A stretch of 64,000 bases of DNA, taken from NCBI GenBank assembly GCA_963790205.1, contig CAWBNQ010000003.1, forward strand, positions 608,785 through 672,784, in the 5' to 3' direction. The notes below the pieces were generated by a model. It was given only the letters and a program-made list of their open reading frames with translations. It did not search any database and was not told where the DNA came from. Within the stretch, counting starts at the first letter, position 1. Each line of letters starts with the position of its first letter. This document shows, piece by piece, positions 1-64,000 of this stretch. The DNA comes from Nitrospirota bacterium. Its GTDB lineage: Bacteria; Nitrospirota; UBA9217. The translations under genes were made by a program, and so were the position numbers.

Positions 1-348
1 CTCATGCTGTTGCTCGGCCTGCTCCAGCTTGTCAGCGCCAGACCGGCATCGTCCCTGCTCACGGCAAAGGAGGACCACCGTGCCACCATCGATTTTTTCT
101 GTCACGTCAGCGCGGTGAACATACTCGGGACGTTTGACCCGGCCATGGATCCGAGATTCTGCGGGCAGGATCGAACGGATCCGGGCCCTCCGGATGCAAT
201 GAATGAGAACACGTATGCAAGCGTTTTCCATCGGCTCAAGCCGGGAATCGTCCTCGTTCCACGGATGAACCGGACCCCGAAACCGAAAAGCGTGTATCGG
301 TTTTTTGCAAGGGCGCCCGGCACCGGGAATTGTTGTGAAGTGTGATAC

Positions 349-377
349 TTGAGTAGTTTCATTAAATGGTTTATAAT
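349..377 (+). promoter_or_regulatory. Sigma70-like promoter: TTGAGT, 17-nt spacer, TATAAT, upstream of the MFS gene. An AGGAG RBS at about 394-398 precedes the ATG at 411.
   Basis: Read directly: -35/-10 hexamers with 17-nt spacing in an AT-rich leader. Confidence 0.4.
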
Positions 378-410
378 ATTAGTATATTTAAGAGAGGAGA
401 TGTTGCTATT

Positions 411-1925
411 ATGAAGAAGTTTTTGCAGTTTCCCCATCCGTTTTTTTCCGCACGCCCAACGTGGAAGTGGTTTATTTTGATCAACGTTCTTATCGGCGCG
501 ACCATGTCGGCCTTGGACGTCAGCATTGTCAACGTTGCCATGCCGACCCTGAAGAGTGAGTTCGGGGTTTCCATGTCCCTTATCGAGTGGGTGGCAATGT
601 CGTACATGCTCACGTTGACCATTTTTCTTCCCTTTTTCGGAAGACTCGCCGACATGTTCGGCAGGTCCAGGCTCTACAATGCCGGTTTTGTCGTGTTCAC
701 CGTAGGGTCGCTGTTCTGCGGCATGTCGACGTCCGCTGTGATGCTCATTGCCGCACGCGTCATCCAGGCAGTCGGCGCAGGGCTCCTGCAGGCGAACTCC
801 GTTGCGCTGATCACGCAGGCCTTCCCGGGGAACGAGCGGGGCAAGGCCATCGGCATACAGGGCGCTGTCCAGGCGATTGCCATGGCCGTTGGTCCTTTCG
901 TAGGAGGCGTGTTGATCGCCACGATCGGCTGGCGTTCCGTGTTTTATATCAATATTCCGATCGGCATTGTCGGCACGATCGCTGCCTTGTATATTCTGCC
1001 GCCCAATGAAAAATCGGGGAAAAAGGAGTCAATCGACTACCTCGGCACGGTGTTTTTCGCTTCGGGTCTTGCATTTCTCGTCCTGGCGTTCAATGAAGTA
1101 GTCAATCTTGGATGGGGTTCGATGACCATCATGGTTTACTTCTTTAATGCCTGTATCCTGCTCGGCTTGTTCGTGCTTACGGAACTCCGTGTCAAGCATC
1201 CGTTGATCGATTTGAAACTGTTCAAGAACAGCACGTTCCTGATCGGCAACCTGACCGGCATGATGTCCTATTATGTACTTTTTGCCGTCCTGTTCCTGAT
1301 GCCGTTTTACCTTGAGAAGGTGCTCAACTACAGCCCTGCGCTTACGGGCAGCCTGCTCACCCCTATTCCTCTCGCCATGGCGATCGTTGCGCCCTTCTCT
1401 GGCCATATTTCTGACAAGTACGGTGCGAGGATCATGACGGCGAGCGGGATGTTCGTGGCCGCGCTCGCCTGTTTTTCCCTCATGTTCCTGGGAGCTCAGG
1501 CACACCTGCCGCTGCTGATCGGTGAACTAATACTGCTGGGCATCGGCATGGGCATGTTCACTCCGCCGAACAACAGCGCAATCATGGGATCCGCTCCCAG
1601 AGAAAAACTCGGGCTGGCCGGCGGCGTTTTGAATATGATGAGGTCCCTTGGCCTGATCTTCGGTGTGGACATCTCCGGCTTGATCTTCACCAAACTGGAA
1701 CACAGATATCTTGCTGATAAGGGGTATGGGGATGTTCGGCACGTCTTCAGCAACAACGCCATCCCGCTTGACATGAAAGACCACGCTTTTATGAGGGGCT
1801 TTATCGTTGTGATGGGCGTGCTTTTGGTCCTGAATGTGGTTGCCGCAGTGCTTTCAACCGCCAAGAAGGAAGCCAAGGTGGACGCCGAAGCAGCGGAGGC
1901 AGCCAAAGAATTCGCGGAAGTCTAG
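411..1925 (+). CDS. MFS transporter, DHA2 (EmrB/QacA-like) drug:H+ antiporter family.
   Basis: About 14 hydrophobic segments. MFS signature region (GRLADMFGRSRL) after TM2. RBS-supported internal ATG in ORF 366..1925. Confidence 0.8.
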   Translation: MKKFLQFPHPFFSARPTWKWFILINVLIGATMSALDVSIVNVAMPTLKSEFGVSMSLIEWVAMSYMLTLTIFLPFFGRLADMFGRSRLYNAGFVVFTVGSLFCGMSTSAVMLIAARVIQAVGAGLLQANSVALITQAFPGNERGKAIGIQGAVQAIAMAVGPFVGGVLIATIGWRSVFYINIPIGIVGTIAALYILPPNEKSGKKESIDYLGTVFFASGLAFLVLAFNEVVNLGWGSMTIMVYFFNACILLGLFVLTELRVKHPLIDLKLFKNSTFLIGNLTGMMSYYVLFAVLFLMPFYLEKVLNYSPALTGSLLTPIPLAMAIVAPFSGHISDKYGARIMTASGMFVAALACFSLMFLGAQAHLPLLIGELILLGIGMGMFTPPNNSAIMGSAPREKLGLAGGVLNMMRSLGLIFGVDISGLIFTKLEHRYLADKGYGDVRHVFSNNAIPLDMKDHAFMRGFIVVMGVLLVLNVVAAVLSTAKKEAKVDAEAAEAAKEFAEV

Positions 1926-1954
1926 TCGTTCAGTATATATGTGGCATGTGGACC

Positions 1955-1992
1955 TGCCCCCGGAGCTTAGAAAAATCCGGGGGCGGGTTTTT
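1955..1992 (+). terminator. Rho-independent terminator: GC stem CCCCCGGA/TCCGGGGG followed by a T-run.
   Basis: Hairpin plus TTTTT immediately downstream of the MFS stop. Confidence 0.5.
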
Positions 1993-2063
1993 CATGCGCT
2001 CTACGCTGAACTGCGCGTTCTAGAAACGACTTCTTTTTCCACGGAGCTTTTTATCGTACTATC

Positions 2064-2597
2064 ATGAAATGCTCAACGGTACAGATTTCTGCGTCTTGTA
2101 TCAGTCAACTCGATGACAGCCGGATTGCGGTTACCGTCCCTAAAGAGGATATTCGGCGGATCAAGTTGGCCTATGATCCGGAATCACGCCACCCCTTTCT
2201 GCGGTTTCTCGCCGGCTTCGGTCTGGTCGTCGCCGGTCTCATTATGATCATTGCGGATTACATCATAGTGGAAGTTGGCATATTCCGCATTCATATAGCA
2301 TCCCATACGTTCAGCATTCCTGTCGCCACGATAAGCCTGTGGCTCGGGGTCGGCGCAGGTTTGTGGATCTTGATCGGGGTCTTTCGGGGCAGATACAATC
2401 TGTTGATCAACACCGGACAGGGATTCCGCAAAATATTCTTTGCGGCGTCGACTGATATCAGGGAAATCCAACGCTTCGTCGGGAGAGCGAACCGGGAATT
2501 GGGATATGACATTGATATGTCCATTATGGACACCATGTATATAGCACCTGCCCCCGCTGACGATCGAACAGACAGTAAATCCCCTGACGTAATCTGA
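2064..2597 (+). CDS. Hypothetical membrane protein.
   Basis: ORF with two hydrophobic segments. No recognisable family. Confidence 0.35.
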   Translation: MKCSTVQISASCISQLDDSRIAVTVPKEDIRRIKLAYDPESRHPFLRFLAGFGLVVAGLIMIIADYIIVEVGIFRIHIASHTFSIPVATISLWLGVGAGLWILIGVFRGRYNLLINTGQGFRKIFFAASTDIREIQRFVGRANRELGYDIDMSIMDTMYIAPAPADDRTDSKSPDVI

Positions 2598-2789
2598 TCC
2601 GTCCAGCCCTTCAAGGTCGCGCTCAACTCCTTCAAAAAAAATCCTCCTGACCGGGCATCTTCATTGTTTTCTCCATTGACGGATTCAACGAAACGCGGGA
2701 CTCTTGCGGTCAGAGTTCCGAAAGCGGAGTGACGACCCGCATGTTACCGCTGGCAATGAGGTGACGTAATAGAGTATAATAAGCACTAG

Positions 2790-4187
2790 ATGAAGATAGA
2801 ACGCAAACTCATACTCTCGAACATCATCAACGGCGCCTTCATCATCCTGATCGGCTTTTTCGCCTTTCAGAACCTGAACCTCGTGCTGACCAAGCTCAGG
2901 TTCGTGGAGATCGCAGACGACCTGAACGCCTCCTTTCTCGAGATGAGGCTTTCGGAAAAGAACTATTTTCTCTACAAGGACAAACAGGCCCTCGTTCAGA
3001 TCCAAAGCAATCTCGAGAAGACCATGGAAACCATCGAGGGCGTGCGCGGCGACATCACACGGGCCATCGGAGAAACGGACCTCAAGGACCTCGTTGCGCA
3101 CCTTCAGGCTTATGCAGCGGTCGTGGAAGAGGCCCGGACCGGCAGCCCCGCTGACGCGAAACTGGAGGCGCAGCTCAGGGCCGAAGGGAAGGGACTGAAG
3201 GAATTTTCCGATTCCATCACGCACCTGGAGCGGAAACGCGTCAACGATATCATCCTGAGCTCGAAATGGATCCTGATCTTTTCCTTCTGGGTCATTCTGG
3301 CTTCCGCGCTCTTTATCGGGCACTTTATCTCTCAGAAGATACTCAGGTCTCTGCGGGAGATCGAGAAGCTGACCAAGTCCATCGCGGAGGGAAATTTCCA
3401 CCGGATAGAGGGCTTTCGGTCGAACGATGAGCTCGGCGCCGTCATCACGGCGATCAACTCCATGTCCGAGGAACTGGGTCTTCGCGAGGAGGAGCTCATC
3501 CAGTCCAAAAAGCTCGCCTCCCTCGGCATTCTTACCGCGGGCGTGGCACATGAGCTCACCAATCCCCTCAATAATATTTCCATGATCGCCCAGACCTATG
3601 CGGAACTGTACCGGAACCTCGGCGAGCAGGACCGGATAGAGTTCATGCAGAAGGTCGAGGGGGAGACGGAGCGGATCCGGCAGATCGTCAAGAACCTGCT
3701 GGACTTTTCCAAGCCGAAAGACGCACAGCCGGTGGAGGCGGATATCAACGCCGTTATCCAGAAGACGCTCACCCTCGTCCAGAACATGATCGACGTATCG
3801 AACATCGAGACCACGGTGCATCTGGGCGACGGGCTGCCGCACGTTTTCATCGATGAGCACCAGATGCAGCAGGTGCTGGTGAACCTCGTAACGAACGCCG
3901 TCCAGGCCACGGCAGCCGGAGGCAGGATCGTCATCTCGTCGAGGCCGGGGAAGAACAACGGATCCGTCGAGATCAGCGTGGCGGACACGGGTAAGGGCAT
4001 CCCGCCCGAGTTTTTGCCCCATATCTTCGATCCCTTTTTCAGCACCAAGGGCGACGGGGGAACGGGCCTCGGACTTTCCGTAAGCTACGGCATCATTAAG
4101 AACCATCACGGCGAGATCAGGGTTGAGAGCAAGGTGGGGGTGGGGACGACCTTCACCATCCAACTGCCGCGCCATGTTATTAAGTAA
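2790..4187 (+). CDS. Sensor histidine kinase (TM, HAMP, HisKA, HATPase_c).
   Basis: H-box AHELTNPLN and G-boxes GTGLGLSVSYGIIKNHHGEIRVES. N-terminal TM segments and a HAMP-like linker. Confidence 0.85.
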   Translation: MKIERKLILSNIINGAFIILIGFFAFQNLNLVLTKLRFVEIADDLNASFLEMRLSEKNYFLYKDKQALVQIQSNLEKTMETIEGVRGDITRAIGETDLKDLVAHLQAYAAVVEEARTGSPADAKLEAQLRAEGKGLKEFSDSITHLERKRVNDIILSSKWILIFSFWVILASALFIGHFISQKILRSLREIEKLTKSIAEGNFHRIEGFRSNDELGAVITAINSMSEELGLREEELIQSKKLASLGILTAGVAHELTNPLNNISMIAQTYAELYRNLGEQDRIEFMQKVEGETERIRQIVKNLLDFSKPKDAQPVEADINAVIQKTLTLVQNMIDVSNIETTVHLGDGLPHVFIDEHQMQQVLVNLVTNAVQATAAGGRIVISSRPGKNNGSVEISVADTGKGIPPEFLPHIFDPFFSTKGDGGTGLGLSVSYGIIKNHHGEIRVESKVGVGTTFTIQLPRHVIK

Positions 4188-4395
4188 GCGCCGGAGCTCA
4201 AGCACCACGCCACGAATAAGCTCCAAACGCCAAGAACTAAATTCGGAACGTGTTGGACATTGGCGCTTAAAATTTGGATAGTAGGCGGTATTTGTTGTTT
4301 GTAATTTGAGATACGCACGTTCTCGTGGCGCCGCGATGATTGCGGGATCCGAAAAAACAGAAATAAATCAACAACACACTGCAAGGAGAAAAAAT

Positions 4396-4767
4396 ATGGC
4401 AACGAGCAGGATCATGGTAATAGACGACGAAAAGATCGTGGGCGACATGGCGAAGCTGTCGCTCGAGCAGGACGGCTACGCAGTCGAGACCTTTCTGAAC
4501 GCCGAGCCTGCGCTCAAGCGGCTGCAGGAGGAACAGTTCGACGTCGTGGTGACCGACTACAAGATGAAGGGCATCGATGGGATGGAGGTGTTGAAGACCG
4601 TCAAAGAGCATTATCCGAAGACCCAGGTCATCATGATCACAGCCTTCGCCAACCTCGACGCCGCCATCGAGGCGCTCCGGCGGGACGTGCACGACTTTTT
4701 CCCCAAGCCGGTCAAGATTAAGGAACTGAAGGCGTCCATCAAGCGGGCGCTGGAAAAACAGGCGTGA
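4396..4767 (+). CDS. Stand-alone response-regulator receiver (CheY-like REC domain).
   Basis: IMVIDDE...D...K receiver motifs. RBS AAGGAGA before the ATG at 4396. No output domain. Confidence 0.8.
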   Translation: MATSRIMVIDDEKIVGDMAKLSLEQDGYAVETFLNAEPALKRLQEEQFDVVVTDYKMKGIDGMEVLKTVKEHYPKTQVIMITAFANLDAAIEALRRDVHDFFPKPVKIKELKASIKRALEKQA

Positions 4768-4927
4768 TGAGGGAATGATAAATCCCAAACAGCAAATCAT
4801 AGATTACAAATCTTTTCTAATTTTCAGGAGCATAATGGCCAAAGCCTTTTAAATTTGGATCTTGGCGCTTATTTGATATTTGGCGCATGCGATTCGGGCA
4901 TTTTCGATTGTCCACAGGAATGCATAG

Positions 4928-7501
4928 ATGAAGCGATTAGCCGCAAAAATTCGTTCACTGCTCCGGGTCATCGCGCTCCGGCGCCGCAACCGGGGGTCCT
5001 TCGAGCGGCTGTTCAACGGCTTCCGCGATGTGCTGGACCGGAACAACCGGTCACTTGAGATCATCACGGACATGGGCGATACGCTGGGCGGGGACTACCT
5101 GTTCGACATCCAGTACGTCAGGCGCTCCTATGCCGAGCTGTACGCGGCCATGGACGGATCACTCACCAGTTTCAACAATCTCACGCAGAACAGATACCCG
5201 AAACTCCATGACGTATTCTCGGCCATAGACGGCCAGATCAGACGCATGATCGACGAGTCCACGCCGGTGTCCGACGCGCTCATCATGTTCTACGAGGAGG
5301 TCACCGCAGACATGGCAGTGGCCGTCGGGGGCAAGAACGGCAATCTCGCCGAGATAAGGAATACCGTAAAGCTCAACGTCCCGGACGGCTACGCCGTAAC
5401 AACCCGGGCCTTCGACGTTTTCCTCCGTCACAACCATATTCTGGAAAAGATACAGCTGCCTGATGACAACGCTCCTGTTTCCGATGCGATGATCCACGAA
5501 ATGCGAGAACTGGTCCTGCACGGGACCATGCCTCCCGAACTCAGCCGGGCCATGGAGAAGGCCGTCAAGAGGATCAAATCCCGATGCGGCGCGGACTGCA
5601 CCCTGGCCGTACGGAGCAGCGCCGGCGAGGAAGACGGGGACTTTTCTTTTGCCGGACAGTTTGAAACAATCCTGAACGTTCCCGCTGATCCGGCGGCAAT
5701 CGGGAAGGCGTACCGGAAGGTGGTCGCGAGCCTCTTTTCCGAAAAAGCGCGGGCCTATCAATCGCGGCTGGGCCTTGATGTCCGGGGCATGAAAATGGCC
5801 GTGGCCTGCGTGGTGATGGTGGACGCAGCGGCGAGCGGGGTACTGTACTCGGTTGATCCCCAGGGAAACCGCGAGACCATGGTCATCAACGCCGCCTGGG
5901 GACTGGGAACGGCGATTGCCGAGGGGCAGACGGACGCCGATTTTTACCGGATAAAGAAAACCGGCCCCCTTGAAATCGTCGAAACGCGGACAGGCGCAAA
6001 GGACACCATGGTCGTATCACGCTCGAGCGGCGGGGTGGCGTCCGTTGCGACCCCCGAGCAAAAGAAAAAAGAGCCGAGCCTTACGCGGGCTCAGGCCCAG
6101 GAGCTAGCCCGGATGGCGCTCCTGCTTGAGAAGCATTTCAAGAGGCCGCAGGACATCGAGTGGGCGATAGACCAGAAAGGGAAAATCTTCATCCTCCAGT
6201 CTCGGCCGCTCAGGATGCACGAGGACAACGCGGGTGATACAACCGCGGCCCCCGCGATGCCTGATGCGAAGGTCATTGCCAGGAACAGGGGCGTCGTCGT
6301 GCAGAAAGGCGCGGCAGCGGGCCGGGCCTTTATTCTGAAAAACGATCGCGATCTTGATTCAATCCCGCGCGGGGCCATCCTCGTTGCGCACCGTGACTCG
6401 TCCCATTTTGTCCGTGTGATGACGACGGTATCCGCGATCATCACGGACATTGGAACGCCCACGAGCCATATGGCGGCCCTGTGCCGGGAATTCAGGATCC
6501 CCACTGCCGTGAACGCCGGCAACGCGACGCAAATGCTCAGCCAGGGGCAGGAGGTCACCGTCCAGGTCGAGAGCGACGGCGCAACATTCTACGACGGGCT
6601 GATCAGGCAGATCGTGGATCAGGCGGAGAATGACTCTGCGAAGATGGAGGACCTCTTCGAGTTCCGCAGGAAACGGTATCTTCTTCGCTACATTGCGCCG
6701 TTGAACCTCGTCGATCCCTTGAAGAACGAGTTTACGCCGCAAGCCTGCAGGACCATGCACGATATCCTGCGTTTCATCCATGAGAAGTCCGTTGCCGAGT
6801 TGATCGAAAACGCCGAGAAGGTCAGGACCGGCGCTGTTAAACTGGACCTGCCGATCCCCGCAGGGATCATGCTCATCGATATCGGCGGGGGACTGGACAA
6901 CCCGGAAGGGCGGGGCCATGTTGCGCCGGAACAGGTAACCTCATTACCGCTCCGGGCGATCATTACCGGAATGACCAGGCCCGGGGTCTGGCGCTCCGAC
7001 GCGGTGCCGCTCAGGGTCAATGACTTTATGGCGAGCATGTTGCGTGTGCCGGACATCACCACCGACGCGGGCGGCCGCGTGGAGCAGAACATGGCGGTTA
7101 TCTCGCGGGAATACGCGAACATCAACCTCAAGTTCGGCTACCATTTCATCATCCTGGACTGCTTTTGCAGCGAGAACACGAGGAACAACCACATCTATTT
7201 CCGCTTCGCCGGCGGCGCCACGGACATGACCAAGCGGTCCCGGCGGCTGCAGCTCATCGCCGCGATCCTCGAAGAGTACGGGTTCAACATCAAGACCAAA
7301 GGGGACTTGATCGTGGCCCGGCTGGCGAACATCCGGCAGCAGGAAGCAGAGGACCTCCTCGACCATATCGGCAGGCTCTTTTCCTACACCCGGCAGCTCG
7401 ATGCCGTGCTCAACGATGACCTCTCGGTCGAACGCTACGCGCGTTGCTTCCTTGAAGGGAATTACGAACTGGCAGCGTCCGGGGAGAGTTCTAAAAAATA
7501 G
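4928..7501 (+). CDS. PEP-utilizing enzyme family protein (PpsA-like pyruvate,water dikinase homolog).
   Basis: N-terminal PPDK_N-type nucleotide-binding domain and a central PEP-utilizing mobile His domain (GVVVQKGAAAGRAFIL...TSHMAALCREFRIPTAV). The C-terminal about 350 aa is atypical. Confidence 0.65.
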   Translation: MKRLAAKIRSLLRVIALRRRNRGSFERLFNGFRDVLDRNNRSLEIITDMGDTLGGDYLFDIQYVRRSYAELYAAMDGSLTSFNNLTQNRYPKLHDVFSAIDGQIRRMIDESTPVSDALIMFYEEVTADMAVAVGGKNGNLAEIRNTVKLNVPDGYAVTTRAFDVFLRHNHILEKIQLPDDNAPVSDAMIHEMRELVLHGTMPPELSRAMEKAVKRIKSRCGADCTLAVRSSAGEEDGDFSFAGQFETILNVPADPAAIGKAYRKVVASLFSEKARAYQSRLGLDVRGMKMAVACVVMVDAAASGVLYSVDPQGNRETMVINAAWGLGTAIAEGQTDADFYRIKKTGPLEIVETRTGAKDTMVVSRSSGGVASVATPEQKKKEPSLTRAQAQELARMALLLEKHFKRPQDIEWAIDQKGKIFILQSRPLRMHEDNAGDTTAAPAMPDAKVIARNRGVVVQKGAAAGRAFILKNDRDLDSIPRGAILVAHRDSSHFVRVMTTVSAIITDIGTPTSHMAALCREFRIPTAVNAGNATQMLSQGQEVTVQVESDGATFYDGLIRQIVDQAENDSAKMEDLFEFRRKRYLLRYIAPLNLVDPLKNEFTPQACRTMHDILRFIHEKSVAELIENAEKVRTGAVKLDLPIPAGIMLIDIGGGLDNPEGRGHVAPEQVTSLPLRAIITGMTRPGVWRSDAVPLRVNDFMASMLRVPDITTDAGGRVEQNMAVISREYANINLKFGYHFIILDCFCSENTRNNHIYFRFAGGATDMTKRSRRLQLIAAILEEYGFNIKTKGDLIVARLANIRQQEAEDLLDHIGRLFSYTRQLDAVLNDDLSVERYARCFLEGNYELAASGESSKK

Positions 7502-7570
7502 TATTTCCCGAGTTACTCCATACATCAGGGTGCGCAGGATTCCCGGGGCAAGGGGCGCGCTATCGGAGAG

Positions 7571-7891
7571 GTGACGGAAATGGCCGCAGGAAACAACGAC
7601 AAAAAAAACATATCGAAACATATCCTGCCGGCGTCTTCAAATCTTCTCGGGTTATGCTTTTTGATCCTGACGCTCAAGAAGCTCTGGAGGGGCAACAGCG
7701 TGGTTCAGTTCATGGACAAGCTGGATGCAGTAGCGATCCTCATTTTTCTTGCCGCCAGTTTCCTGTCGTACGCATCCATGCGCGTGACACGGCGGGGAGA
7801 TCTGTACGAAAAGGTTGCAGATGCCGTCTTCCTTGCCGGTTTGCTCTTGCTGTCGCTCATAGCGGTCGTGACGGCTTTTGAACTTGCATAG
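7571..7891 (+). CDS. Hypothetical small membrane protein.
   Basis: Three predicted TM helices. No family match recognised. Confidence 0.3.
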   Translation: MTEMAAGNNDKKNISKHILPASSNLLGLCFLILTLKKLWRGNSVVQFMDKLDAVAILIFLAASFLSYASMRVTRRGDLYEKVADAVFLAGLLLLSLIAVVTAFELA

Positions 7892-7925
7892 CAGCCCGCA
7901 TTGTTGCCTGCATGGCAGGGCTGTC

Positions 7926-8948
7926 TCATGCTTTTACGCGGTCCGACCTCTTCCCATCATACGGCAATTCTATCGTCATCGCGGTTCCCTCCCCCCTCAT
8001 GCTGTTAACGCGGATTTTTCCCCCGTGCCCCTCGACGACCTTTTTCGCGATGGACATGCCGAGGCCCGTCCCGTCCCGCTTCTTCGTGTAAAAAGGGACG
8101 AATAAATTTTCGAGGGTTTCTTTTTCCATACCGGGACCCTGGTCCAGAATCCTGATCCTCAGACTGCTGCCGCCCGCCTCCAGGGCGATGGAAACGCGCT
8201 GCTCCTTGCCCGAGGCTTCGATGGCATTGGTGATGAGATTCATCAAAGCCCTCTCCATGTGAAAACTGTCTATGCCTTTATTCAGGGGAACAGAGGGCAG
8301 ATCGATTGACAGAACCACGCCTTTCTGCTCTGCCTTTATCCTGCACGAGTCGCACGCATGCGTTATAATGTTCCGCATATCTTCTTGTTTCAGCTCCCAC
8401 CGCGTAGGCCGGGCGAAATCAAGTACGTCATGCACGATTTTCTCCATCTGGGTAGCAGAATTAATGATCACCTGCGCCTCGGCCTCGGCCTTTCCCTTTC
8501 CTTCCTTGATGCGTTCCGCGAACCCCAATATCGCAAAAAGCGGATTTTTCAAATCATGGGCGATGACTGCGGCCACCCGGCCGATCGCGGAAAGGTATTG
8601 TTCTTTTTCCAATTGTTCCTGTTGTTTTCTTTCCCGATCGACGAGGTATCCGGCGATGATCGCGAACAGGCCCTGCAGCAGGAGCGGCAGCAATCGGTTC
8701 GTCTCATTGAGAAGCGAGCCAGGCCAGGTCATGATCACGTAAGGAAGATAGAGGACAAAGACCAGCAGATATGACAGCAGGGCGCCAAGAAGGCCGTATG
8801 CAAGCGCGCCGAGAAGCACCGGTATATAATATAATTCCCGGTAGATATTGTGCAAGGCGTGGCCCTCGCCGATAGACGCGTAGTGCACGTAGGTGATGAA
8901 CAGGGTAAGAGCGACGATAACAATTCCGCTGTATCTCCTCAGGCGCAT
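7926..8948 (-). CDS. Membrane sensor histidine kinase.
   Basis: N-terminal TM helices, H-box AHDLKNPL and HATPase G-boxes GTGLGMSIAKKVVEGHGGKIRVNS. Confidence 0.8.
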   Translation of the reverse strand: MRLRRYSGIVIVALTLFITYVHYASIGEGHALHNIYRELYYIPVLLGALAYGLLGALLSYLLVFVLYLPYVIMTWPGSLLNETNRLLPLLLQGLFAIIAGYLVDRERKQQEQLEKEQYLSAIGRVAAVIAHDLKNPLFAILGFAERIKEGKGKAEAEAQVIINSATQMEKIVHDVLDFARPTRWELKQEDMRNIITHACDSCRIKAEQKGVVLSIDLPSVPLNKGIDSFHMERALMNLITNAIEASGKEQRVSIALEAGGSSLRIRILDQGPGMEKETLENLFVPFYTKKRDGTGLGMSIAKKVVEGHGGKIRVNSMRGEGTAMTIELPYDGKRSDRVKA

Positions 8949-9047
8949 GCGTTTCTCCTCGTTCGAAAATAACGACGCTCATCCGATGGATATATTCTCT
9001 ACCCGAATAATCAGGAGTGCAGGACCGTGTCCGTGGACGAGGAGCTC

Positions 9048-9671
9048 TTAACGCATCCGGCCGGCATCGGCGCGCGCAGCGGAGGCGTCCTGGGGCCAGG
9101 GAGACTCTCCTTCTATCTTTGCAAGAGCACGCCACAATATGTTCTGAAGGTCGTCGCCCGTTTTGTTCCCCAGGAATGTCGCCGTCAGGGTCTCGCGCAG
9201 CGTAAGCATGAGCGGGTCCGTCTTGAGGAACGACAGAAATATCCGCAGGCGCGCTTCTCCGGTGCCGATCTTCGACGCCGTCTTCAGGCTCCCGTTGTTC
9301 CCGTAGTATTGCTGCAGGTAGATCAAAAACCACAGCTGGGACATATCGTAAAAAAATTCGAGCGCGGGATAGTGGCTGTACAGCCGCCTGATTTCCTCTT
9401 CCAGCGACACGCGGTTGGTCGGGACGTCGGGAAAAACGGCGACCAGCAGCCCTTCCGCAAAATCCTCGTAGAAGAAAAAGGAGCCTGAAAACTGCCGGTT
9501 CCCGCAGCGGGGGCAGGTAATGACATTGAAGGTCCATTCTTTCAGCAATACCTTCACCTGCGGTGACCGGGAAATGTCGACCCACGTGGCGATCGTGGCC
9601 TGAAAATCATTCTTGCAGCGAGCACACTGGAAGGTCTCAGTATTGTATGCTTCAGCTTGAAAAGTCAGCAT
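9048..9671 (-). CDS. CpXC domain-containing protein.
   Basis: Paired CxxC motifs (CARCKND ... CPRCGN) in the arrangement typical of the CpXC family. Internal ATG chosen. Confidence 0.45.
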   Translation of the reverse strand: MLTFQAEAYNTETFQCARCKNDFQATIATWVDISRSPQVKVLLKEWTFNVITCPRCGNRQFSGSFFFYEDFAEGLLVAVFPDVPTNRVSLEEEIRRLYSHYPALEFFYDMSQLWFLIYLQQYYGNNGSLKTASKIGTGEARLRIFLSFLKTDPLMLTLRETLTATFLGNKTGDDLQNILWRALAKIEGESPWPQDASAARADAGRMR

Positions 9672-9864
9672 CTGTTCACCCCTATAAATTTTATCGTGAA
9701 TGATCGCCGAAGACAGGGCAGAAACAGGCCGGAACCGACGCACCGGCTTTCCCGGGGCGGGCAATCACCCGTGTGTGCACATGGCACATATGGCCGGAGT
9801 GTGGAAGTCGGGCGCTGAGTGCACTGTCTGTTCGGAAAAAACGTGAAACAGAATATCGGGGTGA

Positions 9865-10140
9865 CTACGCGGGAGGGGCGCGGCTTTCTGTGGCTGAGGG
9901 AAGAGCTTTCGGCAGATTATACGAGATCCCCGGAGATACAGATGTTTCTACCTGGCGAACATCGTGGCAAATCACATAATGTGCGTTTGTTGCGGTGAAG
10001 AGCTGGTCATAGGCATTACAGAAGGGGCAGTCCTTGCGAAGCGTCTCGTTATCAATCGGACAATAAGCCGGTACAAGGGCGAGTATGAAGAGAATCGCTA
10101 CAAAAAGAAGCGCAATCCTCTTCTGCATGGTTCCAGTCAT
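9865..10140 (-). CDS. Hypothetical small secreted protein.
   Basis: Signal-peptide-like N-terminus (MQKRIALLFVAILFILALVPAYC) with several Cys. Confidence 0.3.
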   Translation of the reverse strand: MTGTMQKRIALLFVAILFILALVPAYCPIDNETLRKDCPFCNAYDQLFTATNAHYVICHDVRQVETSVSPGISYNLPKALPSATESRAPPA

Positions 10141-10476
10141 GTGTGAATTATACAGAGGGGAAACTTCAGAGTCAAGGTTCTTTTGAGCCCGGAAACGCCT
10201 GAACAAAAGGAAGCGCGGTCTCGACATCAGGCAGAGGGGGCCGATCGTCGCCGCCTGGCGAACATCCGGCAGGCGGACGCGGGACACCTCCTCGGCCGGA
10301 CCGGGAGGCCGTTTTTCAACACGCGGCAATTGGCGCCATGCTCAACCATGCCGTGCGGCCACGCGGTGCGGCGGTCGTTTCTTGACGGGGATTATGTACT
10401 TGCGGAGACCGGGGGAAGGGATAACGATAACACACGGGTGAGCCCCGCTATGCGGGACTCGTACCCGCAGGTTGAA

Positions 10477-11547
10477 CTACTGGTCACTTTTTTTATGATG
10501 TTTCATTGCAGTCTTGACGAACTGTCCGAATTTTCTGTCCTTTCTACGCTTTTCAACGTAGGACAGCTCGTTGTATTCAGATTCCTTCATCAGCTTCAAA
10601 AAGCTCTGATATCGATCCGCTTGTAATGTGCCATTGTCAATTGCGTTTAGGAGTGCGCAACCGACTTCCTTGGTATGAGTGCAATTGGCAAAACGACAGG
10701 TTTTTGAAAGGCTCCAAATATCAACGAAGCTTTCTTCAAGACCCGAACTGGCGCCGATATTCCCCAGTTCCCTCATTCCAGGGGTGTCGATCAGCATTGC
10801 CCCTTGATCGAGGACGATCAGTTGGCGCTGCGCCGTCGTGTGTTTGCCCTTCCCGTCGCTTGCACGGACTGTGTTTGTCTCAAATAAATCGCGGCCTATA
10901 ATATGGTTCAAGAGCGTTGTTTTGCCTACTCCGGAAGATCCAACGAGACAATACGTTTTGCCCGGCTCCAGTAATTGACGCACGTGATCCAATCCGAAGC
11001 CGGTCACGTTGCTGAGCGGAAGGACTTTGCATTGGATGTTAGCTTGACGTACTTCCGATATTCTTTGCTCCAGCTTCTCGGGGCTGACCAGATCGCTTTT
11101 TGTCAAGAGGAGGGTCGGTTCAACGTGCCCTTCGTTTACCATCACAAGGTAGCGCTCCAGCCTGCGCAGATTGAAATCGAAATCACAGGCTTGCACGATC
11201 AAGGCGGAATCTATGTTGACCGCGATCATCTGGTAGTCTATTTTTTTACCAGGGGCTTTTCTCCGTAAAAAAGATTTGCGGGGGAGAAGACCATGGATGA
11301 TGGCAAAGGTATCATCGTTGTGAAACTGGACAAGTGCCCAATCACCTACCGAAGGAAGATCTATGCTCGACTCAACTGAGTAAATAAAATTTCCTGCTAA
11401 TTCGGCAAACACTTCGCTCTTATTATTTCTTATAAGGTAGCTGTCCTTATGGACCGCAGTCACGCGAGCCACGGTGCAGTCTGGTCTCAGCGCCTCCGAT
11501 CTTTTGTCTTCAAACCACTGATCAAATCCGAGCGTTATAAGTTCCAT
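10477..11547 (-). CDS. rsgA: Ribosome small-subunit-dependent GTPase A.
   Basis: Circularly permuted GTPase motifs: DTPGMRE, P-loop GSSGVGKTTLLN and a C-terminal Zn-finger CRFANCTH. Confidence 0.9.
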   Translation of the reverse strand: MELITLGFDQWFEDKRSEALRPDCTVARVTAVHKDSYLIRNNKSEVFAELAGNFIYSVESSIDLPSVGDWALVQFHNDDTFAIIHGLLPRKSFLRRKAPGKKIDYQMIAVNIDSALIVQACDFDFNLRRLERYLVMVNEGHVEPTLLLTKSDLVSPEKLEQRISEVRQANIQCKVLPLSNVTGFGLDHVRQLLEPGKTYCLVGSSGVGKTTLLNHIIGRDLFETNTVRASDGKGKHTTAQRQLIVLDQGAMLIDTPGMRELGNIGASSGLEESFVDIWSLSKTCRFANCTHTKEVGCALLNAIDNGTLQADRYQSFLKLMKESEYNELSYVEKRRKDRKFGQFVKTAMKHHKKSDQ

Positions 11548-11551
11548 ATTA

Positions 11552-11604
11552 AGTTAACGAGTTCACGCGCCGCGAAGCAGTCGGCGTGGAACGACAGGTT
11601 ATGC
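11552..11604 (-). other. attC site (distal-most, abutting the chromosomal rsgA).
   Basis: AGTTAAC ... internal imperfect palindrome ... GTTATGC, ending at the stop of the last cassette ORF. Confidence 0.5.
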
Positions 11605-12236
11605 TATTTGCTCTTGGGCGCGAATATCTCGTTTACTTGAGCACGTAACTTCTCACCATGCTGTCCAGGGTTCCTAGTGTATGTATAAGATGTAATCAAT
11701 TGCTTGTTGTGCAGTACGTATATGACTGGTATAGAATTGTCGTAATAGCGAACGCCGAACTTTGTAAATAATTCGTCAGCTCGCTCTCGTGTCTGTTTTC
11801 CGCATTCAACAATCAGAATACTCATTTTTTTTGGATCAGGAGAACCAGAAGGTGTTAGGGCGTCCCTTTCTTCAAGTCTTCGTACATCCTTGAGATAGCC
11901 CTCAAGAACGCCGGCAGGCGTTAGATTATTGCGTTTCTTGGCAGGGAACCAAGTTGGACCACTATGCCGGCCGGAATTCTTAAGGTTATTTTCATCATAA
12001 GAATCTACAAGGCACAATATGACGATTTCTGCGGAATCAAGTTGGTTTAGTACGCTTTCCCACGATACTATGGAAACCGGCCAATAAGTGTTCCCCTCAT
12101 TCGAATCATGACTCGGTTTTGCACAAGCAGAAAGAAAAACGAATGCGATTACAGCAATGATTTTGACAAATTTCATTAATATCCTCCCCGTGCTCTTAAT
12201 GGGGAATTGCGACGACGGAGGTGATTTTATATGCAT
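11604..12236 (-). CDS. Cassette-encoded lipoprotein, hypothetical.
   Basis: Lipobox LSAC after a signal peptide (probable start MKFVK about 12176). Low GC. Confidence 0.45.
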   Translation of the reverse strand: MHIKSPPSSQFPIKSTGRILMKFVKIIAVIAFVFLSACAKPSHDSNEGNTYWPVSIVSWESVLNQLDSAEIVILCLVDSYDENNLKNSGRHSGPTWFPAKKRNNLTPAGVLEGYLKDVRRLEERDALTPSGSPDPKKMSILIVECGKQTRERADELFTKFGVRYYDNSIPVIYVLHNKQLITSYTYTRNPGQHGEKLRAQVNEIFAPKSK

Positions 12237-12817
12237 TTTGCCTTTTTCTTTACAGCAACAATATAGTCTTCATAGCTGTCGAACCCAGTAGGCAAATTAA
12301 TTTTCATATTCGGATTTTGTTTCCGAAATGTCTGGTAATCTGTCAAACTTTGATCATAATGCTTACATGCCTCGTTTTCATCTCCAATATACGATAAATA
12401 TGTGTTGCCCATAACGAGATCAATATTGGTTAATGCATCATACTTGGCATTTTTAACAAGGATCTCTTTTGCCATCTGAAAATATTCAATCGACTTTTTG
12501 TATCGTACGTCAAAGTTTATCGACTTGTCGAGGAAACCATTTTTTCGATAATGCGGTTCCCATCGGTCTACAGTCGGAGACTCCAAGAAGAAAGCATATT
12601 GCCGATACGTCTCAGCAAGCCCAAGTTCGTCATTCTTACTCTGATATATGTCTCTCGCCTCTAGAATCAAACGTTCCGCCGGTAAAGGACGATTTTGTTT
12701 TTCATATAAATTGTGAGCCCAACCAAGTTTTTCTCTAGGGTCACTTGTTACAGGTACCCCCATCGCTGCACATCCCGTAAGTGTTGCGACTATCAAAGCT
12801 ATGGCAAAGCGATGCAT
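12227..12817 (-). CDS. Cassette-encoded lipoprotein, hypothetical.
   Basis: Signal peptide plus lipobox LTGC. No known domain. Confidence 0.45.
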   Translation of the reverse strand: MHRFAIALIVATLTGCAAMGVPVTSDPREKLGWAHNLYEKQNRPLPAERLILEARDIYQSKNDELGLAETYRQYAFFLESPTVDRWEPHYRKNGFLDKSINFDVRYKKSIEYFQMAKEILVKNAKYDALTNIDLVMGNTYLSYIGDENEACKHYDQSLTDYQTFRKQNPNMKINLPTGFDSYEDYIVAVKKKAKCI

Positions 12818-12837
12818 AAATCGTCTTTCCTCCTTCT

Positions 12838-12894
12838 GGATAACACGCGGCTGACGCGCCGCACGGCGCGTCGCAGTCGAGCCGCAGGTTGGTA
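12838..12894 (-). other. attC site.
   Basis: GGATAAC ... GACGCGCCG/CGGCGCGTC stem ... GTTGGTA, 8 nt before the antitoxin stop. Shares the core GCGCGTCGC(T/A)GTCGAG with other attCs. Confidence 0.7.
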
Positions 12895-12901
12895 TCCCGA
12901 A

Positions 12902-13213
12902 TCAGCTGTGAGATGCTGCTGCATGCAGTTTCAAGCCGAGCGCATCCATGACCTTGAGGATGGTATCGAAACCGGGACTGCGTTCGCCGGAGAGCGCTTT
13001 ATAGAGACTTTCGCGTGATAAACCGGAGTCACGCGCGACCTGCGCCATCCCTTTTGCACGGGCAATATCGCCCAGTGCCTTGGCAATGAATGCAGCATCG
13101 CCGTTGGCCTCCTCAAAACATGCCTCAAGATATGCGGCCATTTCCTCCGGGGTGCGAAGATGTTCGGCAACATCGTACCGTGTTGTTTTGGTTTTGGCTT
13201 TTGTCTGGCTCAT
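12902..13213 (-). CDS. Addiction-module antidote protein (HigA-like HTH antitoxin).
   Basis: Resembles the 'probable addiction module antidote protein' family (TIGR02684-like). It lies downstream of, and 9 nt from, the toxin gene. Confidence 0.7.
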   Translation of the reverse strand: MSQTKAKTKTTRYDVAEHLRTPEEMAAYLEACFEEANGDAAFIAKALGDIARAKGMAQVARDSGLSRESLYKALSGERSPGFDTILKVMDALGLKLHAAASHS

Positions 13214-13222
13214 AATGCCCTC

Positions 13223-13513
13223 CTACAGATTGTGTGCGAGGCGTAACGCTGTCTTGATATCAGCGGCCTGAGTGCGTTTATCTCCACCGGCCAGCAAAAT
13301 TATCAATGTACGGCCTCGCATCGTGTAATACACCCGGTATCCGGGACCATAGTCGATTCGCAGTTCCGAGACACCCTCACCGACTGGCTTAACGTCACCA
13401 GGATTCCCCGTGGCTAAGCGTTCGACGCGAGCCTGCACGCGGGCGCGTGCATGAATGTCGCGCAGGCCATCAAGCCACTTAGCATATGTATCAGTTTTTC
13501 GGATTTCGAGCAT
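13223..13513 (-). CDS. Addiction-module killer protein (RelE/ParE-superfamily, HigB-like toxin).
   Basis: 96 aa. Resembles the 'putative addiction module killer protein' family (TIGR02683-like). Toxin-first (HigBA) order. Confidence 0.7.
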   Translation of the reverse strand: MLEIRKTDTYAKWLDGLRDIHARARVQARVERLATGNPGDVKPVGEGVSELRIDYGPGYRVYYTMRGRTLIILLAGGDKRTQAADIKTALRLAHNL

Positions 13514-13520
13514 GAATGTA

Positions 13521-13538
13521 TTGTAGCCTTATGGCTAC
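13521..13538. promoter_or_regulatory. Perfect palindrome TGTAGCCttaTGGCTACA just upstream of the toxin start: candidate TA operator.
   Basis: A 7-bp inverted repeat with a 3-nt spacer, immediately 5' of the toxin start codon. Confidence 0.4.
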
Positions 13539-13840
13539 ACATTGTCAATATTTTTCAATTAGGTTAATGTGCAACGTTATCAAAAGACAGGCAGGATAAT
13601 GAAGGCAGTGAATGACGTAAAGGACACAACGAATATCCAGAACCAGATTCCTATTTTCCCATCTTTACGTCGCGTGATCGCGATATAGTCAAAGATATTC
13701 TATAAAACTAGCAAAGTAATTGCTCTTCCCTGTCTCATTTCGAGCAATAGTCGAAATTCGCATGGCTGAGATTCCGGCAGCAATGGCGGAGAGCCATTTT
13801 ATGATTTGAATGAGAATCATGATGTTTTAGACTAATGCGG

Positions 13841-13936
13841 GGCTGAGCCATGACCCCTTGGGGTCATTGGTCTCCAGCTCCTGGTTCTCCCGGCGCGTTT
13901 TTCGCGCTGGGAAGGAGCGCATGGCTCAGCCCCGCA
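13841..13936. repeat. Long structured palindrome: 19-bp perfect inverted repeat AATGCGGGGCTGAGCCATG around a nested imperfect palindrome.
   Basis: Read directly. No ORF. It lies between the TA cassette and the next attC. Confidence 0.5.
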
Positions 13937-13957
13937 TTCTCGCGGCGCGAAGCGCCG

Positions 13958-14016
13958 GGAGAACGCGGCGCTGACGCGCCGACCTTGGCGCGTCGCTGTC
14001 GAGCGCCAGGTTAATC
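13958..14016 (-). other. attC site.
   Basis: GGAGAAC ... GACGCGCCG ... GGCGCGTCGCTGTCGAGCGCCAG ... GTTAATC. The TAA stop of the upstream cassette ORF lies inside the core. Confidence 0.7.
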
Positions 14017-14490
14017 ATTGTTCTTTTGTTCTGTGTTTAGTTCATCAAGTTCTTTTCGGCTGAGCGTAAACGACATAAATAAAAACAGAAAGCTGATAAT
14101 GAAATAAGCGGTATATTCTGCAAGCACGGAAAAGGAGTGCATCCATTTCCAAAATCCCATACCAATGGGGATTGAAATAGGTCCGAGCCATTTCGGGATA
14201 GGAATACTTTTCAGCTTTGATCTGAATTTCCAAATTACGAGCCATATTGGACAGACAGCTAACAAGTCGAAGAAAATGATTTTATTAAGGGTTATCAAGT
14301 CTAGCTCTTTTTCTGTCTTTGCCATGAATAAAAGGGCAATGAAAACGAGAGCAGATGCATATTGTGAACGTGACTTAAAAGGTCTTTTACTGAATTTGCG
14401 AAGGGCCAATACGAGTGTAACGGCAAATGCTATACACGCAATGGAAACGAGAAGAATATAAAGGTAGAATTTGTCCGTACTCATTTCCAT
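14011..14490 (-). CDS. Cassette-encoded small membrane protein, hypothetical.
   Basis: Four or five hydrophobic helices. AT-rich. Confidence 0.35.
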   Translation of the reverse strand: MEMSTDKFYLYILLVSIACIAFAVTLVLALRKFSKRPFKSRSQYASALVFIALLFMAKTEKELDLITLNKIIFFDLLAVCPIWLVIWKFRSKLKSIPIPKWLGPISIPIGMGFWKWMHSFSVLAEYTAYFIISFLFLFMSFTLSRKELDELNTEQKNND

Positions 14491-14521
14491 TTGTCACCAA
14501 ACCATGATCAAATTATTTCCC

Positions 14522-14581
14522 GATTAACACGCGCCTGACGCGCCGCCTTCGGGCGCGTCGCTGTCGAGGCGCTTGTTAGGC
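14522..14581 (-). other. attC site (best-formed).
   Basis: GATTAAC-ACGCGCC ... GGCGCTT-GTTAGGC are near-perfect reverse complements, with central GACGCGCCGCCTTCGGGCGCGTC. It lies 33 nt before the SIR2 gene stop. Confidence 0.8.
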
Positions 14582-14614
14582 TACCTTTCCTCTTGTCATG
14601 TTCGAACTAGATGT

Positions 14615-15748
14615 CTAGTGGGCTTTTTTGATAGCTACGTATTCTTCGAGCGTTTTGTAGTATTTCAGATCATGGCCACGGAATATGCTAGCATAACGTT
14701 TCTTCAGTTGGGAGCCCCGCTTGCAAGCAGCTGGATTCACCACGTCGATTTCAATCTTTGTAAATTTTGGCTGTGGTCGCATTTCTTCAACAAGATAATT
14801 AATTTGCCGAAAGAGCCATTCAGCGTAGCAGTCAGTGGAGGGAAAAGAATAACCTATAAAGACAAGTCTCCTGCTTTGCTGAAGTTTTCGCCTAGCGATT
14901 TTCCACTGGCGGTTGTAAAGACTGTTCTGATGAATTTCAATTTTTTCTGACACAGGAGGGATGATGTTTATCTCCATTACGGAATTGCAAGACTTACACT
15001 TAGGATAATCAGCAAGTGTTATTTCCGCGATGTTTCCTTTTTTACTTCTTATAAATGTGTTTGTCTTCTTTGATTTGCATTTATCGTTTCTGCATGTTGC
15101 CCAGTTTAATGACCCATGAAGCTTCAAATAAACAGGGGCAGAATAGTAGGTTGTTATCCGGTTGTGACCTGTTATTAGTGCGACATAATTCTTAAAATGT
15201 GCTTTGTCATGTTTTTCAAGTGTAACATCTGCTATTGTGTCCCAATTGAACGAAACCACAGTGTCGAGATCAGACAAATCTCCGAACAGCCTTTCTAAAT
15301 ATCCACAGTATTGTCCGTAAGACCGCATGGTAAGCATCAATGTGATGAATCGCACAAGACTTCTTTTCGCTTCAAGGAAGACTTTTTGGTACGCACTGCC
15401 TTTAGGGTACATCTTTGTCCCAATGTCGAAATGAGTAAAAACACTTTCAATGTTCAAACCTTTCCAAGTGCTACCATCATAAAAAGAGCGCGTGTCGTCT
15501 AGTTTGTATGTTTGGTGCAAAAGAAGATTGAGCCCTTCATGTGTAGCTCCAAGCAAATTTAAGAAATTGGTACCCGTTGCGCCGTATTCTTTGTCGGAAA
15601 CCAATATGTCATAAAAGAAATTATCACCAGAAGGCATTCGCCGATCTCGAAGCCAGTCGTCCGATTCCGGCAGCCGTTTAGCTCCAATTGATGCACCGGC
15701 ACCGAGTATATACATCGTTCCGCGATCGTCATTATCTATAGCCATCAA
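14615..15748 (-). CDS. SIR2-like (SIR2_2/DHS-like NAD-binding) domain protein with a C-terminal Cys4 zinc ribbon.
   Basis: N-terminal MYILGAGASIGA, characteristic of the SIR2_2 family. C-terminal CRNDKC...CKSC. Cassette location. Confidence 0.6.
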   Translation of the reverse strand: MMAIDNDDRGTMYILGAGASIGAKRLPESDDWLRDRRMPSGDNFFYDILVSDKEYGATGTNFLNLLGATHEGLNLLLHQTYKLDDTRSFYDGSTWKGLNIESVFTHFDIGTKMYPKGSAYQKVFLEAKRSLVRFITLMLTMRSYGQYCGYLERLFGDLSDLDTVVSFNWDTIADVTLEKHDKAHFKNYVALITGHNRITTYYSAPVYLKLHGSLNWATCRNDKCKSKKTNTFIRSKKGNIAEITLADYPKCKSCNSVMEINIIPPVSEKIEIHQNSLYNRQWKIARRKLQQSRRLVFIGYSFPSTDCYAEWLFRQINYLVEEMRPQPKFTKIEIDVVNPAACKRGSQLKKRYASIFRGHDLKYYKTLEEYVAIKKAH

Positions 15749-15788
15749 TTCTCACGTATTTCCTTTCGCGACCCTCTCGACGCGACTG

Positions 15789-16529
15789 TTAGTCGGCAGA
15801 GTCGATCTTTATAGCTTCTTCAACTCGTCGGCACAACAAACTGGAAAGAACGAGGTATTGGGCTGCAACGTTCTGAGTTGGATTAATAGTAAGAGTATGT
15901 GCTTTCGGATTTCTTACTCCCTGATATACGCCTTGAAGAATCTGGATAAACCCCTTCTGATCGTTACAACCGGACTCTGTTTCCAAAGATGAAAGGACAA
16001 GAACTGGTCTTTGCAAGGAAAATGTTGCGGCAACAAGTTCGGGACCATCCTTGTCAATTCCTGTGCGTTCTCGAATAAAATCAAAAACTGTAACAATGGA
16101 ATTTAAAACAGCATCCCTAAAACGACCAGCTCTGAAGTGGGCATATGAAGCCGCAGTTACTCTCGGATGTAGAAGGTCTAGGATTGAATAGCTAAGGTCA
16201 GAGTAGGGTTGTGATGAAAAATAGTCATCTATTGCATCCTCTAGTTGTGTTATTAGCTCTAGGATGCTCCAATGCGAACCCCTTTCGTCAGCAGCGATAT
16301 GATGTAAAATATCCTTAATTTTAGAACTATCAAGTCCTTTTGGCCAAATACGCTCAAGATCTCCAAGTGACCGCACCAATAGGCTTGTAAGTGAGCCGGT
16401 CGCATAGCCTTCGCCCTCATTGAACTTCGCATCCATAATTTCTCGTGTGGTTGCTTGGATGGCCCGAAGTGATCTGTTTATTGCTATGTATTTTTCTATC
16501 ATATATTTCCCTTGGCGACAGGCTGTCAC
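15789..16529 (-). CDS. Hypothetical protein, possibly Hypoth_Ymh/Abi-like (C-terminal RNPKAH motif).
   Basis: 246 aa. The C-terminal GVRNPKAHTL resembles the conserved motif of the TIGR02391 family. Weak. Confidence 0.3.
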   Translation of the reverse strand: MTACRQGKYMIEKYIAINRSLRAIQATTREIMDAKFNEGEGYATGSLTSLLVRSLGDLERIWPKGLDSSKIKDILHHIAADERGSHWSILELITQLEDAIDDYFSSQPYSDLSYSILDLLHPRVTAASYAHFRAGRFRDAVLNSIVTVFDFIRERTGIDKDGPELVAATFSLQRPVLVLSSLETESGCNDQKGFIQILQGVYQGVRNPKAHTLTINPTQNVAAQYLVLSSLLCRRVEEAIKIDSAD

Positions 16530-16576
16530 ATAAAATGTACTTAATGTATATATGCCTCTACATATGATGTGATTTA

Positions 16577-17416
16577 TTAGCGCGCATCTTGGCTTGGTTC
16601 CGGGTTATCGATTTGTTCAACTGTGACGGTTGCAGCTATAGCGTTCCATGCATCAAGCATCCAATGTGGTAATTGGTCATGTCGTTTTACCGATACTCGC
16701 GCATTTGCGTATGGCATGTGAGGTAAGAGGACGGTTCTAACAATGAGAGTGTCTGGATTGACTTGAATTGGGGCGATGAGATCAGGTGACTGGGTGATGT
16801 TTTCTCGACTCTGCATATAGAGTGGCACAAGGTAGTTCATTCGCCCGTAATACCAGTACGGAAGTTGCAAGCCTCGATTAATTGACCACTGAATAGCCCC
16901 AGATACAGCGCACATCTGCGAAACCGGGGGCGTTTGTCCTAAAAAAGGTACGCGATCTGAATTGTCTCTGAGTATGTGGTCATGAAGCATGACGATCTCA
17001 GCTCCGCATGGCAACGCTGGCGCTGCTGGTAAATCAGGCGGCGTTGGTAGTGCACCGGCAGAGATATCGGAGCCGACGTGAACGCAGTAAAGAGGCCCAC
17101 GCCCTGCATTGGTGTTCCTCTCAAATACCATGTAAATTGGCGTCCCGTATCGCGTCTGTAAGTGTCCGGCGGTGACGAATAATTGGTTACTACTGGTGGT
17201 GTATCGATCTTGCTCGATGCTCCAAGCGATATGGACAGCAAGATATTTCTCAAGAACGTAGTTGTCGTTTCCCCAATTTTCAGAGAGGGCTGTACTGCTA
17301 AGCGATGAAAAGATGCGTTGCGGGATTTGGGCAAGGCGTCGCAATCGAACTACCACTTCGTTTGTGAATGGATCTCCTAATGCGGCCGATAGTTCTTCTT
17401 TCGTGAATGACATCAA
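16577..17416 (-). CDS. Hypothetical cassette protein.
   Basis: 279-aa ORF with a TTG/ATG start. No recognised domain. Confidence 0.35.
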   Translation of the reverse strand: MMSFTKEELSAALGDPFTNEVVVRLRRLAQIPQRIFSSLSSTALSENWGNDNYVLEKYLAVHIAWSIEQDRYTTSSNQLFVTAGHLQTRYGTPIYMVFERNTNAGRGPLYCVHVGSDISAGALPTPPDLPAAPALPCGAEIVMLHDHILRDNSDRVPFLGQTPPVSQMCAVSGAIQWSINRGLQLPYWYYGRMNYLVPLYMQSRENITQSPDLIAPIQVNPDTLIVRTVLLPHMPYANARVSVKRHDQLPHWMLDAWNAIAATVTVEQIDNPEPSQDAR

Positions 17417-17466
17417 GCCTCCTTGGAACTAACATGTTATTGACTATAAGGACCAGGTTTATGATA

Positions 17467-17829
17467 TCAATAACCTTCTGACTCCCCGTTTATGATAAGC
17501 CGTTCCAATTCAGTTCCCTTGATTTTGCCGTATTGAATATGCCAGGCGCGTGTTTTTGGATCCCATTTCCCTTGCGCCGCTTTGGCCTTCTCCCGCAAAA
17601 CTGTATCATTATATGCAATGCGCACAGGCACTCGAGTGTTGTCCTCGAATCGGCGTACAGCAGGCGCCCAGGTTTTCTTCTCAATGATCAGTTCTGCGGT
17701 CTTCAGCCGGGTGCGGCTCACCTTGTCGTAACGGTAGCGTACGCAGAGGAGCGCCGCGCCGTATTTGGCAACCAGGCTTTTTGTCCCTTTTTGCCCCGGT
17801 TTCAGCTTGATGGTCGTAATGATTGGCAT
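17467..17829 (-). CDS. Hypothetical protein, first cassette next to attI.
   Basis: 120-aa basic protein. No recognised domain. Confidence 0.35.
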   Translation of the reverse strand: MPIITTIKLKPGQKGTKSLVAKYGAALLCVRYRYDKVSRTRLKTAELIIEKKTWAPAVRRFEDNTRVPVRIAYNDTVLREKAKAAQGKWDPKTRAWHIQYGKIKGTELERLIINGESEGY

Positions 17830-17839
17830 CGCATCCCCC

Positions 17840-17930
17840 TCAAGGGTATAACATGGAAAAGCCTACTATAAATATCCACTAATTGCAAGAATTTCAATGG
17901 GGTATCGCGGGGTATTGAGGCCGGGGTATT
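17840..17930. promoter_or_regulatory. Putative attI region: GGGTATAAC core-like site plus three GGGGTAT(T/C)G direct repeats abutting the intI start. Pc is expected here.
   Basis: Direct repeats at about 17899, 17909 and 17923. It lies between the first cassette ORF start and intI. Confidence 0.35.
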
Positions 17931-19378
17931 GCTAATTCGATATATTCCCGGTATGCCATCCTGTATGGAACCCATCCCCCCGGATACCCTTGCTCGCTTT
18001 AACAACTTCATGAAACGGCATAATGTCGCCCCTCTTTGCCGGTCCGATTACCGGAAGTGGCTCCGCTATTTTCTCGACTTTCGCGCCAAATATTCTCTGC
18101 CCGACCCTCATACCGATCAAGTGAAGCTGTTTGCGGAAAAGTTGCGGTCGAAGAATCAAACCACGGCGCAGGTAAAACAGGCGACTGATGCGATCTCGCT
18201 TTATTTCTCTCTCCAGCCTGAAATTGAAATTGTCTCTACGACGGGGCTCATGCGGCGTCAGGACCGGACGGAGGAACAACGTCTGTCGGAACGGCGCTCT
18301 TCCCCGGAGCAGTCTCCTGAGTTGGTCCGTGAGCCTCCCGGACTTTTGCAGGCCCAGCCTCCCGTCAGATCAGGCAGGCGGTATGACGAATGGCGTTGCC
18401 TCAGAAAAACCGCGTCACCTGCGTGGGACGGGGTGATCGGAAAGCTGGCCGAGGAAATAAAGGTCCGGCACTATTCCCGCAAAACACTCAAACACTATGC
18501 TGATTGGATCAGAAAATTTCAGAATTACCTGAAAGACAAAACACCCGGGGATCTGTCCTCGCAGGATGTCAAAGAGTATCTCACTCATCTGGCCGTCTAA
18601 GGAAGACGTCTCTTCAAGCCACCAGAATCTCGCATTCAATTCTCTGCTGTTTCTGTACAGGCACATCCTGAAGAAGGACTTTGGAGATCATAAAGATGTC
18701 CCGCGCGCGAAGACCTCGAACTATATCCCTGCGGTTCTTTCCCGCAAGGAGATCGATTCGGTTCTGGTTCATCTCAGACATCCCTTCAGGCTTGTGGCCC
18801 AGCTCCAGTATGGCTGCGGGCTGCGCATTTCCGAGGGCTGCCAGCTGCGCGTCAAGGATTTTGACTTCGATACGGGTCTCCTTAGGGTGCGGGGAAAGGG
18901 CGACAAAGTACGGACCGTGCCGCTGCCGAAAACGCTCCTCACGGAACTTCATGCCCAGTTGGAGCACGTGAAAAAACTGCATGAGGAGGATCTCACAGCG
19001 GGTTTCTCCGGGGTCTTTCTCGACGATCAACTTGAAAAGAAGTATCCGCGGGCCGCGAAGGAGTTTGTCTGGCAATGGTTTTTCCCGCAGGAGTCGCTGA
19101 CTTTCATCGCTCAAACGAAAGAATCGCGGTGCTATCATGTGCATGATTCGCGGATGCAGGAAGCTTTCGGCGAAGCGGTGCGCAAGGCGAAACTCACAAA
19201 GCGCGTCACCTCCCACACCTTCCGCCATTCCTATGCAACCGCAATGCTGCAGGCCGGTTACGATCTCCGCACGATTCAGACGCTCCTTGGCCACGCGGAC
19301 GTCAGGACCACGATGATCTATCTGCACTGCCTCCCGCCAAAACCCGGGAAAGAGGTAAAAAGCCCGTTGGATTTCTGA
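17929..19378 (+). pseudogene. intI: Integron integrase IntI, split into two ORFs by a +1 frameshift at about 18590. It carries an about 150-aa N-terminal extension.
   Basis: The IntI-specific patch is present: LEKKYPRAAKEFVWQWFFPQ ... HDSRMQEAFGEAVRKA. Catalytic RxxR, HxxR and Y are present: HTFRHSYATAMLQAGYDLRTIQTLLGHADVRTTMIYLHCL. ORFs 17929..18600 and 18566..19378 are in different frames. Confidence 0.85.
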
Positions 19379-19444
19379 GGCCAGGATCGACTGTTAAGTT
19401 TTTCTTTGCCTTCTTGCCCTTCTCGCGGTAAAATCCTTCTGCAT

Positions 19445-20188
19445 ATGGACATCATCATCGCTCACAATTTGAAAAAGGACTACAACGGCCTTCGGGCCGT
19501 GGACAACATCGATTTTGCGATCAGGCAGGGCGAGTGCTTCGGTTTCCTCGGCCCCAACGGCGCGGGAAAGACCACGGTCATGCGCATCATCTCCTGCTTC
19601 ATGCCGCCCACGGCAGGGACGGTGACGGTCTTCGGGATGGATGTCGTGGACCGGCCGAGCGCGATCAAGTCCCGCATCGGCGTCATGCCGCAGGACATCA
19701 ATCTCGACCCCGATCTTTCCGTGACCGAGAACCTCAGGGTCTATGCCCGGTACTTCGACATCCGGAAAAAGGACGCGCTCAGGCTCAGCCGGGCGCTCCT
19801 CGAGTTCGTCGAACTCACCGACAAGGGGGCCGCCGAGATCGACCAGCTTTCGGGCGGGATGAAGCACCGCCTCCTGCTCGCGCGCGCGCTCGTGAACAAC
19901 CCGGAGATCCTGGTCCTCGACGAGCCCACGACCGGGCTGGACCCGCACAGCAGGCGGGCGGTCTGGGAAAAGCTCAACCACTTGAAATCAAAAAATACCA
20001 CGCTTCTCCTCACGACGCACTACATGGAAGAGGCGGAGAAGCTGTGCGACCGGGTGGCGATCATGGATTCGGGCAGGATCGTGACCGTTGATTCTCCCCG
20101 GCATCTTACGGAGGAACACGGCGGGAACCTTGAGGACGTCTACCTTCAAGCTCACGGGGAGGAGCCTTGCAGATTAAGCGCGCGATGA
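19445..20188 (+). CDS. ABC transporter ATP-binding protein.
   Basis: Walker A GPNGAGKTT, signature LSGGMKHRL and Walker B ILVLDEPT. Confidence 0.9.
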   Translation: MDIIIAHNLKKDYNGLRAVDNIDFAIRQGECFGFLGPNGAGKTTVMRIISCFMPPTAGTVTVFGMDVVDRPSAIKSRIGVMPQDINLDPDLSVTENLRVYARYFDIRKKDALRLSRALLEFVELTDKGAAEIDQLSGGMKHRLLLARALVNNPEILVLDEPTTGLDPHSRRAVWEKLNHLKSKNTTLLLTTHYMEEAEKLCDRVAIMDSGRIVTVDSPRHLTEEHGGNLEDVYLQAHGEEPCRLSAR

Positions 20189-20923
20189 GGGTCTGGCAGC
20201 GTCACTGGACGGTGTACACCAAGCTCTACAAGACGAGCTTTGCGCTCAACTTCGCCGAACCGGCGCTGTACCTCGTGGCCATGGGTCTGGGGCTCGGCGC
20301 CTTCGTGAAGGACATCCACGGCGTGCCGTATATCAAGTACATCGCGCCCGGCATCATCGCCTCCTCGTCGGTCTTCGCCGCGGTGTACGAGTGCACCTAC
20401 GGCACGTACATCCGGATGACCTTCCAGAAGACCTTCGACGCCATCCTCGCGACGCCGGTGAACCTCGACGATCTTGTGGCGGGCGAGCTCATCTGGGGCG
20501 CGACCAAGAGCGTGATCTTCGGGATCACGATCATGATCGTCGTGGCCCTCTTCGGGCTCGTGGATTCGCCCTTGATCCTCCTCGCCATCCCTTTCATCTT
20601 CCTGGGCGGGCCTGATCTTTGCCGAGCTTTCGCTTGTCTTCTGCGCGCTCGTGCCGGGCATCGACTTTTTCAGCTATTTCTACACGCTCTTCATGACGCC
20701 GCTGTTTTTGTTTTCGGGAATATTTTTCCCCCTCGACGCCATGCCTCCCATCGTTGCCCGCCTGGCGTTCTTTACGCCGCTCTATCACCTCGTGAACGTG
20801 TGCCGCGCTTTTTCAGCAGGGACCGTCTCCGGGGCGGGCGTGGACATCCTCTGGATCGTGCTGATTGTTCTCATCCTGGCGCCCTTTCCCTTCAGGCTCA
20901 TGAGAAAGAGGATCATCGTTTGA
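20167..20923 (+). CDS. ABC-2 type transporter permease, frameshifted at about 20610 (extra C in GGGCGGGCC).
   Basis: The N-terminal part is in frame 1. The C-terminal part (PGIDFFSYFYTLFMTPLFLFSGIFFPL) is in ORF 20651..20923, frame 2. The continuous 612-aa track ORF is an artefact. Confidence 0.7.
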
Positions 20924-21015
20924 CGGGTCTTTGTTCCGTACTCCGGTGCGGCGCTGAAGCAGGAAATTCAGAATGCGCGATATCATATCAGGAAGGGTCT
21001 GGTATAATTGATACT

Positions 21016-22005
21016 ATGAATTTTTCCATAAAAATAACGGGCGAGGAAAATTGTGCCGGCTTGAAACAGAACTCGTTCAAAGACACTATTCAGGCTGCCG
21101 GGCACGGACAGCTTCAAGCGCGGAACATTTCGGTGCTGCAGGTCAACATGGGCTACCGATGCAATATGGCGTGCAGGCATTGTCATGTTGCCGCCGGTCC
21201 GGTCCGGACCGAGGTCATGGAGCGGAGGACCGTTGACGCGGTGCTCTCCGCATTGCTCCGGAACCCCATCGGGACCCTGGACATCACCGGAGGGGCGCCG
21301 GAGCTGAATCCTTTTTTCCGCACCCTTGTAAGAGAGGCGCGAAAGGCGGGCAAGCGGGTCATCTGCCGCACGAACCTCACGATATTCTCGGAGCAGGGCA
21401 TGAAAGATCTCCCGGAGTTTTACGGCGAACAGGGTGTGGAGCTTATCGCCTCGCTTCCCTGCTATCTCGAAGAGAACGTCGCCGCAGTGCGGGGGAACGA
21501 CGCATTCCAAAAGAGCATCGCCGCGCTCCGCACATTGAACGGCCTCGGGTTCGGCGATGGACCGGAAGGGAGGCCCTTGAGCCTTGTGTACAATCCCGGA
21601 GGCGCTTTTCTTCCTCCTTCTCAATGCGCGCTCGAAGCGGATTACAAGCGGGAGCTCAGGGACCGCTACGGCGTTTTCTTTACGCGGCTCTACGCATTTA
21701 CGAACATGCCCATCGGCCGCTTCCGCGATTCCCTGGTCGCATCGGGAACATTCGACCGGTATCGCGACATGCTGGCTTCTGCTTTCAACCCGCAAACCCT
21801 CGACAACATCATGTGCCGTGGCCTCGTGAGCGTGGGATGGGACGGCAGACTTTTCGACTGCGACTTCAACCAGGTCCTCGGCCTGGGCGTGGCTGCCGAC
21901 ATTCCTCAACATATTCAGAATTTCGATTACGACGCCCTTGCCCACAGGCGCATAACCGTGGACGATCACTGCTTCGGCTGCACGGCAGGGCAGGGGTCCA
22001 CGTGA
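21016..22005 (+). CDS. Radical SAM/Cys-rich domain protein, ArsS-like (arsenosugar biosynthesis family).
   Basis: CNMACRHCH radical-SAM motif and C-terminal DDHCFGCTAGQGS, typical of the TIGR04167/ArsS family. Confidence 0.6.
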   Translation: MNFSIKITGEENCAGLKQNSFKDTIQAAGHGQLQARNISVLQVNMGYRCNMACRHCHVAAGPVRTEVMERRTVDAVLSALLRNPIGTLDITGGAPELNPFFRTLVREARKAGKRVICRTNLTIFSEQGMKDLPEFYGEQGVELIASLPCYLEENVAAVRGNDAFQKSIAALRTLNGLGFGDGPEGRPLSLVYNPGGAFLPPSQCALEADYKRELRDRYGVFFTRLYAFTNMPIGRFRDSLVASGTFDRYRDMLASAFNPQTLDNIMCRGLVSVGWDGRLFDCDFNQVLGLGVAADIPQHIQNFDYDALAHRRITVDDHCFGCTAGQGST

Positions 22006-22085
22006 GTGGGCGCCGTTGCCTAGCAGGCGGTCGCCTGCTGACAGAAGACCTCAATAAAAAACAGTGATCGGCCGAAGGGGAAAAC

Positions 22086-22703
22086 ATGACAACGACGAAG
22101 ATCACGACGTTGTTCCTGGACATCGGAGGCGTTCTGCTCACGAACGGCTGGGGCAGGGCCTCACGAAAGTCCGCGGCCGAGAGTTTTAAGCTTGATTTTG
22201 CCGAAATGGACGAGCGGCACCACCTGACCTTCGATACCTACGAGTCGGGCAAGCTGGGCCTCGACGAGTACCTCGACCGCGTGGTCTTTCATGAAGCCCG
22301 GCCGTTCTCGCGCGAGGCGTTCAAAACGTTCATGTACGACCAGTCCCAACCCTATCCCGAGATGATCGCTCTGATCAAAAATATTAAGGCGCAACACGGA
22401 TTGAAGATCGTTGCCGTGAACAACGAAGGCCGCGAGCTTACCACCCACCGCATTCGGAAATTTGCACTCGATACGTTCATCGATTTTTTCGTGTCATCCT
22501 GTTTTACCCACCTCCGCAAGCCCGACGCTGATATCTACCGCATGGCCCTCGACATTGCCCACGCGCCGGTGGGACGAACGCTCTCTATCGATGACCGCCT
22601 CCTGTTCGTGGAAGTGGCGCGGGGGCTCGGCATAGAGAGCATCCATCACAAGGCCTTCGAAACGACAAGGACGGCGCTGGAAACATACGGACTGTCCGTG
22701 TGA
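22086..22703 (+). CDS. HAD-superfamily hydrolase (subfamily IA-like).
   Basis: FLDIGGVL motif I and downstream HAD motifs. Confidence 0.6.
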   Translation: MTTTKITTLFLDIGGVLLTNGWGRASRKSAAESFKLDFAEMDERHHLTFDTYESGKLGLDEYLDRVVFHEARPFSREAFKTFMYDQSQPYPEMIALIKNIKAQHGLKIVAVNNEGRELTTHRIRKFALDTFIDFFVSSCFTHLRKPDADIYRMALDIAHAPVGRTLSIDDRLLFVEVARGLGIESIHHKAFETTRTALETYGLSV

Positions 22704-22906
22704 ACCGTTCTGTTCCCTCGGCCCGTCGCAGTGCTGTTTTGGAGGTCCAGAAATGAGGGAATGCGAGCAGGGCCACAATTCGAGGTTCGCCTTCCACTGG
22801 CTGGGACCCGACCTCTGGGAAGGGCAGGATTACGAGGTTGCGGTTGCCGATTGACCCGGTTGCAGGCTGACCAAAAAACCGGCATGTTCTTGGAAAGGAA
22901 CCCCCC

Positions 22907-24433
22907 ATGGATCAAGGACCTTTCATCCTGCCCCAAGACGAGAGCAACGAGCGCCTCGTCAGAAACGTTCATCCCCTGGACTGGAAGAACCCCGAGCCCG
23001 CTTCCCGCTACAATCTCGTCGTGCTGGGCGCAGGCACGGCAGGGTTGGTCGCTGCTGCGGGCGCGGCGGGTTTGGGCGCGAAGGTCGCGCTTGTTGAGCG
23101 CAATCTTCTGGGCGGCGACTGTCTTAATGTCGGCTGCGTGCCCTCCAAGGGGATCATCAGATCGGGCCGCGCGGCATACGATGTGAAAAAAGCGGTCGAA
23201 TTCGGGGTCAACGGCGGACCGGAAGTTTCCATTGATTTCGGCAAAGCCATGGAGCGAATGCGCCGCATCAGGGCCGGGATCAGCAAACACGACTCTGTCG
23301 AGCGGTTCAGCAACGAGCTGGGAGTGGACGTGTTTCTGGGCGACGGCAGGTTTATCGGGCGGGACGCGATCGAAGTCGGAGGCAAGCGGCTCCGCTTCAG
23401 GAAGGCGGCGATCTGTACGGGAGCGCGCGCCGCTGCGACCTCCCTCCCGGGGATCGAGGAGACAGGGTATCTGACGAATGAAAACGTCTTTTGGCTCACG
23501 GAACTCCCCAAAAGATTGATCGTCATCGGCGGCGGCCCCATCGGCTGCGAGTTGTCCCAGGCCTTTGCGCGGCTGGGGAGCCGGGTCACGCTCCTGCACG
23601 CTCACGGCCATATCCTGCCGCGGGAAGATGCCGATGCCGCTGAGGTTGTCCAGAGGTCGCTCCTTCGCGACGGCGTCAAACTCTTTCTCAACGTGAAGAT
23701 CGTTCAGGCTGTCCGGCGTGGCTTCGAAAAGATCGTCATCGTGGAACGGAATGGAAAGAAGGAGGAGATGGCCGCTGACGAGATCCTGATCGGCATCGGC
23801 CGTGCCCCGAATGTGGAGGGCCTGGCCCTGGAAACTGCGGGTGTTGAGTACGATAAACAGGAAGGAGTCAAGGTCAACGCGCGTCTCCAGACATCCAACC
23901 CCGACGTATACGCTGCCGGCGACATCTGTTTTCCCTACCAGTTCACCCATACGGCCGACGCCATGGCGCGGATCGTGATCGCAAACGCGCTCTTCATGGC
24001 CAGGCAAAAGACCTCAAGGCTCGTTATTCCCTGGTGCACCTACACCGACCCCGAGGTTGCCCACGTGGGGATGTATGAAAAAGAAGCAGGGGACAAAGGC
24101 ATCGATGTGCTCACCCTAACCATACCGCTCATTGACGTGGACCGGGCGCTTCTGGACGGCGAGACGGAAGGGTTCGCGCGGGTGCACCTGAAAAAGGGGA
24201 GCGACAGGATACTGGGCGCCACGGTCGTCGCGCGCCACGCAGGGGAGATGATCAGCGAACTATCGCTCGCCATGACCGCCGGCCTTGGCCTGTCCGCCGT
24301 CGGCAAGACCATCCATCCCTATCCGACCCAGGCTGAGGTGATCAAAAAACTGGCCGATGCCTATACCAGGACGCGACTCACGGCGTTCATCAAGAAAGCG
24401 TTTGCCGCCTGGCTGGAGTGGCAGAGGCGATAA
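22907..24433 (+). CDS. Class I pyridine nucleotide-disulfide oxidoreductase (dihydrolipoamide dehydrogenase or mercuric reductase family).
   Basis: FAD GxGxxG VVLGAGTAG. Redox-active CLNVGCVPSK. NAD-binding and dimerisation domains. Confidence 0.8.
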   Translation: MDQGPFILPQDESNERLVRNVHPLDWKNPEPASRYNLVVLGAGTAGLVAAAGAAGLGAKVALVERNLLGGDCLNVGCVPSKGIIRSGRAAYDVKKAVEFGVNGGPEVSIDFGKAMERMRRIRAGISKHDSVERFSNELGVDVFLGDGRFIGRDAIEVGGKRLRFRKAAICTGARAAATSLPGIEETGYLTNENVFWLTELPKRLIVIGGGPIGCELSQAFARLGSRVTLLHAHGHILPREDADAAEVVQRSLLRDGVKLFLNVKIVQAVRRGFEKIVIVERNGKKEEMAADEILIGIGRAPNVEGLALETAGVEYDKQEGVKVNARLQTSNPDVYAAGDICFPYQFTHTADAMARIVIANALFMARQKTSRLVIPWCTYTDPEVAHVGMYEKEAGDKGIDVLTLTIPLIDVDRALLDGETEGFARVHLKKGSDRILGATVVARHAGEMISELSLAMTAGLGLSAVGKTIHPYPTQAEVIKKLADAYTRTRLTAFIKKAFAAWLEWQRR

Positions 24434-24585
24434 GCCCCCCATACCCTAAAAATGTTTTGCACGGGGAGGTCCGATAAGCTATACTTTACACTATCCGGGT
24501 CATGGTCTCTTTATTCTGCACAAAAGTTACGTCTCTTGAACAATCAAGATTATATCCGGAAATCGTTGGTAAGGAATGATGGTTA

Positions 24586-25047
24586 TTGGGGAGCGCAGCC
24601 ATGGATGCCCCATTCGCGTGTTTCAACAGGAAAAGCCTCGAAACGATCTTGCCGCACAGGGGGGCGGCCCTCAGAAAAATTGACGGTGTTTTTTACAGTT
24701 CCAGCGCACCTGATAGGATGACGGGGCTCAAGGAAATCCGTGAGAACGACCCGGATCTTGAAGGTCATTTCCCCGGGGCCCCCACCTATCCCGGATACGC
24801 CCAGGACGAATTTGTTTGTCTCGTTGCGGCGGCGCTCATTCCAATGGCGGTCGAAGATTTAAAGCGCGGTCCCCGGGTCGTCCAGAAGATCGCGCGGTAT
24901 AAGAAAAATGCCGCGCCCGGGGACACTCTGGTTGCCGAGGTGAAGCTCCACGGAAGGCGGAACAAATTTTTTATTTTTTCCGCTGAAATTAAAAATCAGA
25001 ACAACGAGCCTGTTGCTGAGTACGAAAAAATCATCGGCGCGGCATGA
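24586..25047 (+). CDS. FabA/FabZ-like beta-hydroxyacyl-ACP dehydratase (hotdog fold).
   Basis: ILPHRGAALRKIDGV ... EGHFPGAPTYPG, the typical FabZ catalytic-His context. Confidence 0.65.
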   Translation: MGSAAMDAPFACFNRKSLETILPHRGAALRKIDGVFYSSSAPDRMTGLKEIRENDPDLEGHFPGAPTYPGYAQDEFVCLVAAALIPMAVEDLKRGPRVVQKIARYKKNAAPGDTLVAEVKLHGRRNKFFIFSAEIKNQNNEPVAEYEKIIGAA

Positions 25048-25349
25048 TGATGCATCGCCTTGTGATCAAGCAGGCGATGATATCCGTGTTTCACGCGCGC
25101 GCCTTCATGAACTGTAGCGGGGTTCGGTATGGATAGAAGATCAAGCCGGGAACGAAGGATATTCAATGATCCGGGCTTCCGTGGCCCTGAACGAAGAAGA
25201 GGAAAAGACCGAAGGTCGGGGAAAGACCGCAGAGTGTATAGAAAAATTATTCGTATGTTATACGGCCCCACGGACATCATCCCGTAATATCAGCAGCAAT
25301 GCAGAACAGGCTGGCCGCGAGTGCCGTCCTTAGCTTCTTTCCCGTTCCG

Positions 25350-26219
25350 CTACTTCTTCTCGCTCAGGAGCTTATACACAGCCGAGAAATCCTGTTCCCC
25401 CAGCCCTTTCCTGACGGCCAAGGAATAGATTTCCTTCACGACATTTGCCGCCGGCATGGCCACCCCTGCCTCGTAGGCGGTCTCTGCGATGAGCTGCATG
25501 TCTTTATGCATCCACCGGAGCGGAAACTCGGTCTCAAAATCTTCTGATTCCAGCTTTCCCCGTTTCATGGATAAAAACGGCGCTGCGACCGGGGAGCCCA
25601 GGAGCGTGTTGAACAACAGGTCTTTGGGTATGCCGAGCGACTCGCCAAGCACGACGGCCTCGGAGAATGCGACCATGGCCTGTGCCACGACAAGGTTGTT
25701 CACCAGCTTCATCGCTGTTCCCATGCCGTGGCCGCCGATATGGTACACGGCCTTGCCCATGGCTTCCAGAAACGGCCGCGACTCGTCCACATCCGCTTTG
25801 TCTCCCCCGACGTAGAACACGAGCTGCGCCTGCTCAGCCGGGCCCTTTGATCCGGCGACGGGCGCGTCGAGAAACCTGACCTTGCGCTGTTTCGCTTCAC
25901 CTGCCATCAGCTTGGAAAAGGAAGGGTTGACCGTGCTGCAGTCGATCCAGAGCGAGTTGTCCGCAAGGCGGTTCAAAAACCCGTATTTACCGATGAGCGC
26001 CGTTTCGGCGACGGCGTCGGGTTTGGCAAGCATGGTGAAGATGACGGTCACCTGTTTGGCCGCGTCCGCGGGCGTCGGAGCCCAGACCGCGCCGGCGGCG
26101 ATGAGCGGATCGGCCTTCTGCCTCGTCCTGTTATACACGACAAGCTCGTGGCCTTTCTTCAGGAGATTCGCCGCCATGCGGCTGCCCATAATCCCCAGTC
26201 CGATGAATCCGATCTTCAT
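25350..26219 (-). CDS. NAD(P)-dependent oxidoreductase, 3-hydroxyisobutyrate dehydrogenase (HIBADH) family.
   Basis: N-terminal MKIGFIGLGIMGSRMAANL Rossmann motif. Family-typical length. Confidence 0.8.
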   Translation of the reverse strand: MKIGFIGLGIMGSRMAANLLKKGHELVVYNRTRQKADPLIAAGAVWAPTPADAAKQVTVIFTMLAKPDAVAETALIGKYGFLNRLADNSLWIDCSTVNPSFSKLMAGEAKQRKVRFLDAPVAGSKGPAEQAQLVFYVGGDKADVDESRPFLEAMGKAVYHIGGHGMGTAMKLVNNLVVAQAMVAFSEAVVLGESLGIPKDLLFNTLLGSPVAAPFLSMKRGKLESEDFETEFPLRWMHKDMQLIAETAYEAGVAMPAANVVKEIYSLAVRKGLGEQDFSAVYKLLSEKK

Positions 26220-26276
26220 GCGTCCTCCTTGGTCGTGTTCATTCACGGACCTTCGCCGGTGCGTGCTCTTCCAGGA

Positions 26277-27920
26277 TCACCGCTGCTGCGGCCCTTCTTG
26301 CCGCTCTTCGCGATTTTGTTTCTGCTGTTTCTGCTGTTTCTGCTGCTTCTGAGGCGTCGCCGGGCGCCTGTTTATTTCCCGCGGCTCCTTCATCTTTCTG
26401 ACCGGCAGGTTCTCCGGCTGCTGCTGCCTGAACACCGACGATTCACGTTCCTTAACCACCCTGCGCTCCTGTTTCATCTCTTCCGGATTGGTGTTCCTGA
26501 CCCGTGCCGGCGGAAGCTGCCGCTCAGGCGTCCGCTGCGTCGCACGCGGAGGACGTTCTTCCCTTTCCGGCCTCACGGCAGGCGGGGTCGCCGGGGTTAT
26601 GCGCCGCGTTTCGGGAGCTTCCGACCGTATCCGTTCAGGGACGCGCTGCTTCATCTGTTCCCGTTCTGCCCGCGGCACAAGGACGATCGGCTGCTTCGGC
26701 TTCGCCCGGGGAGGGACGATGGCTATGTTCCTGATATCCTGTTCTCTCTGCTGTCTCGTCTCAAGGAAAGGGTTCTCCTTTATCTTCACCCGTTCATGCC
26801 TGCCTGTCCCAAAGGCCTCCCGCTGCACCACGGTCACCGAGTTGTTGACCCGTGCGTTGACGTAGGTACGATTGACGAATACCGTATTGACATTGACGTT
26901 GGTGATGTCCACGCTCCCGGGCCCGTAATAGCCGTACCCGTAATAGACCTCCCCGGGAGCGAGCGGCACCCACGCCACGTAGGTCGGCGTCACGACCCAG
27001 CCCACATAGCCCGGCCCCCAGAAGGCGGCGCCCCTTGCCGGCGGCACCCAACACCAGCCGCGGCCTCCTATGAATACCCAGCGGCCGTAATGGCAGGGCG
27101 CCCAGCCCCAGGGATCATAGTCGATCCAGACAGAGATTCCCCTGATCCAGACCCAGCTGCCGTAGCTGTAAGGCGCCCAGCCCGCAGGCACCGCGGTGGG
27201 GGCCCAGACATAGCCGTAGTCGCCCGTATAGCCCCACTGGCCGTTCCGGTCGAAATCGGACGAGTATTCATGGAGCTCATCGGGAAGATAACGGGAACTC
27301 TCTCCCCAGGCCGTGAGCTGCCGGTCCCGGTCCGCGTTCCAGCGTTCCCATTCGTCTGGCGAACCGATGGGCGCGATCTCGGCATTGCTCTCACTTCGGA
27401 TCGTCAGGGTGTTCCCCGCGTTCACGCGCGTGGCGCCCGCCCTGCTCTCGGCATAGACGTAACCCTTGAGCACCGAGACCTCGGTTGCGCCGTCAAGGTC
27501 GGAGACGTCGATCATCATGATGGAATTATCGTAACTGCGGAGAGACGACAGCGGGGTATCGACCTGGACGGTCTCGATCCCGCCGCGCCGGTTATTGATG
27601 TAGATATGGCCCTGGTCGAGATAGAACTGCGCGGATTCGTGGCTTATGGTCAGAAGGTCCAGTGCCGTATTTCCATCACCCCGGACATAAACGCCCCCTT
27701 CGATCTGAAGCTCGGCCTTGCTTTCTTCGGAGACCCACAGCCGGTCGCCCTCATTGAGCGGCAGGTTGATGGCAGCATCCGTCCAATCCGTGGTGTCCTT
27801 GATGAGCGTCTGTACGTCGCCGTCGATCAGGCTCAATCGTACGAGCCCGAGGTCGTCGGCAAATACCAGCCCCGGAAGCAGCATAACGCCGAGCAGCATC
27901 GCATATCTTATCCATCGCAT
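26277..27920 (-). CDS. Secreted FecR-domain protein with a low-complexity basic C-terminus.
   Basis: Signal peptide. FecR-like block (LIDGDV...GDRLWVSEESKAELQIEGG). W/G/Y-rich middle region. RE-rich tail ending in (QKQ)n. Confidence 0.5.
   Translation of the reverse strand: MRWIRYAMLLGVMLLPGLVFADDLGLVRLSLIDGDVQTLIKDTTDWTDAAINLPLNEGDRLWVSEESKAELQIEGGVYVRGDGNTALDLLTISHESAQFYLDQGHIYINNRRGGIETVQVDTPLSSLRSYDNSIMMIDVSDLDGATEVSVLKGYVYAESRAGATRVNAGNTLTIRSESNAEIAPIGSPDEWERWNADRDRQLTAWGESSRYLPDELHEYSSDFDRNGQWGYTGDYGYVWAPTAVPAGWAPYSYGSWVWIRGISVWIDYDPWGWAPCHYGRWVFIGGRGWCWVPPARGAAFWGPGYVGWVVTPTYVAWVPLAPGEVYYGYGYYGPGSVDITNVNVNTVFVNRTYVNARVNNSVTVVQREAFGTGRHERVKIKENPFLETRQQREQDIRNIAIVPPRAKPKQPIVLVPRAEREQMKQRVPERIRSEAPETRRITPATPPAVRPEREERPPRATQRTPERQLPPARVRNTNPEEMKQERRVVKERESSVFRQQQPENLPVRKMKEPREINRRPATPQKQQKQQKQQKQNREERQEGPQQR
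26310..26345. repeat. 9-bp tandem repeat (TTCTGCTGT x about 4) inside the CDS, encoding (QKQ)n.
   Basis: Read directly. Confidence 0.6.
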
Positions 27921-28133
27921 GGGAAAAGCCTCCTGTACGTTCGTAGGGCGTGATTATATAGGAATAGAGACACCAGTGCCACTGTTTAGGTTTAATTTTA
28001 TTGTACCTCAGGGAAGAGGTCAATAAATAATTATTTTTTATTTCTTTCATCGACACCCGTTACGCTGTGGTCTTCTCTGAAAAGGAGAGGACAGGCGCTT
28101 GACAATGCTCTCGATATGAGCAAAAATGAGAAT

Positions 28134-28763
28134 ATGAAGCCGGCTTTGCCATACCGACTGACGCTCATTGTCCTGTGCCTGGCCCTTTCTTCCTGCGCCC
28201 CGGTGTTGAGCAGGGCCATCATGCGGGAGGGGGAGCGCGAGGTGTCTTTCGATGCGCTCCGGGAAAGCCCCGGCAGCTACGCGGGGAAGCTCTATATCCT
28301 CGGGGGGATCATTGTGAAAACGAAATTCACCGAAGCGGGATCTCAGATCGAGGCACTGCACGTGCCGGTGGACGGCCGGGGGTACTTCCGGGAACAGGGC
28401 CGCTCCGAAGGGCGTTTCCTTGCGTTCCTGCCCAGGGACAAAAAGGCGCTTGATCCGGTGGTGTTTCGCCGGGGGAGAAGGGTCACGCTCGCGGGTGTGT
28501 TCACGGCAACGAGGCAAGGCAGGATCGACGAGATGGAGTACACCTACCCCGTTTTCGAGATCAAGCAGATCTATCTCTGGCCGAGGGAGCGGCACTATGC
28601 CGCTCCGCCCTACTATTACGATCCCTGGTTCTACCCCTGGCCGTATTACTACTGGGAGCCATGGTGGAGCTTTTATTATTATTCCGCGCCCGTACCGTCG
28701 CCGATGGTTCCCCGCCGGCTTCCCTCGGCGCAGCCGCCGCCGCACCCGCGGAACGAACGGTAA
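28134..28763 (+). CDS. Slp-family outer-membrane lipoprotein with a Y/W/P-rich C-terminal tail.
   Basis: Lipobox LSSCAP and an Slp-like core (GKLYILGGIIVK ... VTLAGVF). The tail is YYYDPWFYPWPYYYWEPWWSFYYY. Confidence 0.55.
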   Translation: MKPALPYRLTLIVLCLALSSCAPVLSRAIMREGEREVSFDALRESPGSYAGKLYILGGIIVKTKFTEAGSQIEALHVPVDGRGYFREQGRSEGRFLAFLPRDKKALDPVVFRRGRRVTLAGVFTATRQGRIDEMEYTYPVFEIKQIYLWPRERHYAAPPYYYDPWFYPWPYYYWEPWWSFYYYSAPVPSPMVPRRLPSAQPPPHPRNER

Positions 28764-28813
28764 GGGAACACGAGCGAAAGTGAGGACCGCAAGCAGCACG
28801 AAGGAGGCAGAGT

Positions 28814-29659
28814 ATGAAAAGATTCCTGTTGTCGTTTTTTGTCCTGGCCGTCGGTCAGTGGGTTTTCGTTCAGAGCGGTTTGAGCGCCGAAAGCATGGTC
28901 CTGAGGGTCAGCGACGGTAAAATCATCACGTTCGCCGGAATGATCGCCGACGTAAAAAAGGCCGATTTTGTTTTTATCGGCGAGGTGCACGATATCAGGG
29001 AACACCACCGCGACGAGCTTGCCATTATCAGGGCCGTTCATGAATCGGACGCAAAGACGGCCGTGGGTCTCGAGATGTTCCGGGCGGACAGCCAGGGCGT
29101 GCTGAATTCGTGGGTGAGGGGGAAACTGTCCCTGAAGCAGTTTTTACCGGCGTACTATGATAACTGGAAAGAGCCCTGGCTTTTGTATCGCGATATATTC
29201 CAGTACGCGCGGGACCACGAAATTCCTCTTCTCGGTCTCAACGTTCCCGACCGGATTGCCGAAAAAGTGGCGCGCGAGGGTTTTGCCTCCCTTACGCAGG
29301 CAGAAAGAAGACAGCTGCCCCCCGGCATCAGCTGCAATGTGGACCCGACGTACATGGAGTTCATCCGGAGGGCCTATGCCGGACATGCCGCGCATGACCG
29401 CGCTTTCGTGAATTTTTGCGAGGCCCAGATGGTCTGGGACAAGGCCATGGCCTGGCACCTGATAGAGTATGTGAAGAAGAAACCGGGCAGGACCGTCGTG
29501 GTCCTTGCGGGGGTCGGCCATGCGTGGAAGCGGGGGATCCCCGAGCACGTCGGCACGGACTCGAAGTACACCTACCGGGTCGTCTTGCCGCTCATCCCGG
29601 ACCAGATCGACCGGGAAACCGTGACGACGAACGATGCGGATTACGTGCTGCTCGATTAG
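28814..29659 (+). CDS. ChaN-family (Tiki/TraB-like) iron/heme-associated lipoprotein.
   Basis: Signal peptide and the FIGEVHDIREHHRDELAII motif, characteristic of ChaN. Confidence 0.6.
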   Translation: MKRFLLSFFVLAVGQWVFVQSGLSAESMVLRVSDGKIITFAGMIADVKKADFVFIGEVHDIREHHRDELAIIRAVHESDAKTAVGLEMFRADSQGVLNSWVRGKLSLKQFLPAYYDNWKEPWLLYRDIFQYARDHEIPLLGLNVPDRIAEKVAREGFASLTQAERRQLPPGISCNVDPTYMEFIRRAYAGHAAHDRAFVNFCEAQMVWDKAMAWHLIEYVKKKPGRTVVVLAGVGHAWKRGIPEHVGTDSKYTYRVVLPLIPDQIDRETVTTNDADYVLLD

Positions 29660-29767
29660 TCCGGGAATCCCGGTCCGCAGGTTTCTCGGGGGAGCAAGAT
29701 ATGAGAGCAGTTGTCGGTTTTTTCTGACCGCGCCTTTGGAGTTCCCGGCACTGCTTTCGAGCTGATA

Positions 29768-30052
29768 TTATTTGATCTTTTTTATAAACTCATCGATCGG
29801 CAGGGCGGGGAGGGTGACGAGGTGCACCGAGCCCCGTGAGCCGAGCTCTACGGACATTTTCATGACCGTTTCATTGTCAGGCGCCTCGACAAGGTTCAGG
29901 AAATCGTATTGTCCGAGCAGTGCGTACTGCTTCTGGATCTTGACGCCCATGGTTTCGACCTCCCTGTTCACCTCGAGAATCCTTTCCGGTTTCTGCTTGA
30001 TCGTTCTTCGTCCTTCGTCCGTCAGATTGCTCAGGATCACATAGTATGGCAT
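29768..30052 (-). CDS. GYD domain-containing protein.
   Basis: 94 aa with the MPYYVILSNLTDEGRRTIKQKPER pattern typical of the GYD family. Confidence 0.65.
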   Translation of the reverse strand: MPYYVILSNLTDEGRRTIKQKPERILEVNREVETMGVKIQKQYALLGQYDFLNLVEAPDNETVMKMSVELGSRGSVHLVTLPALPIDEFIKKIK

Positions 30053-30156
30053 GGCGTTTCCTCCTTTCCGGTTATGCGGCCGGGTTTTATGATTTTTGGA
30101 ACGACTTTATTAATTATAGCTTTATTTCCAACCCTCCGCGTGATACAGTATGCCCT

Positions 30157-31140
30157 ATGAAAAGTCTCCGGTATGCGACGCTTGCCGTTCTTGTTCTCTC
30201 TGTTCCCGTATTTTTCCTGCCCTGTTCTTCTTTCGCGTTTTCCTTCGAGGGGCCCTTGCAGGTGAAGAACCAATTCCCGATCTTCCTGCCCGTTGACCAG
30301 CCGTACCTGGAGCAGGCATCAACGGAGAGCTCTTTGTCCCTGAGCCTTTCCCATTCCAGTGTTTATGTGGTGAAGGATTCGGCGCAATGGAGCGCGCACC
30401 TTGATATAGAACTGACCGAGCTCGATATCCGTTATAAGAAGGACCTCCCCGGGCTGTTCGAAATCGGCGTTGACGTTCCCCTGGTGCGGGCCACGGCCGG
30501 GTTCATGGACCGGCCGCTTGCGTGGTATCATCGGACCTTCGGTTTCGGGGACTACGGGAGAAGCGCGCGTCCGAATAATGATTTTTTATATGACATAAAA
30601 AAGGACGGCGCTCCCGTTATCGAGGGGGATAACGACAGGGTCGGCTTCGGCGACGTGAGGCTGACGTTGAAGAAGAAGATCATGGGGACCGATCCCGTCC
30701 TCAGCGTCCTGGCCGATCTGGAACTGCCGACCGGAAACGCGCGCGTGGGCTATGGGAACGGCAGCGTCGACACCGGCGTCGCGGTGCTCCTGGACAAGGA
30801 CCTCGGGGCAGAGACGAAGCTTTACGCCAATCTCGGCGCGGTGTTTCCCGGCGACCTGAAGGCGTTTCAGGACATTGGGCTGAATAATTTTTATTACGCG
30901 GGCGCCGGCATCGAGGCCCTGGCCTGGCCGCGCGTGGGCCTGCTGGCCCAGCTCATGGTCCAGACATCGCCGTACCCGCATACCGGCATTTCGCAGATCG
31001 ACGGTACGGGCATGCTTCTCGTGCTCGGGGGCAGATATTACGCGGACAGCGGCAGTTTCGAGTTTTCGCTGACCGAGGACCCGAATACGACCGGCGCGCC
31101 GGATTTCATCCTGAACGGTACGTACAAAAAAAGGTTCTGA
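30157..31140 (+). CDS. Putative outer-membrane beta-barrel protein (DUF3187-like).
   Basis: Signal peptide, alternating amphipathic strands and a C-terminal aromatic residue (F). Confidence 0.4.
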   Translation: MKSLRYATLAVLVLSVPVFFLPCSSFAFSFEGPLQVKNQFPIFLPVDQPYLEQASTESSLSLSLSHSSVYVVKDSAQWSAHLDIELTELDIRYKKDLPGLFEIGVDVPLVRATAGFMDRPLAWYHRTFGFGDYGRSARPNNDFLYDIKKDGAPVIEGDNDRVGFGDVRLTLKKKIMGTDPVLSVLADLELPTGNARVGYGNGSVDTGVAVLLDKDLGAETKLYANLGAVFPGDLKAFQDIGLNNFYYAGAGIEALAWPRVGLLAQLMVQTSPYPHTGISQIDGTGMLLVLGGRYYADSGSFEFSLTEDPNTTGAPDFILNGTYKKRF

Positions 31141-31253
31141 TGGCATGAGGACGCATACCCTGCTCTGCGATTGACAGCCAGGACGTGAAGTTTTACAATA
31201 AAGACTGAAGCATCACGGTCCGAACACTATTCTGAACAGTTAGAGGTGCAGCC

Positions 31254-33173
31254 ATGAAGCAGGCGGTCATGAAACTGGTCTGGCTCCTGATATCGCTGGT
31301 TGCCGCACTATCGATCGCCATCGTCACCGGAATATTCAATCCCGGCGAGAAGGTGAACGCGCTCTGGCTCATAACGGCGGCCGCGTGTTTCTATGTGATC
31401 ACGTATCGCTTCTACGCATCGTTTCTCGCGGCAAAGGTCCTGTCGCTCGATCCGGGTCTCTCGACGCCCGCCCACAATCTCAAGGACGGGGTGGACTATC
31501 ACCCGACGAACCGCTGGGTGCTCTTCGGCCACCACTTCGCCGCCATCGCCGGCGCCGGCCCGCTTATCGGGCCGATGCTTGCGGCCCAGTTCGGCTATCT
31601 GCCGGGCTTTCTCTGGATCCTGATCGGCGCGGCGCTCGGCGGGGCCGTGCACGACATGGTGATCCTCGCCGCATCGGTCAGGAGGCAGGGGCGCTCGCTG
31701 GCCCGGATCGCACAGGACGAGATCGGCCCCGTGGGCGGCCTGGCGGCCTCGTTCGCCATCCTCTTCATCATCATCGTAGCGCTCGCCGGGCTCGGCCTCG
31801 CCGTGGTGAACGCGCTTACCAAAAGCCCGTGGGGCACGTTCACCATCGCGGTCACGATTCCGATCGCGCTCTTTATGGGGCTCTACCTGTACCGCATCAG
31901 GCCGGGCAGGGTGGGCGAGGTGAGCGCCATCGGGTTCGTCCTGCTCTTGGCCGCGGTCGTCATCGGCCGCTTCATTCCCGGCTCGTTCCTCGAACCGCTC
32001 TTCAGCCTTACGAAAAACCAGCTCGTGGTGTCCATCGCGGTGTACGGTTTCATCGCCTCGGTGCTGCCGGTCTGGATGCTGCTCTGTCCGCGCGACTACC
32101 TGTCCACCTATATGAAGATCGGCACGGTCATGCTCCTCGCCGTCGGGGTGGTCTTCATCGCCCCGGTCCTCCAGATGCCGGCGGTCACGCGGTTCGTTCA
32201 CGGCGGAGGGCCGGTCATCCCCGGCAGGCTCTTCCCCTTCATGTTCATCACGATCGCCTGCGGCGCCATATCCGGCTTCCACGCCCTGATCTCCTCCGGC
32301 ACCACGCCGAAGATGATCATGTCCGAACGCGACATCCGCGTCATCGGCTTCGGCGCCATGCTGACGGAAGGCTTCGTGGCCATGATGGCGCTCATCGCGG
32401 CAACGGTGCTCATCCCGGGAGACTATTTCGCGATCAACAGCACGCTGTCGTCCGATGCGCTTGCCGCTCTCGGTTTTCCCGCAGGCAGGGTCGCGGAGCT
32501 CTCCGCCATGGTCGGGACCAATGTCGCGGGCAGGCCCGGCGGCGCGGTCTCGCTCGCCGTGGGCATGGCCTCGATCCTCTCCGGCATCCCGGGCATGAAG
32601 GAGCTCATGGCGTACTGGTACAACTTCGCGCTCATGTTCGAGGCGCTCTTTATCCTCACGACGGTCGACACCGGCACGCGCGTTGCGCGCTTCCTCCTGC
32701 AGGAACTCGGGAGCCGCGTGTATGCGCCCCTCGGCCGCCAGCGGTGGATGCCGGGCATCATCGCGACGAGCCTTCTCGTCGTGGCTGCCTGGGCGTATCT
32801 CATCCACTCGGGGAGCATTTCCACGATCTGGCCCATGTTCGGCGTGTCGAACCAGCTCCTCTCCGCCATCGCCTTCGGCGTGGGCACGACGGTCATCATC
32901 AAGTCCGGCAAGGCGAAATACGCCTGGACCACCTTTATCCCCATGGTCTTCATGTTCGCCACCACGCTCACGGCCTCCTGGGAACTCATCGGGATGTTCA
33001 GGGACAAGACGGCGAAGGCCGCGAACGCCGCCGAAGCGTTCAGCTTCACGGCCGATGCGTTCCTCGTGTTCCTGATGGCGGCCCTCGCCGTCATTTCACT
33101 CGCAGACATGCTCCATACGTGGTACGGATATCTCTCATCGACCCGGAAAGCGTCCGCGGGCCGGGCCCTCTGA
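31254..33173 (+). CDS. cstA: Carbon starvation protein A (CstA-family peptide/pyruvate transporter).
   Basis: 639 aa with multiple TM helices. CstA signature HHFAAIAGAGPLIGPMLAAQFGYLPG. Confidence 0.9.
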   Translation: MKQAVMKLVWLLISLVAALSIAIVTGIFNPGEKVNALWLITAAACFYVITYRFYASFLAAKVLSLDPGLSTPAHNLKDGVDYHPTNRWVLFGHHFAAIAGAGPLIGPMLAAQFGYLPGFLWILIGAALGGAVHDMVILAASVRRQGRSLARIAQDEIGPVGGLAASFAILFIIIVALAGLGLAVVNALTKSPWGTFTIAVTIPIALFMGLYLYRIRPGRVGEVSAIGFVLLLAAVVIGRFIPGSFLEPLFSLTKNQLVVSIAVYGFIASVLPVWMLLCPRDYLSTYMKIGTVMLLAVGVVFIAPVLQMPAVTRFVHGGGPVIPGRLFPFMFITIACGAISGFHALISSGTTPKMIMSERDIRVIGFGAMLTEGFVAMMALIAATVLIPGDYFAINSTLSSDALAALGFPAGRVAELSAMVGTNVAGRPGGAVSLAVGMASILSGIPGMKELMAYWYNFALMFEALFILTTVDTGTRVARFLLQELGSRVYAPLGRQRWMPGIIATSLLVVAAWAYLIHSGSISTIWPMFGVSNQLLSAIAFGVGTTVIIKSGKAKYAWTTFIPMVFMFATTLTASWELIGMFRDKTAKAANAAEAFSFTADAFLVFLMAALAVISLADMLHTWYGYLSSTRKASAGRAL

Positions 33174-33523
33174 CGGACGTGCCGGGCAATTTTTGTTTTT
33201 TCTTGATTTCATCGCGCCAGTATGTTATAGAATGATCAGGAGCGCTCATGGGTGAGCGCAGCAGGTGGAAGCATGAAGCCGGCAACGGAAAAAAAGAGGA
33301 AACAGCGGCCATCCGCCGCGATGACGCTGAAGCCCCCCTGCGGCACGCTGTCGTATCTCGCCGAATGCCGCGGCGCCCCGCAGAAAGCCGAAACGTTCCG
33401 GGGACAGGGGCCGGCGGTGGACTTCATGAACAGGACCGTGAGAAAATATGCCGCCGAGAGATGAAGCTGACGGTTTTTTTGTCCTCCGGCCCTCCCGCCG
33501 CATGAAGAGGGAAGGAGCGCGTC

Positions 33524-33712
33524 GTGTGTGATCTCAAGGCCTATGTAAGAAAAAACGAAAAGGAAGAACTGTTTCTCGAATCAGTCAATCTGGTGCGCGC
33601 CGAGGGTGAAGAAGTGATCGTGAGGAACCTTTTCGGAGAGGAAAAACGCGTTCGCGGCGCGCTGAAAGAGGTCTCGCTCGCGAGGAACCGTATCCTCGTG
33701 GAGCAGGCCTGA
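33524..33712 (+). CDS. CooT-like small protein (possible nickel-binding CooT family).
   Basis: 62 aa starting MC, with a CooT-like beta pattern (VIVRNLFGEEKRV...KEVSL). Confidence 0.4.
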   Translation: MCDLKAYVRKNEKEELFLESVNLVRAEGEEVIVRNLFGEEKRVRGALKEVSLARNRILVEQA

Positions 33713-33728
33713 GGGGTCTGTACCTGAT

Positions 33729-34055
33729 ATGCATATCGTATCCGTGGCATCCATTGTTTTTGTCCTGAATCTTCCCTTCGGCTACTGGCGGTCCAATGTG
33801 AGGAAGTTCTCGCGCCCCTGGTTCCTCTCGGTGCACGCGCCCGTGCCCGTGGTGATAGCCCTGCGCGTGCTTTCCGGCCTGGGCTGGCAATTGATCACCT
33901 TCCCGATCATGCTCGGGGCATTTTTCGGCGGGCAATTCGCCGGCGGCGGGCTCCATCGTTTGCTCAGCAACCGGCCCGGGTCTCCGGTCAGTTCCTGTCT
34001 GGTCCGGGACCTTATGGGCAGTAAGCCAAAAGGCCCGGGAGCCGGTCCGGAGTAA
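33729..34055 (+). CDS. Hypothetical membrane protein.
   Basis: Three TM segments. Confidence 0.3.
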   Translation: MHIVSVASIVFVLNLPFGYWRSNVRKFSRPWFLSVHAPVPVVIALRVLSGLGWQLITFPIMLGAFFGGQFAGGGLHRLLSNRPGSPVSSCLVRDLMGSKPKGPGAGPE

Positions 34056-34472
34056 ACGGGAGGACGGATTCCGCTGTCTATTATTTTCTTACCTTCGAAA
34101 CCCTCATCTCATTCTTGCGCTTGATCCTGTTTTTCGATGCTCGTTGACAACCAGTGCGGATACGTAGATCAGCCGGATCCGGGAGCAGGATGGCGAAGCT
34201 GCAAAAGCAGGCAACCATGGCCGCCATGCGGAGCGGCAGGTCCTGCGGGGCCTGCCACAACGGGCAAAAGGCTTTCTCTGGAGAAGCGAACTATAACCGG
34301 TGCCATGGATAAAAGACCGGGTAGTACGGCTTGGACGGCTCTCAGTTAATCGGGAGACGGCCTGTGCGCGACATTCAACCGCACAAGGGGCCCACGAACG
34401 CGGAAAAGCCGCGATCGGGACGGTCAATCTTGACGGCACAAAAAGACATTGGCAGGGTGACGGCCTCGTCTT

Positions 34473-34856
34473 ATGCAGGACCATGAAATGAAAGCCATGC
34501 TCATCGAGTACATGGGCAAGGGTTTCCTCGACAACATTATTGCGCTGTTCAGGCAGGACCGCTCGCTTTTCCGGTTCGTCGCCGATATGCTTGTTGACGA
34601 GAATCTGCGGGTAAGGCTCGGGACCGTCGCCCTGGTCGAAGAGCTGGCCGCGGAACGCGGAAGCGGGCTCCGGGCGGCAGTGCCGGGGCTCATAGAACTT
34701 TTAAAACACGACAATCCTACCATCCGGGGAGACGCGGCCTCGGTGCTCGGGACCATCAAAGACCGGTCCGTGCGCGCGGCGCTCGAGGCCTGTTTGCAGG
34801 ACAGCCATCCCGGCGTGCGCGAAGCGGCGCGCGATGCGCTCGCGGACATTGGCTGA
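34473..34856 (+). CDS. HEAT/PBS-lyase repeat protein.
   Basis: Repeated LxxLLxDxNxxVRxxAAxALGxIG motifs. Confidence 0.55.
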   Translation: MQDHEMKAMLIEYMGKGFLDNIIALFRQDRSLFRFVADMLVDENLRVRLGTVALVEELAAERGSGLRAAVPGLIELLKHDNPTIRGDAASVLGTIKDRSVRAALEACLQDSHPGVREAARDALADIG

Positions 34857-34884
34857 AGGGAGAGAGCGAAGGCTGTGCGTTACG

Positions 34885-35115
34885 TTAAGGCGCCCTCATG
34901 TTCCTCACTTTGTCGGCAACGAGGACGCCGAAGAGAAAAAGCGTGCCGGTAATGCCGATGAGGGTCAGGAGAAAATAAAACGCTTTCTTCGGCCGTGAAT
35001 AATTTGTTTTTCTGATCGAGCGAAAATAGACCAGGAAGCTGAAGCCCAGCCCGAAGAGGAAACCGACCTGTTCTATCATGCGGCCATCATATCCCACCAC
35101 GTGCCTGCCTGTCAA
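34885..35115 (-). CDS. Small membrane protein, hypothetical.
   Basis: 76 aa with two TM helices. Confidence 0.3.
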   Translation of the reverse strand: MTGRHVVGYDGRMIEQVGFLFGLGFSFLVYFRSIRKTNYSRPKKAFYFLLTLIGITGTLFLFGVLVADKVRNMRAP

Positions 35116-35190
35116 CCCGGCAGCGCTGCCGGACGTTATCAGGATTATTTATTTGACACTAGGCCGGTCCTCAATTAATATTCATTTATC

Positions 35191-35502
35191 ATGACGCATG
35201 ATCGCGATGATGCCGATGATGAGGGCTGGGAGTACGGCGATATCTGGAAGCGGGGTTCTCCTGACGAGAAAACTCCCGAGGAAAATATTGACTACGTCGA
35301 GATCTTGCGCGGCGACACGGGCCGAGGGTATGACGATTCCGTCATGATCGACCTCTTGGGGTACCTGGGGTCAAGGGGGCTCCGCGCAACTTATGATTCC
35401 TTCTCCCTGGGGGCGGAAGTCGGCGCAATGAAGACGTATGTGCTCAAGGTAGAATCGGGAAAAGAGGATGAGGCGCTCGCGTATTTGAAAGAAAAGAGGT
35501 AG
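35191..35502 (+). CDS. Hypothetical acidic protein.
   Basis: ORF only. Confidence 0.3.
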   Translation: MTHDRDDADDEGWEYGDIWKRGSPDEKTPEENIDYVEILRGDTGRGYDDSVMIDLLGYLGSRGLRATYDSFSLGAEVGAMKTYVLKVESGKEDEALAYLKEKR

Positions 35503-35571
35503 GGTAGAATTGGAACGGGCAGGTATGATGCCCGCCCCTCCCTTGTAATTTATCTGATAAAGGAGCGGAAC

Positions 35572-36045
35572 ATGGCGGAAGAACAGGAAGTCAAGGCATT
35601 AGACGAATCGCTCGAAGGGTACAAGTCGAAGATCCAGCAGGTGAACAAAGCGACGCTCACCTGGGACAAGGACCTTATCTTCATCGGTCGCACGGCCCGC
35701 GGCTACGAGGTAGAGTACGACGCGCAGCAGCAGTGGGGCTGCTCGCCGACGGAGACGCTTCTCCTGAGCGTGGCGGGGTGCATGGGGATCGATATGGTAT
35801 CGTTCCTTAAAAAGATGAAATGTGAAATCAAGGCATATAAGATGGACATTGTAGGCGAGAGGAACCCGACGCCACCCCAGTATTACACCGCCATCGAAAT
35901 GATCATTTCCGTCACGGGCACGGAGTTAACCGCCAAAAAAATCGAGCGGGCGATCTCGCTTTCTCACGATAAGTATTGTTCCGTATATCACTCGCTCAGA
36001 AAAGACATGAAGGTCAAAGTGGATTATACGTTCGAGAACGTGTAA
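35572..36045 (+). CDS. OsmC/Ohr-family peroxiredoxin-like protein.
   Basis: Conserved Cys pair (GCSPTE ... VAGCMGID) at OsmC spacing. Confidence 0.7.
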   Translation: MAEEQEVKALDESLEGYKSKIQQVNKATLTWDKDLIFIGRTARGYEVEYDAQQQWGCSPTETLLLSVAGCMGIDMVSFLKKMKCEIKAYKMDIVGERNPTPPQYYTAIEMIISVTGTELTAKKIERAISLSHDKYCSVYHSLRKDMKVKVDYTFENV

Positions 36046-36123
36046 CGCCTGCGCGTAATGACGGCATAAAAGACTTTTTATGAGACCGTCAAGTTTTCAA
36101 TTTACAATTTCCACTGATCCCGT

Positions 36124-37257
36124 ATGCCTATGGCCACCGTGCGGCTCCTGAGAAACGGCATTGAAGCCTTCCCCGCGATGTTCGAAGCCATTGACCGTGC
36201 GCAGTCATCCGTCGCTGTCGAGATGTATACCGTGGCCGATGACGAGACGGCGCGGGAATTCCGCGCCCGCCTGGTGAAGGCGGCGGGACGGGGAGTGCGC
36301 GTTATGGTCCTTGTGGACGCCTGGGGTTCGTGGGACCTGCCGGACTCGTTCTGGGATGTACTCCGCATCGCCGGCGGCATGGTACGCTGGTTCCATCCGA
36401 TTGCCCGGGGACTACTCCCGTTCCGCAATCACCGGAAGCTGCTGCTCGTTGACGACCGCACTGCCTACATCGGCGGGATGAACATCGCGGACGAATATTA
36501 CCGCGGAGCGGGCGGGTTGGCTCCCTGGCGGGACAACGTCCTCGAGATCTCGGGGATGGAGGTCGCAAGGCTCAGGCGGTCATTCAAGAGGATGTGGGCT
36601 AGGGCGGATGCGCCGTTCCGCAGGCTTTTTCTCCGCTTGCGCCGGTTGCGCGTCGCCCGCCGCATTGATCACGACGCCCTGCGGTTCCTTGAAAACGGGC
36701 CTGAGGACCCAATGAGGCCGGTGCGCAGGGCCTACCGGCAGTTGGTCCAAAGCGCGGCGAGGAGCATCGACCTCGCCATGGGCTACTTCTATCCCCATGG
36801 AAGGATGATGCGGATCCTTAAGCGCGCGGTGAAGCGCGGAGTGCGAGTACGTCTCCTGTTCCCGCAGAAAACCGATGTGCCGATAGCGCGTTGGGCGGCA
36901 CGGGGGCTCTACGGCAGACTGCTGCGCGCCGGCATCGAGGTCTGGGAATACCTGCCGACGATGATGCACGCCAAGCTCGCGATCGCGGACGATACGGTGA
37001 TTGCCGGGTCCGCGAACCTGGATATCCGGAGCGGCAGCATCAACTATGAGCTGGTGGCGGTCGTGACCGACCCGTTGCTGGCGGCGAGGGCGCGGTCGGA
37101 TTTCGAGGATGACCTCAAACAGGCGGTGCGGATACGCTTTGAAGACTGGAGAAAGCGGCCGCTGATCCAGAAACTCAAGGAACGCTTCAGCTACTGCCTG
37201 CTCGCACGAGCTGACATATTTTTTGCCCGGGCAGGGCTGACCAGAAAAATGCGGTAA
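36124..37257 (+). CDS. Phospholipase D-family protein (cardiolipin synthase ClsB-like).
   Basis: Two HKD motifs: HRKLLLVDD and HAKLAIADD. Confidence 0.8.
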   Translation: MPMATVRLLRNGIEAFPAMFEAIDRAQSSVAVEMYTVADDETAREFRARLVKAAGRGVRVMVLVDAWGSWDLPDSFWDVLRIAGGMVRWFHPIARGLLPFRNHRKLLLVDDRTAYIGGMNIADEYYRGAGGLAPWRDNVLEISGMEVARLRRSFKRMWARADAPFRRLFLRLRRLRVARRIDHDALRFLENGPEDPMRPVRRAYRQLVQSAARSIDLAMGYFYPHGRMMRILKRAVKRGVRVRLLFPQKTDVPIARWAARGLYGRLLRAGIEVWEYLPTMMHAKLAIADDTVIAGSANLDIRSGSINYELVAVVTDPLLAARARSDFEDDLKQAVRIRFEDWRKRPLIQKLKERFSYCLLARADIFFARAGLTRKMR

Positions 37258-37450
37258 CCTGCCGCAACGCAGAATGCATTATCCGCCCCGAAGCCTTTTC
37301 GTTGTTGCAAACGACCCTCTGTCGTCGTATACTGTTCAATAGAAAAATAAATCGATTACCTCAACCGTTCAGAAGGACGAATGACGTTCGTGCGCGAGTT
37401 TCATGATGTGGTTCTCTGCGTGGTGTATGGAGGATTAAACGGAGGTTGTT

Positions 37451-37756
37451 ATGATGGATACGGCAAATTGGAAGGTTACCGAGGCCCCGACCTGCCCGCA
37501 CTGCAACGCGGTCATGGAGCAGATGGATTCGCGCTACCTGGACTGGGAATCACCCTACCTCTGGGTTTGCTACAATAACGAATGCAAGCTGTTCAAAAAG
37601 GGCTGGGAACACATGATGGAGACCGTCGGCCAGCTCGTGTCCTACCGGTTCATGATCCATCCCCAGAACGGGGAAAAGGGGGTGATCCCGTCCTTCAGCA
37701 AGGATTACCTTGAGAAGAGCGGGAAGCCGAGGAACCCGAACTACGATGAAGAGTAA
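37451..37756 (+). CDS. Hypothetical protein with a CxxC...CxxC zinc-ribbon-like motif.
   Basis: CPHC ... CYNNEC. Confidence 0.3.
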   Translation: MMDTANWKVTEAPTCPHCNAVMEQMDSRYLDWESPYLWVCYNNECKLFKKGWEHMMETVGQLVSYRFMIHPQNGEKGVIPSFSKDYLEKSGKPRNPNYDEE

Positions 37757-37777
37757 ACCGGGGAGACCTTAATTATT

Positions 37778-37809
37778 CCGGGGATGCGAACACATTCCCG
37801 GTTTTTTTT
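37778..37809 (+). terminator. Rho-independent terminator: CCGGGGA/TCCCGG stem followed by T8.
   Basis: Read directly. It lies between convergent genes. Confidence 0.55.
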
Positions 37810-37874
37810 GGTAAAACAGATGAGTAAAATAGCATTGGGATCCCTGGGGAGTGACGTGCTGCAGGCTCTTGTTT

Positions 37875-38714
37875 TTATGCCAGACTGTCGACTCCCGGCA
37901 GGATGTTGAATTTCTTTATTTCTTCGAGTGAGAAGATCGGCCCTTCTTCGCAGATGAGTTTCCCGCCGCAGTAACAGTGCCCGCATTTTCCCACGCCGCA
38001 TTTCATATGTGCCTCAAGGGTCGTTATGATCCGGTCATCGGGCATGCCCATGAGCGACAGGTCGCGCATGGCGGCCTGGATCATGACGTGCGGCCCGCAG
38101 AGGTAAGCGGTGCAGTTCTTGAAGTCAACGCGCGCTTTCCCGAGGTGCTCGGTGACGAGCCCGGTGCAGCCCTTCCACGCCTCGATGTCACACCGGTCCA
38201 CCGTCATGACCACGTTCACGCCCTGGTCCATCCATGAAGCGACCTCATCCATGAACAGGACTTCCGACGGGTTCCGGGACCCGTAGACCACGGCCACGGT
38301 CCCGTTCCCGCCGGACCGGGTCCGGGCATCCACGAGCTGGTGGATCAGCGGCCTCAGGGGCACGATGCCGATGCCGCCGCAGATGAAGAGGATGTCCCGG
38401 TGCCCGTTGACGGGGAATGGCCTGCCGTAGGGGCCGCGGACCAGGATGTCGTCGCCGGCCTTCAGCGAGTTCACCGCCGCGGAAACGTGGCCCACGGTCC
38501 GTACGCAGATCTCGAGGTCGCGGCTCACGCCGGGCGTCGACGTTATGGAGATCGGGACCTCGCCGGCCCCGAGCACCGAGACCATGACGAACTGGCCGGC
38601 CTGGTACGTGAAGCCTTCCGGCAGGACGATGGAATACAGTTTTACGTCCTTCGCGAGCTCCCTGACGTCCCGGATGATCGTAGTGATGGGCAGGTATATG
38701 TTTTTAGTTGTCAT
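37875..38714 (-). CDS. FAD/NAD(P)-binding oxidoreductase with a C-terminal [2Fe-2S] cluster (AsrB / sulfhydrogenase-gamma / PyrK-like).
   Basis: Ferredoxin-reductase-type FAD and NAD folds. C-terminal CGVGKCGHCYC cluster motif. Confidence 0.7.
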   Translation of the reverse strand: MTTKNIYLPITTIIRDVRELAKDVKLYSIVLPEGFTYQAGQFVMVSVLGAGEVPISITSTPGVSRDLEICVRTVGHVSAAVNSLKAGDDILVRGPYGRPFPVNGHRDILFICGGIGIVPLRPLIHQLVDARTRSGGNGTVAVVYGSRNPSEVLFMDEVASWMDQGVNVVMTVDRCDIEAWKGCTGLVTEHLGKARVDFKNCTAYLCGPHVMIQAAMRDLSLMGMPDDRIITTLEAHMKCGVGKCGHCYCGGKLICEEGPIFSLEEIKKFNILPGVDSLA

Positions 38715-38797
38715 GATCCTTTTTTATCGTTGATACGGTAGGGGCGACCCGATGTGGTCGTCGCCCTTTTCTGAAGGCCAGCCACGCGGGGCTGCCC

Positions 38798-39835
38798 CTA
38801 CGTTTTCTCTTCTGCCTGGTCCGAGCCCTTGATCCTGAGCGCCACGGTAGCCATGTCGATCTTGCCGGGGCATGACACGGCGCAGCGTCCGCAGCCTACA
38901 CACCCGAAAGCGCCGAACTGCTCGGGCCAGTGAATGAGTTTGTGATGGAACCAGCGCTTGGTGCGGACCATCTTGTTCTTAGCGGGCACAACGCCGCCGG
39001 CCATGCGCGTGAAGCCCTTGAACATGCAGGTGTCCCAGATACGCATCCGTTTCCCGGAGTCCGGAGAAAGGGGACGGTCGAGGACGTTAAAGCAGGTGCA
39101 GACCGGGCAATTATACACGCAGCCGCCGCACTCGAAGCAGCGGTCGGCCACCCATTCCCAGAGAGAGTCCTTTACGGCGCCGGAGAGGATGCGTTTCCGC
39201 ACCTGTTCAAGGTTGACCCGTTTTTCGAAACGGCTCTGCGATGCCAGCCGCGTCTCGTACAGATCTTCGGCGTCGGCAGGTCCGGGCTCCGTGAAAATAT
39301 GGGAATAATCCCTGATCAGGGCAGCGCCGGTTTCCGTCCCCGTTTCGACCAGGAAGCGGTCTCCGAGGTCGGTCAGTTGCAGGTCGAACCCGGTTTTGAG
39401 GAACGGGCCCGTGCCCAGACCGAGGCAGAAGCACGTGGGGTCGGGCTGGTTGCAGGCAAGGGCGATCATGGCCGTGTTTTTGCGCCGTGACTCGTAATAA
39501 GCGTCTTTGTTGTTCCCCAGGTAGAACCGGTCCAGGATCGCGACAGCCGAGAGATCGCAGGGCCTGATGCCGAAGAGAACGCGCGGCTTTTTATTGAATG
39601 CTTCTTCGATGCCCTCTTCGGACCAGCAAAAGAGCTGCTCCATCTGCGGGAGAAGAAATTCCTTGGGCGACGGCATGAGGGCCGGGCCGTCGAGCGCCGT
39701 CTCGTGCATGCGCGTGAGCTCGGTGAGCACGATGTCGCCGCTCACATCGCGCATGGGCGCAATGAGCTCGTGGGACGTTTTCAGCTGCCGGAGCCAGAAA
39801 GAGAGGTGGTTCTTATTGAGGATGTAAGTGTCCAA
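38798..39835 (-). CDS. 4Fe-4S dicluster protein (AsrA / sulfhydrogenase-beta-like electron-transfer subunit).
   Basis: CFECGGCVYNCPVC and CVGCGRCAVSCP ferredoxin motifs. About 345 aa, as for AsrA/HydB. Confidence 0.65.
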   Translation of the reverse strand: MDTYILNKNHLSFWLRQLKTSHELIAPMRDVSGDIVLTELTRMHETALDGPALMPSPKEFLLPQMEQLFCWSEEGIEEAFNKKPRVLFGIRPCDLSAVAILDRFYLGNNKDAYYESRRKNTAMIALACNQPDPTCFCLGLGTGPFLKTGFDLQLTDLGDRFLVETGTETGAALIRDYSHIFTEPGPADAEDLYETRLASQSRFEKRVNLEQVRKRILSGAVKDSLWEWVADRCFECGGCVYNCPVCTCFNVLDRPLSPDSGKRMRIWDTCMFKGFTRMAGGVVPAKNKMVRTKRWFHHKLIHWPEQFGAFGCVGCGRCAVSCPGKIDMATVALRIKGSDQAEEKT

Positions 39836-39836
39836 T

Positions 39837-41966
39837 TCAACGCTCCATCTCTTCAGGCGGAATATACAATTCCAGCCCGATCTTCATGCCTTCCTTGTAG
39901 GTGATCCTCGGCGCCTGTCTCGTTCCGGGCTTCCGCTTCACGGGTTCGATCGCCACGGCACAGACCTTGAACTCGGGGATCTTGGCGTTCGGGTCAACGG
40001 CATTGATCGTGAGCAGGTTCGCAGCGGCCTCCCGGAAATGAAAAGGCAGGAAAACGATGCCTTCCGGCACAACGCCGGTAATGTTCGCCTTCACCTCGAT
40101 GCTGCCTCTTCGCGATCTGATGCGCACGGGTTCTCCCGAGCGGATCCCGAGCCTTCCCGCATCCGCGGGGTTGATCTCGACGAGGCATTCCGGCTCCTCG
40201 CGCTCGAGCGTTGCGGTCCGGCGGCACATGGTCCCCGTATGATAGTGGAAGTAACTCCGGCCCGTCGTCAGGATAAAAGGATAGTCGCTGTCCGTGGGCT
40301 CCGCAGGCGGAATGAACTCCACGGGTATGAAAGCGCCCATGCCGCGGGCGAATTTTTTACGGTGCAGGTACGGCGTGCCCGGATGGTCCATGCCCGGGCA
40401 GGGCCACTGGAGCCCGAAATTCGCGTCGAGCCGGTGGTGGAGCACGCCGCCGTAGGAGGGCGTCAGGATGGCTATCTCTTCCATGATCTCGTGCGAAGCG
40501 CGGTAATCCATGGGATAGCCCATGAGCTTGGACAGCCCGCAGATGATCTCGTAATCGGGCCTGGCCTCGCCGGGAGGCGGCACGGCGCGCCGGATCTTCT
40601 GCACCCGCCGCTCGGTGTTCGTATAGGTCCCGTCCTTTTCCGCGAAGCTTGCCGCGGGCAAGATCACCTGGGCGAACTCCGCGGTGTCTGTCGGGAATAT
40701 GTCCTGGACCGCGAGGAACTCGAGCCTGGAAAGCGCATCTTTCACATGGGCCGTGTCGGGGTCCGAGATCACGGGGTTCTCTCCCATGATGTACATCGCC
40801 CGTATCTTTCCGTTGAGGATGCCGTCGATCATCTCGGTGACCGTGAGTCCTGGCGTATCCGGCATGGGGCGCGACCAGGCCAGCTCGAACTTTTTTCTCA
40901 TCGCGGGATCAGCGACCTTCTGGTAGCCCGAGTAAACATCGGGAAGGGCGCCCACATCGCAGGCCCCCTGCACGTTGTTCTGGCCGCGGAGCGGGTTCAG
41001 GCCCGTCATGGGCTGGCCGATATGGGCCGTGAGCATCACGAGGTTGGCGCAGGAACGCACGTTGTCAACGCCGGTGATATGCTGGGTGATCCCCATGGAA
41101 TAGAAGAGCATGGAGCGTTTTTCAGACGCATAGAGCCGGGCCGCCTTGCGGATGTCCCCCGCAGGCACCGAGGTTATCTGTTCCGCAATGTCGGGTGTAT
41201 AGGTCATGACGCGCTGTTCGAAGTCGTCGAAGTTTTCGGTGCGCTGACGTATAAAGGAGACGTCCACGAGCCCCTCGGTAATAATCACGTGCATCATGGC
41301 GTTCAGGAGCGCCACGTCCGTGCCGCTCTTGTGTCTCAGGTGGAGGCGGGCGAACCGGGCGATCTGCGTGCGCCGCGGGTCGGCAACGATCAATGTCGCG
41401 CCGCGGTCCCTTGCCTCAAGCATGTGCATGCCGATCATGGGATGCTGTTCCGTGGTGTTCGAGCCGATCACGAAGATGACGCGGGCGTCCCTGATCTCAT
41501 CGATGGAGTTGGTCATGGCGCCGGAGCCGAAGGCCGCGGCCAGGCCGCCCACGGTGGAGGAGTGGCAGAGCCGGGCACAGTGGTCGACGTTGTTCGTGCC
41601 CACGACGGCGCGGGCGAACTTCATGAGCACGAAGTTCTCCTCGTTCGTGCACTTGGCGGAGCCCAGGATGCCGATAGCGTCCGGGCCGTATTTATTCTTT
41701 ATCTCCGTAAGCCTTGCAGCGGTCGCTCCGAGCGCCTCGTCCCAGGTCGCGTGCCGGAAAGCGCCGCCATCGCGCATGAGCGGAAACTGCAAACGGTCGG
41801 GGTGCTGCACGAACTCGTGGCAGTTCCAGCCCTTGACGCAGAGCGTGCCGTGATTGACGGGATGCTTCCTGTTCGGCGATACGCCGGTGATGAGGTTCTG
41901 TTCTACGTGAAGGTAGAGCCCGCAGCCGCAGCCGCAGTAGGGGCAGGTTGTAGAAACTTTTTCCAT
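39837..41966 (-). CDS. fdhA: Formate dehydrogenase catalytic (alpha) subunit, molybdopterin oxidoreductase, Cys-type (FdhF/FdhA-like).
   Basis: N-terminal CPYCGCGC [4Fe-4S]. The FdhF-type active site has Cys in place of SeCys (RLCHSST). Molybdopterin and C-terminal beta-barrel domains. Confidence 0.8.
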   Translation of the reverse strand: MEKVSTTCPYCGCGCGLYLHVEQNLITGVSPNRKHPVNHGTLCVKGWNCHEFVQHPDRLQFPLMRDGGAFRHATWDEALGATAARLTEIKNKYGPDAIGILGSAKCTNEENFVLMKFARAVVGTNNVDHCARLCHSSTVGGLAAAFGSGAMTNSIDEIRDARVIFVIGSNTTEQHPMIGMHMLEARDRGATLIVADPRRTQIARFARLHLRHKSGTDVALLNAMMHVIITEGLVDVSFIRQRTENFDDFEQRVMTYTPDIAEQITSVPAGDIRKAARLYASEKRSMLFYSMGITQHITGVDNVRSCANLVMLTAHIGQPMTGLNPLRGQNNVQGACDVGALPDVYSGYQKVADPAMRKKFELAWSRPMPDTPGLTVTEMIDGILNGKIRAMYIMGENPVISDPDTAHVKDALSRLEFLAVQDIFPTDTAEFAQVILPAASFAEKDGTYTNTERRVQKIRRAVPPPGEARPDYEIICGLSKLMGYPMDYRASHEIMEEIAILTPSYGGVLHHRLDANFGLQWPCPGMDHPGTPYLHRKKFARGMGAFIPVEFIPPAEPTDSDYPFILTTGRSYFHYHTGTMCRRTATLEREEPECLVEINPADAGRLGIRSGEPVRIRSRRGSIEVKANITGVVPEGIVFLPFHFREAAANLLTINAVDPNAKIPEFKVCAVAIEPVKRKPGTRQAPRITYKEGMKIGLELYIPPEEMER

Positions 41967-42148
41967 AACACTTTATTATAACACCTCGTCCGAAAAAAAA
42001 GCAAAGAAAAGAGGACTCTTTTGGGGCAGAATGAGCAGTCCTTCGCGCTGCGTTTGTTTCACAAGATTGCAACTGAGACGTGGGTCGTTTTCGGGGGACT
42101 TTTTTCGATGTTTAGTTTTCTTCCCTCGTGGAAACGAAGCGGACTGCT

Positions 42149-43609
42149 TCATTTTCCACTTGCAGGCGGTCTGTGAGCGGATTTGCGCGACTCCAGCCCC
42201 TTGACCTCGCCGACACGGTGGATCTTCATCATGTTCGTGCTGCCGGCCACGCCCACGGGGACGCCGGCGGTAATCACGATGAGGTCGTGCTGTTGCGCGA
42301 GATTTCGAAAGATCATGGCGCGCTCTACGCTCGCGATCATGTCGTCGGTAGTGCGCTTGGTCTTGAGGAGGATGGGGGTCACGCCCCAGTAGAGAGACAT
42401 CTTTCTGGCCACCAGATCGAACGGCGTCGGCGCAATGATGCCCATCCTGGGGCGATGCTTCGAAACCAGGAGCGCGGTGGAGCCGGACTGGGTGAAGGTC
42501 ACGATCGCCTGCGCCTGCTGTTCCTCCGCCGCGCGGCAGGCGGCATGGGCCACGCTCTCGTCCGGGCCGGAGATATGGACATCGGGCGGCCAGGGGTTCA
42601 AGGACGTTTCGGTCTGCACGGCGAACCTCGCCATTACCTCAACGGCCTGGACCGGGTAGTTTCCCATCGCGGTCTCGCCTGAAAGCATGACACAGTCCGT
42701 GCCGTCCAGGATGGCGTTTGCCACGTCCGAGGCCTCTGCGCGCGTGGGCTGGGGGTTCTCGATCATGCTTTCGAGCATCTGCGTGGCCGTGATCACCGGT
42801 TTTTCCGCCCAATGGCAGGCTTCAATTATTTTTTTCTGGAGCATCGGCACCTGTTCGGGCGACATCTCCACGCCCAAGTCGCCCCGCGCCACCATGATCC
42901 CGTCGGCCGCCTCAATGATCTCAGCGAGATTGTGGATTGCCTCGGGTTTTTCAATCTTTGCGATGATCGGGATGTCAGCGCCGTGAGCTTTCAGGAACAG
43001 ACGCGTTGCGATGATGTCTTTGGCCGTGCGCACGAACGAGAGCGCGATATAGTCCACGCCCCGGGCGATGCCGAAACGGAGGTCCGACTTGTCCTTGGGA
43101 GAGAGCGACGAAAGCGAAAGGAGCGCGCCGGGCAGGTTCACTCCTTTGTGGCTTTTGAGAACGCCTCCGCGGACCACCTTGCATGCCAGGCCGGCGGCGC
43201 TTTTTTTCACGACTTTCAGTTCAAGCCTGCCGTCGTCCAGAAGCATTGCTGCGCCGATTTTCAGGTCTTTTTTCAGACGAGGATAGGTCACGGAGATGAC
43301 ACGGTTCGTCCCTATGATCTTCTTCGTCGTCACGGTCACGGCATCTCCGCGCCGCAGGGTCACCGCGTCATTCTGCATGACGCCGACGCGCAGCTTCGGA
43401 CCCTGGAGGTCCTGGATGATGGCGATCTGTTTTCCCGCCTTTTCAGCCTCCTGTCGGAGGAGCCTGATGCGCTTCGTGTGGTCGTTCCAATCGCCGTGAG
43501 AGAAGTTCAGCCTCGCCGCGTCCATGCCCGCGCGGATGAGTTTTGCGATGACGGCGGGTGAGCTTGATGCCGGGCCGATGGTGGCGATGATCTTGGTGCG
43601 TTTGTGCAT
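42149..43609 (-). CDS. pyk: Pyruvate kinase.
   Basis: IIATIGPAS ... NFSHG ... MVARGDLG signatures and a C-terminal regulatory domain. Confidence 0.9.
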   Translation of the reverse strand: MHKRTKIIATIGPASSSPAVIAKLIRAGMDAARLNFSHGDWNDHTKRIRLLRQEAEKAGKQIAIIQDLQGPKLRVGVMQNDAVTLRRGDAVTVTTKKIIGTNRVISVTYPRLKKDLKIGAAMLLDDGRLELKVVKKSAAGLACKVVRGGVLKSHKGVNLPGALLSLSSLSPKDKSDLRFGIARGVDYIALSFVRTAKDIIATRLFLKAHGADIPIIAKIEKPEAIHNLAEIIEAADGIMVARGDLGVEMSPEQVPMLQKKIIEACHWAEKPVITATQMLESMIENPQPTRAEASDVANAILDGTDCVMLSGETAMGNYPVQAVEVMARFAVQTETSLNPWPPDVHISGPDESVAHAACRAAEEQQAQAIVTFTQSGSTALLVSKHRPRMGIIAPTPFDLVARKMSLYWGVTPILLKTKRTTDDMIASVERAMIFRNLAQQHDLIVITAGVPVGVAGSTNMMKIHRVGEVKGLESRKSAHRPPASGK

Positions 43610-44095
43610 GGTTTTTATTATAGCCTATCACACATGAATGTGCAGAAAAATCCAGAAGAAAAAAGCTTTTTTGCCACGAATGAGCACGGATAGATCCGGA
43701 TAAATGAGCGGGCAATAGGTTTTTACCGGCATTACGTTCCGCATTCCGCCTGCGCCCAGCGTTTACGAGTGCCTGGCGTAGTCTGCTCTTGCGAAACCGC
43801 GGCCATAAACGAGTGCAGGGTGAAGTCCGCATTCCGCATTTGCCTACGGTTCTATCTTCACCAGCTCATACTTCTTCGATCCGAGCCCCAGTCGCTCCGC
43901 CTCGTCGATCTGGAGCTGCATGGGCCGGGGATTGAGCTTGAACATGATGTCGTCGCCGGGCTTTATGCCCGCTTCTTCTAAAAAAAGCAGTATGGGGCCG
44001 ATGTATGCCGCGTCTGAAATATGGTCCTATGACTATTTTTTTAAGCGAGATTGAATCAACGGCCGGTTCGGCATTCTTGGTTCAACCATGCCGCA

Positions 44096-44527
44096 TTAAT
44101 GAGACGGTTTACTATCCTGCTTCGAAATATAAACAAGAAACATTCGCGCGTCGCGCAAGTCCGGGTCTAATTGGAGCGCGATCTCGAACTGCTGACGCGC
44201 CCTGTTTATTTCACCCATACTGACATACGATATGCCGAGGCTCTCATGTGCTTTTGCCAGGCCGGGTTCCACTTGGGTTGCGAGCAGGTATTGTTCGAAG
44301 GCCTTGCGCGGAAGACGGTTCGTATCATAGGCCCTCCCTAAATTATGATGGACCCGTCCCTTGTTCGGGCTTTTTGCGGCTGCATCCTCCAATAAAGCGA
44401 TATCATTTTGCCAGACGGCATTCCTCGCATAGGTGCTCCCCGCCAGGACAACAACGGCAAGCGTCAGCAAAAACAACCTGCCGCTGTTCAATATTTTCCG
44501 CATCCTCATCCCGACCGCGCTCACCAT
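44096..44527 (-). CDS. Tetratricopeptide-repeat protein (secreted or membrane-anchored).
   Basis: Signal-anchor followed by three TPR units. Confidence 0.55.
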   Translation of the reverse strand: MVSAVGMRMRKILNSGRLFLLTLAVVVLAGSTYARNAVWQNDIALLEDAAAKSPNKGRVHHNLGRAYDTNRLPRKAFEQYLLATQVEPGLAKAHESLGISYVSMGEINRARQQFEIALQLDPDLRDARMFLVYISKQDSKPSH

Positions 44528-44827
44528 GGCCCCTTACAATGTTCCGTCGACAATGCCTAACGCCGCGGTTTTTCCGGATAACAGGCTGCTTTCCCGCGAA
44601 GCACGTTCTTCTGCTGCGGCAAGGGCGTCTTGTTCCCCTACGCCGCGAGAGAGAGGGAGGTTCCTGGAATGCCACGGGGAATCGATGTCCCGCCCCACGG
44701 GCTCCGGCGATGCCGCAGACGGTCCCTGCGGACCCGCCTCCGATCGAACCCCGGACAACCGCTGAAGCATGTCCGACAGGAGGCCCTGAGCTGCCTTATT
44801 TGCACGCATGAACGGTTGTTTCCGTAC

Positions 44828-45697
44828 TTAGTACATCGGGTGGCACGCGACACAGATCGCGGGAAGGCGAAGTTTGTTCTTGCTGTCCGCTCCCTTTGCG
44901 GCTGCCTCACGCTGGATGACTCCCTGCTGGTGCGGATTGTGGCAGGTGGAACAGGTGATGCGCCCTCTCGGGATGAGGGGGAGGATGACCATGTCACGCT
45001 CTTCGGCTTGATGCATGCTGTTGAGCATCTCCGCAGAGGGCCTTACCAGAAAATGGGTGCTGAAGAACGGGTCAGGCATGGGCGGATGACAGCGCCAGCA
45101 GAGAAATCCGATGTCGGCCCTGAATTTCACGCTATCCGTATAATCTTTTTCCGGGTCAGGCATCTGTGAATGACACAGGAGACATACCGGTTTGCCGTTG
45201 ACCTCTCTGAAATTATTTTTATCGTCCAGCATCAGGTGAGGATTGATTCCTGCGTACCGTTCGCCCGAGTGGCACCGAAAGCAGATCTGCCGGCGATCCT
45301 TGGTATAGGGTCCGCCCCGCAATAGTTTCGGGGTCCCTTCCTTTCCGGGCCCGCCGTGAATCTCATGGCAGGTCAGGCACCTCACCTTGCCTTCGAATAA
45401 GGGGAAGGGGAACCCGGCAGTGACGGCTGGAGTAAAATCGACAGGATGATGGTTTTCTTGGTAGTCATGACAGTTGAGACAGGAGGTGGAGGGCTCGACG
45501 CCCGGGGCGAAGAGCGCTCCGCCCGGTTGGGGTTTTGCCGTTGCATGACACGCCACACAGAGCGTGTGCGGATTTTTGTACGCAGGGACGGAATAGACGG
45601 AATAGCCGGTATTTTGCGGCGTGATCAGCGCTTGCAGGCTGCAGGATGACGCCAGGATTGCCGTGGACAACACAAAGCATTTAACGAAAAAGCGCAT
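44828..45697 (-). CDS. Octaheme c-type cytochrome.
   Basis: Signal peptide and eight CxxCH motifs. Confidence 0.85.
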   Translation of the reverse strand: MRFFVKCFVLSTAILASSCSLQALITPQNTGYSVYSVPAYKNPHTLCVACHATAKPQPGGALFAPGVEPSTSCLNCHDYQENHHPVDFTPAVTAGFPFPLFEGKVRCLTCHEIHGGPGKEGTPKLLRGGPYTKDRRQICFRCHSGERYAGINPHLMLDDKNNFREVNGKPVCLLCHSQMPDPEKDYTDSVKFRADIGFLCWRCHPPMPDPFFSTHFLVRPSAEMLNSMHQAEERDMVILPLIPRGRITCSTCHNPHQQGVIQREAAAKGADSKNKLRLPAICVACHPMY

Positions 45698-45836
45698 TTA
45701 AAATAATAACACAAGCGGCCGAATAAGTAAACACCCTGTTCCTTTTTTTGGCGCCGGATTTATCGGGTCAGCCACCCGCGGTGCTGACGCGATTCCGCTA
45801 TCCGTGCGGGTGCATTGTTCAACCCTATGCAGTCTG

Positions 45837-46664
45837 TTATACCTTCAGGCTTTCCTTATACACATCTTTTTTAGGCAGGCCGAGCTCTTCCGCGGCGGCA
45901 GCGATGGCTTCTTTCTTGCTCAGGCCGCGATGCAGCATGAGGTTTTTGAGGAATTCCGCAGTGTCGATGTCCTGCTTAAGCGGCTCCGCTGATGCCCCGT
46001 GCACGATGACCGTGAATTCTCCTTTTATCGTTCCGTGCTGCAACCGGCTCAGAAGCTCGGAAAGTGTTCCCCGGATCGTTTCTTCATGGATCTTGGTCAG
46101 CTCCCGGGTAACGACCGCCCGCCGATCGCCGAAGACTTCGAGCAGGTCCTCGACGGTCCCGATGATCTTATGCGGGGCTTCGTAGAAGATGATCGTGCGT
46201 TCTTCTTTGACAAGCTCCCGGAGACGTTTAAGCCGGGCCATACGCTTTGCCGGGAGAAAGCCTTCGAATACAAAGCGGTCCGTGGGAAGGCCGGAGATCG
46301 AAAGCGCCGCAATGGCCGCTGTAGCGCCGGGGATGGGGACCACGGGGATTTTCTGGTCTACGGCCAGGTTGATCAGGAAGTAACCGGGATCGGAGATGCC
46401 GGGAGTGCCTGCATCGGAAACGAGAGCGAGGTTCTTGCCTTCGAGGAGCCGTGCCGCGAGGACCGGGGCTTTCTCTTCTTTGTTATGGTCGTGATAGCTC
46501 GTGAGCTGCGTTTCTATTTGATAGCGGTCGAGCAAATGCCTCGTATGGCGCGTGTCCTCGGCCGCGATCAAGTCGACTTCCTTGAGCACGCGGACCGCCC
46601 GGAGAGTGATGTCCTCGAGGTTCCCGATGGGGGTGGCGACTATGTAGAGTATTCCTGATTGCAT
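45837..46664 (-). CDS. rsmI: 16S rRNA (cytidine1402-2'-O)-methyltransferase.
   Basis: GILYIVATPIGNLEDITLRA ... tetrapyrrole-methylase fold. Confidence 0.85.
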   Translation of the reverse strand: MQSGILYIVATPIGNLEDITLRAVRVLKEVDLIAAEDTRHTRHLLDRYQIETQLTSYHDHNKEEKAPVLAARLLEGKNLALVSDAGTPGISDPGYFLINLAVDQKIPVVPIPGATAAIAALSISGLPTDRFVFEGFLPAKRMARLKRLRELVKEERTIIFYEAPHKIIGTVEDLLEVFGDRRAVVTRELTKIHEETIRGTLSELLSRLQHGTIKGEFTVIVHGASAEPLKQDIDTAEFLKNLMLHRGLSKKEAIAAAAEELGLPKKDVYKESLKV

Positions 46665-46677
46665 AAAGTCAAAGGCG

Positions 46678-46810
46678 GTTTCTCGCAAAGCTCGCAAAGG
46701 GCGCCAAGGAAACCAAAAACAAGAACAAGGATTTGTCTTTCAAACAAATCTTAATTCAGGTTTAATTCTTAGCTTTTCTTTGCGCCCTTTGCGAGCTTTG
46801 CGAGAAACAG
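46678..46810. repeat. Inverted-repeat element copy 1: 21-bp perfect terminal inverted repeat TCTCGCAAAGCTCGCAAAGGG / CCCTTTGCGAGCTTTGCGAGA around an AT-rich core of about 60 bp.
   Basis: Read directly. Intergenic between rsmI and nadE. Confidence 0.7.
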
Positions 46811-46857
46811 ATCTGATCTTTTGCTGTTTCTTTATTATCTTCTCGCGAGAAATAGTC

Positions 46858-48582
46858 TTAATAGCTTTTGTACCTGTTCGTGATCGGGAACCTTCTATCT
46901 TTCCCCAGTCCCCTTGGCGTGATCTTGACCCCGGGAGGGGCCTGGCGGCGTTTGTACTCGCTGGAATCCACGAGCCGGATCACGCGCTCCACGGTCTTCC
47001 GGTCGAAGCCCATCCTGATCATCTCGTCGAATTCCCTGTCGTCCTCGACATAGGCCTTGAGGATCGGGTCGAGCACCTCGTACTCGGGCAGGGAATCGCT
47101 GTCCTTCTGGTTCGGACGGAGCTCCGCGGTCGGCGCCTTCACGAGGACGCGTTTCGGAATGACGGTCCTGCCCGCAAGGCGGTTGACGCACCTGCAGATG
47201 TCATAGACCAGGGTCTTGGGAACGTCCTTGATCACGGCAAAGCCCCCGGCCATGTCGCCGTAGAGCGTGGCATAGCCCGTGGACATCTCGCTCTTGTTGC
47301 CGGTGGTGAGCACGAGCCAGCCGAACTTGTTCGAGAGCGCCATGAGAATATTGCCCCTGATCCGCGCCTGCAGGTTCTCTTCGGTCACGTCCTGCTTCGT
47401 GTGCGAAAATATGCCGCGCAGGGTGTTGAGAAAGGCATTGAAGGGCTGGTGGATGGGGATGCTGAACATCTTAATGCCGAGAGTCCGCGCGAGCTCGGTC
47501 GCGTCCTCGCAGCTTTCGTCGGAGCTGAACTCCGACGGCATGAACACGCCGTGGACGTTTTCCCTGCCGATGGCCGCCACGGCGACGGCGGCAACGAGGG
47601 ACGAGTCGATCCCGCCCGAAAGGCCGATGACCACGGACCTGAACCCGGTCTTTTTCATGTAATCCCGCGTCCCGAGGACGAGCGCGCGGTATACTTCTTC
47701 GCACAGCCTGTAGGGCCGCGCGATGCGTGCGGGAGGCAGCGGTTTTTTCCTCGCACCCGGCTTGTCCGAAATGACGACGGAATCGATCGTATCCCGGTGT
47801 TCGTCGAGGATCAGCTCTGACGTCGTGTCCGCGCCGCGGCGGGGCGGGCCGGGAAGTTTTATGTCGTAGGAGATAAGCTCTTCCTCGAACTGCTTTCCGG
47901 CCGCGAGCAGATTCCCCTTCGGGTCCAGGATCATGCTGTGGCCGTCGAAGACCAGCTCGTCCTGCCCGCCGACGGTGTTCGTGTACACGATGAAGACGTT
48001 GTTCTCTTTCGCGCGGAGGGCGAGCATCCGCCGGCGTTCTTTGCCTTTCCCCTTATGATAGGGCGAGGCGTTCACGGCTATGATGATCTCGGCGCCTGCC
48101 AGGGCCTGGGTACGGGCGGGACCGTCGGCGTACCAGATGTCCTCGCAAATGTTGACGCCGATATTCACGCCCTTGACCGTGATGACGGGGAAGCGCTTCC
48201 CCGGCTTGAAGTAGCGGTATTCATCGAACACGCCGTAGTTCGGGAGCAGCATCTTGTGATAGACATGGACGAGCTTGCCGTTGCTCATGATCGCCGCGGC
48301 GTCATAGATGTGGTCGTTCGAGTCCACGTATCCGACGATCGCCGTGATGCCGCGCGTCGCTCTCGTGATCTCCCTGAGCGTGCGCAGGTTGTCCTTCACG
48401 AATTGCGGCTTGAGAATGAGGTCTTCGGGCGGATAGCCGGTGACGGCGAGCTCGGTGAAGGCGACGATATCGGCGCCCTGCTTCTTCGCGCGATCGATAT
48501 ACTCGATGATCTTGTCCCGGTTGCCCTTGAGGTCGCCCACAGTGGGGTTTATCTGGGCCATGGCGATGCGGAGTGTTCTCAT
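46858..48582 (-). CDS. nadE: Glutamine-dependent NAD+ synthetase (nitrilase-like domain plus PP-loop domain).
   Basis: 574 aa. N-terminal CN-hydrolase (MAQINPTVGDL ... E ... K ... C) and C-terminal SGGIDSS PP-loop. Confidence 0.9.
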   Translation of the reverse strand: MRTLRIAMAQINPTVGDLKGNRDKIIEYIDRAKKQGADIVAFTELAVTGYPPEDLILKPQFVKDNLRTLREITRATRGITAIVGYVDSNDHIYDAAAIMSNGKLVHVYHKMLLPNYGVFDEYRYFKPGKRFPVITVKGVNIGVNICEDIWYADGPARTQALAGAEIIIAVNASPYHKGKGKERRRMLALRAKENNVFIVYTNTVGGQDELVFDGHSMILDPKGNLLAAGKQFEEELISYDIKLPGPPRRGADTTSELILDEHRDTIDSVVISDKPGARKKPLPPARIARPYRLCEEVYRALVLGTRDYMKKTGFRSVVIGLSGGIDSSLVAAVAVAAIGRENVHGVFMPSEFSSDESCEDATELARTLGIKMFSIPIHQPFNAFLNTLRGIFSHTKQDVTEENLQARIRGNILMALSNKFGWLVLTTGNKSEMSTGYATLYGDMAGGFAVIKDVPKTLVYDICRCVNRLAGRTVIPKRVLVKAPTAELRPNQKDSDSLPEYEVLDPILKAYVEDDREFDEMIRMGFDRKTVERVIRLVDSSEYKRRQAPPGVKITPRGLGKDRRFPITNRYKSY

Positions 48583-48628
48583 AAGGTTCTCACTAAGATA
48601 ATTATAAAATCAACAAATGCTGGAAGCA

Positions 48629-49115
48629 GGTTTCTCGCAAAGCTCGCAAAGGGCGCAAAGGGAGGCATAAGTCCAAGTTAAAATCAAAGGCCATTCGCGA
48701 TACGGGTAATGCCATCCTTCATCAGTTCGACATTGAAATTGACAAGCAAACCCAGCTTCTTTTTAGAGAGCTTCAGGTAAGTCAATAATTGCTTCTTGTG
48801 AACCGGAATGACGTTTTCGATAGATTTTAATTCTATAATAACTTTGTCATCTACCATAACATCAGCTCTGGATCCGATGTCCATCGTGATTTCATCATAC
48901 ACAACAGGGACGTCTACCTGGTTGGTAGCCTTGATGCCAAGTTTTTTAAGCTCATAAACGAGTGCAGCTTCATAAACAGACTCCAAAAGGCCAGGGCCGA
49001 GGGTCCTGTGAATTTTCACACACAGGTCAACAACAATTTTGGCTATTTCGTTTTCCGACAATACTATCGCTCCTCAGCCTTCCTTTGCGTCCTTAGCGAG
49101 CTTTGCGAGAAAAAT
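48629..49115. repeat. Inverted-repeat element copy 2, carrying a GxxExxY gene.
   Basis: The same 21-bp terminal inverted repeats as copy 1, at 48629-48665 and 49082-49115. Confidence 0.7.
48684..49061 (-). CDS. GxxExxY-family protein.
   Basis: 125 aa: LGPGLLESVYEAAL ... the family motif. This family is classically encoded in 23S rRNA intervening sequences. Confidence 0.75.
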   Translation of the reverse strand: MSENEIAKIVVDLCVKIHRTLGPGLLESVYEAALVYELKKLGIKATNQVDVPVVYDEITMDIGSRADVMVDDKVIIELKSIENVIPVHKKQLLTYLKLSKKKLGLLVNFNVELMKDGITRIANGL

Positions 49116-50270
49116 GACTCTTCGCTTCTTCTATCACGTCCTTGAGCGGCACCTGTTTCTCCTCCGCGAGCCGTCTACAATCCTCATACTCCGGCGTGGC
49201 TGTCAGCACTTCCTCTCCACGCCTGCTTATCTTTACCCGGATCTTACCATATGTTGTATCGACTTCCTCGATCTCACGCGTCAGTTTCTTTCTGTCCACT
49301 TCCCGGATACGGACGCCGATGCTCGTGGTCTCTCGGAAGATGGTGTCGAGCATCGCTTCGGTTTTGGTCTTATCCGTGAGCACCGAGAGCAGGATTGCGG
49401 GCCTTCCTTTTTTCATGATGATCGGCGTAAGATACGCGTCCTGCGCCCCCTGCTTCATGAAGTTTCTCGATGAGGTAATCATAGACCTGCGGGTTCATAT
49501 CGTCAATGTTTGTTTCGATGACGATCGAGGTGTCCTCTTCATAGGCGGCGGCCGGTTCTCCGATCATGAGCCTCAGGACGTTCGGCTGGTCCGGAATTTC
49601 CCTGCCTCCCGCCCCATGCGCTATGCGGCTTAACCTCATGTGGGGCAGGGGGCCGAACGATGAAGCCAGTGTGCTCAGGAGAACGGCCCCGGTCGGCGTG
49701 GTGAGTTCGAAGGGGATCGAAGAGCCGTACGAGGGAATACCCTTGAGCAGCTCGGCCGTGGCAGGGGCGGGGACGGGCAGGGTCCCGTGGGCGGTCTTGA
49801 TCGTACCCGACCCCACGTTCACCGGCGAGCCGACAATGGCTGTGACATCGAGCAGCTCAAGGCCGATGACTGACCCGACGATATCCACGATCGCATCCAC
49901 AGCGCCTACCTCGTGAAAGTGGACCTTGTCAGGCGTTGTGCCATGGACCCTGGCCTCCGCTTCTGCCAGCCGATCGAAAATAGTGATGCTTTTCTGCTTG
50001 AACGGACGAAGAGAGGGTAGATGCTTCGATCAACTTTTTTATATCCGCAAGATGGCGGGCAGGCTGCTCCTTCTCATCGAGGCAGACATGCACCTTGGTT
50101 GCCGGGATGCCGGAACGCATCACCTTCAAGGCCGTGATCTCATATCCCGGCAAATTCAGCTTCTCCAGCTCCGCACGCAGGATTTCGATGGCCACACCCG
50201 CGTCCACGAGCGCACCCAGGGTCATGTCGCCGGATATGCCGGAAAAACAGTCGAAGTAAGCAAGGGTCAT
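49093..50270 (-). CDS. larC: Nickel-pincer cofactor biosynthesis protein LarC (DUF111), split into three ORFs by two frameshifts.
   Basis: N-terminal MTLAYFDCFSGISGDMTLGAL. ORFs 49929..50270, 49370..49900 and 49093..49482 are co-linear LarC pieces in different frames. Confidence 0.7.
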
Positions 50271-50290
50271 AGTTTAAACCAAAATCGAAG

Positions 50291-50458
50291 GCTTGTCTCT
50301 CGCAAAGCTCGCAAAGAGAGGCATTTAAACAAGTAAAGCAAATTTAAGTTTTGTCTTAAAACCAAGAAAAACTAAGACTACTGCTTGCTTTTGGTTTTAA
50401 ACGAAAAAAGATTCTGACTCAAGATCCCCTTTGCGACCTTTGCGCCTTTGCGAGAAAA
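50291..50458. repeat. Inverted-repeat element copy 3.
   Basis: TCTCTCGCAAAGCTCGCAAAGAGAGG ... CCTTTGCGCCTTTGCGAGAAAA termini around an AT-rich core. Intergenic between larC and larB. Confidence 0.65.
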
Positions 50459-50470
50459 AAGGTCTTAGGC

Positions 50471-51223
50471 TTATTCTCCAAGAATATTTATCCTGTGCGC
50501 CAGCACTCCGGCCCCGAAGCCGTTGTCGATGTTCATCACGGCAATGCCCGCGGCGCAGGAGTTGAGCATGGTGAGCAGCGGGGCCAGCCCCTGGAACCCC
50601 GCGCCGTAACCCACGCTGGTTGGCACGGCGATCACGGGCTTGTCCACGAGTCCGCCCACGACCGAGGGGAGCGCGCCGTCCATGCCCGCGACAACGACGA
50701 TCACCCGCGCCGCGTCGAGGACCTCCCGCTTGCTCAAGACGCGGTGGATGCCGGCCACGCCCACGTCGTACACGGTCTGCACCGTGCTGCCGAGCATATC
50801 CGCCGTGACCGCAGCCTCCTCGGCAACGGGAATGTCCGATGTGCCCGCGGTCAGGACAAGGACCATGCCATTGGTGAGAGTTTTTCTTTTATTCTGAATC
50901 ACGATGGAGCGGGAGGCCTTGTGGTAGAGGGCGCGGCGGTCGAGCTTTTTGACCGCCTTATAAACCTGCTCGTCCGCCCGGGTAGCGAGGACATCGCTCT
51001 TATTGGCCAGCATGCGCTGCGCGATGCCGACGACCTGATCGATTGTCTTTCCCTCGCAGTAAATGACCTCGGGCATCCCGTGGCGCAGATGACGATGGTG
51101 GTCGATGTGCGCATAAACGATGTCTTCGAAGGGCAGGTGCTTGAGCCGGTTGAGCGCGGCCTCGACATCGGTCTTGCCGTCGCGGACGCTTTGAAGAAGT
51201 TTGGTGAGGTCTGATTTATTCAT
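50471..51223 (-). CDS. larB: Nickel-pincer cofactor biosynthesis protein LarB (PurE-like carboxylase/hydrolase).
   Basis: PurE-like fold (TAGTSDIPVAEEA ... VAGMDGALPSVVGGL) with a LarB-specific N-terminal domain. Confidence 0.7.
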   Translation of the reverse strand: MNKSDLTKLLQSVRDGKTDVEAALNRLKHLPFEDIVYAHIDHHRHLRHGMPEVIYCEGKTIDQVVGIAQRMLANKSDVLATRADEQVYKAVKKLDRRALYHKASRSIVIQNKRKTLTNGMVLVLTAGTSDIPVAEEAAVTADMLGSTVQTVYDVGVAGIHRVLSKREVLDAARVIVVVAGMDGALPSVVGGLVDKPVIAVPTSVGYGAGFQGLAPLLTMLNSCAAGIAVMNIDNGFGAGVLAHRINILGE

Positions 51224-51246
51224 AGGGGCTATTTATCCACGGATTA

Positions 51247-51318
51247 CGCAGATTTCACAGATTAAATCAAGGCCGGAATTCGTTGTCTTAAAATCTGTGG
51301 CCATCTGCGAAATCTGCG
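51247..51318. other. Long imperfect hairpin (CGCAGATTTCACAGATT ... AATCTGTGGCCATCTGCGAAATCTGCG) between the gpsA stop and the larB start.
   Basis: Read directly. Followed by CATTCSG heptad tandem repeats at 51345-51375. Confidence 0.5.
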
Positions 51319-51373
51319 GATAGATCGGTTTAATGTCTTTTCTGAATGTCGCATTCGGCATTCCGCATTCGAA

Positions 51374-52379
51374 TCATTCTTCTTTCAACTCTCTGGACAT
51401 AAGGTCTCTTACCGCCCGTTTCGGGTCCTTGCCCTCGTACAGGATCAGATAGACCTCATCCACGACCGGCATGTCGACGTTGAACTTTCTGGCCAGGTCC
51501 CGGGCCGCCCGGGCCGTCTTCACGCCTTCGGCCACGGTCTTGACGCCCTTCATGATATCGTCCAGCTTTTCACCCTTGCCGAGCCGCACGCCGAGCGTCC
51601 GGTTGCGCGACAAACCTCCCGTGCACGTGAGCACCAGATCGCCCATGCCGGCGAGACCGGAAAAGGTCTCGAGGTTGCCGCCCATGGCGACGCCGAGGCG
51701 GGCCATTTCTGCTAAGCCCCGCGTGAGCAGGGCCGCGGCGGTGTTGTAGCCGTAGCCCATGCCTTCGAGCACGCCGGCCGCGATGGCGACGACGTTCTTG
51801 AGCGAGCCGGCAAGCTCCACGCCGATGACATCGGGATTGGTATAAATGCGGAAATAGGCGTTGCTGAAGATTTCCTGCGCTTTCCTGCCGAGAGCGGGGT
51901 CGTACGAAGCGAGAGAGACCGCGGTGGGCATCTTTTGCGCCACTTCTTTGGCGAAGCTCGGGCCGGAGAGGAAGCAGAGCCGGTTATGATACTCGTTTCG
52001 GCAGGATGTCCCTGAACACTTCCGAGAGCGGCATAAGCGTGTCGATCTCGATTCCTTTCGAGGCGCTCACGAGGACCGTATCGTCCGACAGAAACGGCGC
52101 GAATTGTCCGGACACGGCGCGCACGGTGTGGGAGGGGACAACGGAAAGGATCACAGCCCTGCCCGCGACGGCCGCTTCCATCGAAGCGGTCACCTTGATC
52201 GAGGCGGGCAGGGTGAACCCGGGCAAATAGACCCGGTTCTCCCGGGTGCGCGACGTCTCCTCGGCCAGGTCCTTCTCGTACATCCAGAGGGTGACGTCGT
52301 GCCCCTTGTCCGCGAGCAGCATGGAAAGGGCCGTGCCCCATGCGCCTGCGCCGATTACCCCGATTCTCTCAGTCATCAT
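51374..52379 (-). CDS. gpsA: Glycerol-3-phosphate dehydrogenase [NAD(P)+], split by a frameshift near 51950-51985.
   Basis: N-terminal IGVIGAGAWGTALS Rossmann motif (ORF 51984..52379) and C-terminal GpsA domain (ORF 51374..51943) in different frames. Confidence 0.8.
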
Positions 52380-52496
52380 GGGCCATTATAAGGGTAATGA
52401 GATTGCCTGTCAAAAGGTTTATGGGGAAGGACAGGGAGAAGAACCTCCACTCTTCGGAAAAGGGGCAGTTTCAGGCTTTCGCCCGCGATCATTTGC

Positions 52497-52558
52497 AATG
52501 GGGCGGATGCGCGGATGAGCCGCGTGTTTTTCGCGGCGGTCTCGATCCGCTCGTTATG

Positions 52559-52559
<1 letters not shown>
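52497..52559 (-). other. attC site (terminal, next to gpsA).
   Basis: GCGGATGAGCCGCG ... CGGCGGTCTCGATCCGCTC-GTTATGC, ending at the stop of the RibD_C-like ORF. Confidence 0.5.
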
Positions 52560-53107
<548 letters not shown>

Positions 53108-53136
53108 TACGTAAGAGTACCTCTAATCATAGGTCA

Positions 53137-53195
53137 GCCTAACACGGTGTTGAGGGGCGGTGATTTTCCCGCCCCTCTCGGACACCAAGTTATAT
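53137..53195 (-). other. attC site.
   Basis: GCCTAAC-ACGGTGTTGAGGGGCGG ... CCGCCCCTCTCGGACACC-AA-GTTATAT. The TAA stop of the upstream ORF is embedded. Imperfect stem with extrahelical bases. Confidence 0.75.
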
Positions 53196-53768
53196 CACAC
53201 TCACGAGTAAACGTAATATCCAATAAAGTGTGAATGACGCACCAATGAAAATTAATGTCCAAATTAAAGCGATAAGCCATTTTGATAATTGTACCGTTGG
53301 AATGACGGTGATAATTTTAGCCAAACCATCATCAGACTTTGCATAAGCATTGATTTTATCCCAAGTTGTAGGAGGAAAATATAAATATGAAATGGTAATT
53401 TGTTCTTTCGGAACTAAAACAGGTATAAGTAATTCTCCAGAACCATCATCGTTACGCTCAACGGAATATTTGATCTTTGGGAAAACGGTGATATTAGGTG
53501 GTAAATAATTATGTCCAACTCTGACGTTGTGGGCTGATTTATTCCCGGCATTGCGAAGGATAATGCTATGAGTAAAGACGACGGTCTTTTGAGCATCTTG
53601 AAGAGTAAAAGAAGATATATGGCCTATATAGGAAACGAGTTTTGATCGTGTTTCTGTGTAGTATTTAATAATTGTTCCGAGGAGGAGCGTAATGATTGGA
53701 GAGAGTAATTTAAGAATTTGTTCGGTTGTCATAGAACCTCCCTTATCGTGTCCGCAATGTGGGTCCAT
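53190..53768 (-). CDS. Hypothetical membrane protein (cassette).
   Basis: N- and C-terminal TM helices. AT-rich. Confidence 0.35.
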   Translation of the reverse strand: MDPHCGHDKGGSMTTEQILKLLSPIITLLLGTIIKYYTETRSKLVSYIGHISSFTLQDAQKTVVFTHSIILRNAGNKSAHNVRVGHNYLPPNITVFPKIKYSVERNDDGSGELLIPVLVPKEQITISYLYFPPTTWDKINAYAKSDDGLAKIITVIPTVQLSKWLIALIWTLIFIGASFTLYWILRLLVSVI

Positions 53769-53860
53769 TGTTATGCAAAAAGAAGTAATTTCAAATGACC
53801 CTAATGTAAAAACAACAGATTGCGAATGCCAAAAATGCGGCTGGTCACAATATCACTCAC

Positions 53861-53913
53861 ATATAACGCGCCGGTCACGCGCCGCTTTTTAGCGCGTCGC
53901 TGTGGACCGGCAG
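53861..53913 (-). other. 5' portion of an attC site interrupted by the group II intron.
   Basis: ATATAAC-GCGCCGG ... GCGCGTCGCTGTGGACCGGCAGG matches the attC family consensus up to the core. The intron sequence begins in place of the TT(RRRY) core. Confidence 0.6.
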
Positions 53914-55866
53914 GTGTACGCTCGGCACGGGCGTGAGCTAATGGGGTGCAAGTCCTCTGTACGAGAACCAGAGTAGCACAAGTACCAGCCCAAGGCAAGG
54001 GCGGAAGGGCGACCGACCGTCTGAAGGAAGCCTAACGGCAAACGTGCGAGCCGACGGACAGAAACCGCATACAAGGCTTAGCCCTCGGGTGAGTCAGCAC
54101 CACATGACGAAGCCCACTGGTTCAGGGGATAGGGTAAATGCGGCGGTTGCGCACGGACAGTTCACGTTCTTATCCGGGGAGATCTGCGCGACATGCGATA
54201 GGATCGTCATGAGAGAATCCGGGACGGGTCAACCCGGCAAGCAAGGCCCCGGCGTATCAGCGGCTGTCGCCTGATACGAGTCCCGCTTTCGGGAGATACG
54301 AATCAGACAGCATCTCATGCCGAACCCCTGTAGCGCCTTCTTTGGAAACAGAGACGGTGAGCGCGCAGAAGTCAGCAGACGGCATAGTAGTCCCGGACTA
54401 CTCGGGACGAAGGCCAGAACGCGGAAAGGAGGAAGGGCAATCCATAAGCTCTGGGACGGTGATGAGTCCGACACGGATGAGCCGATCCGGGCGCGTTATG
54501 GAGAGACAGCCCACTCGAATGACCACAGTGGAAGACGTTGTAGGCAGTGAGAACATGCAGCAGGCATGGCAGCGGGTCAAGGCGAACAAGGGAGCAGCCG
54601 GCATCGACGACATGTCGATTACGGACTATCCCGAATTCGCCAGGACCAACTGGCCAAGAATCAAAGCCTCCTTGCTGGACGGGACGTATGATCCCACTCC
54701 GGTCAAGAGGGTCGAGATTCCGAAGGACAACGGGGGTACGAGGCTTCTCGGCATCCCCACGGTCTCCGATCGCGTTATTCAGCAAGCGATCACCCAGGTG
54801 CTTGTCCCGATCTTCGATCCCCACTTCTCCGAATCGAGCTATGGGTACAGGCCGGGCCGCTCGGCGCATCAGGCTGTAAAGAAGGTGGTTGAGTTGATCA
54901 ACCAAGGATACCGCTACGCCGTTGACATCGATCTTGCGAAGTTCTTCGATAACGTCAATTGGGACGTGTTGATGAGCCGGGTCGGTAGACGCGTCACGGA
55001 CAAGGGCATCCTCAAACTGATCGGCAAATACCTTCGGGCCGGAGTCGTCGTAAACGGCAGGCTTACCCAGACCACCAAAGGAGTGCCGCAGGGCGGGCCG
55101 CTTTCGCCGTTCCTGTCGAACATTCTTCTGGATGATCTCGACAAAGAGTTGGAGAAACGGGGGCATCAGTTCTGCCGGTACGCCGACGACCTTATCATTC
55201 TGGTAAAGTCAAAGCGTGCCGGAGAGCGGGTGATGAAGAGCGTCACCACCTTCCTTGAAAAGAACCTCAAGGTGCAGGTGAACAGGGACAAGAGCAAGGT
55301 GGGAAGCGCGGAGTCCAGCATCTTCCTCAGCTTCACGTTCCATCTCAAGAGGCCCACTGTCTCCCGGAAGGCGTTCACGAACTTCAAGAATGAACTCAAG
55401 GACCTTACGGGCCGCAGCTGGGGTGTATCCATGAAGCACCGATACGATAAAATCCGGACCTACTTACAGGGCTGGATGAACTATTTCGGAATCGGTATGC
55501 GGTACAACGATGCGGTCGAACTGGATCAGCGGCTCCGAAGACGCATTCGGATGTGCTATTGGAAACAGTGGCGCACGACGAGAAAGCGCGTCGGGGAGCT
55601 GATGAAACGCGGGGTGAGTGAACATCGCGCAGTATCGGTCGGCATGAGCAGGAAGAGCTACTGGCATCTTGCTAAGAACGAAGCCATCAATGTCGGCCTG
55701 TCCAATGCCTATCTCAAGGAACAGGGGCTTACCTCGATCAGAACACTGTGGATCAAGATTCACCATCCGGCTACGGCCCGATAGTTTTCTGCGAATCGCC
55801 TAGTGCGGACCCGCATGCTAGGTGGTGTGGGGGCTGGGGGCTAAACACCCCCGGCTACCCGATTAA
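53914..55866 (+). mobile_element. Group II intron (attC-associated, class C-like), antisense to the cassette genes.
   Basis: A structured 5' region of about 430 nt with no ORF. The RT/maturase ORF lies in the domain IV position. DV/DVI-like hairpins at about 55805-55860, ending about 8 nt before the next cassette ORF stop. Confidence 0.7.
54342..55784 (+). CDS. Group II intron reverse transcriptase/maturase (RT domains 0-7 plus X; no En domain).
   Basis: The YADD motif (FCRYADDLIILV), RT blocks (PQGGPLSPFLSNILLDDLD) and a maturase/X region. The probable real start is an internal Met near 54500. Confidence 0.9.
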   Translation: METETVSAQKSADGIVVPDYSGRRPERGKEEGQSISSGTVMSPTRMSRSGRVMERQPTRMTTVEDVVGSENMQQAWQRVKANKGAAGIDDMSITDYPEFARTNWPRIKASLLDGTYDPTPVKRVEIPKDNGGTRLLGIPTVSDRVIQQAITQVLVPIFDPHFSESSYGYRPGRSAHQAVKKVVELINQGYRYAVDIDLAKFFDNVNWDVLMSRVGRRVTDKGILKLIGKYLRAGVVVNGRLTQTTKGVPQGGPLSPFLSNILLDDLDKELEKRGHQFCRYADDLIILVKSKRAGERVMKSVTTFLEKNLKVQVNRDKSKVGSAESSIFLSFTFHLKRPTVSRKAFTNFKNELKDLTGRSWGVSMKHRYDKIRTYLQGWMNYFGIGMRYNDAVELDQRLRRRIRMCYWKQWRTTRKRVGELMKRGVSEHRAVSVGMSRKSYWHLAKNEAINVGLSNAYLKEQGLTSIRTLWIKIHHPATAR

Positions 55867-55873
55867 AATATGC

Positions 55874-56767
55874 TCATTTAGATTTCCAACTTATGCGGCG
55901 CAATAGGACGCCATCGTCAAGAGCGATAAGGTGATAAATATCTCCCTCTGAATCCACTGCAAATCTTTCATCGAAATTGCCCCGATATCTAATTTGAATT
56001 GGCTTTTCAATTTTCTTGGATTGCACATCACCATTAATTTGGTATTGTATCTTTATGTTTTTGTCCTTATTTTCGATTTGTACAGTTGTCGTTATTGCAT
56101 AATTATTCTTTCGAGAGTTATTAGATTTGATGCGATAAAAAGTCCCTTCTTTGTCATACCAAGAGAAATGATCATGATTTGGATTCTTTACATATTTAAG
56201 GAAATTTCCATCAAAATCATAAACTGCTGACTTTCCCGATCCTCCAATAACACAAGTAACATGGCCCATCTGTTCATCGCTGCTTATCTCAGAAAAATAC
56301 TCTTCTGTCTTCGGGTTAAGCTGCTGAGCGCCAAATTTATTTAATATCTTGCCACCGGAGGATATTTTGTAAATATCGTCATTCAGCATATTATAATAAG
56401 GTGGCTTTGCTATGAGGGCGAAGAAGTTGTCATTCAAAATAGCGAATCGACCAGCAAGTCCTTGTTTGATCCAATCGAAACCGAGAGGGATCTTTCTAAT
56501 GAACTTACCGTTTAAGTCGAAGACTTGAATTCGGTTATTCATAGAATCGAAAATATAAATATGACTTTTGTAAAGTTGAAAGTCTAGCGAATAGCCCAGT
56601 TCCGTTTTGCCAAGAGTTTCTCTACCAAATTCGCCGTCTTTGTCGCCCCAATTACCAACGATTAATATGTTGTCACTGATATTAGGGCCGCAAAATGCGG
56701 GCGAGGTATATAAACTGCAAAAAAGAACGATGATCATGACGTATTTCAGAACTTTCATGAATACCAC
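55874..56767 (-). CDS. Secreted protein with NHL-repeat-like beta-propeller motifs (cassette).
   Basis: Signal peptide. IYIFDSMNNRIQVFDLNGKF-type repeats. Confidence 0.4.
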   Translation of the reverse strand: MVFMKVLKYVMIIVLFCSLYTSPAFCGPNISDNILIVGNWGDKDGEFGRETLGKTELGYSLDFQLYKSHIYIFDSMNNRIQVFDLNGKFIRKIPLGFDWIKQGLAGRFAILNDNFFALIAKPPYYNMLNDDIYKISSGGKILNKFGAQQLNPKTEEYFSEISSDEQMGHVTCVIGGSGKSAVYDFDGNFLKYVKNPNHDHFSWYDKEGTFYRIKSNNSRKNNYAITTTVQIENKDKNIKIQYQINGDVQSKKIEKPIQIRYRGNFDERFAVDSEGDIYHLIALDDGVLLRRISWKSK

Positions 56768-56787
56768 CTTTGATGAGCTTTTATTCG

Positions 56788-56847
56788 GATTAACGCGCGG
56801 GTGAGACGCGCGTATTTTGCGCGTCGTTCTCGACCCGCAGGTTGGGT
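56788..56847 (-). other. attC site.
   Basis: GATTAAC-GCGCGGG ... GACGCGCGT...GCGCGTCG ... CCCGCAG-GTTGGGT. It abuts the TGA stop of ORF 56847..57677. Confidence 0.75.
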
Positions 56848-57677
56848 CATTTGTCGAGTTTCGTTCCGCTCAACCCGTCCTGCGAACTCTTTTTAAAGAT
56901 ATTCATCATTTGCTCGATCATGCCCTTATTATTTTTTGCTTCAACAGTCATAAACTTATATGCCTCGTTTTCTGGATGAATGCTTGTGGAAATTAGCAGT
57001 TCGCTATTACTCTGTGTCAGTTCAGGTGAAAGTTTGAAAAATACTCTGTTCGGATGGCGTCGTTTATCTAACGAAAGAGTTATGCTAATGTTTGGAAATT
57101 GAAGCACCCAGCCATTGACACTTTGGCCGTCTCTTGCGGTATCCATCGGCTTTATTTTCTTTCTATAAGGCAGAAAGAAGGCACTATGCAGCGGGTCTGT
57201 CAGAAAAAAGACAAAAACATCTATATAATCAACAGCGCCACCATTATACAAGTCATTTCTTATTTTTTGCTCATAAAAACTACCGACGGAGAGTGATCGC
57301 ACCTCAAGTTGCTTTGATACACTGACACGCCACAAGACAGATGCAAAGAACTTTCTTAGTTTTGTTTTGTCGATATCGTTGAACACACATAGTTTCGTAT
57401 CTTTAGCGTCCGGGTGTGATACTCGGTCAAAGAGGCCTTGCTTGTCTCTCAATACTTGAATTGCATAAGCATCGAGTGGTTCAAAAATACCATGTTCGCA
57501 ATCCGGACACACAATTTTGTCATCGTAGATTGCTTTCTGTAATCGACGCCCTCTTTCACCCGATGAGTCATAGGTTTCAACCTTTCCCTTAGTTTCAATG
57601 TTACTAAAAAAACCAATGGAGAAGATATGAGCCTTAGCCATTTTATCTTTCTCATTTGTGCACAAGAGACACTTCAT
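56847..57677 (-). CDS. Hypothetical protein with N-terminal CxxC...CxxC/His zinc-finger (possible HNH-like).
   Basis: MKCLLC ... AKAHIFS ... VCPDCEHG. No confident family. Confidence 0.3.
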   Translation of the reverse strand: MKCLLCTNEKDKMAKAHIFSIGFFSNIETKGKVETYDSSGERGRRLQKAIYDDKIVCPDCEHGIFEPLDAYAIQVLRDKQGLFDRVSHPDAKDTKLCVFNDIDKTKLRKFFASVLWRVSVSKQLEVRSLSVGSFYEQKIRNDLYNGGAVDYIDVFVFFLTDPLHSAFFLPYRKKIKPMDTARDGQSVNGWVLQFPNISITLSLDKRRHPNRVFFKLSPELTQSNSELLISTSIHPENEAYKFMTVEAKNNKGMIEQMMNIFKKSSQDGLSGTKLDK

Positions 57678-57681
57678 TTTT

Positions 57682-58164
57682 TTACTGAGGGTTGTATCCT
57701 TTTAAATAATTAGTAACCGCCACATAATTATCCATCCACATCATAGCAAACTGAACAAGTGTCATGGGATTCGGCTCGTCAATACCAATTTGAGTTAACC
57801 ATGCTTTGGCCCAATGAATTCCATTGCCCGAATTCCTCGACTTTAACAACTCGGACACCTGGTCCATTGTCGCTTTTACTTCAATGACAAAAGGATAGCC
57901 CTCCACTATATCGGGAGAGAAGACTATCTTTTCAAGGAACTCCCTAACGTGCCGAAAGTTTGCATTTTTATCTTCTAAAGCAAGAAGTGCCAATAAGACC
58001 AGTGCCAATTTATGAAGCACAACCTTATCTTCAAAAGACGGAGAGAGTACCCAATTTGTATTCAACTTGAACCGAGAGTTTATATCTTTGTTCATGATAA
58101 AGTCGGAGAGAAGTACATCCGCCAAAATATTAGGTTTTATTTTTTTCTTACCGATGTCAAACAT
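57682..58164 (-). CDS. Hypothetical protein (same cassette as 56847..57677; 4-nt gap).
   Basis: 160-aa ORF. No recognised domain. Confidence 0.3.
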   Translation of the reverse strand: MFDIGKKKIKPNILADVLLSDFIMNKDINSRFKLNTNWVLSPSFEDKVVLHKLALVLLALLALEDKNANFRHVREFLEKIVFSPDIVEGYPFVIEVKATMDQVSELLKSRNSGNGIHWAKAWLTQIGIDEPNPMTLVQFAMMWMDNYVAVTNYLKGYNPQ

Positions 58165-58214
58165 AACGTATTTTATGATACCTTTTTTATTATTTGGCTT
58201 AGTCCAATGTTAAG

Positions 58215-58247
58215 GCTTCTTTCTGAACGCTTTATTCAGAAAGAAGC
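58215..58247. repeat. Perfect 13-bp inverted repeat GCTTCTTTCTGAA(n7)TTCAGAAAGAAGC, followed by GTTGGAC.
   Basis: Read directly. Possible degenerate attC or terminator at the cassette-cluster edge. Confidence 0.4.
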
Positions 58248-58479
58248 TGGTTGGACAAAGCCGTTGCGCGCCACGTCGCTATGGGATTTCGAATAATTTT
58301 TCAGTTTAAAGCGAAGTCCGCGGAAACGACATTGGCAGGGGCGTGAGACTTGTTCGGATGAAAAGCGGCGATTCCGGACTGCTCCGCAAGCCCCTTTCGT
58401 AAATGACTATACAGGAAAAAGAGCTTTTGGGCAATAGCGTCTCGTTGCGAAAGACATGGCTGTTTTCGGGGAGTGGGAG

Positions 58480-58700
58480 CAGCGCTCTATTGTTGAAGTG
58501 TGCGGTAATCATATCTTCGGCGGTCCTTTGCAGCGCGCAGGCTGGATGATTTCGACGGTGCGCATGGCGCGTTCGCCGCAGGCCGGATACTTGCCGACGT
58601 CGATGCCGGTGAGCCGGAGCAACGTCTTCTGCCACGTTTCCGTATTCTTTTTGGGTTGCTTCGGGACGCAGACGAGCAGTTCCCGCGCCCGGTCGAGTTT
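58480..58700 (-). pseudogene. Possible C-terminal remnant of an IS91-family (Y2 HUH) transposase.
   Basis: The minus-strand frame reads ...LHLCRREKLDRARELLVCVPKQPKKNTETWQKTLLRLTGIDVGKYPACGERAMRTVEII. The CxxCGxxM-R-x-I/V-E tail resembles IS91 TnpA C-termini. No start codon. Confidence 0.25.
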
Positions 58701-58739
58701 CTCCCTGCGGCAGAGGTGAAGAGCCCGCTTGATTTTTAA

Positions 58740-59261
58740 TCACTCCTTCAAAAACTTCTCCACCTTGTTCGCCCACACCTCATACCCCTTGCCGCTCAAA
58801 TGCACGCCGTCGTCCTGGAGATAGTCGCCGATCGGGTTTCCCTTTGAATCGACAAAAAGGCCGTAGACGTCAAGATATTCGGCGCCATGCTCGCGCGCTA
58901 TTTCAGCAAGATGACGGTTGGTGTCCTTGATGACGTTGTTACTGACCCATGACAGGTCAACGGGCAGGATGCTTTGGACCACGACCGTGGCTTTCTTGTA
59001 CCACGTGGTCAGGTTTCGCACGATCTCGCGGTAGCTGTCCGTGATGAAGTACTGCTCCATGGCGATATCATTGATGCCGGTCATGAGGAAAATAGTGTCG
59101 GGGTTATCGAGCTGCGAACGGATCCCGTCCCTGCGCGCAAGCAAGCCTTCGACCGGCTCGCCCGAGATGCCGAGGTTGGTCACGGTGTAATCGGGAAAGC
59201 GCCGCTGCCAGTCGAACCACTCGGTCAGGGAATCGCCTATGAAGACGAGATGTTTTTTCAT
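58740..59261 (-). CDS. SGNH/GDSL hydrolase-family protein.
   Basis: Block I FIGDSLT and downstream SGNH blocks (GINDI, DGVHLS). Confidence 0.75.
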   Translation of the reverse strand: MKKHLVFIGDSLTEWFDWQRRFPDYTVTNLGISGEPVEGLLARRDGIRSQLDNPDTIFLMTGINDIAMEQYFITDSYREIVRNLTTWYKKATVVVQSILPVDLSWVSNNVIKDTNRHLAEIAREHGAEYLDVYGLFVDSKGNPIGDYLQDDGVHLSGKGYEVWANKVEKFLKE

Positions 59262-59403
59262 AGGGCAGGATCTGCCAGAGAGCGCAGAGAGGACTGAAGG
59301 GTTGTTGTCATTATTCCGGGGTATTCTGTCTCAAGATTGCTTCTTTCAGCATCATTACCGAAGGCACGTTCGCGAGCCGCCCGGACTCGTCCCGGTACAT
59401 CCT

Positions 59404-59628
59404 TCAGGTGACGCCGGGCGCATTGCCGCCTTCGAAGGCGTCCTTCCCGTTTATCCAGACGGTGGGGGAGCCTTTGATCCCGAGGCTGACCGCATCGTCG
59501 TAATACACGGTCCGGTAGTTGACCTCGGTCTCGACATGCAGTTCCGCAAGCGCTTTTTCGATGTTCTCGCGGAGCTCGTAATAGGAACCGCATTGCTCGG
59601 ACGTGAATATGTCGATCTTTAAAGACAT
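59404..59628 (-). CDS. Thioredoxin-fold small protein (MTH895/ArsE-like family).
   Basis: 74 aa starting MSLKIDIFTSEQCGSY ... GSPTVWINGK, a Trx-like beta-alpha-beta pattern. Confidence 0.45.
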   Translation of the reverse strand: MSLKIDIFTSEQCGSYYELRENIEKALAELHVETEVNYRTVYYDDAVSLGIKGSPTVWINGKDAFEGGNAPGVT

Positions 59629-59705
59629 AACTCAGGGAAAGGCTAAGGTTAAGGCTGAGTAAGCCCGAACTCAACCTCAACCTTGCTTCCTCAACCTTAA
59701 GACGT

Positions 59706-59936
59706 TCATCCCACATGAATGATCGTGACCGGGCAGGAGTCGGAGGCCTCCTTCACCTTGTCCAGGAGCTCCGCCGGCGCTTCGCCCGTTGCGGGATCGC
59801 CCCCGACGCGATACTTCGTTGTCACTTCACTCCAGCTGTCGTTCGGATTCTGCTGGAAGAACTCGGGGCAGACGGTCCAGCATGATTCGCAGCTGATGCA
59901 TTCTTCCCTGGTGATCGTTACTTTTGTTTTTGCCAT
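59706..59936 (-). CDS. Ferredoxin (single [4Fe-4S]/[3Fe-4S] cluster type).
   Basis: CISCESC ... CP motif in a 77-aa protein. Confidence 0.7.
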   Translation of the reverse strand: MAKTKVTITREECISCESCWTVCPEFFQQNPNDSWSEVTTKYRVGGDPATGEAPAELLDKVKEASDSCPVTIIHVG

Positions 59937-60010
59937 GAGTACACCTCTCTTCAGTTGAATTTTTATGAAATAAAACCGCGATAGCACAATGGATTGTCCG
60001 GCTGTCAGGA

Positions 60011-60334
60011 TTAAACGAGTCTTTTTCTCTCCAGAACATCGTCTGCCCAGGAGAGCGCGGCCGAGACGGAGGGAAAACCGATCGTACTCGTGAGGAGAAT
60101 GACGGCGTGGCGTATTTCCTCGGGCTTGGCGCCGGCCGCGACGGCCCGCCGCGTGTGCGAGTGGACCGAACCTTCGGAATGGACCGCTGCGGCAGCGGCG
60201 AGCTGGACCAGCTCTGAAGTCTTTTTATTCAGCGGTCCGGCTGTCTTGGCCGCCTTGCCGAGGTTTTCCACTGCTTTCATAAGACCTTTGTACCGTTTCT
60301 GGATGCCGGTGTACTGGTTGGGCAGCTTGGGCAT
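60011..60334 (-). CDS. Carboxymuconolactone decarboxylase-family (AhpD-like) protein.
   Basis: CMD-family helical signature around HSEGSVHSHTRRAVAAGAKPEEI. Confidence 0.6.
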   Translation of the reverse strand: MPKLPNQYTGIQKRYKGLMKAVENLGKAAKTAGPLNKKTSELVQLAAAAAVHSEGSVHSHTRRAVAAGAKPEEIRHAVILLTSTIGFPSVSAALSWADDVLERKRLV

Positions 60335-60399
60335 GGGATTTCTCCTCTCGCATTCATACCGGGGTCGTCTCCCGCCTTCGGAGTTATTTTTTCAAGTGT

Positions 60400-61353
60400 A
60401 TGCAAAAAGCCGGGAATAGTCAAGTGAATGCGGCGTTTGACTCGCCGGGGGATCTATGCTACGTTTTTATCATGCAGAGCGCAGAATATCTCCGGCAGGT
60501 GGTGACCGTACTTTCAGGGGAGATCGGGGTCCGCACCTACCGGGACATGGACCGGCTCCAACGAACGGCGGAATATATCTCCGGGCAATTCAAGGCTTCC
60601 GGCTACGAGGTTTCAAGACAGCCTTTTCTCTTCCGGGGCAACACGTACCATAACGTCATCGCGGAGCTCACGGGCGGGGCTTCCCCGGAAAAAATCCTCA
60701 TCGTCGGGGCGCATTACGACACGGTTCGCACCACCTCCGGAGCGGACGACAATGCAAGCGGCGTGGCCGGCCTGCTCGACCTGGCGAGGACGCTTCGGGG
60801 GAAGAAGTTGTCGAAGACCGTACGGTTCGTTGCCTTTGCCCTTGAAGAGTCGCCGGTCTACCGCTCCCGGAACATGGGGAGCTATCACTATGCGCGGAGC
60901 TTGAAGGAAAAAAAGGAACAGGTCCTGGGCATGGTCTGCCTCGAGATGATCGGCTTCTTCTGCGACCGCGACGGCTCTCAGCATTATCCGCTCCCGTTTT
61001 TTAAATTACGATATCCTTCGCAGGGGAACTTCATCTCCCTGGTCGGCAACCTGCGCTCCCGGGCCTTTACGAAAAGGATGGCCGCGGGTTTTCGCAAGGC
61101 CGTCGATCTTCCTCTCGTCACGTTGAACGCGCCGGCGATCGTCGTGGGCATCGACTTTTCCGACCACTGGTCGTTCAACAAGTTCGGGTATGACGCGCTC
61201 ATGGTCACGGACACGGCTTTCTATCGCAACCCTCACTATCATGCGCCGACGGACCTGCCTGAGACGCTCGATTACGGACGGATGGCCAAGGTGGTCGAGG
61301 GGCTCACCGCGGCAGTGGGGGAATGGGGAGGGAGCGACGGAGGCGGGGCATGA
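60400..61353 (+). CDS. M28-family zinc aminopeptidase.
   Basis: HYDTV ... GADDNASGVAGLLDLAR ... EE ... H metal-ligand pattern. Confidence 0.8.
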   Translation: MQKAGNSQVNAAFDSPGDLCYVFIMQSAEYLRQVVTVLSGEIGVRTYRDMDRLQRTAEYISGQFKASGYEVSRQPFLFRGNTYHNVIAELTGGASPEKILIVGAHYDTVRTTSGADDNASGVAGLLDLARTLRGKKLSKTVRFVAFALEESPVYRSRNMGSYHYARSLKEKKEQVLGMVCLEMIGFFCDRDGSQHYPLPFFKLRYPSQGNFISLVGNLRSRAFTKRMAAGFRKAVDLPLVTLNAPAIVVGIDFSDHWSFNKFGYDALMVTDTAFYRNPHYHAPTDLPETLDYGRMAKVVEGLTAAVGEWGGSDGGGA

Positions 61354-61450
61354 GAGATGAAAAGAAGCGGGAACACCCGGGGAATATTGACAATCCCGTC
61401 GTTTCCGTGTATTTTTAAGGCAGGCGCATTGTTATTATAAGGAGGATGGC

Positions 61451-61696
61451 GTGAAGAAAGCATGTTTACTACTGGCATTGTTTTTCCTGTTTTCATCGGC
61501 AGCGGTTTTTGCCGACGAAGAGAAGGAATCGGCAAAGGAAGGATTCAAGGAAGTCCAGAGTGGAATGAAAAAAGTGGCCAAGGCTGTTGATAAGAAGGCC
61601 AAGCAAGGCGCAAAAAAGATCGACAAGACCGCCAAGAAGACCTGGAAACAGATCGGACACGACATTCATCATCAGGATCAGGCCGGCAAGGACTGA
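61451..61696 (+). CDS. Small secreted Lys-rich protein, hypothetical.
   Basis: Signal peptide followed by KK-rich repeats. Confidence 0.35.
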   Translation: MKKACLLLALFFLFSSAAVFADEEKESAKEGFKEVQSGMKKVAKAVDKKAKQGAKKIDKTAKKTWKQIGHDIHHQDQAGKD

Positions 61697-61816
61697 CGCC
61701 CCAAGGACTTTCCGGGATGACCACGTCCGGCCTTCCCTTTCCGGTTCCTCGAAAACTCCATTGACATTCCTGCCGCTCCCCTATATTCTATTTCGGTCAG
61801 TCGATACCTTCAGAGT

Positions 61817-64000
61817 GTGAGGCACGGCATGATCCTGACCAGGATTCAAGAAACGGCAGCGCGGCATCCCGACGACACAGCCGTCCAAATGAAGTCTGAC
61901 AACGCGTACCGGCAATACACCTATCGGGACCTGGTGCAGGGCACGGCGTCCGTTGCCCGCTCCCTCTCGGAGGGGGGGATCGGGAAGGGCGACCGCGTGG
62001 CCCTTCTTTCCGAGAACCGTCCCGAATGGATCTTCGCCTATCTCTCGACGGTCTCGCTCGGGGCGGTCATCGTTCCGCTCGACGCGCAGTTCACTGACAA
62101 GGAGGTGGCGCTCCTTCTTGCAAACTCCGGGGCAAAGGCGGTCTTCGTGTCCGCGGCAGGCAGGCCGAAGCTTCCCCCGACCAATCGCTCATGATACTTT
62201 CCTTTGACGCCGGGGAAGGTCTTTCTTTCCCGGAGATGCTCACGGCCCATCTTGACGCAGAAATACCTCCCGCGCCTTCGCCCGGCGATACGGCCGCGCT
62301 TCTCTACACCTCGGGCACGACCGGCGACCCCAAAGGGGTGATGCTTTCCCACGGAAACCTGGCATCGAACCGCGAAAGCGTTATCCGGCTGAACCTGATC
62401 GGTCACGGGGACAACCTTCTCTGTCTTCTCCCGCTGCACCATACCTATCCCGCCATCGCCTGTATCTTCTACGCTCTCGCCGTCGGCGCGAAGGTGACGA
62501 TCCTGAACAGCCTGAAGGGCCCCGATATCCTCGCGTGCATGAAGGAGACGAACGTGAGCGTCATGCTCGGCGTGCCGCAGTTGTTCGCCGGCCTGCGCCG
62601 CGCCATCTTTGACGAAATACGGAAAAAACCTGTTGTCGTGCGGCTGCTCGTAAAAATTCTTCTCAGCATGAACGGCCTGTTCAGGAAGACCGCGAACGTG
62701 AATGTGGGTAAGGCGCTCTTCGGCAAGGTGCACGCCCGGTTCGGGCCCGGGTTCAGGCTTTTTGCGAGCGGCGGGGCGCGGCTCGATCCCGACGTGTACA
62801 CCGACATGACCAGGCTCGGGTTCACCATCATCGAAGGGTACGGCCTGACCGAGACCTCGCCGGTCTGCACCTTCAACCCCGTTTCGAAGCAGAAGCCGGG
62901 CTCGATCGGCATCCCGGTCCCCGGCGTCGAGGTCAGGATCGCGAACCCCGATGAGCACGGCCAGGGAGAGCTCGCGGTGCGCGGACCGAACGTGATGCTC
63001 GGTTATTACAAAAAACCCGCGGGAAACCGCCGAAGTGCTGAAGGACGGCTGGTTCTATACCGGCGACCTGGGGTTCCGGGACAAGGACGGGTACTTTTTC
63101 ATCACCGGCAGGTCCAAGGAGATGATCGTGCTCCCTACGGGGAAGAAGATATTTCCCGAGGAGCTCGAGAAGTTCTACAAACAGATCCCCGCGATCAAGG
63201 AAATTTGCCTCATTCAGGGCGAGCGCGGGCTTGAGGCGGCCGTGGTCCCCGATTTCGATTATCTCCGGAAGATGAACCTTTCAAATTCGCGCGAGACCAT
63301 CGCGTTCGAGATCGAAGACCTCGCCAAAGACCTGCCGCCCTACAAACGGATCTCGGGCCTCAAGATATTCAAGGAGTCCCTGCCCGTAACGCGTCTGGGC
63401 AAGCTCAAGAGGAGCCTGGTAAAAGACCTGTATGAAAAGGGCGGCGAACGGGCGGAGAAAGCGGTGGAGGAAATCGACGGCAACCTGCTTGCGGACCCGG
63501 TTGCGAAGAAGCTGCTCGCGTGCCTTGAACCCTTTTCCGCAAAAAAGAACATCGTGCCCGACGACAACCTGGAACTCGACCTCGGGCTCGATTCGCTTTC
63601 GAGGGTGGAGCTGGTCGTGAGCCTCGAAAAGACCCTGGGCCTCAGCCTGCCGGAGTCCTTCGGCTCCGAGATCTTTACGGTAAAAGACGCGGTGCTGAAG
63701 CTCCGGGAGCTGATCGCTTCGGGACCGGTGAAGGCCGGCGAGCAGGTGCGGCTGACCTGGGCCGAGATCCTCGTTCAGGAGCCTTCCGACGGGGTGCAAC
63801 AAACGCTCAGCCTCGAATCGGGCCTGCTCTGCAGCATCGGCAAGTATCTCCTCAAAGGGTTTCTCAAGGTATTTTTCAAGGTCTACAACCGCCTTTCAAT
63901 ACGCGGCCTCGAGAACCTCCCGAAAAGAGGGCCCTATATTATCGCGCCGAACCATTTGAGCCTTGCCGATGCTCCGGCTGTCATGGCTTCGGTCACCTGG
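61817..64000 (+). CDS. Tri-domain fusion: long-chain fatty-acid-CoA ligase (AMP-binding), acyl carrier protein, and PlsC-type acyltransferase. It has two frameshifts and continues past the window end.
   Basis: AMP-binding motifs: LLYTSGTTGDPKGV, GYGLTE and GWFYTGD. PP-binding site LGLDSLSRVEL. Acyltransferase NHxxxxD motif IIAPNHLSLAD. Frame changes near 62190 (C5 run) and near 63012 (A6 run). Confidence 0.75.

Follow-up and report, generated by a model that had tools for sequence, protein, structure and literature searches.

A chromosomal integron whose attI probably lies beyond a conserved gene, with a second attC array bearing a group IIC-attC intron, in a bacterium most likely of the Nitrospirota

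Results

The window, by which we mean the whole analysed stretch of 64,000 nucleotides, contains an integrase gene (intI), a conserved gene (orf120), an attachment site (attI) and a first array of five cassettes, which runs leftward from attI on the - strand to position 10425. A second array is found at 52.5-58.7 kb. The features are collected in Table 1. The cassette ORFs are located on the - strand in the ORF list and are opposite to intI, as the earlier note on this DNA had described.

Table 1. Features of the window. R1 (four-site), R2 (narrower) and R3 are covariance models built from the attC family of this study.
Feature	Position	Strand	Evidence
Last attC of array 1	10425-10477	bottom strand +	R1 21.8 bits, E=0.0012, site outside training set
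Cassette 5, RsgA-family GTPase gene	10477-11547	-	TIGR00157 149.5 bits, cutoff 100
attC D, divergent	11552-11604	bottom strand +	18.3 bits (R1, site outside training set), 46.5 (R3)
Cassette 4, 196-aa TPR-like lipoprotein and 210-aa protein	11604-12817	-	ORFs; weak TPR match only
attC A	12838-12894	bottom strand +	78.9 bits (R1)
Cassette 3, toxin-antitoxin pair	12902-13513	-	NCBIfam
Weak tenth attC-like site	13830-13893	-	R3 25 bits, E=8e-6
attC B	13958-14016	bottom strand +	80.2 bits (R1), 72.4 bits (R3)
Cassette 2, 159-aa membrane protein	14011-14490	-	ORF; between attC C and attC B
attC C	14522-14581	bottom strand +	80.2 (R1), 74.9 (R2), 71.6 (R3) bits; DNA fold z = -3.7
Cassette 1, three ORFs	14615-17416 (cassette 17432 to 14528)	-	Pfam, NCBIfam, PADLOC
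attI	17429-17475	-	divergence point of relatives and strain pair, promoter scan
orf120, 120-aa conserved basic protein (pI 10.1)	17467-17829	-	homologues in related loci
Three GGGGTAT direct repeats	17899, 17909, 17923 (span 17899-17929)		sequence
intI, long-form integron integrase	17965-19378	+	TIGR02249, PDB 2A3V alignment, homologue alignment
Array 2, integrase-less (CALIN)	52502-58164	-	CM matches all on + strand, Pfam
Group IIC-attC intron	53916-55863	+	Rfam, TIGR04416, junction match to p4M9F intron
3'-terminal remnant of a deleted second intI (...EVKSPLDF and stop)	58704-58739	+	tblastn, nucleotide match, synteny

The intI gene scores 357.6 bits with NCBIfam TIGR02249 (cutoff 265) and aligns to PDB 2A3V (IntI4, VchIntIA) with E=1e-62, without gaps through the IntI-specific patch LTAGFSGVFLDDQLEKKYPRAAKEFVWQWFFP. 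The IntI-specific insertion reported in the earlier note is therefore present, and the counter-case named there, a generic XerC/D-like recombinase missing the IntI domain, is decided in favour of the integron. Homologues number more than 7,000, the best of them being approximately 477 aa long with full-length coverage, and residues 9-83 form a second, N-terminal SAM-like domain. The gene is frameshifted, as had been noticed before: two frames are present on the + strand (17929/17965-18600 and 18566-19378), separated by a single inserted T at 18598, with the start codon and the position of the shift set by the homologue alignment. The product has 470 aa if the T is removed, and consists of a 211-aa and a 270-aa frame as read.

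Nine attC sites were found in the window, or ten if the weak site at 13830-13893 is counted, and their bottom strand is the + strand throughout. The covariance models gave the nine sites E-values from 1e-22 to 1e-14, every one on the + strand. The sites are approximately 55-60 nt long and each cassette terminates in one. Four imperfect palindromes of about 60 nt were already known from the earlier note and were recovered at the same positions; the weak site, the site at 10425-10477 and those starting at 52502, 53137, 53861 and 56788 are additional. The conserved attC halves are indeed commoner than chance (5 matches vs 0.44 expected, and 4 vs 0.13 expected). The shared core GACGCGCCG...GCGCGTCGCTGTCGAG proposed for all four palindromes is present in sites A, B and C, but 11552-11604 (attC D) is divergent, with 18 bits in the four-site model; its inner stem is similar to that of the aadA-type attC. 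Homogeneity of the family is moderate (41-80% identity): pairwise values are 74-80% within A/B/C and 41-72% for the remaining pairs, so that the sites cannot be called near-identical or highly homogeneous. With such values, and with five or six cassettes here and four in array 2, the hallmark of a sedentary integron had been overstated.

The outer part of the folded site consists of the R box (AAC/GTT), two mismatched positions and a 5-bp covarying helix, and the inner part of the L box T-G-A-C / G-T-C-(G)-A followed by a GC-rich terminal stem. The spacer between R and L box is largely base-paired. An extrahelical G, located 8 nt before the GTT, occurs in 69/69 sites, and the GTT itself in 68/69. 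Among the nine window sites 93% of the cells are paired and double changes are seen in 10 out of 18 pairs; for the 69 sites of approximately 15 genomes the values are 92% and 15 out of 18. As controls for the latter, slid pairings reached at most 48%, and 0 out of 500 shuffles reached the observed values. If R3, trained on this family alone, is applied to an E. coli plasmid locus, its top three matches are all class 1 attCs (those of qacL and aadA1 and one more) on the correct strand, and the unpaired G of the model falls on the G of CTT(G)AA; R2 gave class 1 attCs no significant score. Rfam contains no attC family, and none of its families gave a meaningful score in the region.

One must keep in mind that each site is a GC-rich hairpin at a gene's 3' end and that both strands fold with about equal stability, as would be expected if there were no integron at all and the repeats were generic intergenic palindromes (REP-like elements, terminators) beside an ordinary XerC/D-like recombinase. 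We regard this reading as refuted and give it practically no credence. In the other ~50 kb of the window, outside both arrays, the best + strand match has an E-value of only ~0.07-0.5. Across ~80 related loci the sites lie upstream of intI only and in a single orientation, that is on the + strand in 60/61 matches of the related loci and in 25/25 matches of the Geobacter-type loci. The recombinase is above the integron-integrase cutoff and reaches 145 bits with the XerC/XerD models, far under their cutoffs (335 and 330). Moreover, the unpaired G is invariant, the helices covary, and an attC-specific intron occupies one of the sites.

Cassette 1 codes for a DUF3825 protein (16577-17416), a HEPN/Ymh protein (15789-16529) and a SIR2-like protein (14615-15748), on which PADLOC reported Aga_HEPN, PD-Lambda-3_B and Aga_SIR2; it possibly represents a defence module. 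A model search with filters off found no attC inside it (14584-17433). Part of this cassette could be a non-cassette insertion because it is unusually long (2.9 kb), with three genes and no internal attC. In cassette 3 a RelE/ParE-family toxin of the HI1419 type (13223-13513; TIGR02683, 136 bits) is paired with an HTH antitoxin of the HI1420 type (12902-13213; TIGR02684, 124 bits). The weak site overlaps a perfect 19-bp inverted repeat (13834-13852 / 13920-13938) and is possibly a tiny, empty sixth cassette. The array had been thought to stop next to rsgA, but it runs through this gene: the rsgA-like gene forms cassette 5 and has an attC on either side, the further one being that at 10425-10477.

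The lower GC of the array compared to its flanks holds: 45.6% in array 1 vs 55-58% in the flanking DNA. GC3 is mostly 0.31-0.54 in cassette genes (0.53 in the rsgA-like gene) vs 0.70-0.80 in core genes. Two more genes of the window, gpsA (~51.95 kb) and an ABC-2 permease gene (~20.6 kb), appear frameshifted.

The orf120 gene sits between intI and attI, is transcribed divergently from intI and heads into the cassettes. A homologue lies 100-317 nt upstream of intI, likewise divergent, in 25 out of 63 loci with enough upstream DNA, and the complete layout of intI, orf120, palindrome cluster and attI occurs in 25/63 related loci of several phyla. In the literature searched we found no description of this layout. 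None of the 443 homologues of orf120 has an informative name (a single JGI label is clearly spurious), the only Pfam match is a DUF5710 match below threshold, and an AF2 model (pLDDT 67.5) matched no PDB fold.

The attI was placed at the 3' end of orf120; downstream of this gene, loci from different phyla keep the core AAC|TCGTTAWT...GTTAG. It contains the simple site CTAAC-AT-GTTATTG (17429-17442; crossover AA|C at 17432/17433), the conserved core GTTATTGACTATAAG and one surviving palindromic repeat GGTTTATGATATCAATAAC. The relatives L004, L026 and L082 have everything to the right of ...AAC| in common and nothing to the left of it. The same border is seen in the sister strain L086, which is 99.64% identical to the right of CTAAC|, and unrelated to the left with a different first cassette. 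The palindromes go with orf120 and not with the IntI extension.

The GGGGTAT repeats are located in the 135-bp divergent intergenic region from orf120 to intI, and this region is probably what the earlier note had read as an attI with direct repeats. Although the repeats are real, the cassette junction lies elsewhere, and the real attI is ~530 bp away past orf120. One could alternatively regard orf120 as a fixed first cassette, with attI in the GGGGTAT region (GTATAAC at 17847-17853) beside intI and with 17429-17433 as a degenerate attC. This would agree with canonical integrons, in which attI adjoins intI, with the superficially attC-like ends of AAC-N24-CAGGTT (17431-17459), and with locus L081, where the intergenic region is 95% identical and retains GGTATAAC and three of three repeats. 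We nevertheless consider it quite improbable. Insertion beside intI would push orf120 away, but the gene stays 100-317 nt off in 25 loci of several phyla, and cassette turnover always begins at ...AAC| downstream of orf120, even in strains of 99.6% identity. The segment 17431-17459 lacks a stem and gave no match with the attC models, and CTAAC-AT-GTTATTG, which is conserved across phyla, is laid out with inverted cores like the simple site of an attI. In L004, L026 and L082 the spacer between intI and orf120 is entirely different, lacks the GGGGTAT repeats and has a promoter with a GAAC-N4-GTTC box. The repeats are more likely a promoter or regulatory sequence.

The sister strain L086 has four attI palindromes, whereas the window has lost 69 bp with three of the four. 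Because of this loss and the one-base insertion in intI, the integron platform is probably disabled in this strain. The intI of L086 is 99.64% identical, has no extra T and codes for 470 aa; with intact intI and attI and a different first cassette in L086, the system was therefore recently active in the species. It is possible, but in our view doubtful, that the integron is fully functional here as well and that the frameshift, perhaps together with the 69-bp deletion, is an artefact of assembly or sequencing. The intact gene of L086 would fit, and the further apparent core-gene frameshifts in the same 64 kb (gpsA, ABC-2 permease) suggest assembly indel errors. However, both the extra T and the shortened attI recur in a Logan assembly made independently from run ERR12035932, with 100% identity over 1,615 nt, and the T (GTC-T-AAG) is outside any homopolymer. 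The intI of L004 and L026 also appears frameshifted, so that integrase decay is common in the clade.

The attC sites of array 2 are at 52502-52562, 53137-53198, 53861-53915 (attC E, split by the intron and continuing at 55864) and 56788-56850, and its ORFs at 52559-53107 (RibD_C), 53190-53768, 55874-56767, 56847-57677 and 57682-58164; GC is 39-49%. The intron interrupts the 3' GTT of the attC E bottom strand at GT|T and is oriented opposite to the cassettes. Its junctions match those of the intron that E. coli plasmid p4M9F carries in its aadA1 attC. Rfam scores are 128 bits (RF02001), 74 bits (RF01998) and 39.8 bits (RF00029). The intron-encoded protein (IEP; ORF ~54465-55784, TIGR04416 409 bits) has RT and maturase domains, is 54-59% identical to plasmid IEPs and gave no endonuclease-domain match in the domain search.

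Next to a GDSL-lipase gene, a stretch was found that matches other intI genes over 11 aa (82% identity, tblastn) and over 27-29 nt at their 3' ends (93-96% identity). In L011 and L021 the same lipase gene comes after an intact intI, and 58712-63982 is syntenic with the DNA directly following it. To judge from these matches, array 2 is a second integron (52.5-58.7 kb) that has lost its integrase, of which ~30 nt are kept, and that persists as an attC cluster.

Discussion

The intI gene at 17965-19378, the attI and the attC cassette array are a genuine, complete chromosomal integron; this claim of the earlier note is borne out by the IntI model, the covariation, the attC models and the strain-pair junction. 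The reading as a whole, i.e. a chromosomal integron with its attI beyond orf120, a probably disabled copy in this strain and a second, integrase-less array with an intron, we hold with high confidence.

The backbone had been described as deltaproteobacterial in type. The nearest IntI loci are from Nitrospirota MAGs, the syntenic flanking genes have 72-76% nucleotide identity to Nitrospirota MAGs over several kb, and the top named homologue of LarB (88%) is from Nitrospirota, all of which points to that phylum instead. The host is thus most likely a member of the Nitrospirota, an assignment that depends on MAG labels, and the integron belongs to a clade mainly of Nitrospirota and Geobacter-type bacteria. 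For complete genomes of the Nitrospira phylum, IntegronFinder 2.0 reported two CALINs only and zero complete integrons (PMC9024848).

Following established integron biology, the integrase would recombine the folded attC bottom strand with attI, and new cassettes would enter at 17432/17433. Cassette transcription would start from a promoter that lies within attI or upstream of it; the orf120 promoter is one candidate, and the other is TTGATA-16-TATAGT within attI, which a promoter scan found directed into the cassettes. The group IIC-attC intron has homed into one attC of array 2.

A loose analogy can be drawn to lambda-type integrases (arm-type sites, Xis, IHF), given the extra N-terminal recombinase domain, the repeat cluster beside the core crossover and the small basic protein encoded beside the integrase gene. 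Neither sequence nor fold relates the two systems, and the palindromes follow orf120, not the IntI extension.

With class 1 integrons (aadA1-qacL in the sul3-type integron of E. coli p4M9F, locus L083) the integron shares the divergence of intI and cassettes and attCs of about 60 nt with AAC...GTT ends and an extrahelical G that precedes the bottom-strand GTT by 8 nt; R3, built from Nitrospirota sites, detects class 1 attCs. The bottom strand of attI1, CCTAAC-TTT-GTTTTAG, is an inverted simple site comparable to CTAAC-AT-GTTATTG. In contrast to class 1, the integron is chromosomal and not on a transposon or plasmid, its IntI has an additional N-terminal domain of ~165 aa, intI is separated from the crossover by a conserved gene and a palindrome cluster, and resistance genes are absent from the cassettes. 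Most of the R-L spacer is base-paired here, whereas the central spacer of textbook attCs is unpaired.

The GT|T junction of the intron is that of group IIC-attC introns (S.ma.I2 and relatives), which enter the attC bottom strand antisense to the cassettes, between a gene and its attC (PMC3001079). At both its 5' end (GTACGC...GCTAATGGGGTGCAAGTCCTCTGTA) and its 3' end (...GGCTACCCGAT) the intron is homologous to the plasmid one. It is probably a member of the IIC-attC clade, and differs in residing in an environmental, chromosomal attC cluster without integrase in Nitrospirota.

Like the sedentary chromosomal integrons (SCIs) of Vibrio (V. cholerae superintegron, VCR) and Xanthomonas, the integron is chromosomal, has an insertion locus common to related genomes and a clade-specific attC family, and contains a toxin-antitoxin cassette and defence-like cassettes. 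Integrase decay is found in Xanthomonas integrons as in this clade. VCR-type sites are highly homogeneous, in contrast to the 41-80% identity of the present family. Defence-like cassettes of SCIs are dealt with in a preprint (bioRxiv 10.1101/2024.07.02.601686). With five or six cassettes in one and four in the other, the arrays reported here are short and not of tens to hundreds, and the integron is set apart from these SCIs by its orf120 platform architecture and by its occurrence in another phylum.

The attC sites

The window contains a complete chromosomal integron, as the earlier note had claimed: an integrase (IntI), an attI site and an array of attC sites with their cassettes are all present. 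At the level of sequence these components can be demonstrated together with their order and orientation, and the junction by comparative genomics. All four palindromes of approximately 60 nt which the note took for spacers between the cassettes were found, and their half-sites recur far above chance expectation. The core they were said to share is present in three of the sites (12838, 13958, 14522); the fourth (11552) is divergent. The sites are also not as homogeneous as had been thought, with a pairwise identity of 74-80% among attC A, B and C and of 41-72% in the other pairs.

If a covariance model built from the four sites (R1) was run unfiltered over the whole window, nine sites were obtained, all on the + strand.

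Features of the two arrays and of the integrase platform (window coordinates)
Feature	Position	Strand	Content and remarks
Cassette 1	14615-17416	-	DUF3825, HEPN/Ymh and SIR2-like genes; no internal attC; ends in attC C
Cassette 2			159-aa membrane protein; ends in attC B
Cassette 3			RelE/ParE-type toxin and HTH antitoxin; ends in attC A
Cassette 4			Two ORFs; ends in attC D
Cassette 5	10477-11547		RsgA-family GTPase; ends in the attC at 10425-10477
Nine attC sites	10425, 11552 (D), 12838 (A), 13958 (B), 14522 (C), 52502, 53137, 53861 (E), 56788	+ (bottom strand)	Found with the covariance model
orf120	17467-17829	-	Homologues in L001, L004, L010, L026, L029, L031, L034-L039, L048-L059, L081, L082, L086
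Group II intron	53916-55863		Interrupts attC E (53861-53915); Rfam RF02001 128 bits, RF01998 74 bits, D5/D6 39.8 bits

The + strand corresponds to the attC bottom strand, and its predicted fold begins with an R box AAC...GTT, two positions with a mismatch and a covarying helix of 5 bp (GCGGC/GCCGC, GGCGC/GCGCC, GCGCC/GGCGC, GCCGG/CCGGC). Next come an L box TGAC/GTC(G)A, for which TCAC/GTG(G)A and TGAG/CTC(G)A occur as compensatory variants, and a terminal stem rich in GC. In the nine window sites 93% of the cells pair, and double changes occur in 10 of 18 pairs. When the set is widened to 69 sites, drawn from the window and some 15 related genomes, pairing stands at 92% and double changes are seen in 15 of the 18 pairs; one must keep in mind here that these alignments were fitted to the model, which favors the proposed structure somewhat. 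None of 500 shuffles matched the observed values, and slid controls paired to 33-48%. This covariation demonstrates the predicted attC structure. An extrahelical unpaired G is found in 69 of 69 sites and the GTT in 68; the G lies 8 nt before the GTT, at the same spacing as in the aadA1 attC of the E. coli plasmid, GCTT(G)AACGAATTGTT. In this family there is no clear sign of a second extrahelical base (T) or of a central spacer that is truly unpaired. The sites combine R and L boxes, an extrahelical base, one site per cassette and a uniform orientation, as attC sites do.

A search with Rfam, which holds no attC family, gave only two chance miRNA-like matches in 10.5-20 kb at permissive thresholds. 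The model built from the nine window sites (R2) is too sequence-specific to find class 1 attCs, with 6.4 bits for the qacL attC. As a reciprocal test, model R3, for which the 69 Nitrospirota sites were the sole source, was applied unfiltered to the 15-kb class 1 integron locus of the E. coli plasmid p4M9F. Its top three matches were the qacL attC (21.4 bits, E=3.6e-5), the aadA1 attC (17.7 bits, E=8e-4) and a third class 1 attC (13.6 bits, E=0.024), all three on the correct strand and with the unpaired G of the model aligned to the known extrahelical G. Among 80 loci encoding relatives of IntI, the attC family gave 61 matches, and 60 of them share the arrangement of the window, being upstream of intI and on the + strand. 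The family is shared with Nitrospirota loci. In Geobacter loci it is not found with the narrower R2; with R3 the Geobacter-type loci gave 25 matches, every one of them on the + strand and upstream of intI.

Cassettes of the first array

The array, which extends leftward from 17432 to 10425, is lower in GC than its flanks (45.6% versus 55-58%), as had been noted, and GC3 is 0.31-0.54 in cassette genes versus 0.70-0.80 in core genes. Covariance searches with filters switched off found no attC between the three genes of cassette 1. The PADLOC matches of this cassette are Argonaute-associated HEPN and SIR2 proteins and PD-Lambda-3_B, and it is possible that a multi-gene anti-phage module is carried here as a single 2.9-kb cassette. 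By eye, the sequence at 15760-15790 has some likeness to half an attC.

The array had been described as abutting rsgA. This rsgA-like gene turned out to be a cassette itself, with a further attC behind it. It encodes a ribosome-biogenesis GTPase of the RsgA family (TIGR00157, 149.5 bits), and since attCs stand on both sides and its composition is cassette-like, we regard it as a paralogue of a housekeeping-type GTPase that is carried as a cassette.

Part of cassette 3 is non-coding and structured, and it includes a weak match (13830-13893, 25 bits) that would be the tenth attC-like site. Nested inverted repeats are seen there (13826-13975), namely a perfect 19-bp pair (13834-13852 and 13920-13938) and a second pair of 22 nt with 86% complementarity (13875-13896 and 13952-13973), which overlap the weak match and the R' box of attC B. 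In locus L001 a similar motif, GGTTCTCCC...GGGAGAACC, adjoins attI.

Integrase

The integrase gene consists of two overlapping frames on the + strand, 17929-18600 and 18566-19378, which jointly encode one tyrosine recombinase. An alignment with 20 homologues places its true start at ATG 17965 and the lesion at one inserted base, GTC-T-AAG at 18598, giving a stop codon at 18598-18600. The repaired protein scores 357.6 bits on the NCBIfam model TIGR02249 "integron integrase" (cutoff 265), and it aligns with the structure of Vibrio cholerae IntI4 (2A3V) at E=1e-62 and shows the RHRY motifs. This alignment contains no gaps within the IntI-specific additional domain (LTAGFSGVFLDDQLEKKYPRAAKEFVWQWFFP), and the scores on the XerC and XerD models are far under their cutoffs, which argues against a generic XerC/D-like integrase. 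Thereby the frameshifted intI with its IntI-specific insertion, as read in the earlier note, is borne out.

IntI belongs to a "long form" with about 165 additional N-terminal residues, including a second SAM-like domain (Pfam SAM_4, 26.8 bits versus a cutoff of 27). More than 7,000 database proteins are related to it at E<1e-30, and the best 120 of these are almost all about 450-540 aa long, mostly with 98% query coverage. Judged by these sequences, the long form is common.

The attI site

The earlier note had read an attI with direct repeats, by which the GGGGTAT repeats were probably meant. These repeats (17899, 17909, 17923) sit in the promoter region between orf120 and intI, and the cassette junction is CTAAC at 17429-17433. 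Downstream of orf120, the relatives L004, L026 and L082 share ...AAC|(C/A)(A/T)GTTATTGACTATAAG... with the window, and left of AAC their DNA is unrelated to it. In the sister strain (L086) the junction reads GGTCTAAC|ATGTTATTGAC..., in the window GGAACTAAC|ATGTTATTGAC..., and left of it the sister strain carries a different gene. As the relatives and the sister strain diverge at AAC|, the crossover is placed within CTAAC; by the canonical rule it would occur at AA|C, 17432/17433. The inverted cores of CTAAC-AT-GTTATTG are arranged as in an attI simple site, and distant relatives possess a related core, AAC|TCGTTAWT..GTTAG, downstream of orf120. The site heads the array as its primary site and is atypical in that orf120 separates it from intI.

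From established integron biology, IntI would recombine folded bottom-strand attCs with attI at 17432/17433, and a promoter within attI or upstream of it would drive the cassettes. A candidate for this promoter, Pc, is the promoter-like TTGATA-16-TATAGT at 17443-17470 (- strand), which lies inside attI, is directed into the cassettes and has 10 of 12 consensus matches; its -10 element falls within the conserved attI core CTTATAGTCAATAAC.

The intI promoters differ within the clade. The window and L081 have the GGGGTAT repeats, which are conserved between them, and are without a GAAC-N4-GTTC palindrome. The sequence TTGACA-GGTGAAC-N4-GTTCAC-TATACT is seen in L004 (~9945-9975), L026 (~9985-10010), L082 (~2865-2895) and L002 (~9910-9940), in the first three in place of the repeats. 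The palindrome resembles a Cheo/LexA-type box and suggests SOS control of those intI genes.

orf120 and the palindromes

The gene next to intI, orf120, encodes a conserved protein of 120 aa. Homologues of orf120 are found divergent from intI at a distance of 100-317 nt in 25 of 63 related loci with sufficient upstream DNA, about 40% of the long-form IntI loci. They belong to Nitrospirota, Geobacter, Geomonas, other Desulfuromonadales and one cyanobacterial MAG. We rejected orf120 as a cassette, as the homologues keep this distance from intI across all 25 loci. The protein is basic (pI 10.1). Its only domain match is a sub-threshold one to DUF5710, and its AF2 model (pLDDT 67.5) retrieved nothing under E=0.7 in a Foldseek search against the PDB.

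In the relatives, the stretch from the attI core to the stop codon of orf120 contains palindromes of about 18-20 bp, four to six in number and specific to the lineage, such as GTTTATGATATCATAAAC and the Geobacter-type repeat GCATCTAATATTAGATGC; a further repeat is GGTTTATGATATCATAAAC. To count them, clustered 9-mers were used in place of a strict palindrome detector, which was underpowered. Clustered repeats (at least 6 copies) occur in 14 of the 25 loci with orf120 versus 2 of the 38 without it, and all of these loci encode a long IntI. The palindromes co-vary with lineage. Binding of the palindromes by the N-terminal extension of IntI was considered and rejected, because the loci without orf120 possess the extension and lack the palindrome clusters.

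As a speculation, in which we place less belief than doubt, orf120 could be a small basic DNA-binding protein that forms an undescribed platform module together with the palindromes it binds, serving the assembly or orientation of the attI complex or the control of cassette transcription. In a role at the attI complex it would be an accessory factor comparable to the arm-site systems of lambda-type integrases. If orf120 is a mere passenger gene, what remains is a chromosomal integron of the ordinary kind, decayed in part, from a phylum with poor sampling. The literature searched, with incomplete coverage, held nothing relevant on a gene between intI and attI, on an N-terminal extension of IntI or on DUF5710 in integrons, nor a description of the layout intI-orf120-palindromes-attI.

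State of the platform

The integrase of the window copy is not intact. An identical orf120 protein is present on two short Logan contigs. One of them (L087, run ERR12035932) matches the window without a difference (100%) over 1,615 nt, extra T included; the other is from the sister strain (L086, run SRR18214510) and is 99.64% identical over 2,490 nt, with the absent extra T as the sole gap and an intact intI of 470 aa. Since the extra T is present in the former and absent in the latter, the lesion looks like a strain-level mutation. Two further genes of the window appear frameshifted, gpsA (ORFs 51374-51943 and 51984-52379, break at ~51.95 kb, ~51940-51985) and an ABC-2 permease (ORF 20167... 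and ORF 20651-20923, break at ~20.6 kb, ~20600-20650), which together with intI makes three apparent frameshifts in 64 kb. Because of these two an assembly indel error is possible for intI as well, and all three may be either assembly errors or pseudogenes.

The intI genes of L004 (10004-10753) and L026 (9950-10609) are also apparently frameshifted; this suggests recurrent integrase decay in the clade, or assembly errors in MAGs. In L026, an IS with a 388-aa DDE transposase (8536-9702) is inserted between orf120 and intI.

The attI of the sister strain has four palindromes, and in the window 69 bp are lost and one palindrome is kept. We infer that the frameshift of intI and the loss of three of the four palindromes have crippled the platform of the window, the one of the sister strain being intact. 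The two strains are 99.6% identical in the platform and differ in their first cassettes, an indirect indication of integrase-mediated insertion and excision of cassettes. This natural pair of near-identical strains, with an intact and a damaged platform and different first cassettes, offers a direct way to test what orf120 and the palindromes do and what is required of attI.

The second array and its intron

Array 2 (52.5-58.2 kb) comprises four attCs (52502-56850) and five ORFs in uniform orientation and lies between gpsA and a GDSL-lipase gene. In the relatives L011 and L021 the homologous GDSL gene directly follows an intact intI, and in the window only the last ~30 nt of that intI remain (...EVKSPLDF*, 58704-58739). 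Array 2 is therefore what is left of a second, degraded integron. When 58165-58703 was searched by blastx for more of this intI, only a weak alignment was obtained (28% over 92 aa, E ~1). A CALIN is a cluster of at least two attC sites lacking an integrase (PMC9024848), and array 2, with its four attCs and no neighbouring intI, is one.

The group II intron in this array provides a further argument. Its Rfam matches comprise D1-D4 and D5/D6. The intron-encoded protein (IEP) scores 409 bits on TIGR04416, and RVT_1 and GIIM are the only domains matched, with no match to an endonuclease domain. The best plasmid relatives of the IEP belong to introns in class 1 integrons (54-59% identity). Homology is seen between the junctions of the window intron, ...GGCAGGT|GTACGCT...CTACCCGAT|TAAAATATG, and those of the intron that interrupts the aadA1 attC of p4M9F, ...GAATTGT|GTACGCC...CTACCCGAT|TAGACATT. 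Both introns split the GTT of the bottom strand at GT|T, run opposite to the cassettes and lie between a gene and its attC. Group IIC-attC introns are known to insert into the attC bottom strand in this orientation and position (PMC3001079). With a ribozyme, an RT/maturase IEP without an endonuclease-domain match and a bottom-strand attC insertion, the window intron is by its sequence features of the group IIC-attC type. It serves as an independent biological probe of attC identity, as its junctions show attC E to be used by an attC-specific intron.

Host and comparison with known integrons

A deltaproteobacterial-type backbone had been assumed for the integron. The closest IntI loci (76-79% nucleotide identity) and the loci sharing flanking core genes (67-76% over several kb) are Nitrospirota MAGs, and point to this phylum instead. 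LarB homologues with a name are few, one from Nitrospirota (88%) and one labelled Betaproteobacteria (86%), so the host assignment rests mainly on synteny with Nitrospirota MAGs. For complete genomes of the Nitrospira phylum IntegronFinder 2.0 reported two CALINs and no complete integron (PMC9024848).

In terms of the sedentary chromosomal integron (SCI), the location is chromosomal and the flanks agree with vertical inheritance, those of intI being syntenic with L015 and those of the second locus with L011 and L021. A large array with highly similar attCs is not found: there are five to six cassettes plus four in array 2, and the attC identity is 41-80%. With this locus, an environmental integron clade that has many members and a platform of a different kind is documented, and the range of attC-specific group II introns, of toxin-antitoxin cassettes and of defence-like cassettes now includes Nitrospirota chromosomes.

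The mechanics of integrons are known almost wholly from Gammaproteobacteria (class 1, Vibrio), in which attI abuts intI, and to our knowledge no dedicated accessory protein has been described for these integrons. Compared to class 1 and Vibrio integrons, the clade of the window differs by a longer integrase with a duplicated SAM-like domain, by orf120 and the palindromes between intI and attI, and by an attC family of its own.

Follow-up and report, generated by a model that had tools for sequence, protein, structure and literature searches.

Does a run of four tightly spaced genes beside an integron integrase make up one anti-phage system, or were four separate gene cassettes joined there? 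The window (the whole stretch of 64,000 nucleotides analysed here) had been read from its sequence alone as carrying a candidate defence module, in which a SIR2-like protein with a C-terminal zinc ribbon stands next to a Hypoth_Ymh/Abi-like protein and two unknown proteins. The features that bear on the question are given by their positions in the window:

17929..19378, plus strand: intI, the integron integrase, in two frames (17929-18600 and 18566-19378)
17846..17852, minus strand: GTTATAC core, read from the sequence, 16 nt upstream of the p120 start codon
17467..17829, minus strand: p120, 120 aa, the first cassette gene, member of a large family of small proteins
17443..17470, minus strand: sigma-70-like promoter match TTGATA-16-TATAGT, in the p120/DUF3825 gap
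17427..17433, minus strand: GTTAGTT core, 13 nt before the DUF3825 ATG
16577..17413, minus strand: DUF3825 protein (PF12873), 278 aa
16503..16576, minus strand: DUF3825/TIGR02391 gap, without the attC seen after homologous DUF3825 genes
15789..16502, minus strand: TIGR02391/Hypoth_Ymh (HEPN-type) protein, 237 aa (a 246-aa ORF before revision of the start)
15746..15793, minus strand: putative relic attC after the TIGR02391 gene, left arm GACTAAC plus GTCGCGTCGAGAGGGTCGCG
14615..15745, minus strand: stand-alone SIR2-fold protein with an internal Cys4, 376 aa (ATG 15745) or 366 aa (ATG 15715)
14522..14581, minus strand: canonical attC closing the block, 3' of the SIR2 gene (R'' GCCTAAC ... R' GTTAATC)

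All four consecutive minus-strand ORFs are present where the sequence-only reading had placed them, and the number of homologues for each (SIR2 441, TIGR02391 210, DUF3825 398, p120 1758) indicates that they are real genes. The likely starts are ATG 15745 or 15715 for SIR2, ATG 16502 for TIGR02391 and ATG 17413 for DUF3825. These starts give gaps of 43, 74 and 53 nt. The GC content of the block is 0.42-0.44 against 0.54-0.60 in its flanks.

The proposed location in an integron is borne out, with attI at one end of the block and the attC at 14581-14522 at the other. This attC folds at -21.1 kcal/mol (z = -2.9) and belongs to a local family with at least two further copies, at 14026-13958 and 12894-12838. 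The GTTATAC core is likely the crossover point (G/TT) between attI and the first cassette, its spacing agreeing with the cassette 5' boundaries at four loci with DUF3825 homologues (L092, L096, L100 and L102). The integrase, encoded divergently from the four genes, matches TIGR02249 (E = 6e-90) and Pfam Phage_integrase (1e-34) and has an N-terminal extension of about 170 aa. Model positions 2-55 of TIGR02249 fall in its first ORF and 56-313 in its second, the reading frame being broken by a 1-nt insertion near 18596-18598. It is probably a pseudogene, though an assembly error could produce the same frameshift in place of a true inactivation.

Taken as a whole the four-gene block is a cassette, with one terminal attC (14581-14522) in an array beside intI (17929-19378) and attI. 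The individual genes are not, because the block has no internal attC that would give each its own. No attC-like hairpin was found between the four genes by a home-made heuristic search, whose negatives are weaker than those of a calibrated attC covariance model since it missed real sites: two true sites escaped its strict setting, which was then relaxed, and the relaxed setting still missed the attC sites of L086, which were found by eye and alignment. In folding, none of the three internal gaps stands out from shuffled sequence (z = 0.44, 0.63 and -0.10). An Rfam scan of 12000-19500 gave no match at E <= 1, which leaves that interval without a known RNA element or RNA antitoxin.

This layout is what a genuine multi-gene defence operon captured as a single cassette would look like, with p120, DUF3825 and TIGR02391 as sensors, regulators or co-effectors of SIR2. 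The genes share a strand, the spaces of 43-74 nt between them contain neither an attC nor a terminator, and toxin- or effector-like folds are seen in three of the products. A separate assembly of run ERR12035932 carries an identical three-gene stretch; this contig probably derives from the same population and is not independent evolutionary evidence. We nevertheless consider such an operon unlikely, as no pair of the four genes occurs together in about 47 homologue contexts (about 15 for SIR2, 4 for TIGR02391 and 28 for DUF3825), each of the three larger genes forms a cassette by itself at other loci, with an attC of its own, and the internal junctions bear relics of cassette boundaries. The ends of Logan contig L120 (window 17460..14544) might suggest a three-gene mobile unit, but its break points miss the G/TT crossover sites and it, too, probably comes from the same population.

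Linkage is likewise absent from the loci examined. No partner genes of the block were found around the 4 TIGR02391 or the 28 DUF3825 homologues, or in L122/L123, and p120 homologues in the contexts examined do not lie beside DUF3825, TIGR02391 or SIR2 homologues. When the four proteins were searched by tblastn against 80 genome loci with SIR2 relatives, the one match was a weak HEPN hit, 2.7 kb away on the opposite strand. The word module thus does not fit these genes. Single-gene cassettes are the alternative seen for three of them. An attC ending in GTTAGGC follows the SIR2 homologue of L083 and one ending in GTTAAAC precedes that of L122. The TIGR02391 homologue in L086 is a single-gene cassette between two attC-type sites. 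DUF3825 homologues in L092, L096, L100 and L102 are single-gene cassettes as well, each with G/TTAGCC ahead of the start codon and the stop codon within GGCTAAC, followed by the attC.

Comparison with these homologous cassettes suggests what became of the internal boundaries. Homologous DUF3825 cassettes have GTTAGCC, GTTAGCG or GTTGGCC 15-25 nt ahead of the start codon, and the GTTAGTT core of the block may be what remains of the 5' boundary of a cassette that once carried DUF3825. At the other end of this gene the R'' box reads CGCTAAT, against GGCTAAC in L092, L096, L100 and L102, and is followed by AT-rich sequence; the gap shows no similarity to the local attC family, and its fold does not stand out from shuffled sequence (z = 0.63). 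After the TIGR02391 gene, the left arm of the putative relic aligns to the local attC family with 20 of 26 positions identical. No right arm is left, GTGAGAA stands at the R' position and the fold is unremarkable (z = -0.10). Scores at the level of this relic were reached by 30 of 3000 segments drawn at random from the genome and by 3 of 3000 shuffled sequences (p ~0.01), a modest significance, and by the same alignment test the other two internal gaps have no significant attC similarity. These relics are consistent with a past fusion of cassettes by attC decay.

When an internal attC is lost in a class 1 integron, two cassettes become a single mobile unit. The block resembles such fused cassettes in having several ORFs with one terminal attC and core-site relics at internal junctions. 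It differs from them in that up to four cassettes would be involved, in a chromosomal array beside a frameshifted integrase, and in that the fusion is deduced by comparison. No functional attC separates the genes, and they are not a conserved module.

We therefore regard it as fairly probable that decay of attC sites, in an integron whose integrase is broken, fused four once-independent cassettes, and that they are not one defence system. The region would be the end nearest the integrase in a sedentary chromosomal integron that has lost integrase activity. Four independent cassettes (p120, DUF3825, TIGR02391/HEPN and the zinc-ribbon SIR2) would have shed their internal attC sites, leaving an indivisible 3.3-kb block with attI on one side and a single intact attC on the other. 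Transcription probably runs through the whole block, starting at the integron promoter or at the sigma-70-like promoter in the p120/DUF3825 gap; the latter was the top match of the scan, with 10 of 12 positions, in a scan whose total matches are not above chance. The four genes would be mutually independent, each family moving and functioning as a single gene. If so, genes packed tightly in a cassette array may owe their clustering to accidental attC decay and need not be systems, a caution for automated discovery through guilt by association.

The SIR2 identity of the 377-aa ORF was correctly recognised, the protein having a SIR2 fold with the catalytic Asn, Asp and His intact. The match to Pfam SIR2_2 (PF13289) reaches 17.9 bits and E = 0.0036, under the cut-off of 24.5 bits. 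Its assignment to SIR2 is based instead on the structure model and the conserved motifs. A precomputed PF13289 match exists for only 3 of the 120 SIR2 homologues listed. The model (pLDDT 87.3) has a central sheet of at least seven strands and appears closer to antiphage SIR2 proteins than to sirtuins. Its best 34 Foldseek matches are all defence SIR2 proteins, and the nearest solved structures to the model are all anti-phage SIR2 NADases. The family profile aligned to PDB 8w9l sets FNWD opposite TNYD and LKLHGSxNW opposite KLHGSINW. Among the 120 listed homologues G5 and G7 are conserved in 118, N157 and D159 in 119 and H200 in 120. The protein would be an autonomous consumer of NAD+, which the GAGAS loop would bind and Asn157, Asp159 and His200 would cleave.

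The zinc ribbon had been placed at the C-terminus, as an add-on. Instead it is a Cx4C...Cx2C module at residues 208-243 of the 366-aa form, straight after the catalytic LKLHGS, which is the canonical position of the sirtuin zinc module. About 120 residues, with the last three Rossmann strands, lie beyond it. Each cysteine of the tetrad (C208, C213, C240 and C243) is present in 119-120 of the 120 listed members, and the ribbon is predicted to bind zinc. By hhalign, HGS-C..C...C..C-IIP of the family falls opposite ELHG-CxxC...CxxC-RPNIV of Sir2Tm (E = 0.01). A phmmer search of the ribbon segment alone against the PDB gave only chance matches.

That no named defence system matches the SIR2 protein was confirmed with PADLOC v2, in which no system model scores better than E = 1e-5. 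Among the closest known systems is the Sir2 subunit of Sir2-HerA (Nezha; PDB 8yhx, 8w9l, 8j4u and 8sub), with marginal sequence similarity (E = 1e-3). Sir2-HerA proteins have no Cys after HGS, whereas the block family has the conserved Cys4 ribbon. No HerA ATPase gene is found in the block or in the annotated SIR2 homologue contexts, and in the neighbours at 9 further loci the HerA family is absent from the 25 commonest Pfam families (of 80). Since the Sir2 of Sir2-HerA is inactive without HerA (PMC11514289), a relative lacking this partner needs another route of activation. ThsA (Thoeris), DSR1/DSR2, SPARSA SIR2-APAZ and Avs5 have SLOG/Macro, large sensor, APAZ or STAND domains, or pAgo/ThsB partners, whereas the block protein is a single domain of 366 aa with no conserved partner; PADLOC gave no ThsA or ThsB match. 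By analogy with its nearest structural relatives, the SIR2 protein would most likely be an infection-triggered NADase that aborts phage replication, acting without a HerA partner and with the conserved zinc ribbon as a structural or sensing element.

Classical sirtuins (Sir2Tm, Sir2Af1, CobB and SIRT1-7) and the protein both have a Rossmann fold that binds NAD, a GAGxS loop and the catalytic Asn/Asp/His, and in both a Cys4 zinc ribbon is inserted immediately behind the catalytic HG. The Cys4 module of sirtuins helps to bind the protein substrate, which points away from a pure NADase. A sirtuin-type protein-modifying enzyme (deacylase or ADP-ribosyltransferase), regulatory or housekeeping and cassette-borne by chance, is accordingly a reading to be weighed. 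Besides the strict conservation of the Cys4 module in the canonical sirtuin position, it is favoured by sirtuin models that match exactly the Cys4 segment, if weakly and under their cut-offs (Pfam SIR2, PF02146, 13.2 bits against 24; the NCBIfam deacylase model PRK00481, 14.8 against 243), and by the many SIR2 homologues that lie among housekeeping genes. It also accords with the published rule that immune SIR2 proteins ('sirims') lack the Zn2+ site and the Cys tetrad, the tetrad being 'systematically absent from sirims' (10.1101/2024.09.18.613514), whereas the block family has the tetrad. We hold a sirtuin-type enzyme to be unlikely.

The neighbourhoods of SIR2 homologues speak to both sides. 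Defence islands or integrons are seen in some cases (L122, L083), while most neighbourhoods are housekeeping or mixed and few neighbours match PADLOC models. The L122 homologue has a type I R-M gene on one side and an MmeI-type methyltransferase gene on the other. At other loci with homologues of block genes, DpnII and TIR genes adjoin (L088), GmrSD and a type I R-M system adjoin on a conjugative element (L093), or a TIR gene directly precedes (L095).

A possible, if doubtful, extension is that the SIR2 protein belongs to a lineage, widespread in bacteria and archaea, of stand-alone immune-type enzymes that have no partner and kept the ancestral sirtuin zinc ribbon. It would be a single-gene, directly phage-sensing NADase or ADP-ribosylating effector whose ribbon binds the trigger, with DUF3825 a further unrecognised single-gene effector of RelE-like fold. 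Were this true, the family would be an evolutionary intermediate between sirtuins and antiphage SIR2 proteins, contradicting the rule of no Cys tetrad. The criterion of a missing zinc site that separates immune SIR2 proteins from sirtuins would need revision if the family is immune. Whichever its role, the block SIR2 is an uncharacterised stand-alone enzyme that, as modelled, resembles anti-phage NADases and keeps the zinc module of classical sirtuins.

The assignment of the 246-aa ORF to Hypoth_Ymh/TIGR02391 proved sound, with both Pfam (2.8e-29; 101.9 bits against 25) and NCBIfam (1e-20; 74.1 against 39.45) above cut-off. Its Rx4H motif (RNPKAH, R197-H202) is at least 97% conserved in 104 homologues, and the protein is predicted to be a HEPN RNase that acts through this motif. 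PADLOC matches it to Aga_HEPN (3e-20) and PD-Lambda-3_B (1e-17). The likeness to PD-Lambda-3 component B and the pAgo-associated HEPN lies in the C-terminal domain with Rx4H; only the C-terminal 110-130 residues of the block protein match these models, and the N-terminal 110 residues are specific to a subfamily of 235-240 aa. PADLOC found no match to PD-Lambda-3 component A among the four proteins or the next cassette gene. A short pAgo link, raised by two genes matching PADLOC 'Aga_' models, was rejected, as neither Pfam nor NCBIfam detects an Argonaute or APAZ domain in the four genes, in the next cassette genes or in the integrase.

One of the two proteins first taken as unknown is DUF3825 (PF12873; 41.1 bits against a gathering cut-off of 27, 2e-10, profile positions 1-233 of 238). 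The family is strongly conserved, with 63-88% identity across more than 100 clusters, and the literature searched holds no mention of it. The N-terminal domain of its model resembles RelE/ParE-type toxins (Z <= 5.5; mean pLDDT 57.7); the model is poor in the C-terminal half, on which the fold search is therefore silent.

HEPN and SIR2 domains are common toxin modules. Together with the RelE/ParE-like DUF3825 domain and a HigB/HigA-type pair (Gp49/ParE-like plus dnstrm_HI1420) that forms the cassette two positions further along, this could suggest addiction or stabilisation toxins guarding the array from loss, like the toxin-antitoxin cassettes of sedentary integrons. We think this highly unlikely, since no antitoxin-like gene lies beside DUF3825, TIGR02391 or SIR2, here or in homologous loci, and the RelE-like similarity is weak in a model of low confidence. 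Under the fusion of independent cassettes favoured above, the block instead holds three uncharacterised families mobile as single genes: the HerA-less zinc-ribbon SIR2, the 237-aa TIGR02391/HEPN and the strongly conserved DUF3825. Integron cassettes are now mined as compact libraries of single-gene phage-defence functions.

The other protein first listed as unknown, p120, has only a weak DUF5710-like motif at its C-terminus (2e-4, under the Pfam cut-off). Longer relatives have no Pfam domains, and no relatives were found in viral contigs. The family nonetheless numbers 1758 cluster representatives at E <= 1e-3, mostly of 110-130 aa. Its only plasmid match, a partial one, lies among small hypothetical genes on a Trichlorobacter lovleyi plasmid.

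All four ORFs that a sequence-only reading had claimed between attI and a canonical attC are present on the minus strand, and judging by their many relatives they are real genes. The SIR2-like ORF has 441 homologue clusters (E ≤ 1e-3), the 246-aa ORF (TIGR02391) 210, the 279-aa ORF (DUF3825) 398 and the 120-aa ORF (p120) 1758 cluster representatives. The family of p120 is large and made up of small proteins; p120 itself has a weak DUF5710-like motif. GC content is 0.42-0.44 in the block and 0.54-0.60 around it. Going by products on record, translation probably starts at ATG 15745 or 15715 in SIR2, at 16502 in TIGR02391 and at 17413 in DUF3825, leaving gaps of 43 nt (TIGR02391/SIR2), 74 nt (DUF3825/TIGR02391) and 53 nt (p120/DUF3825). 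A home-made heuristic found no attC-like hairpin in these three internal gaps, which fold no better than shuffles (z = -0.10, 0.63 and 0.44, respectively). No terminator-like site was found on the minus strand inside the block. The region's best promoter-like site lies in the p120/DUF3825 gap, overlaps a weak hairpin, and might allow the three genes after it to be expressed without the integron promoter.

14615-17829, minus strand: the four ORFs
17470-17443, minus strand: sigma-70-like promoter, TTGATA-16-TATAGT, 10/12 positions

The SIR2-like protein falls below the Pfam cut-offs (17.9 vs 24.5 bits for SIR2_2; 13.2 vs 24 for SIR2), and its best PADLOC matches, to Argonaute-associated and generic SIR2 models, reach only E = 1e-5. 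Its family is uniform, with single-domain proteins of about 355-390 aa sharing the motifs GAGAS-G, FNWD, LKLHGSxNW, a Cys tetrad, IPPxSxK, FIGYSFPxTD, WLFRQ and VNP. Asn157, Asp159, His200 and the four Cys are each found in 119-120 of 120 members. The top Foldseek matches of an AlphaFold2 model (pLDDT 87.3) are all antiphage SIR2 proteins, namely Sir2-HerA (2e-7) followed by DSR2, SPARSA, ThsA and Avs5; the first sirtuin ranks 35th. Searched against the PDB, the family profile matched only the Sir2 proteins of Sir2-HerA, with the Asn/Asp and His motifs aligned.

The Cys tetrad directly follows the catalytic HGS (C208-x4-C213 ... C240-x2-C243 of 366 residues). A SIR2-like protein with a C-terminal Cys4 ribbon had been described; the fold and the tetrad are there, but the ribbon is not C-terminal, as about 120 residues follow it, with three more strands in the AlphaFold2 model. 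This segment is exactly where the Pfam SIR2 and NCBIfam deacylase models weakly match, and in hhalign it aligns with the Sir2Tm zinc module HG-CxxC...CxxC-RPNIV (E = 0.01). The Sir2-HerA Sir2 proteins, in contrast, have no Cys after HGS. A recent survey (10.1101/2024.09.18.613514) describes the zinc site and its Cys tetrad as 'systematically absent' from immune SIR2 domains. Set against that rule, the family is of the immune type in its modelled structure yet has kept the sirtuin zinc module. What makes the protein of interest is this pairing, seen in a stand-alone SIR2 family that is widespread and as yet unnamed. Among 80 genomic LKLHGSxNW relatives the tetrad is present in 36 and absent in 42, with no SIR2 ORF found at two loci. 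The wider LKLHGSxNW set (loci L011-L080) covers proteins of 330-490 aa from bacteria and archaea, the latter being Bathyarchaeota, Nitrososphaerales, Aenigmatarchaeota and Woesearchaeota; roughly half of the set carries the tetrad after the catalytic His.

We examined whether the block genes travel together. For SIR2 homologues we looked at 80 genome loci, 10 of them with 37-46% identity, and at five contexts with annotation. In the 80 loci, tblastn with the other three proteins found only one weak HEPN match, 2.7 kb away on the opposite strand. The neighbours of nine close SIR2 homologues are mostly housekeeping genes, with no family in more than three loci; HEC-01, AriA, Old and AbiLi are among the PADLOC models matched by a few neighbours of SIR2 homologues. 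Four contexts of the TIGR02391 family (55-75% identity) each have different neighbours and none of the partner genes, and in 28 DUF3825 loci no p120, TIGR02391 or SIR2 relative lies close by.

The three larger genes all occur elsewhere as single-gene integron cassettes. In four DUF3825 loci (L092, L096, L100, L102), G|TTAGCC lies 15-25 nt upstream of the start codon, the stop codon is within a GGCTAAC box, and the attC ends in GTTGGGC, GTTAGAG or GTTATGC. A TIGR02391 gene in the metagenome contig L086 has an attC ending GTTAGCC on one side and another attC-type hairpin on the other; the genes around it in the array are unrelated and include a Mrr-like nuclease. SIR2 homologues have an attC ending GTTAGGC downstream in L083, another metagenome contig, and one ending GTTAAAC upstream in locus L122. 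The unrelated contigs L083 (7111-7184) and L086 (5912-5983) carry a near-identical attC, CATGTGCTGGA..GACTGGG..TTCGCTGGC.CTCAACCCCAGC..G.TCAGCAC, after the SIR2 homologue in the former and before the TIGR02391 homologue in the latter, which suggests that related integrons exchange these two cassette families.

Relics of such boundaries are found in the window. GTTAGTT lies 13 nt upstream of the DUF3825 ATG, matching a cassette boundary, and 3' of the stop there is a CGCTAAT box, then AT-rich sequence with no hairpin. The TIGR02391 stop is followed by GACTAAC and a stretch that agrees with the left arm of the local attC family at 20 of 26 positions, a score reached by no more than 30 of 3000 random windows from the genome and by 3 of 3000 shuffled sequences. 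The right arm of this relic is absent, with GTGAGAA in place of the expected GTTRRRY. Given these relics and the single-cassette homologues, we read the block as four cassettes probably fused through attC decay. A true multi-gene operon is unlikely, as conserved linkage was found nowhere we examined and the internal junctions carry the relics. The sequence-only reading was largely right in its observations; its interpretation of the genes as a module did not hold, nor did the position it gave the zinc ribbon. The TIGR02391/HEPN and DUF3825 genes are of interest as two further uncharacterised single-gene cassette families.

Fusion by attC decay fits the integrase, which probably no longer works: TIGR02249 matches with positions 2-55 in one frame and 56-313 in a second, overlapping frame, so that the model is split without a gap. 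The break is one inserted base near 18596-18598, where GTC TAA GGA is read and GTC AAG GAA GAC (LAV-KEDV) expected. The integrase is also extended at its N-terminus by about 170 aa, and this added part holds a second SAM-like stretch; Pfam PF13495 matches twice. The attC that ends the block folds at -21.1 kcal/mol (z = -2.9 vs shuffles).

17929-19378, plus strand: integron integrase (TIGR02249), divergent from the block
14581-14522, minus strand: canonical attC ending the block, R'' GCCTAAC, R' GTTAATC

The 237-aa protein clearly belongs to TIGR02391/Hypoth_Ymh and has PADLOC matches to Aga_HEPN (3e-20) and PD-Lambda-3_B (1e-17). Of 104 full-length homologues, at least 97% keep its Rx4H motif (R197-NPKA-H202), the N-terminal 110 residues being more variable. 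Its predicted activity is that of a HEPN RNase. Homologue contexts partially back a defence role, many others being neutral. The L122 SIR2 homologue is flanked by a type I R-M gene and a MmeI-type methyltransferase, a TIGR02391 homologue (L088) adjoins DpnII and TIR genes, and a DUF3825 homologue on a conjugative element (L093) adjoins GmrSD and a type I R-M system. In Ideonella sp. 4Y11 (L095; 3768-5870), a DUF3825 homologue (65% identity) begins 22 nt downstream of a gene for a 403-aa CAP12-PCTIR TIR-domain protein and may form a genuine two-gene pairing with it.

We propose that the block is probably transcribed as one unit whose products, including the predicted HEPN RNase, would work independently. 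The SIR2 protein, with its NAD-binding loop and Asn/Asp/His intact, would be an autonomous NAD+-consuming effector; its nearest relatives point by analogy to an NADase activity triggered by infection. Sir2 alone is inactive in Sir2-HerA (PMC11514289). In a SIR2 protein without HerA, the part that could most obviously provide a surface for sensing or assembly is the zinc ribbon, with its strict conservation. A serious alternative, given the zinc module and the many neighbourhoods of housekeeping genes, is a non-immune, sirtuin-like protein-modifying enzyme. It is also possible that the block genes are addiction toxins, though they come without antitoxin candidates.

Beyond the block the array continues with further cassettes, including a toxin-antitoxin pair and what appears to be a cassette with unusual content, an RsgA/YjeQ-like GTPase.

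14026-13958 and 12894-12838: related attC copies after the next cassettes
12902-13513, minus strand: cassette with a HigB-like (Gp49/ParE_toxin) and HigA-like (dnstrm_HI1420, HTH) TA pair, then attC 12894-12838
10477-11547, minus strand: RsgA/YjeQ-like GTPase ORF, with attC-like hairpins on both sides (11637-11552 and 10477-10340)

Perfect inverted repeats of 19 nt (13834-13852/13920-13938) and 22 nt (13875-13896/13952-13973) adjoin attC 14026-13958 and might mark a second hairpin element or an insertion into the array that resembles a MITE. Further low-GC islands at 53001-54000 (0.43) and 56001-58000 (0.38-0.40), vs about 0.57 window-wide, may be other foreign insertions.

What the first reader, a model, noticed from the sequence alone, without database searches (positions are those of the whole stretch)
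17929..19378. IntI with a roughly 150-aa N-terminal extension resembling a second SAM-like domain, interrupted by a +1 frameshift.
Canonical IntI homology (VIGKLAEEIKVRHYS...) only begins about 160 codons into the upstream ORF. The preceding region (DTLARFNNFMKRHNV...YFLDFRAKYSLPD...AISLYFSL) looks like an extra N-terminal core-binding domain. That is unusual, since IntI proteins are typically about 320-340 aa. The two halves are in different frames, and the junction (CTGGCCGTC-T-AAGGAAGAC) is not a homopolymer. The gene may therefore be genuinely inactivated, which is common in sedentary integrons, or this may be a sequencing indel. The attI-like GGGGTAT direct repeats sit immediately 5' of the extended ORF, which argues that the extension is coding.
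Basis: partly seen in the sequence, partly recalled or inferred. Interest (0 to 1): 0.6.

Follow-up and report, generated by a model that had tools for sequence, protein, structure and literature searches.

The report
Frameshifted long-form integron integrase gene
This is the integrase gene of a chromosomal integron from a widespread but uncharacterised "long" lineage that carries a second copy of its DNA-binding head domain, and in this genome a recent one-base insertion has broken it.

Summary

The extension is a lineage trait: more than 115 intact 440-545-aa homologues share it, mostly from Nitrospirota. It is under purifying selection (dN/dS 0.13-0.19). Nemergut et al. 2008 mentioned long IntI proteins in passing as a "gene fusion".

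The frameshift appears real and recent. A separate assembly of run ERR12035932 reproduces it exactly, while a 99.64 % identical contig from another sample carries the intact gene.

The GGGGTAT repeats are real but are not attI. Comparison of strains and relatives places the attI core (AGTCAATAAC-AT-GTTAGTT, 17445-17427, minus strand) on the far side of a conserved 120-aa gene lying between intI and attI. Four attC sites follow, and a second attC cluster lies 33 kb away.

Verdict: a broken member of a barely described IntI variant, with an unusual platform layout.

The parts
17965..18600 (+). 5' part of intI up to the premature TAA (211 codons). It encodes the CB' domain, the linker, the conserved motif and the first three helices of the canonical CB domain.
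   Evidence: Logan L071 calls the same 211-aa product
17965..18219 (+). Extra N-terminal core-binding (SAM-like) domain CB', aa 1-85. Four helices: 6-18, 23-42, 49-62 and 67-83. Invariant residues Y29, W32, D38 and K59.
18220..18378 (+). Variable linker predicted to be disordered, aa ~86-138.
   Evidence: pLDDT below 50 for residues 86-140; low column conservation; dN/dS 0.38-0.58
18379..18435 (+). Conserved motif RRYDEWRCLRKTxSPAWD (invariant W143, C145, W154) directly before the canonical IntI start.
18598..18598 (+). Inserted T that shifts the frame (GTC-T-AAG). Removing it restores ...LTHLAVKEDVSSSHQNLAF...
18599..19378 (+). 3' part of intI in frame 2: the last CB helix, the catalytic domain with the R-K-HxxR-H-Y residues, and the IntI-specific insertion.
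17899..17929 (+). Three GGGGTAT direct repeats in the 135-nt spacer between intI and the 120-aa gene. Conserved in L068 and L070 only. Probably regulatory, and not attI.
17467..17829 (-). Conserved 120-aa gene (p120, weak DUF5710 match) lying between intI and attI and read in the direction of the cassettes.
17455..17476 (.). One ~20-bp palindromic unit (AGGTTTATGATATCAATAACCT). The intact-allele strain L070 has four units and relatives have three to five.
17427..17445 (-). Inferred attI core AGTCAATAAC-AT-GTTAGTT, with the crossover at G|TT (17433|17432).
14528..17432 (-). First cassette, 2.9 kb, three ORFs: DUF3825 (16577..17416), HEPN/Hypoth_Ymh (15789..16529) and SIR2-like (14615..15748).
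14520..14583 (-). attC site 1
   Evidence: 77.3 bits
13956..14018 (-). attC site 2
   Evidence: 78.3 bits
12836..12896 (-). attC site 3
   Evidence: 77.5 bits
10423..10479 (-). attC site 4, the last of the array next to intI
   Evidence: 52.7 bits

Best explanation
The region is the platform of a sedentary chromosomal integron, most likely in a Nitrospirota genome.

Its integrase belongs to a long-form IntI lineage with this domain order:
- CB', a second four-helix core-binding/SAM-like domain (aa 1-85)
- a ~55-aa flexible linker
- a short conserved motif
- the canonical CB domain
- the catalytic domain with the IntI-specific insertion

In this genome a single inserted T (18598) inside the canonical CB domain ends translation after 211 codons. 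No catalytic domain is made from this allele, so the integrase is inactive. The lesion is recent. A near-identical strain still has the intact gene and a different first cassette, so cassette exchange at attI has happened in this population very recently.

Shown: gene identity, domain architecture and fold, conservation and purifying selection on the extension, the single-base lesion and its reproduction in a second assembly, the attC array, and the position of the attI core.

Inferred: CB' is a DNA-binding module. It keeps the conserved basic and polar residues R30, K31, K59, K63, Q65, Q69 and Q72 on its helices, but their correspondence to the DNA-contacting helices of CB domains was not checked. 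Tethered by the linker, it could let an integrase bound at the attI core also hold accessory sites nearby. That would resemble the IntI1 DR1/DR2 sites or lambda Int arm sites.
For: - Integrase identity: TIGR02249 scores 362.8 bits against a cut-off of 265, covering residues 162-473. The match to Vibrio IntI4 (2a3v) has E = 6.7e-64 and runs without large gaps through the IntI-specific region, with the catalytic R, K, HxxR, H and Y aligned.
- Distribution: 117 full-length homologues of 440-545 aa cover 99-100 % of the query. 63 genome loci were found, mostly Nitrospirota. 1,277 cluster representatives match CB' at E <= 1e-10.
- Selection: dN/dS is 0.13-0.19 for CB' and 0.05-0.13 for the core.
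- Frameshift: it is the only frame-breaking indel. Logan contig L071 (ERR12035932) is 100 % identical over window 17434-19048. L070 (SRR18214510) is 99.64 % identical, lacks T18598 and encodes an intact 470-aa IntI.
- No other decay: the window deviates at 5 of 202 highly conserved columns against a median of 4, and its distance to outgroups equals that of intact relatives.
- Integron context: attC sites on the minus strand, the same attC family upstream of intI in 8 relatives, and the attI core.
Against: - No reads were inspected. If the window's assembly and the Logan contig come from the same run, they would share any systematic sequencing error, and the platform of ERR12035932 is unknown to me.
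- The coding sequence shows no decay other than the frameshift, which would also fit an error.
- The DNA-binding role of CB' is pure inference. Sequence similarity of CB' to CB domains is weak (hhalign probability 16.8 %, E = 0.0015; PDB profile hit to IntI4 at E = 0.59).
- No accessory repeat common to all long-IntI loci was established.
Confidence: 0.8

Rival explanations
1. The frameshift is a sequencing or assembly artefact, and the genome really carries an intact 470-aa long-form intI.
For: The 99.64 % identical contig L070 has the intact gene. The repaired protein shows no excess of substitutions at conserved positions and no rate acceleration. Some frameshifted relatives come from MAGs that may contain indel errors.
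Against: A separate de Bruijn assembly (Logan, ERR12035932) is 100 % identical to the window over 1,615 nt and includes the extra T. The site, GTC-T-AAG, is not a homopolymer. About 10 of 63 related loci are also frameshifted, at different positions. Roughly one third of intI genes are reported to be pseudogenes (PMC2426708).
Confidence: 0.15
2. The +1 shift is programmed recoding, so full-length IntI is made by ribosomal frameshifting as a form of regulation.
For: Both halves are otherwise intact, and the stop codon sits exactly at the shift site, as in prfB-type +1 sites.
Against: All 117 full-length homologues and the 99.64 % identical strain encode the protein in a single frame. GUC-UAA offers no re-pairing codon for a +1 slip. 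Other frameshifted relatives break at different positions.
Confidence: 0.02
3. The N-terminal extension is a degenerate relic of a fusion with a neighbouring recombinase fragment, has no function, and marks these long IntI genes as pseudogene-like. Nemergut et al. initially classed them this way because of their length.
For: CB' is more divergent than the core, with dN/dS about twice as high. The linker is unconstrained. The similarity of CB' to CB is weak.
Against: Invariant and near-invariant residues persist across 117 sequences from several phyla. dN/dS of 0.13-0.19 indicates purifying selection. The predicted fold is confident. Long IntI genes sit beside genuine attC arrays, and cassette content differs between near-identical strains.
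Confidence: 0.1
4. The GGGGTAT triple repeat is the attI accessory region (DR-like integrase-binding sites).
For: The repeat cluster is non-random (0 of 300 shuffles). It is conserved in L068, whose intI is intact. It lies in the spacer next to intI, where class 1 attI1 lies in textbook integrons.
Against: The repeats are absent from 40 other long-intI loci. The conserved core TAGTCAATAAC-NN-GTTRRRY, after which sequences diverge between strains and relatives, lies downstream of p120, about 520 bp from intI. In p120-less relatives the same core lies 134-214 nt from intI. In other close relatives the space occupied by the GGGGTAT repeats holds the divergent promoters and a GAAC-N4-GTTC operator.
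Confidence: 0.07

Closest known systems
Integron integrases (IntI; NCBIfam TIGR02249), with Vibrio cholerae IntIA/IntI4 (PDB 2A3V) and IntI1 as characterised examples
   Same: Residues 162-470 align end to end with IntI4 (E = 6.7e-64), including the catalytic residues and the IntI-specific insertion. The gene is divergent from an array of attC sites and has an attI core of the AAC-NN-GTTRRRY type.
   Different: There are about 160 extra N-terminal residues forming a second CB-type domain, a flexible linker and a conserved motif. A conserved 120-aa gene and an array of palindromic units lie between intI and the attI core. The copy in this window is frameshifted.
The 'clade 15' deltaproteobacterial IntI proteins of Nemergut et al. 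2008 (PMC2426708), described as sharing one gene fusion and being ~120 aa longer than other IntI
   Same: Both are long-form IntI conserved across a lineage and judged probably functional. Full-length homologues of the window protein are labelled Deltaproteobacteria and Geobacteraceae.
   Different: That paper did not say what the extra part is. I did not check directly that their Geobacter proteins carry this same CB' domain. A 453-aa Geobacteraceae MAG protein (L072) does carry it.
Lambda-type heterobivalent integrases (arm-binding domain + CB + catalytic domain)
   Same: Both have a three-module layout in which an extra N-terminal domain is tethered by a linker to a CB-plus-catalytic core. 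This suggests simultaneous binding of core and accessory sites.
Class 1 attI1 with its DR1/DR2 accessory IntI1-binding sites (from my own knowledge of Collis, Gravel and co-workers)
   Same: Repeated elements lie 5' of a simple core site where cassettes insert.
   Different: The repeats here are ~20-bp palindromic units in 1-5 copies that vary between strains. They follow an intervening gene, and the protein that binds them is unknown.

Membership tests
Integron integrase (IntI) | Scores above the curated threshold of the IntI-specific profile | tested here: met
   TIGR02249 scores 362.8 bits against a cut-off of 265, covering profile positions 2-313 of 315, for the repaired protein. The class-1-like equivalog NF011946 scores 261 against a cut-off of 435, which is not met, so this is not IntI1.
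Integron integrase (IntI) | Tyrosine-recombinase catalytic residues R, K, HxxR, H/W and Y | tested here: met
   The alignment to 2a3v shows GLRISE/GLRLME, GKGDKVR/GKGGKNR, HTFRHS/HTLRHS, LGHADV/LGHTDV and IYLH/IYTH. R287, K311, H417, R420 and R447 are invariant, and H443 and Y452 nearly invariant, in the 118-sequence alignment.
Integron integrase (IntI) | IntI-specific additional domain (I2 helix region) between patches II and III | tested here: met
   Query residues 350-395 (KKYPRAAKEFVWQWFFPQ...SRCYHVHD) align with IntI4 residues 200-245, including W219, H240 and H241. The window has C389 where all 117 homologues have R.
Integron integrase (IntI) | Uninterrupted reading frame giving a catalytically competent protein | tested here: not met
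   The extra T at 18598 creates a TAA stop after codon 211. The locus is therefore an intI pseudogene, or an inactive allele of a gene that is intact in a sister strain.
Complete integron (intI + attI + attC array) | An array of attC sites on the strand opposite to intI, adjacent to it | tested here: met
   A covariance model built from 5 sites found minus-strand sites at 14520-14583, 13956-14018, 12836-12896 and 10423-10479. It also found 3 sites that were not in the training set, and 12 in related loci.
Complete integron (intI + attI + attC array) | An attI recombination site where cassettes are inserted | tested here: inconclusive
   The conserved core AGTCAATAAC-AT-GTTAGTT (17445-17427) is followed by unrelated sequence in the 99.64 % identical strain and in 7 relatives. 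This is strong comparative evidence, but no recombination assay was done.
Lambda-type arm-binding integrases | N-terminal arm-binding domain with its own fold, together with arm-type sites flanking the core | tested here: not met
Programmed +1 frameshift genes (prfB-like) | A shift site conserved among orthologues with a slippery P-site codon | tested here: not met
   Orthologues and the sister strain are in a single frame.

The most novel reading that the evidence does not exclude
Long-form IntI proteins may be heterobivalent integron integrases. The duplicated CB' domain, on its ~55-aa tether, would act as an arm-type module that binds accessory repeats of a compound attI. In this sub-lineage those would be the strain-variable array of ~20-bp palindromic units between the conserved p120 gene and the attI core, with p120 possibly acting as a platform-encoded accessory or regulatory factor. 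That would make this a mechanistically distinct class of integron platform, convergent with lambda-type integrases.
Probability: 0.2. Interest if true: 0.65.

Novelty: new variant of a known kind. Interest (0 to 1): 0.45.

Why it matters
Work on how integrons recombine rests on short IntI proteins such as IntI1 and VchIntIA. A large environmental lineage (Nitrospirota, Desulfobacterota/Geobacteraceae, Nitrospinota and others) instead uses an integrase with two core-binding domains. In one sub-lineage the platform also has an extra conserved gene and a repeat array between intI and attI.

If CB' binds DNA, attI recognition and the control of cassette insertion in these integrons would differ from the textbook model. 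Length-based filters may also be discarding these genes: Nemergut et al. classed proteins at least 20 % longer than IntI1 as pseudogenes.

The copy in this window is a broken allele and is ordinary in itself. The pair of near-identical strains is useful, though. One has the intact gene and one the frameshifted gene, and they differ in their first cassette and in repeat copy number. Together they pin down the attI crossover and show recent activity.

Tried and rejected
1. I first read the window's lack of the TTGACA-GAAC-N4-GTTC-TATACT promoter and operator, and of a GGAGG ribosome-binding site, as evidence that the platform had decayed. I rejected this when the nearest relative L068, whose intI is intact, turned out to share the same spacer with the GGGGTAT repeats.
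2. GGGGTAT as attI: rejected, as set out under the rival explanations.
3. I looked for attC sites between the four minus-strand ORFs at 14615-17829. None was found with the model at E <= 10, and the gaps of 40-50 nt are too short. After attI was mapped, three of these ORFs form one 2.9-kb cassette and the fourth (p120) lies outside the cassettes.
4. p120 as a universal partner of long IntI: rejected. An HMM finds it in only 19 of 77 loci, namely the closest sub-clade plus Geobacteraceae-like loci.
5. Exact 7-mer triple repeats upstream of intI as a general theme: found only in the window and in L019.
6. Sequence-only searches of CB' and of p120 against the PDB gave nothing significant. PHROGs and NCBIfam gave nothing significant for p120.
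7. Six literature searches found no paper describing the extension as a second CB domain. Only Nemergut 2008 mentions the longer proteins.
8. The search of cluster representatives with CB' returned mostly 90-300-aa hits. I read these as gene fragments on short contigs and not as stand-alone CB' proteins. This was not verified.

Full report
**1.

The window has a + strand ORF at 17929..18600 (223 aa from a TTG) and an overlapping + strand ORF at 18566..19378 (270 aa), one frame further on. The junction reads CTGGCCGTC-T-AAGGAAGAC. Removing the T at 18598 joins ...YLTHLAV to KEDVSSSHQNLAFNSLLFLYRHIL... and gives one continuous protein.

A DNA alignment with three intact orthologues (L001, L002, L003) shows exactly one extra base in the window at this position. 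There is no other frame-breaking indel.

Nucleotide homology to the orthologues begins precisely at the ATG at 17965. That is also where the intact allele of a near-identical strain is called. The real protein is therefore 470 aa.

**2. It is an integron integrase**

- The repaired protein scores 362.8 bits on NCBIfam TIGR02249 (cut-off 265). The match covers only residues 162-473 of the 474-aa version.
- It aligns with Vibrio IntI4 (PDB 2a3v) at E = 6.7e-64, from query residue 162 to 467. The catalytic R, K, HxxR, H and Y residues and the IntI-specific insertion are in place.
- No other intI copy exists in the 64 kb.

**3. The extension is a second core-binding (SAM-like) domain**

- Pfam PF13495 (Phage_int_SAM_4) matches twice in the repaired protein. 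The extension alone matches at E = 6.6e-6 and 26.9 bits, against a gathering score of 27.
- A profile of the extension aligns collinearly over 76 columns with a profile of the protein's own CB domain (hhalign E = 0.0015, 14 % identity).
- AlphaFold2 on a 118-sequence alignment gives four confident helices for residues 6-83 (pLDDT above 90) and a disordered stretch at 86-140 (pLDDT below 50). The canonical four CB helices (152-234) and the catalytic domain follow.
- The isolated domain model has pLDDT 89.5 and pTM 0.80.
- Between the linker and the canonical CB domain lies a further conserved motif, RRYDEWRCLRKTxSPAWD, with W143, C145 and W154 invariant.

**4. The extension is a lineage trait, not a peculiarity of this gene**

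- The homology search returned 120 best hits. Of these, 117 are 440-545 aa long and cover 99-100 % of the query at 56-78 % identity. Many are named "integron integrase" by their source.
- Y29, W32, D38 and K59 in the extension are invariant across those 117.
- A scan of one genome per species found 63 loci. Most are Nitrospirota or Thermodesulfovibrionia. Others are labelled Nitrospinota, Deltaproteobacteria/Desulfobacteraceae, Elusimicrobiota, Verrucomicrobiota, Lentisphaeria and Methylobacter. I did not check that each of these carries the extension, and the Methylobacter match covers only residues 127-470.
- A profile of the domain alone hits 1,277 cluster representatives at E <= 1e-10. Most listed hits are short, which I read as fragments from short contigs.
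- dN/dS between the window and four intact orthologues is 0.13-0.19 for CB', 0.38-0.58 for the linker, 0.05-0.09 for CB and 0.10-0.13 for the catalytic domain. The extension is translated and constrained.
- In the literature I could search, only Nemergut et al. 2008 (PMC2426708) mentions such proteins. They describe a deltaproteobacterial clade whose IntI share "a single gene fusion event", are "~120 amino acids longer" and "may ... actually [be] functional". I found no paper identifying the extra part as a CB domain.

**5. The frameshift is probably real and recent**

The 120-aa neighbouring protein is 100 % identical to a database entry (P0270) carried on a 1.09-Mb contig and on two Logan assemblies.

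- Logan contig L071 (run ERR12035932) is 100 % identical to window 17434-19048. It contains the extra T and yields the same 211-aa truncated product.
- Logan contig L070 (run SRR18214510) is 99.64 % identical to window 17456-19945. It lacks T18598 and encodes an intact 470-aa IntI.

So both alleles occur in nature in nearly identical backgrounds.

The repaired window protein is not degraded otherwise. It deviates at 5 of 202 highly conserved columns, against a median of 4 for intact homologues. It is as close to outgroups as its intact relatives are.

One deviation is worth noting. C389 replaces an arginine that is invariant in the other 117 sequences, next to the equivalents of IntI4 H240 and H241. 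From memory, these residues belong to the pocket that holds the extrahelical bases.

About 10 of the 63 related loci are also frameshifted, at different positions. This fits the report that about a third of intI genes are pseudogenes.

Programmed frameshifting is effectively excluded, because the sister strain and all orthologues are in a single frame.

I could not inspect reads. The remaining doubt is a sequencing error shared by the window's assembly and the Logan contig, if both derive from the same run.

**6. Where attI is**

The three GGGGTAT repeats (17899-17929) are non-random and conserved in the nearest relative L068. They are absent from 40 other long-intI loci.

In the other close relatives, the spacer next to intI holds two divergent sigma-70-like promoters. 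PintI there carries a GAAC-N4-GTTC palindrome between its -35 and -10 elements. From general knowledge this resembles a Cheo-type LexA box.

I first took the absence of that promoter from the window as a sign of decay. I dropped that idea because L068, whose intI is intact, shares the window's spacer.

The decisive comparison is between the window and L070. Reading away from intI, the two are identical through the 120-aa gene. L070 then has four copies of a ~20-bp palindromic unit (GTT(T/A)ATxxTATCATAAAC) where the window has one. Both then share TGGTCCTTATAGTCAATAACATGTTAG and diverge completely after that.

The same core, TAGTCAATAAC-NN-GTTRRRY, followed by unrelated sequence, occurs after 3-5 palindromic units downstream of the p120 homologue in L001, L002, L014, L027 and L040; L003 has the shorter variant GAATAAC-TT-GTTAGTC. 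The L005 contig ends exactly at the GTT.

In a dozen more distant long-IntI loci that lack p120, the related core CTAATAAC-TG/TT-GTT lies 134-214 nt from the intI start.

I therefore place the attI crossover at G|TT, positions 17433|17432 on the minus strand. The 120-aa gene lies inside the platform, between intI and attI.

**7. The rest of the integron**

- A covariance model built from five attC-like sites finds minus-strand attC sites at 14520-14583, 13956-14018, 12836-12896 and 10423-10479.
- It also finds a second cluster at 52500-52561, 53135-53197, 53859-53923 and 56786-56849.
- The same model finds attC sites upstream of long intI in eight relatives.
- The first cassette (17432-14528, 2.9 kb) carries three ORFs: DUF3825, a HEPN/Hypoth_Ymh protein and a weak SIR2-like protein.
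- A later cassette carries a HigB/HigA-like pair.

**8. How it probably works**

Shown: a long IntI with tandem CB domains sits beside a real attI and attC array. In this strain it cannot be made in full length. In a sister strain it can, and that strain has a different first cassette.

Inferred: CB' binds DNA. Its conserved residues are basic or polar, but I did not check that they lie on the helices that contact DNA in CB domains. Held on a flexible tether, it could bind accessory sites near the attI core.

The junctions between adjacent palindromic units (CATAAAC-NN-GTTTATG) mimic the core (CAATAAC-NN-GTTAGxx). They are therefore plausible extra integrase-binding sites. They could equally be p120 operators.

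p120 is a conserved protein of unknown function with a weak DUF5710 match; 31 of 33 family members match it. It is not universal among long-IntI loci.

**9. Verdict**

The gene is a recently inactivated allele of a long-form intI. The long form is a real, widespread and essentially uncharacterised variant of IntI. The attI assignment was wrong. Interest is moderate: the broken gene is ordinary, while the tandem-CB architecture and the intI-p120-repeats-attI platform deserve experimental attention.

Noticed in passing
window 17467-17829 (-); homologues in L001-L005, L007, L014, L027, L040 and L068-L077: A conserved 120-aa protein (weak DUF5710 match, no PDB or NCBIfam match) lies between intI and the attI core in the closest long-intI sub-clade. 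It is also divergent from a long intI in a Geobacteraceae MAG (L072) and in L074/L075. L076/L077 have the gene, the repeats and the attI core but no intI within 4 kb. It may be a platform-encoded accessory or regulatory factor.
   Followed up: partly
window 17455-17476; L070 2470-2556; L001, L002, L005, L014, L027, L040, L003, L072, L074 and L076 downstream of p120: There is an array of ~20-bp palindromic units between p120 and the attI core. The copy number differs between near-identical strains (1 in the window, 4 in L070). The unit sequence differs between lineages: GTTTATGATATCATAAAC, GTTTGTAATACTACAAAC or GCATCTAATATTAGATGC.
   Followed up: partly
window 14528-17432 (-): The first cassette is unusually large at 2.9 kb. 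It carries three ORFs: DUF3825, a HEPN/Hypoth_Ymh protein (PADLOC Aga_HEPN and PD-Lambda-3_B, E = 3e-20) and a weak SIR2-like protein. It looks like an anti-phage defence cassette. The sister strain L070 has a different first cassette.
   Followed up: partly
window 52500-56849 (-): A second cluster of four attC sites of the same family (52500-52561, 53135-53197, 53859-53923, 56786-56849) lies 33 kb from intI with no integrase nearby. It is an attC array lacking an integrase (CALIN-like).
   Followed up: no
window 17965-19378 compared with L068 and L001: intI is mosaic. Against L068, synonymous divergence is 0.13 in CB' and about 0.9 in CB and the catalytic domain. Against L001 the pattern is reversed: 1.9 in CB' and 0.54 in the catalytic domain. 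This implies homologous recombination within intI between lineages.
   Followed up: no
window 18105, 18185, 18550, 18605: All four coding SNPs that separate the window's intI from the intact allele in L070 are non-synonymous (D47E, T74I, D196Y, D214N). Two of them flank the inserted T within 56 nt.
   Followed up: no
window 19129-19131 (codon 389): Cys replaces an Arg that is invariant in the other 117 long-IntI homologues. It lies next to the residues equivalent to IntI4 H240 and H241 in the IntI-specific insertion. The intact allele in L070 shares it.
   Followed up: no
L001, L002, L005, L013, L014, L027 and L040, mostly ~50 nt (42-83) upstream of intI: Close relatives have a PintI promoter, TTGACA-N17-TATACT, with a GAAC-N4-GTTC palindrome (LexA-box-like) in its spacer, and a divergent Pc-like promoter, TTGACA-N17-TATAGT. 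The window has no GAAC-N4-GTTC anywhere in its 64 kb.
   Followed up: partly
L016, L023, L028, L029, L039, L045, L030 and others, within ~60 nt of the intI start: Distant long-intI loci carry an inverted pair, GACTAATAT-N10-12-ATATTAGTC, next to intI. The motif resembles the CTAATATTAG core of the palindromic units in L003 and L072. It may be a shared operator or accessory site.
   Followed up: no
window 12902-13513 (-): One cassette encodes a HigB/Gp49-like toxin (13223..13513) and an HTH antitoxin (12902..13213). Toxin-antitoxin pairs are typical of sedentary integrons.
   Followed up: no
window 13828-13973: Nested inverted repeats lie in the non-coding part of a cassette. One is a perfect 19-nt pair (13834-13852 with 13920-13938) and another a 22-nt pair (13875-13896 with 13952-13973). 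They are unexplained.
   Followed up: no
window 10477-11547 (-): An RsgA-type GTPase ORF is followed directly by the last attC-like site (10423-10479). It may sit inside a 2.4-kb cassette together with the ORFs at 11604..12236 and 12227..12817, or it may mark the edge of the array.
   Followed up: no
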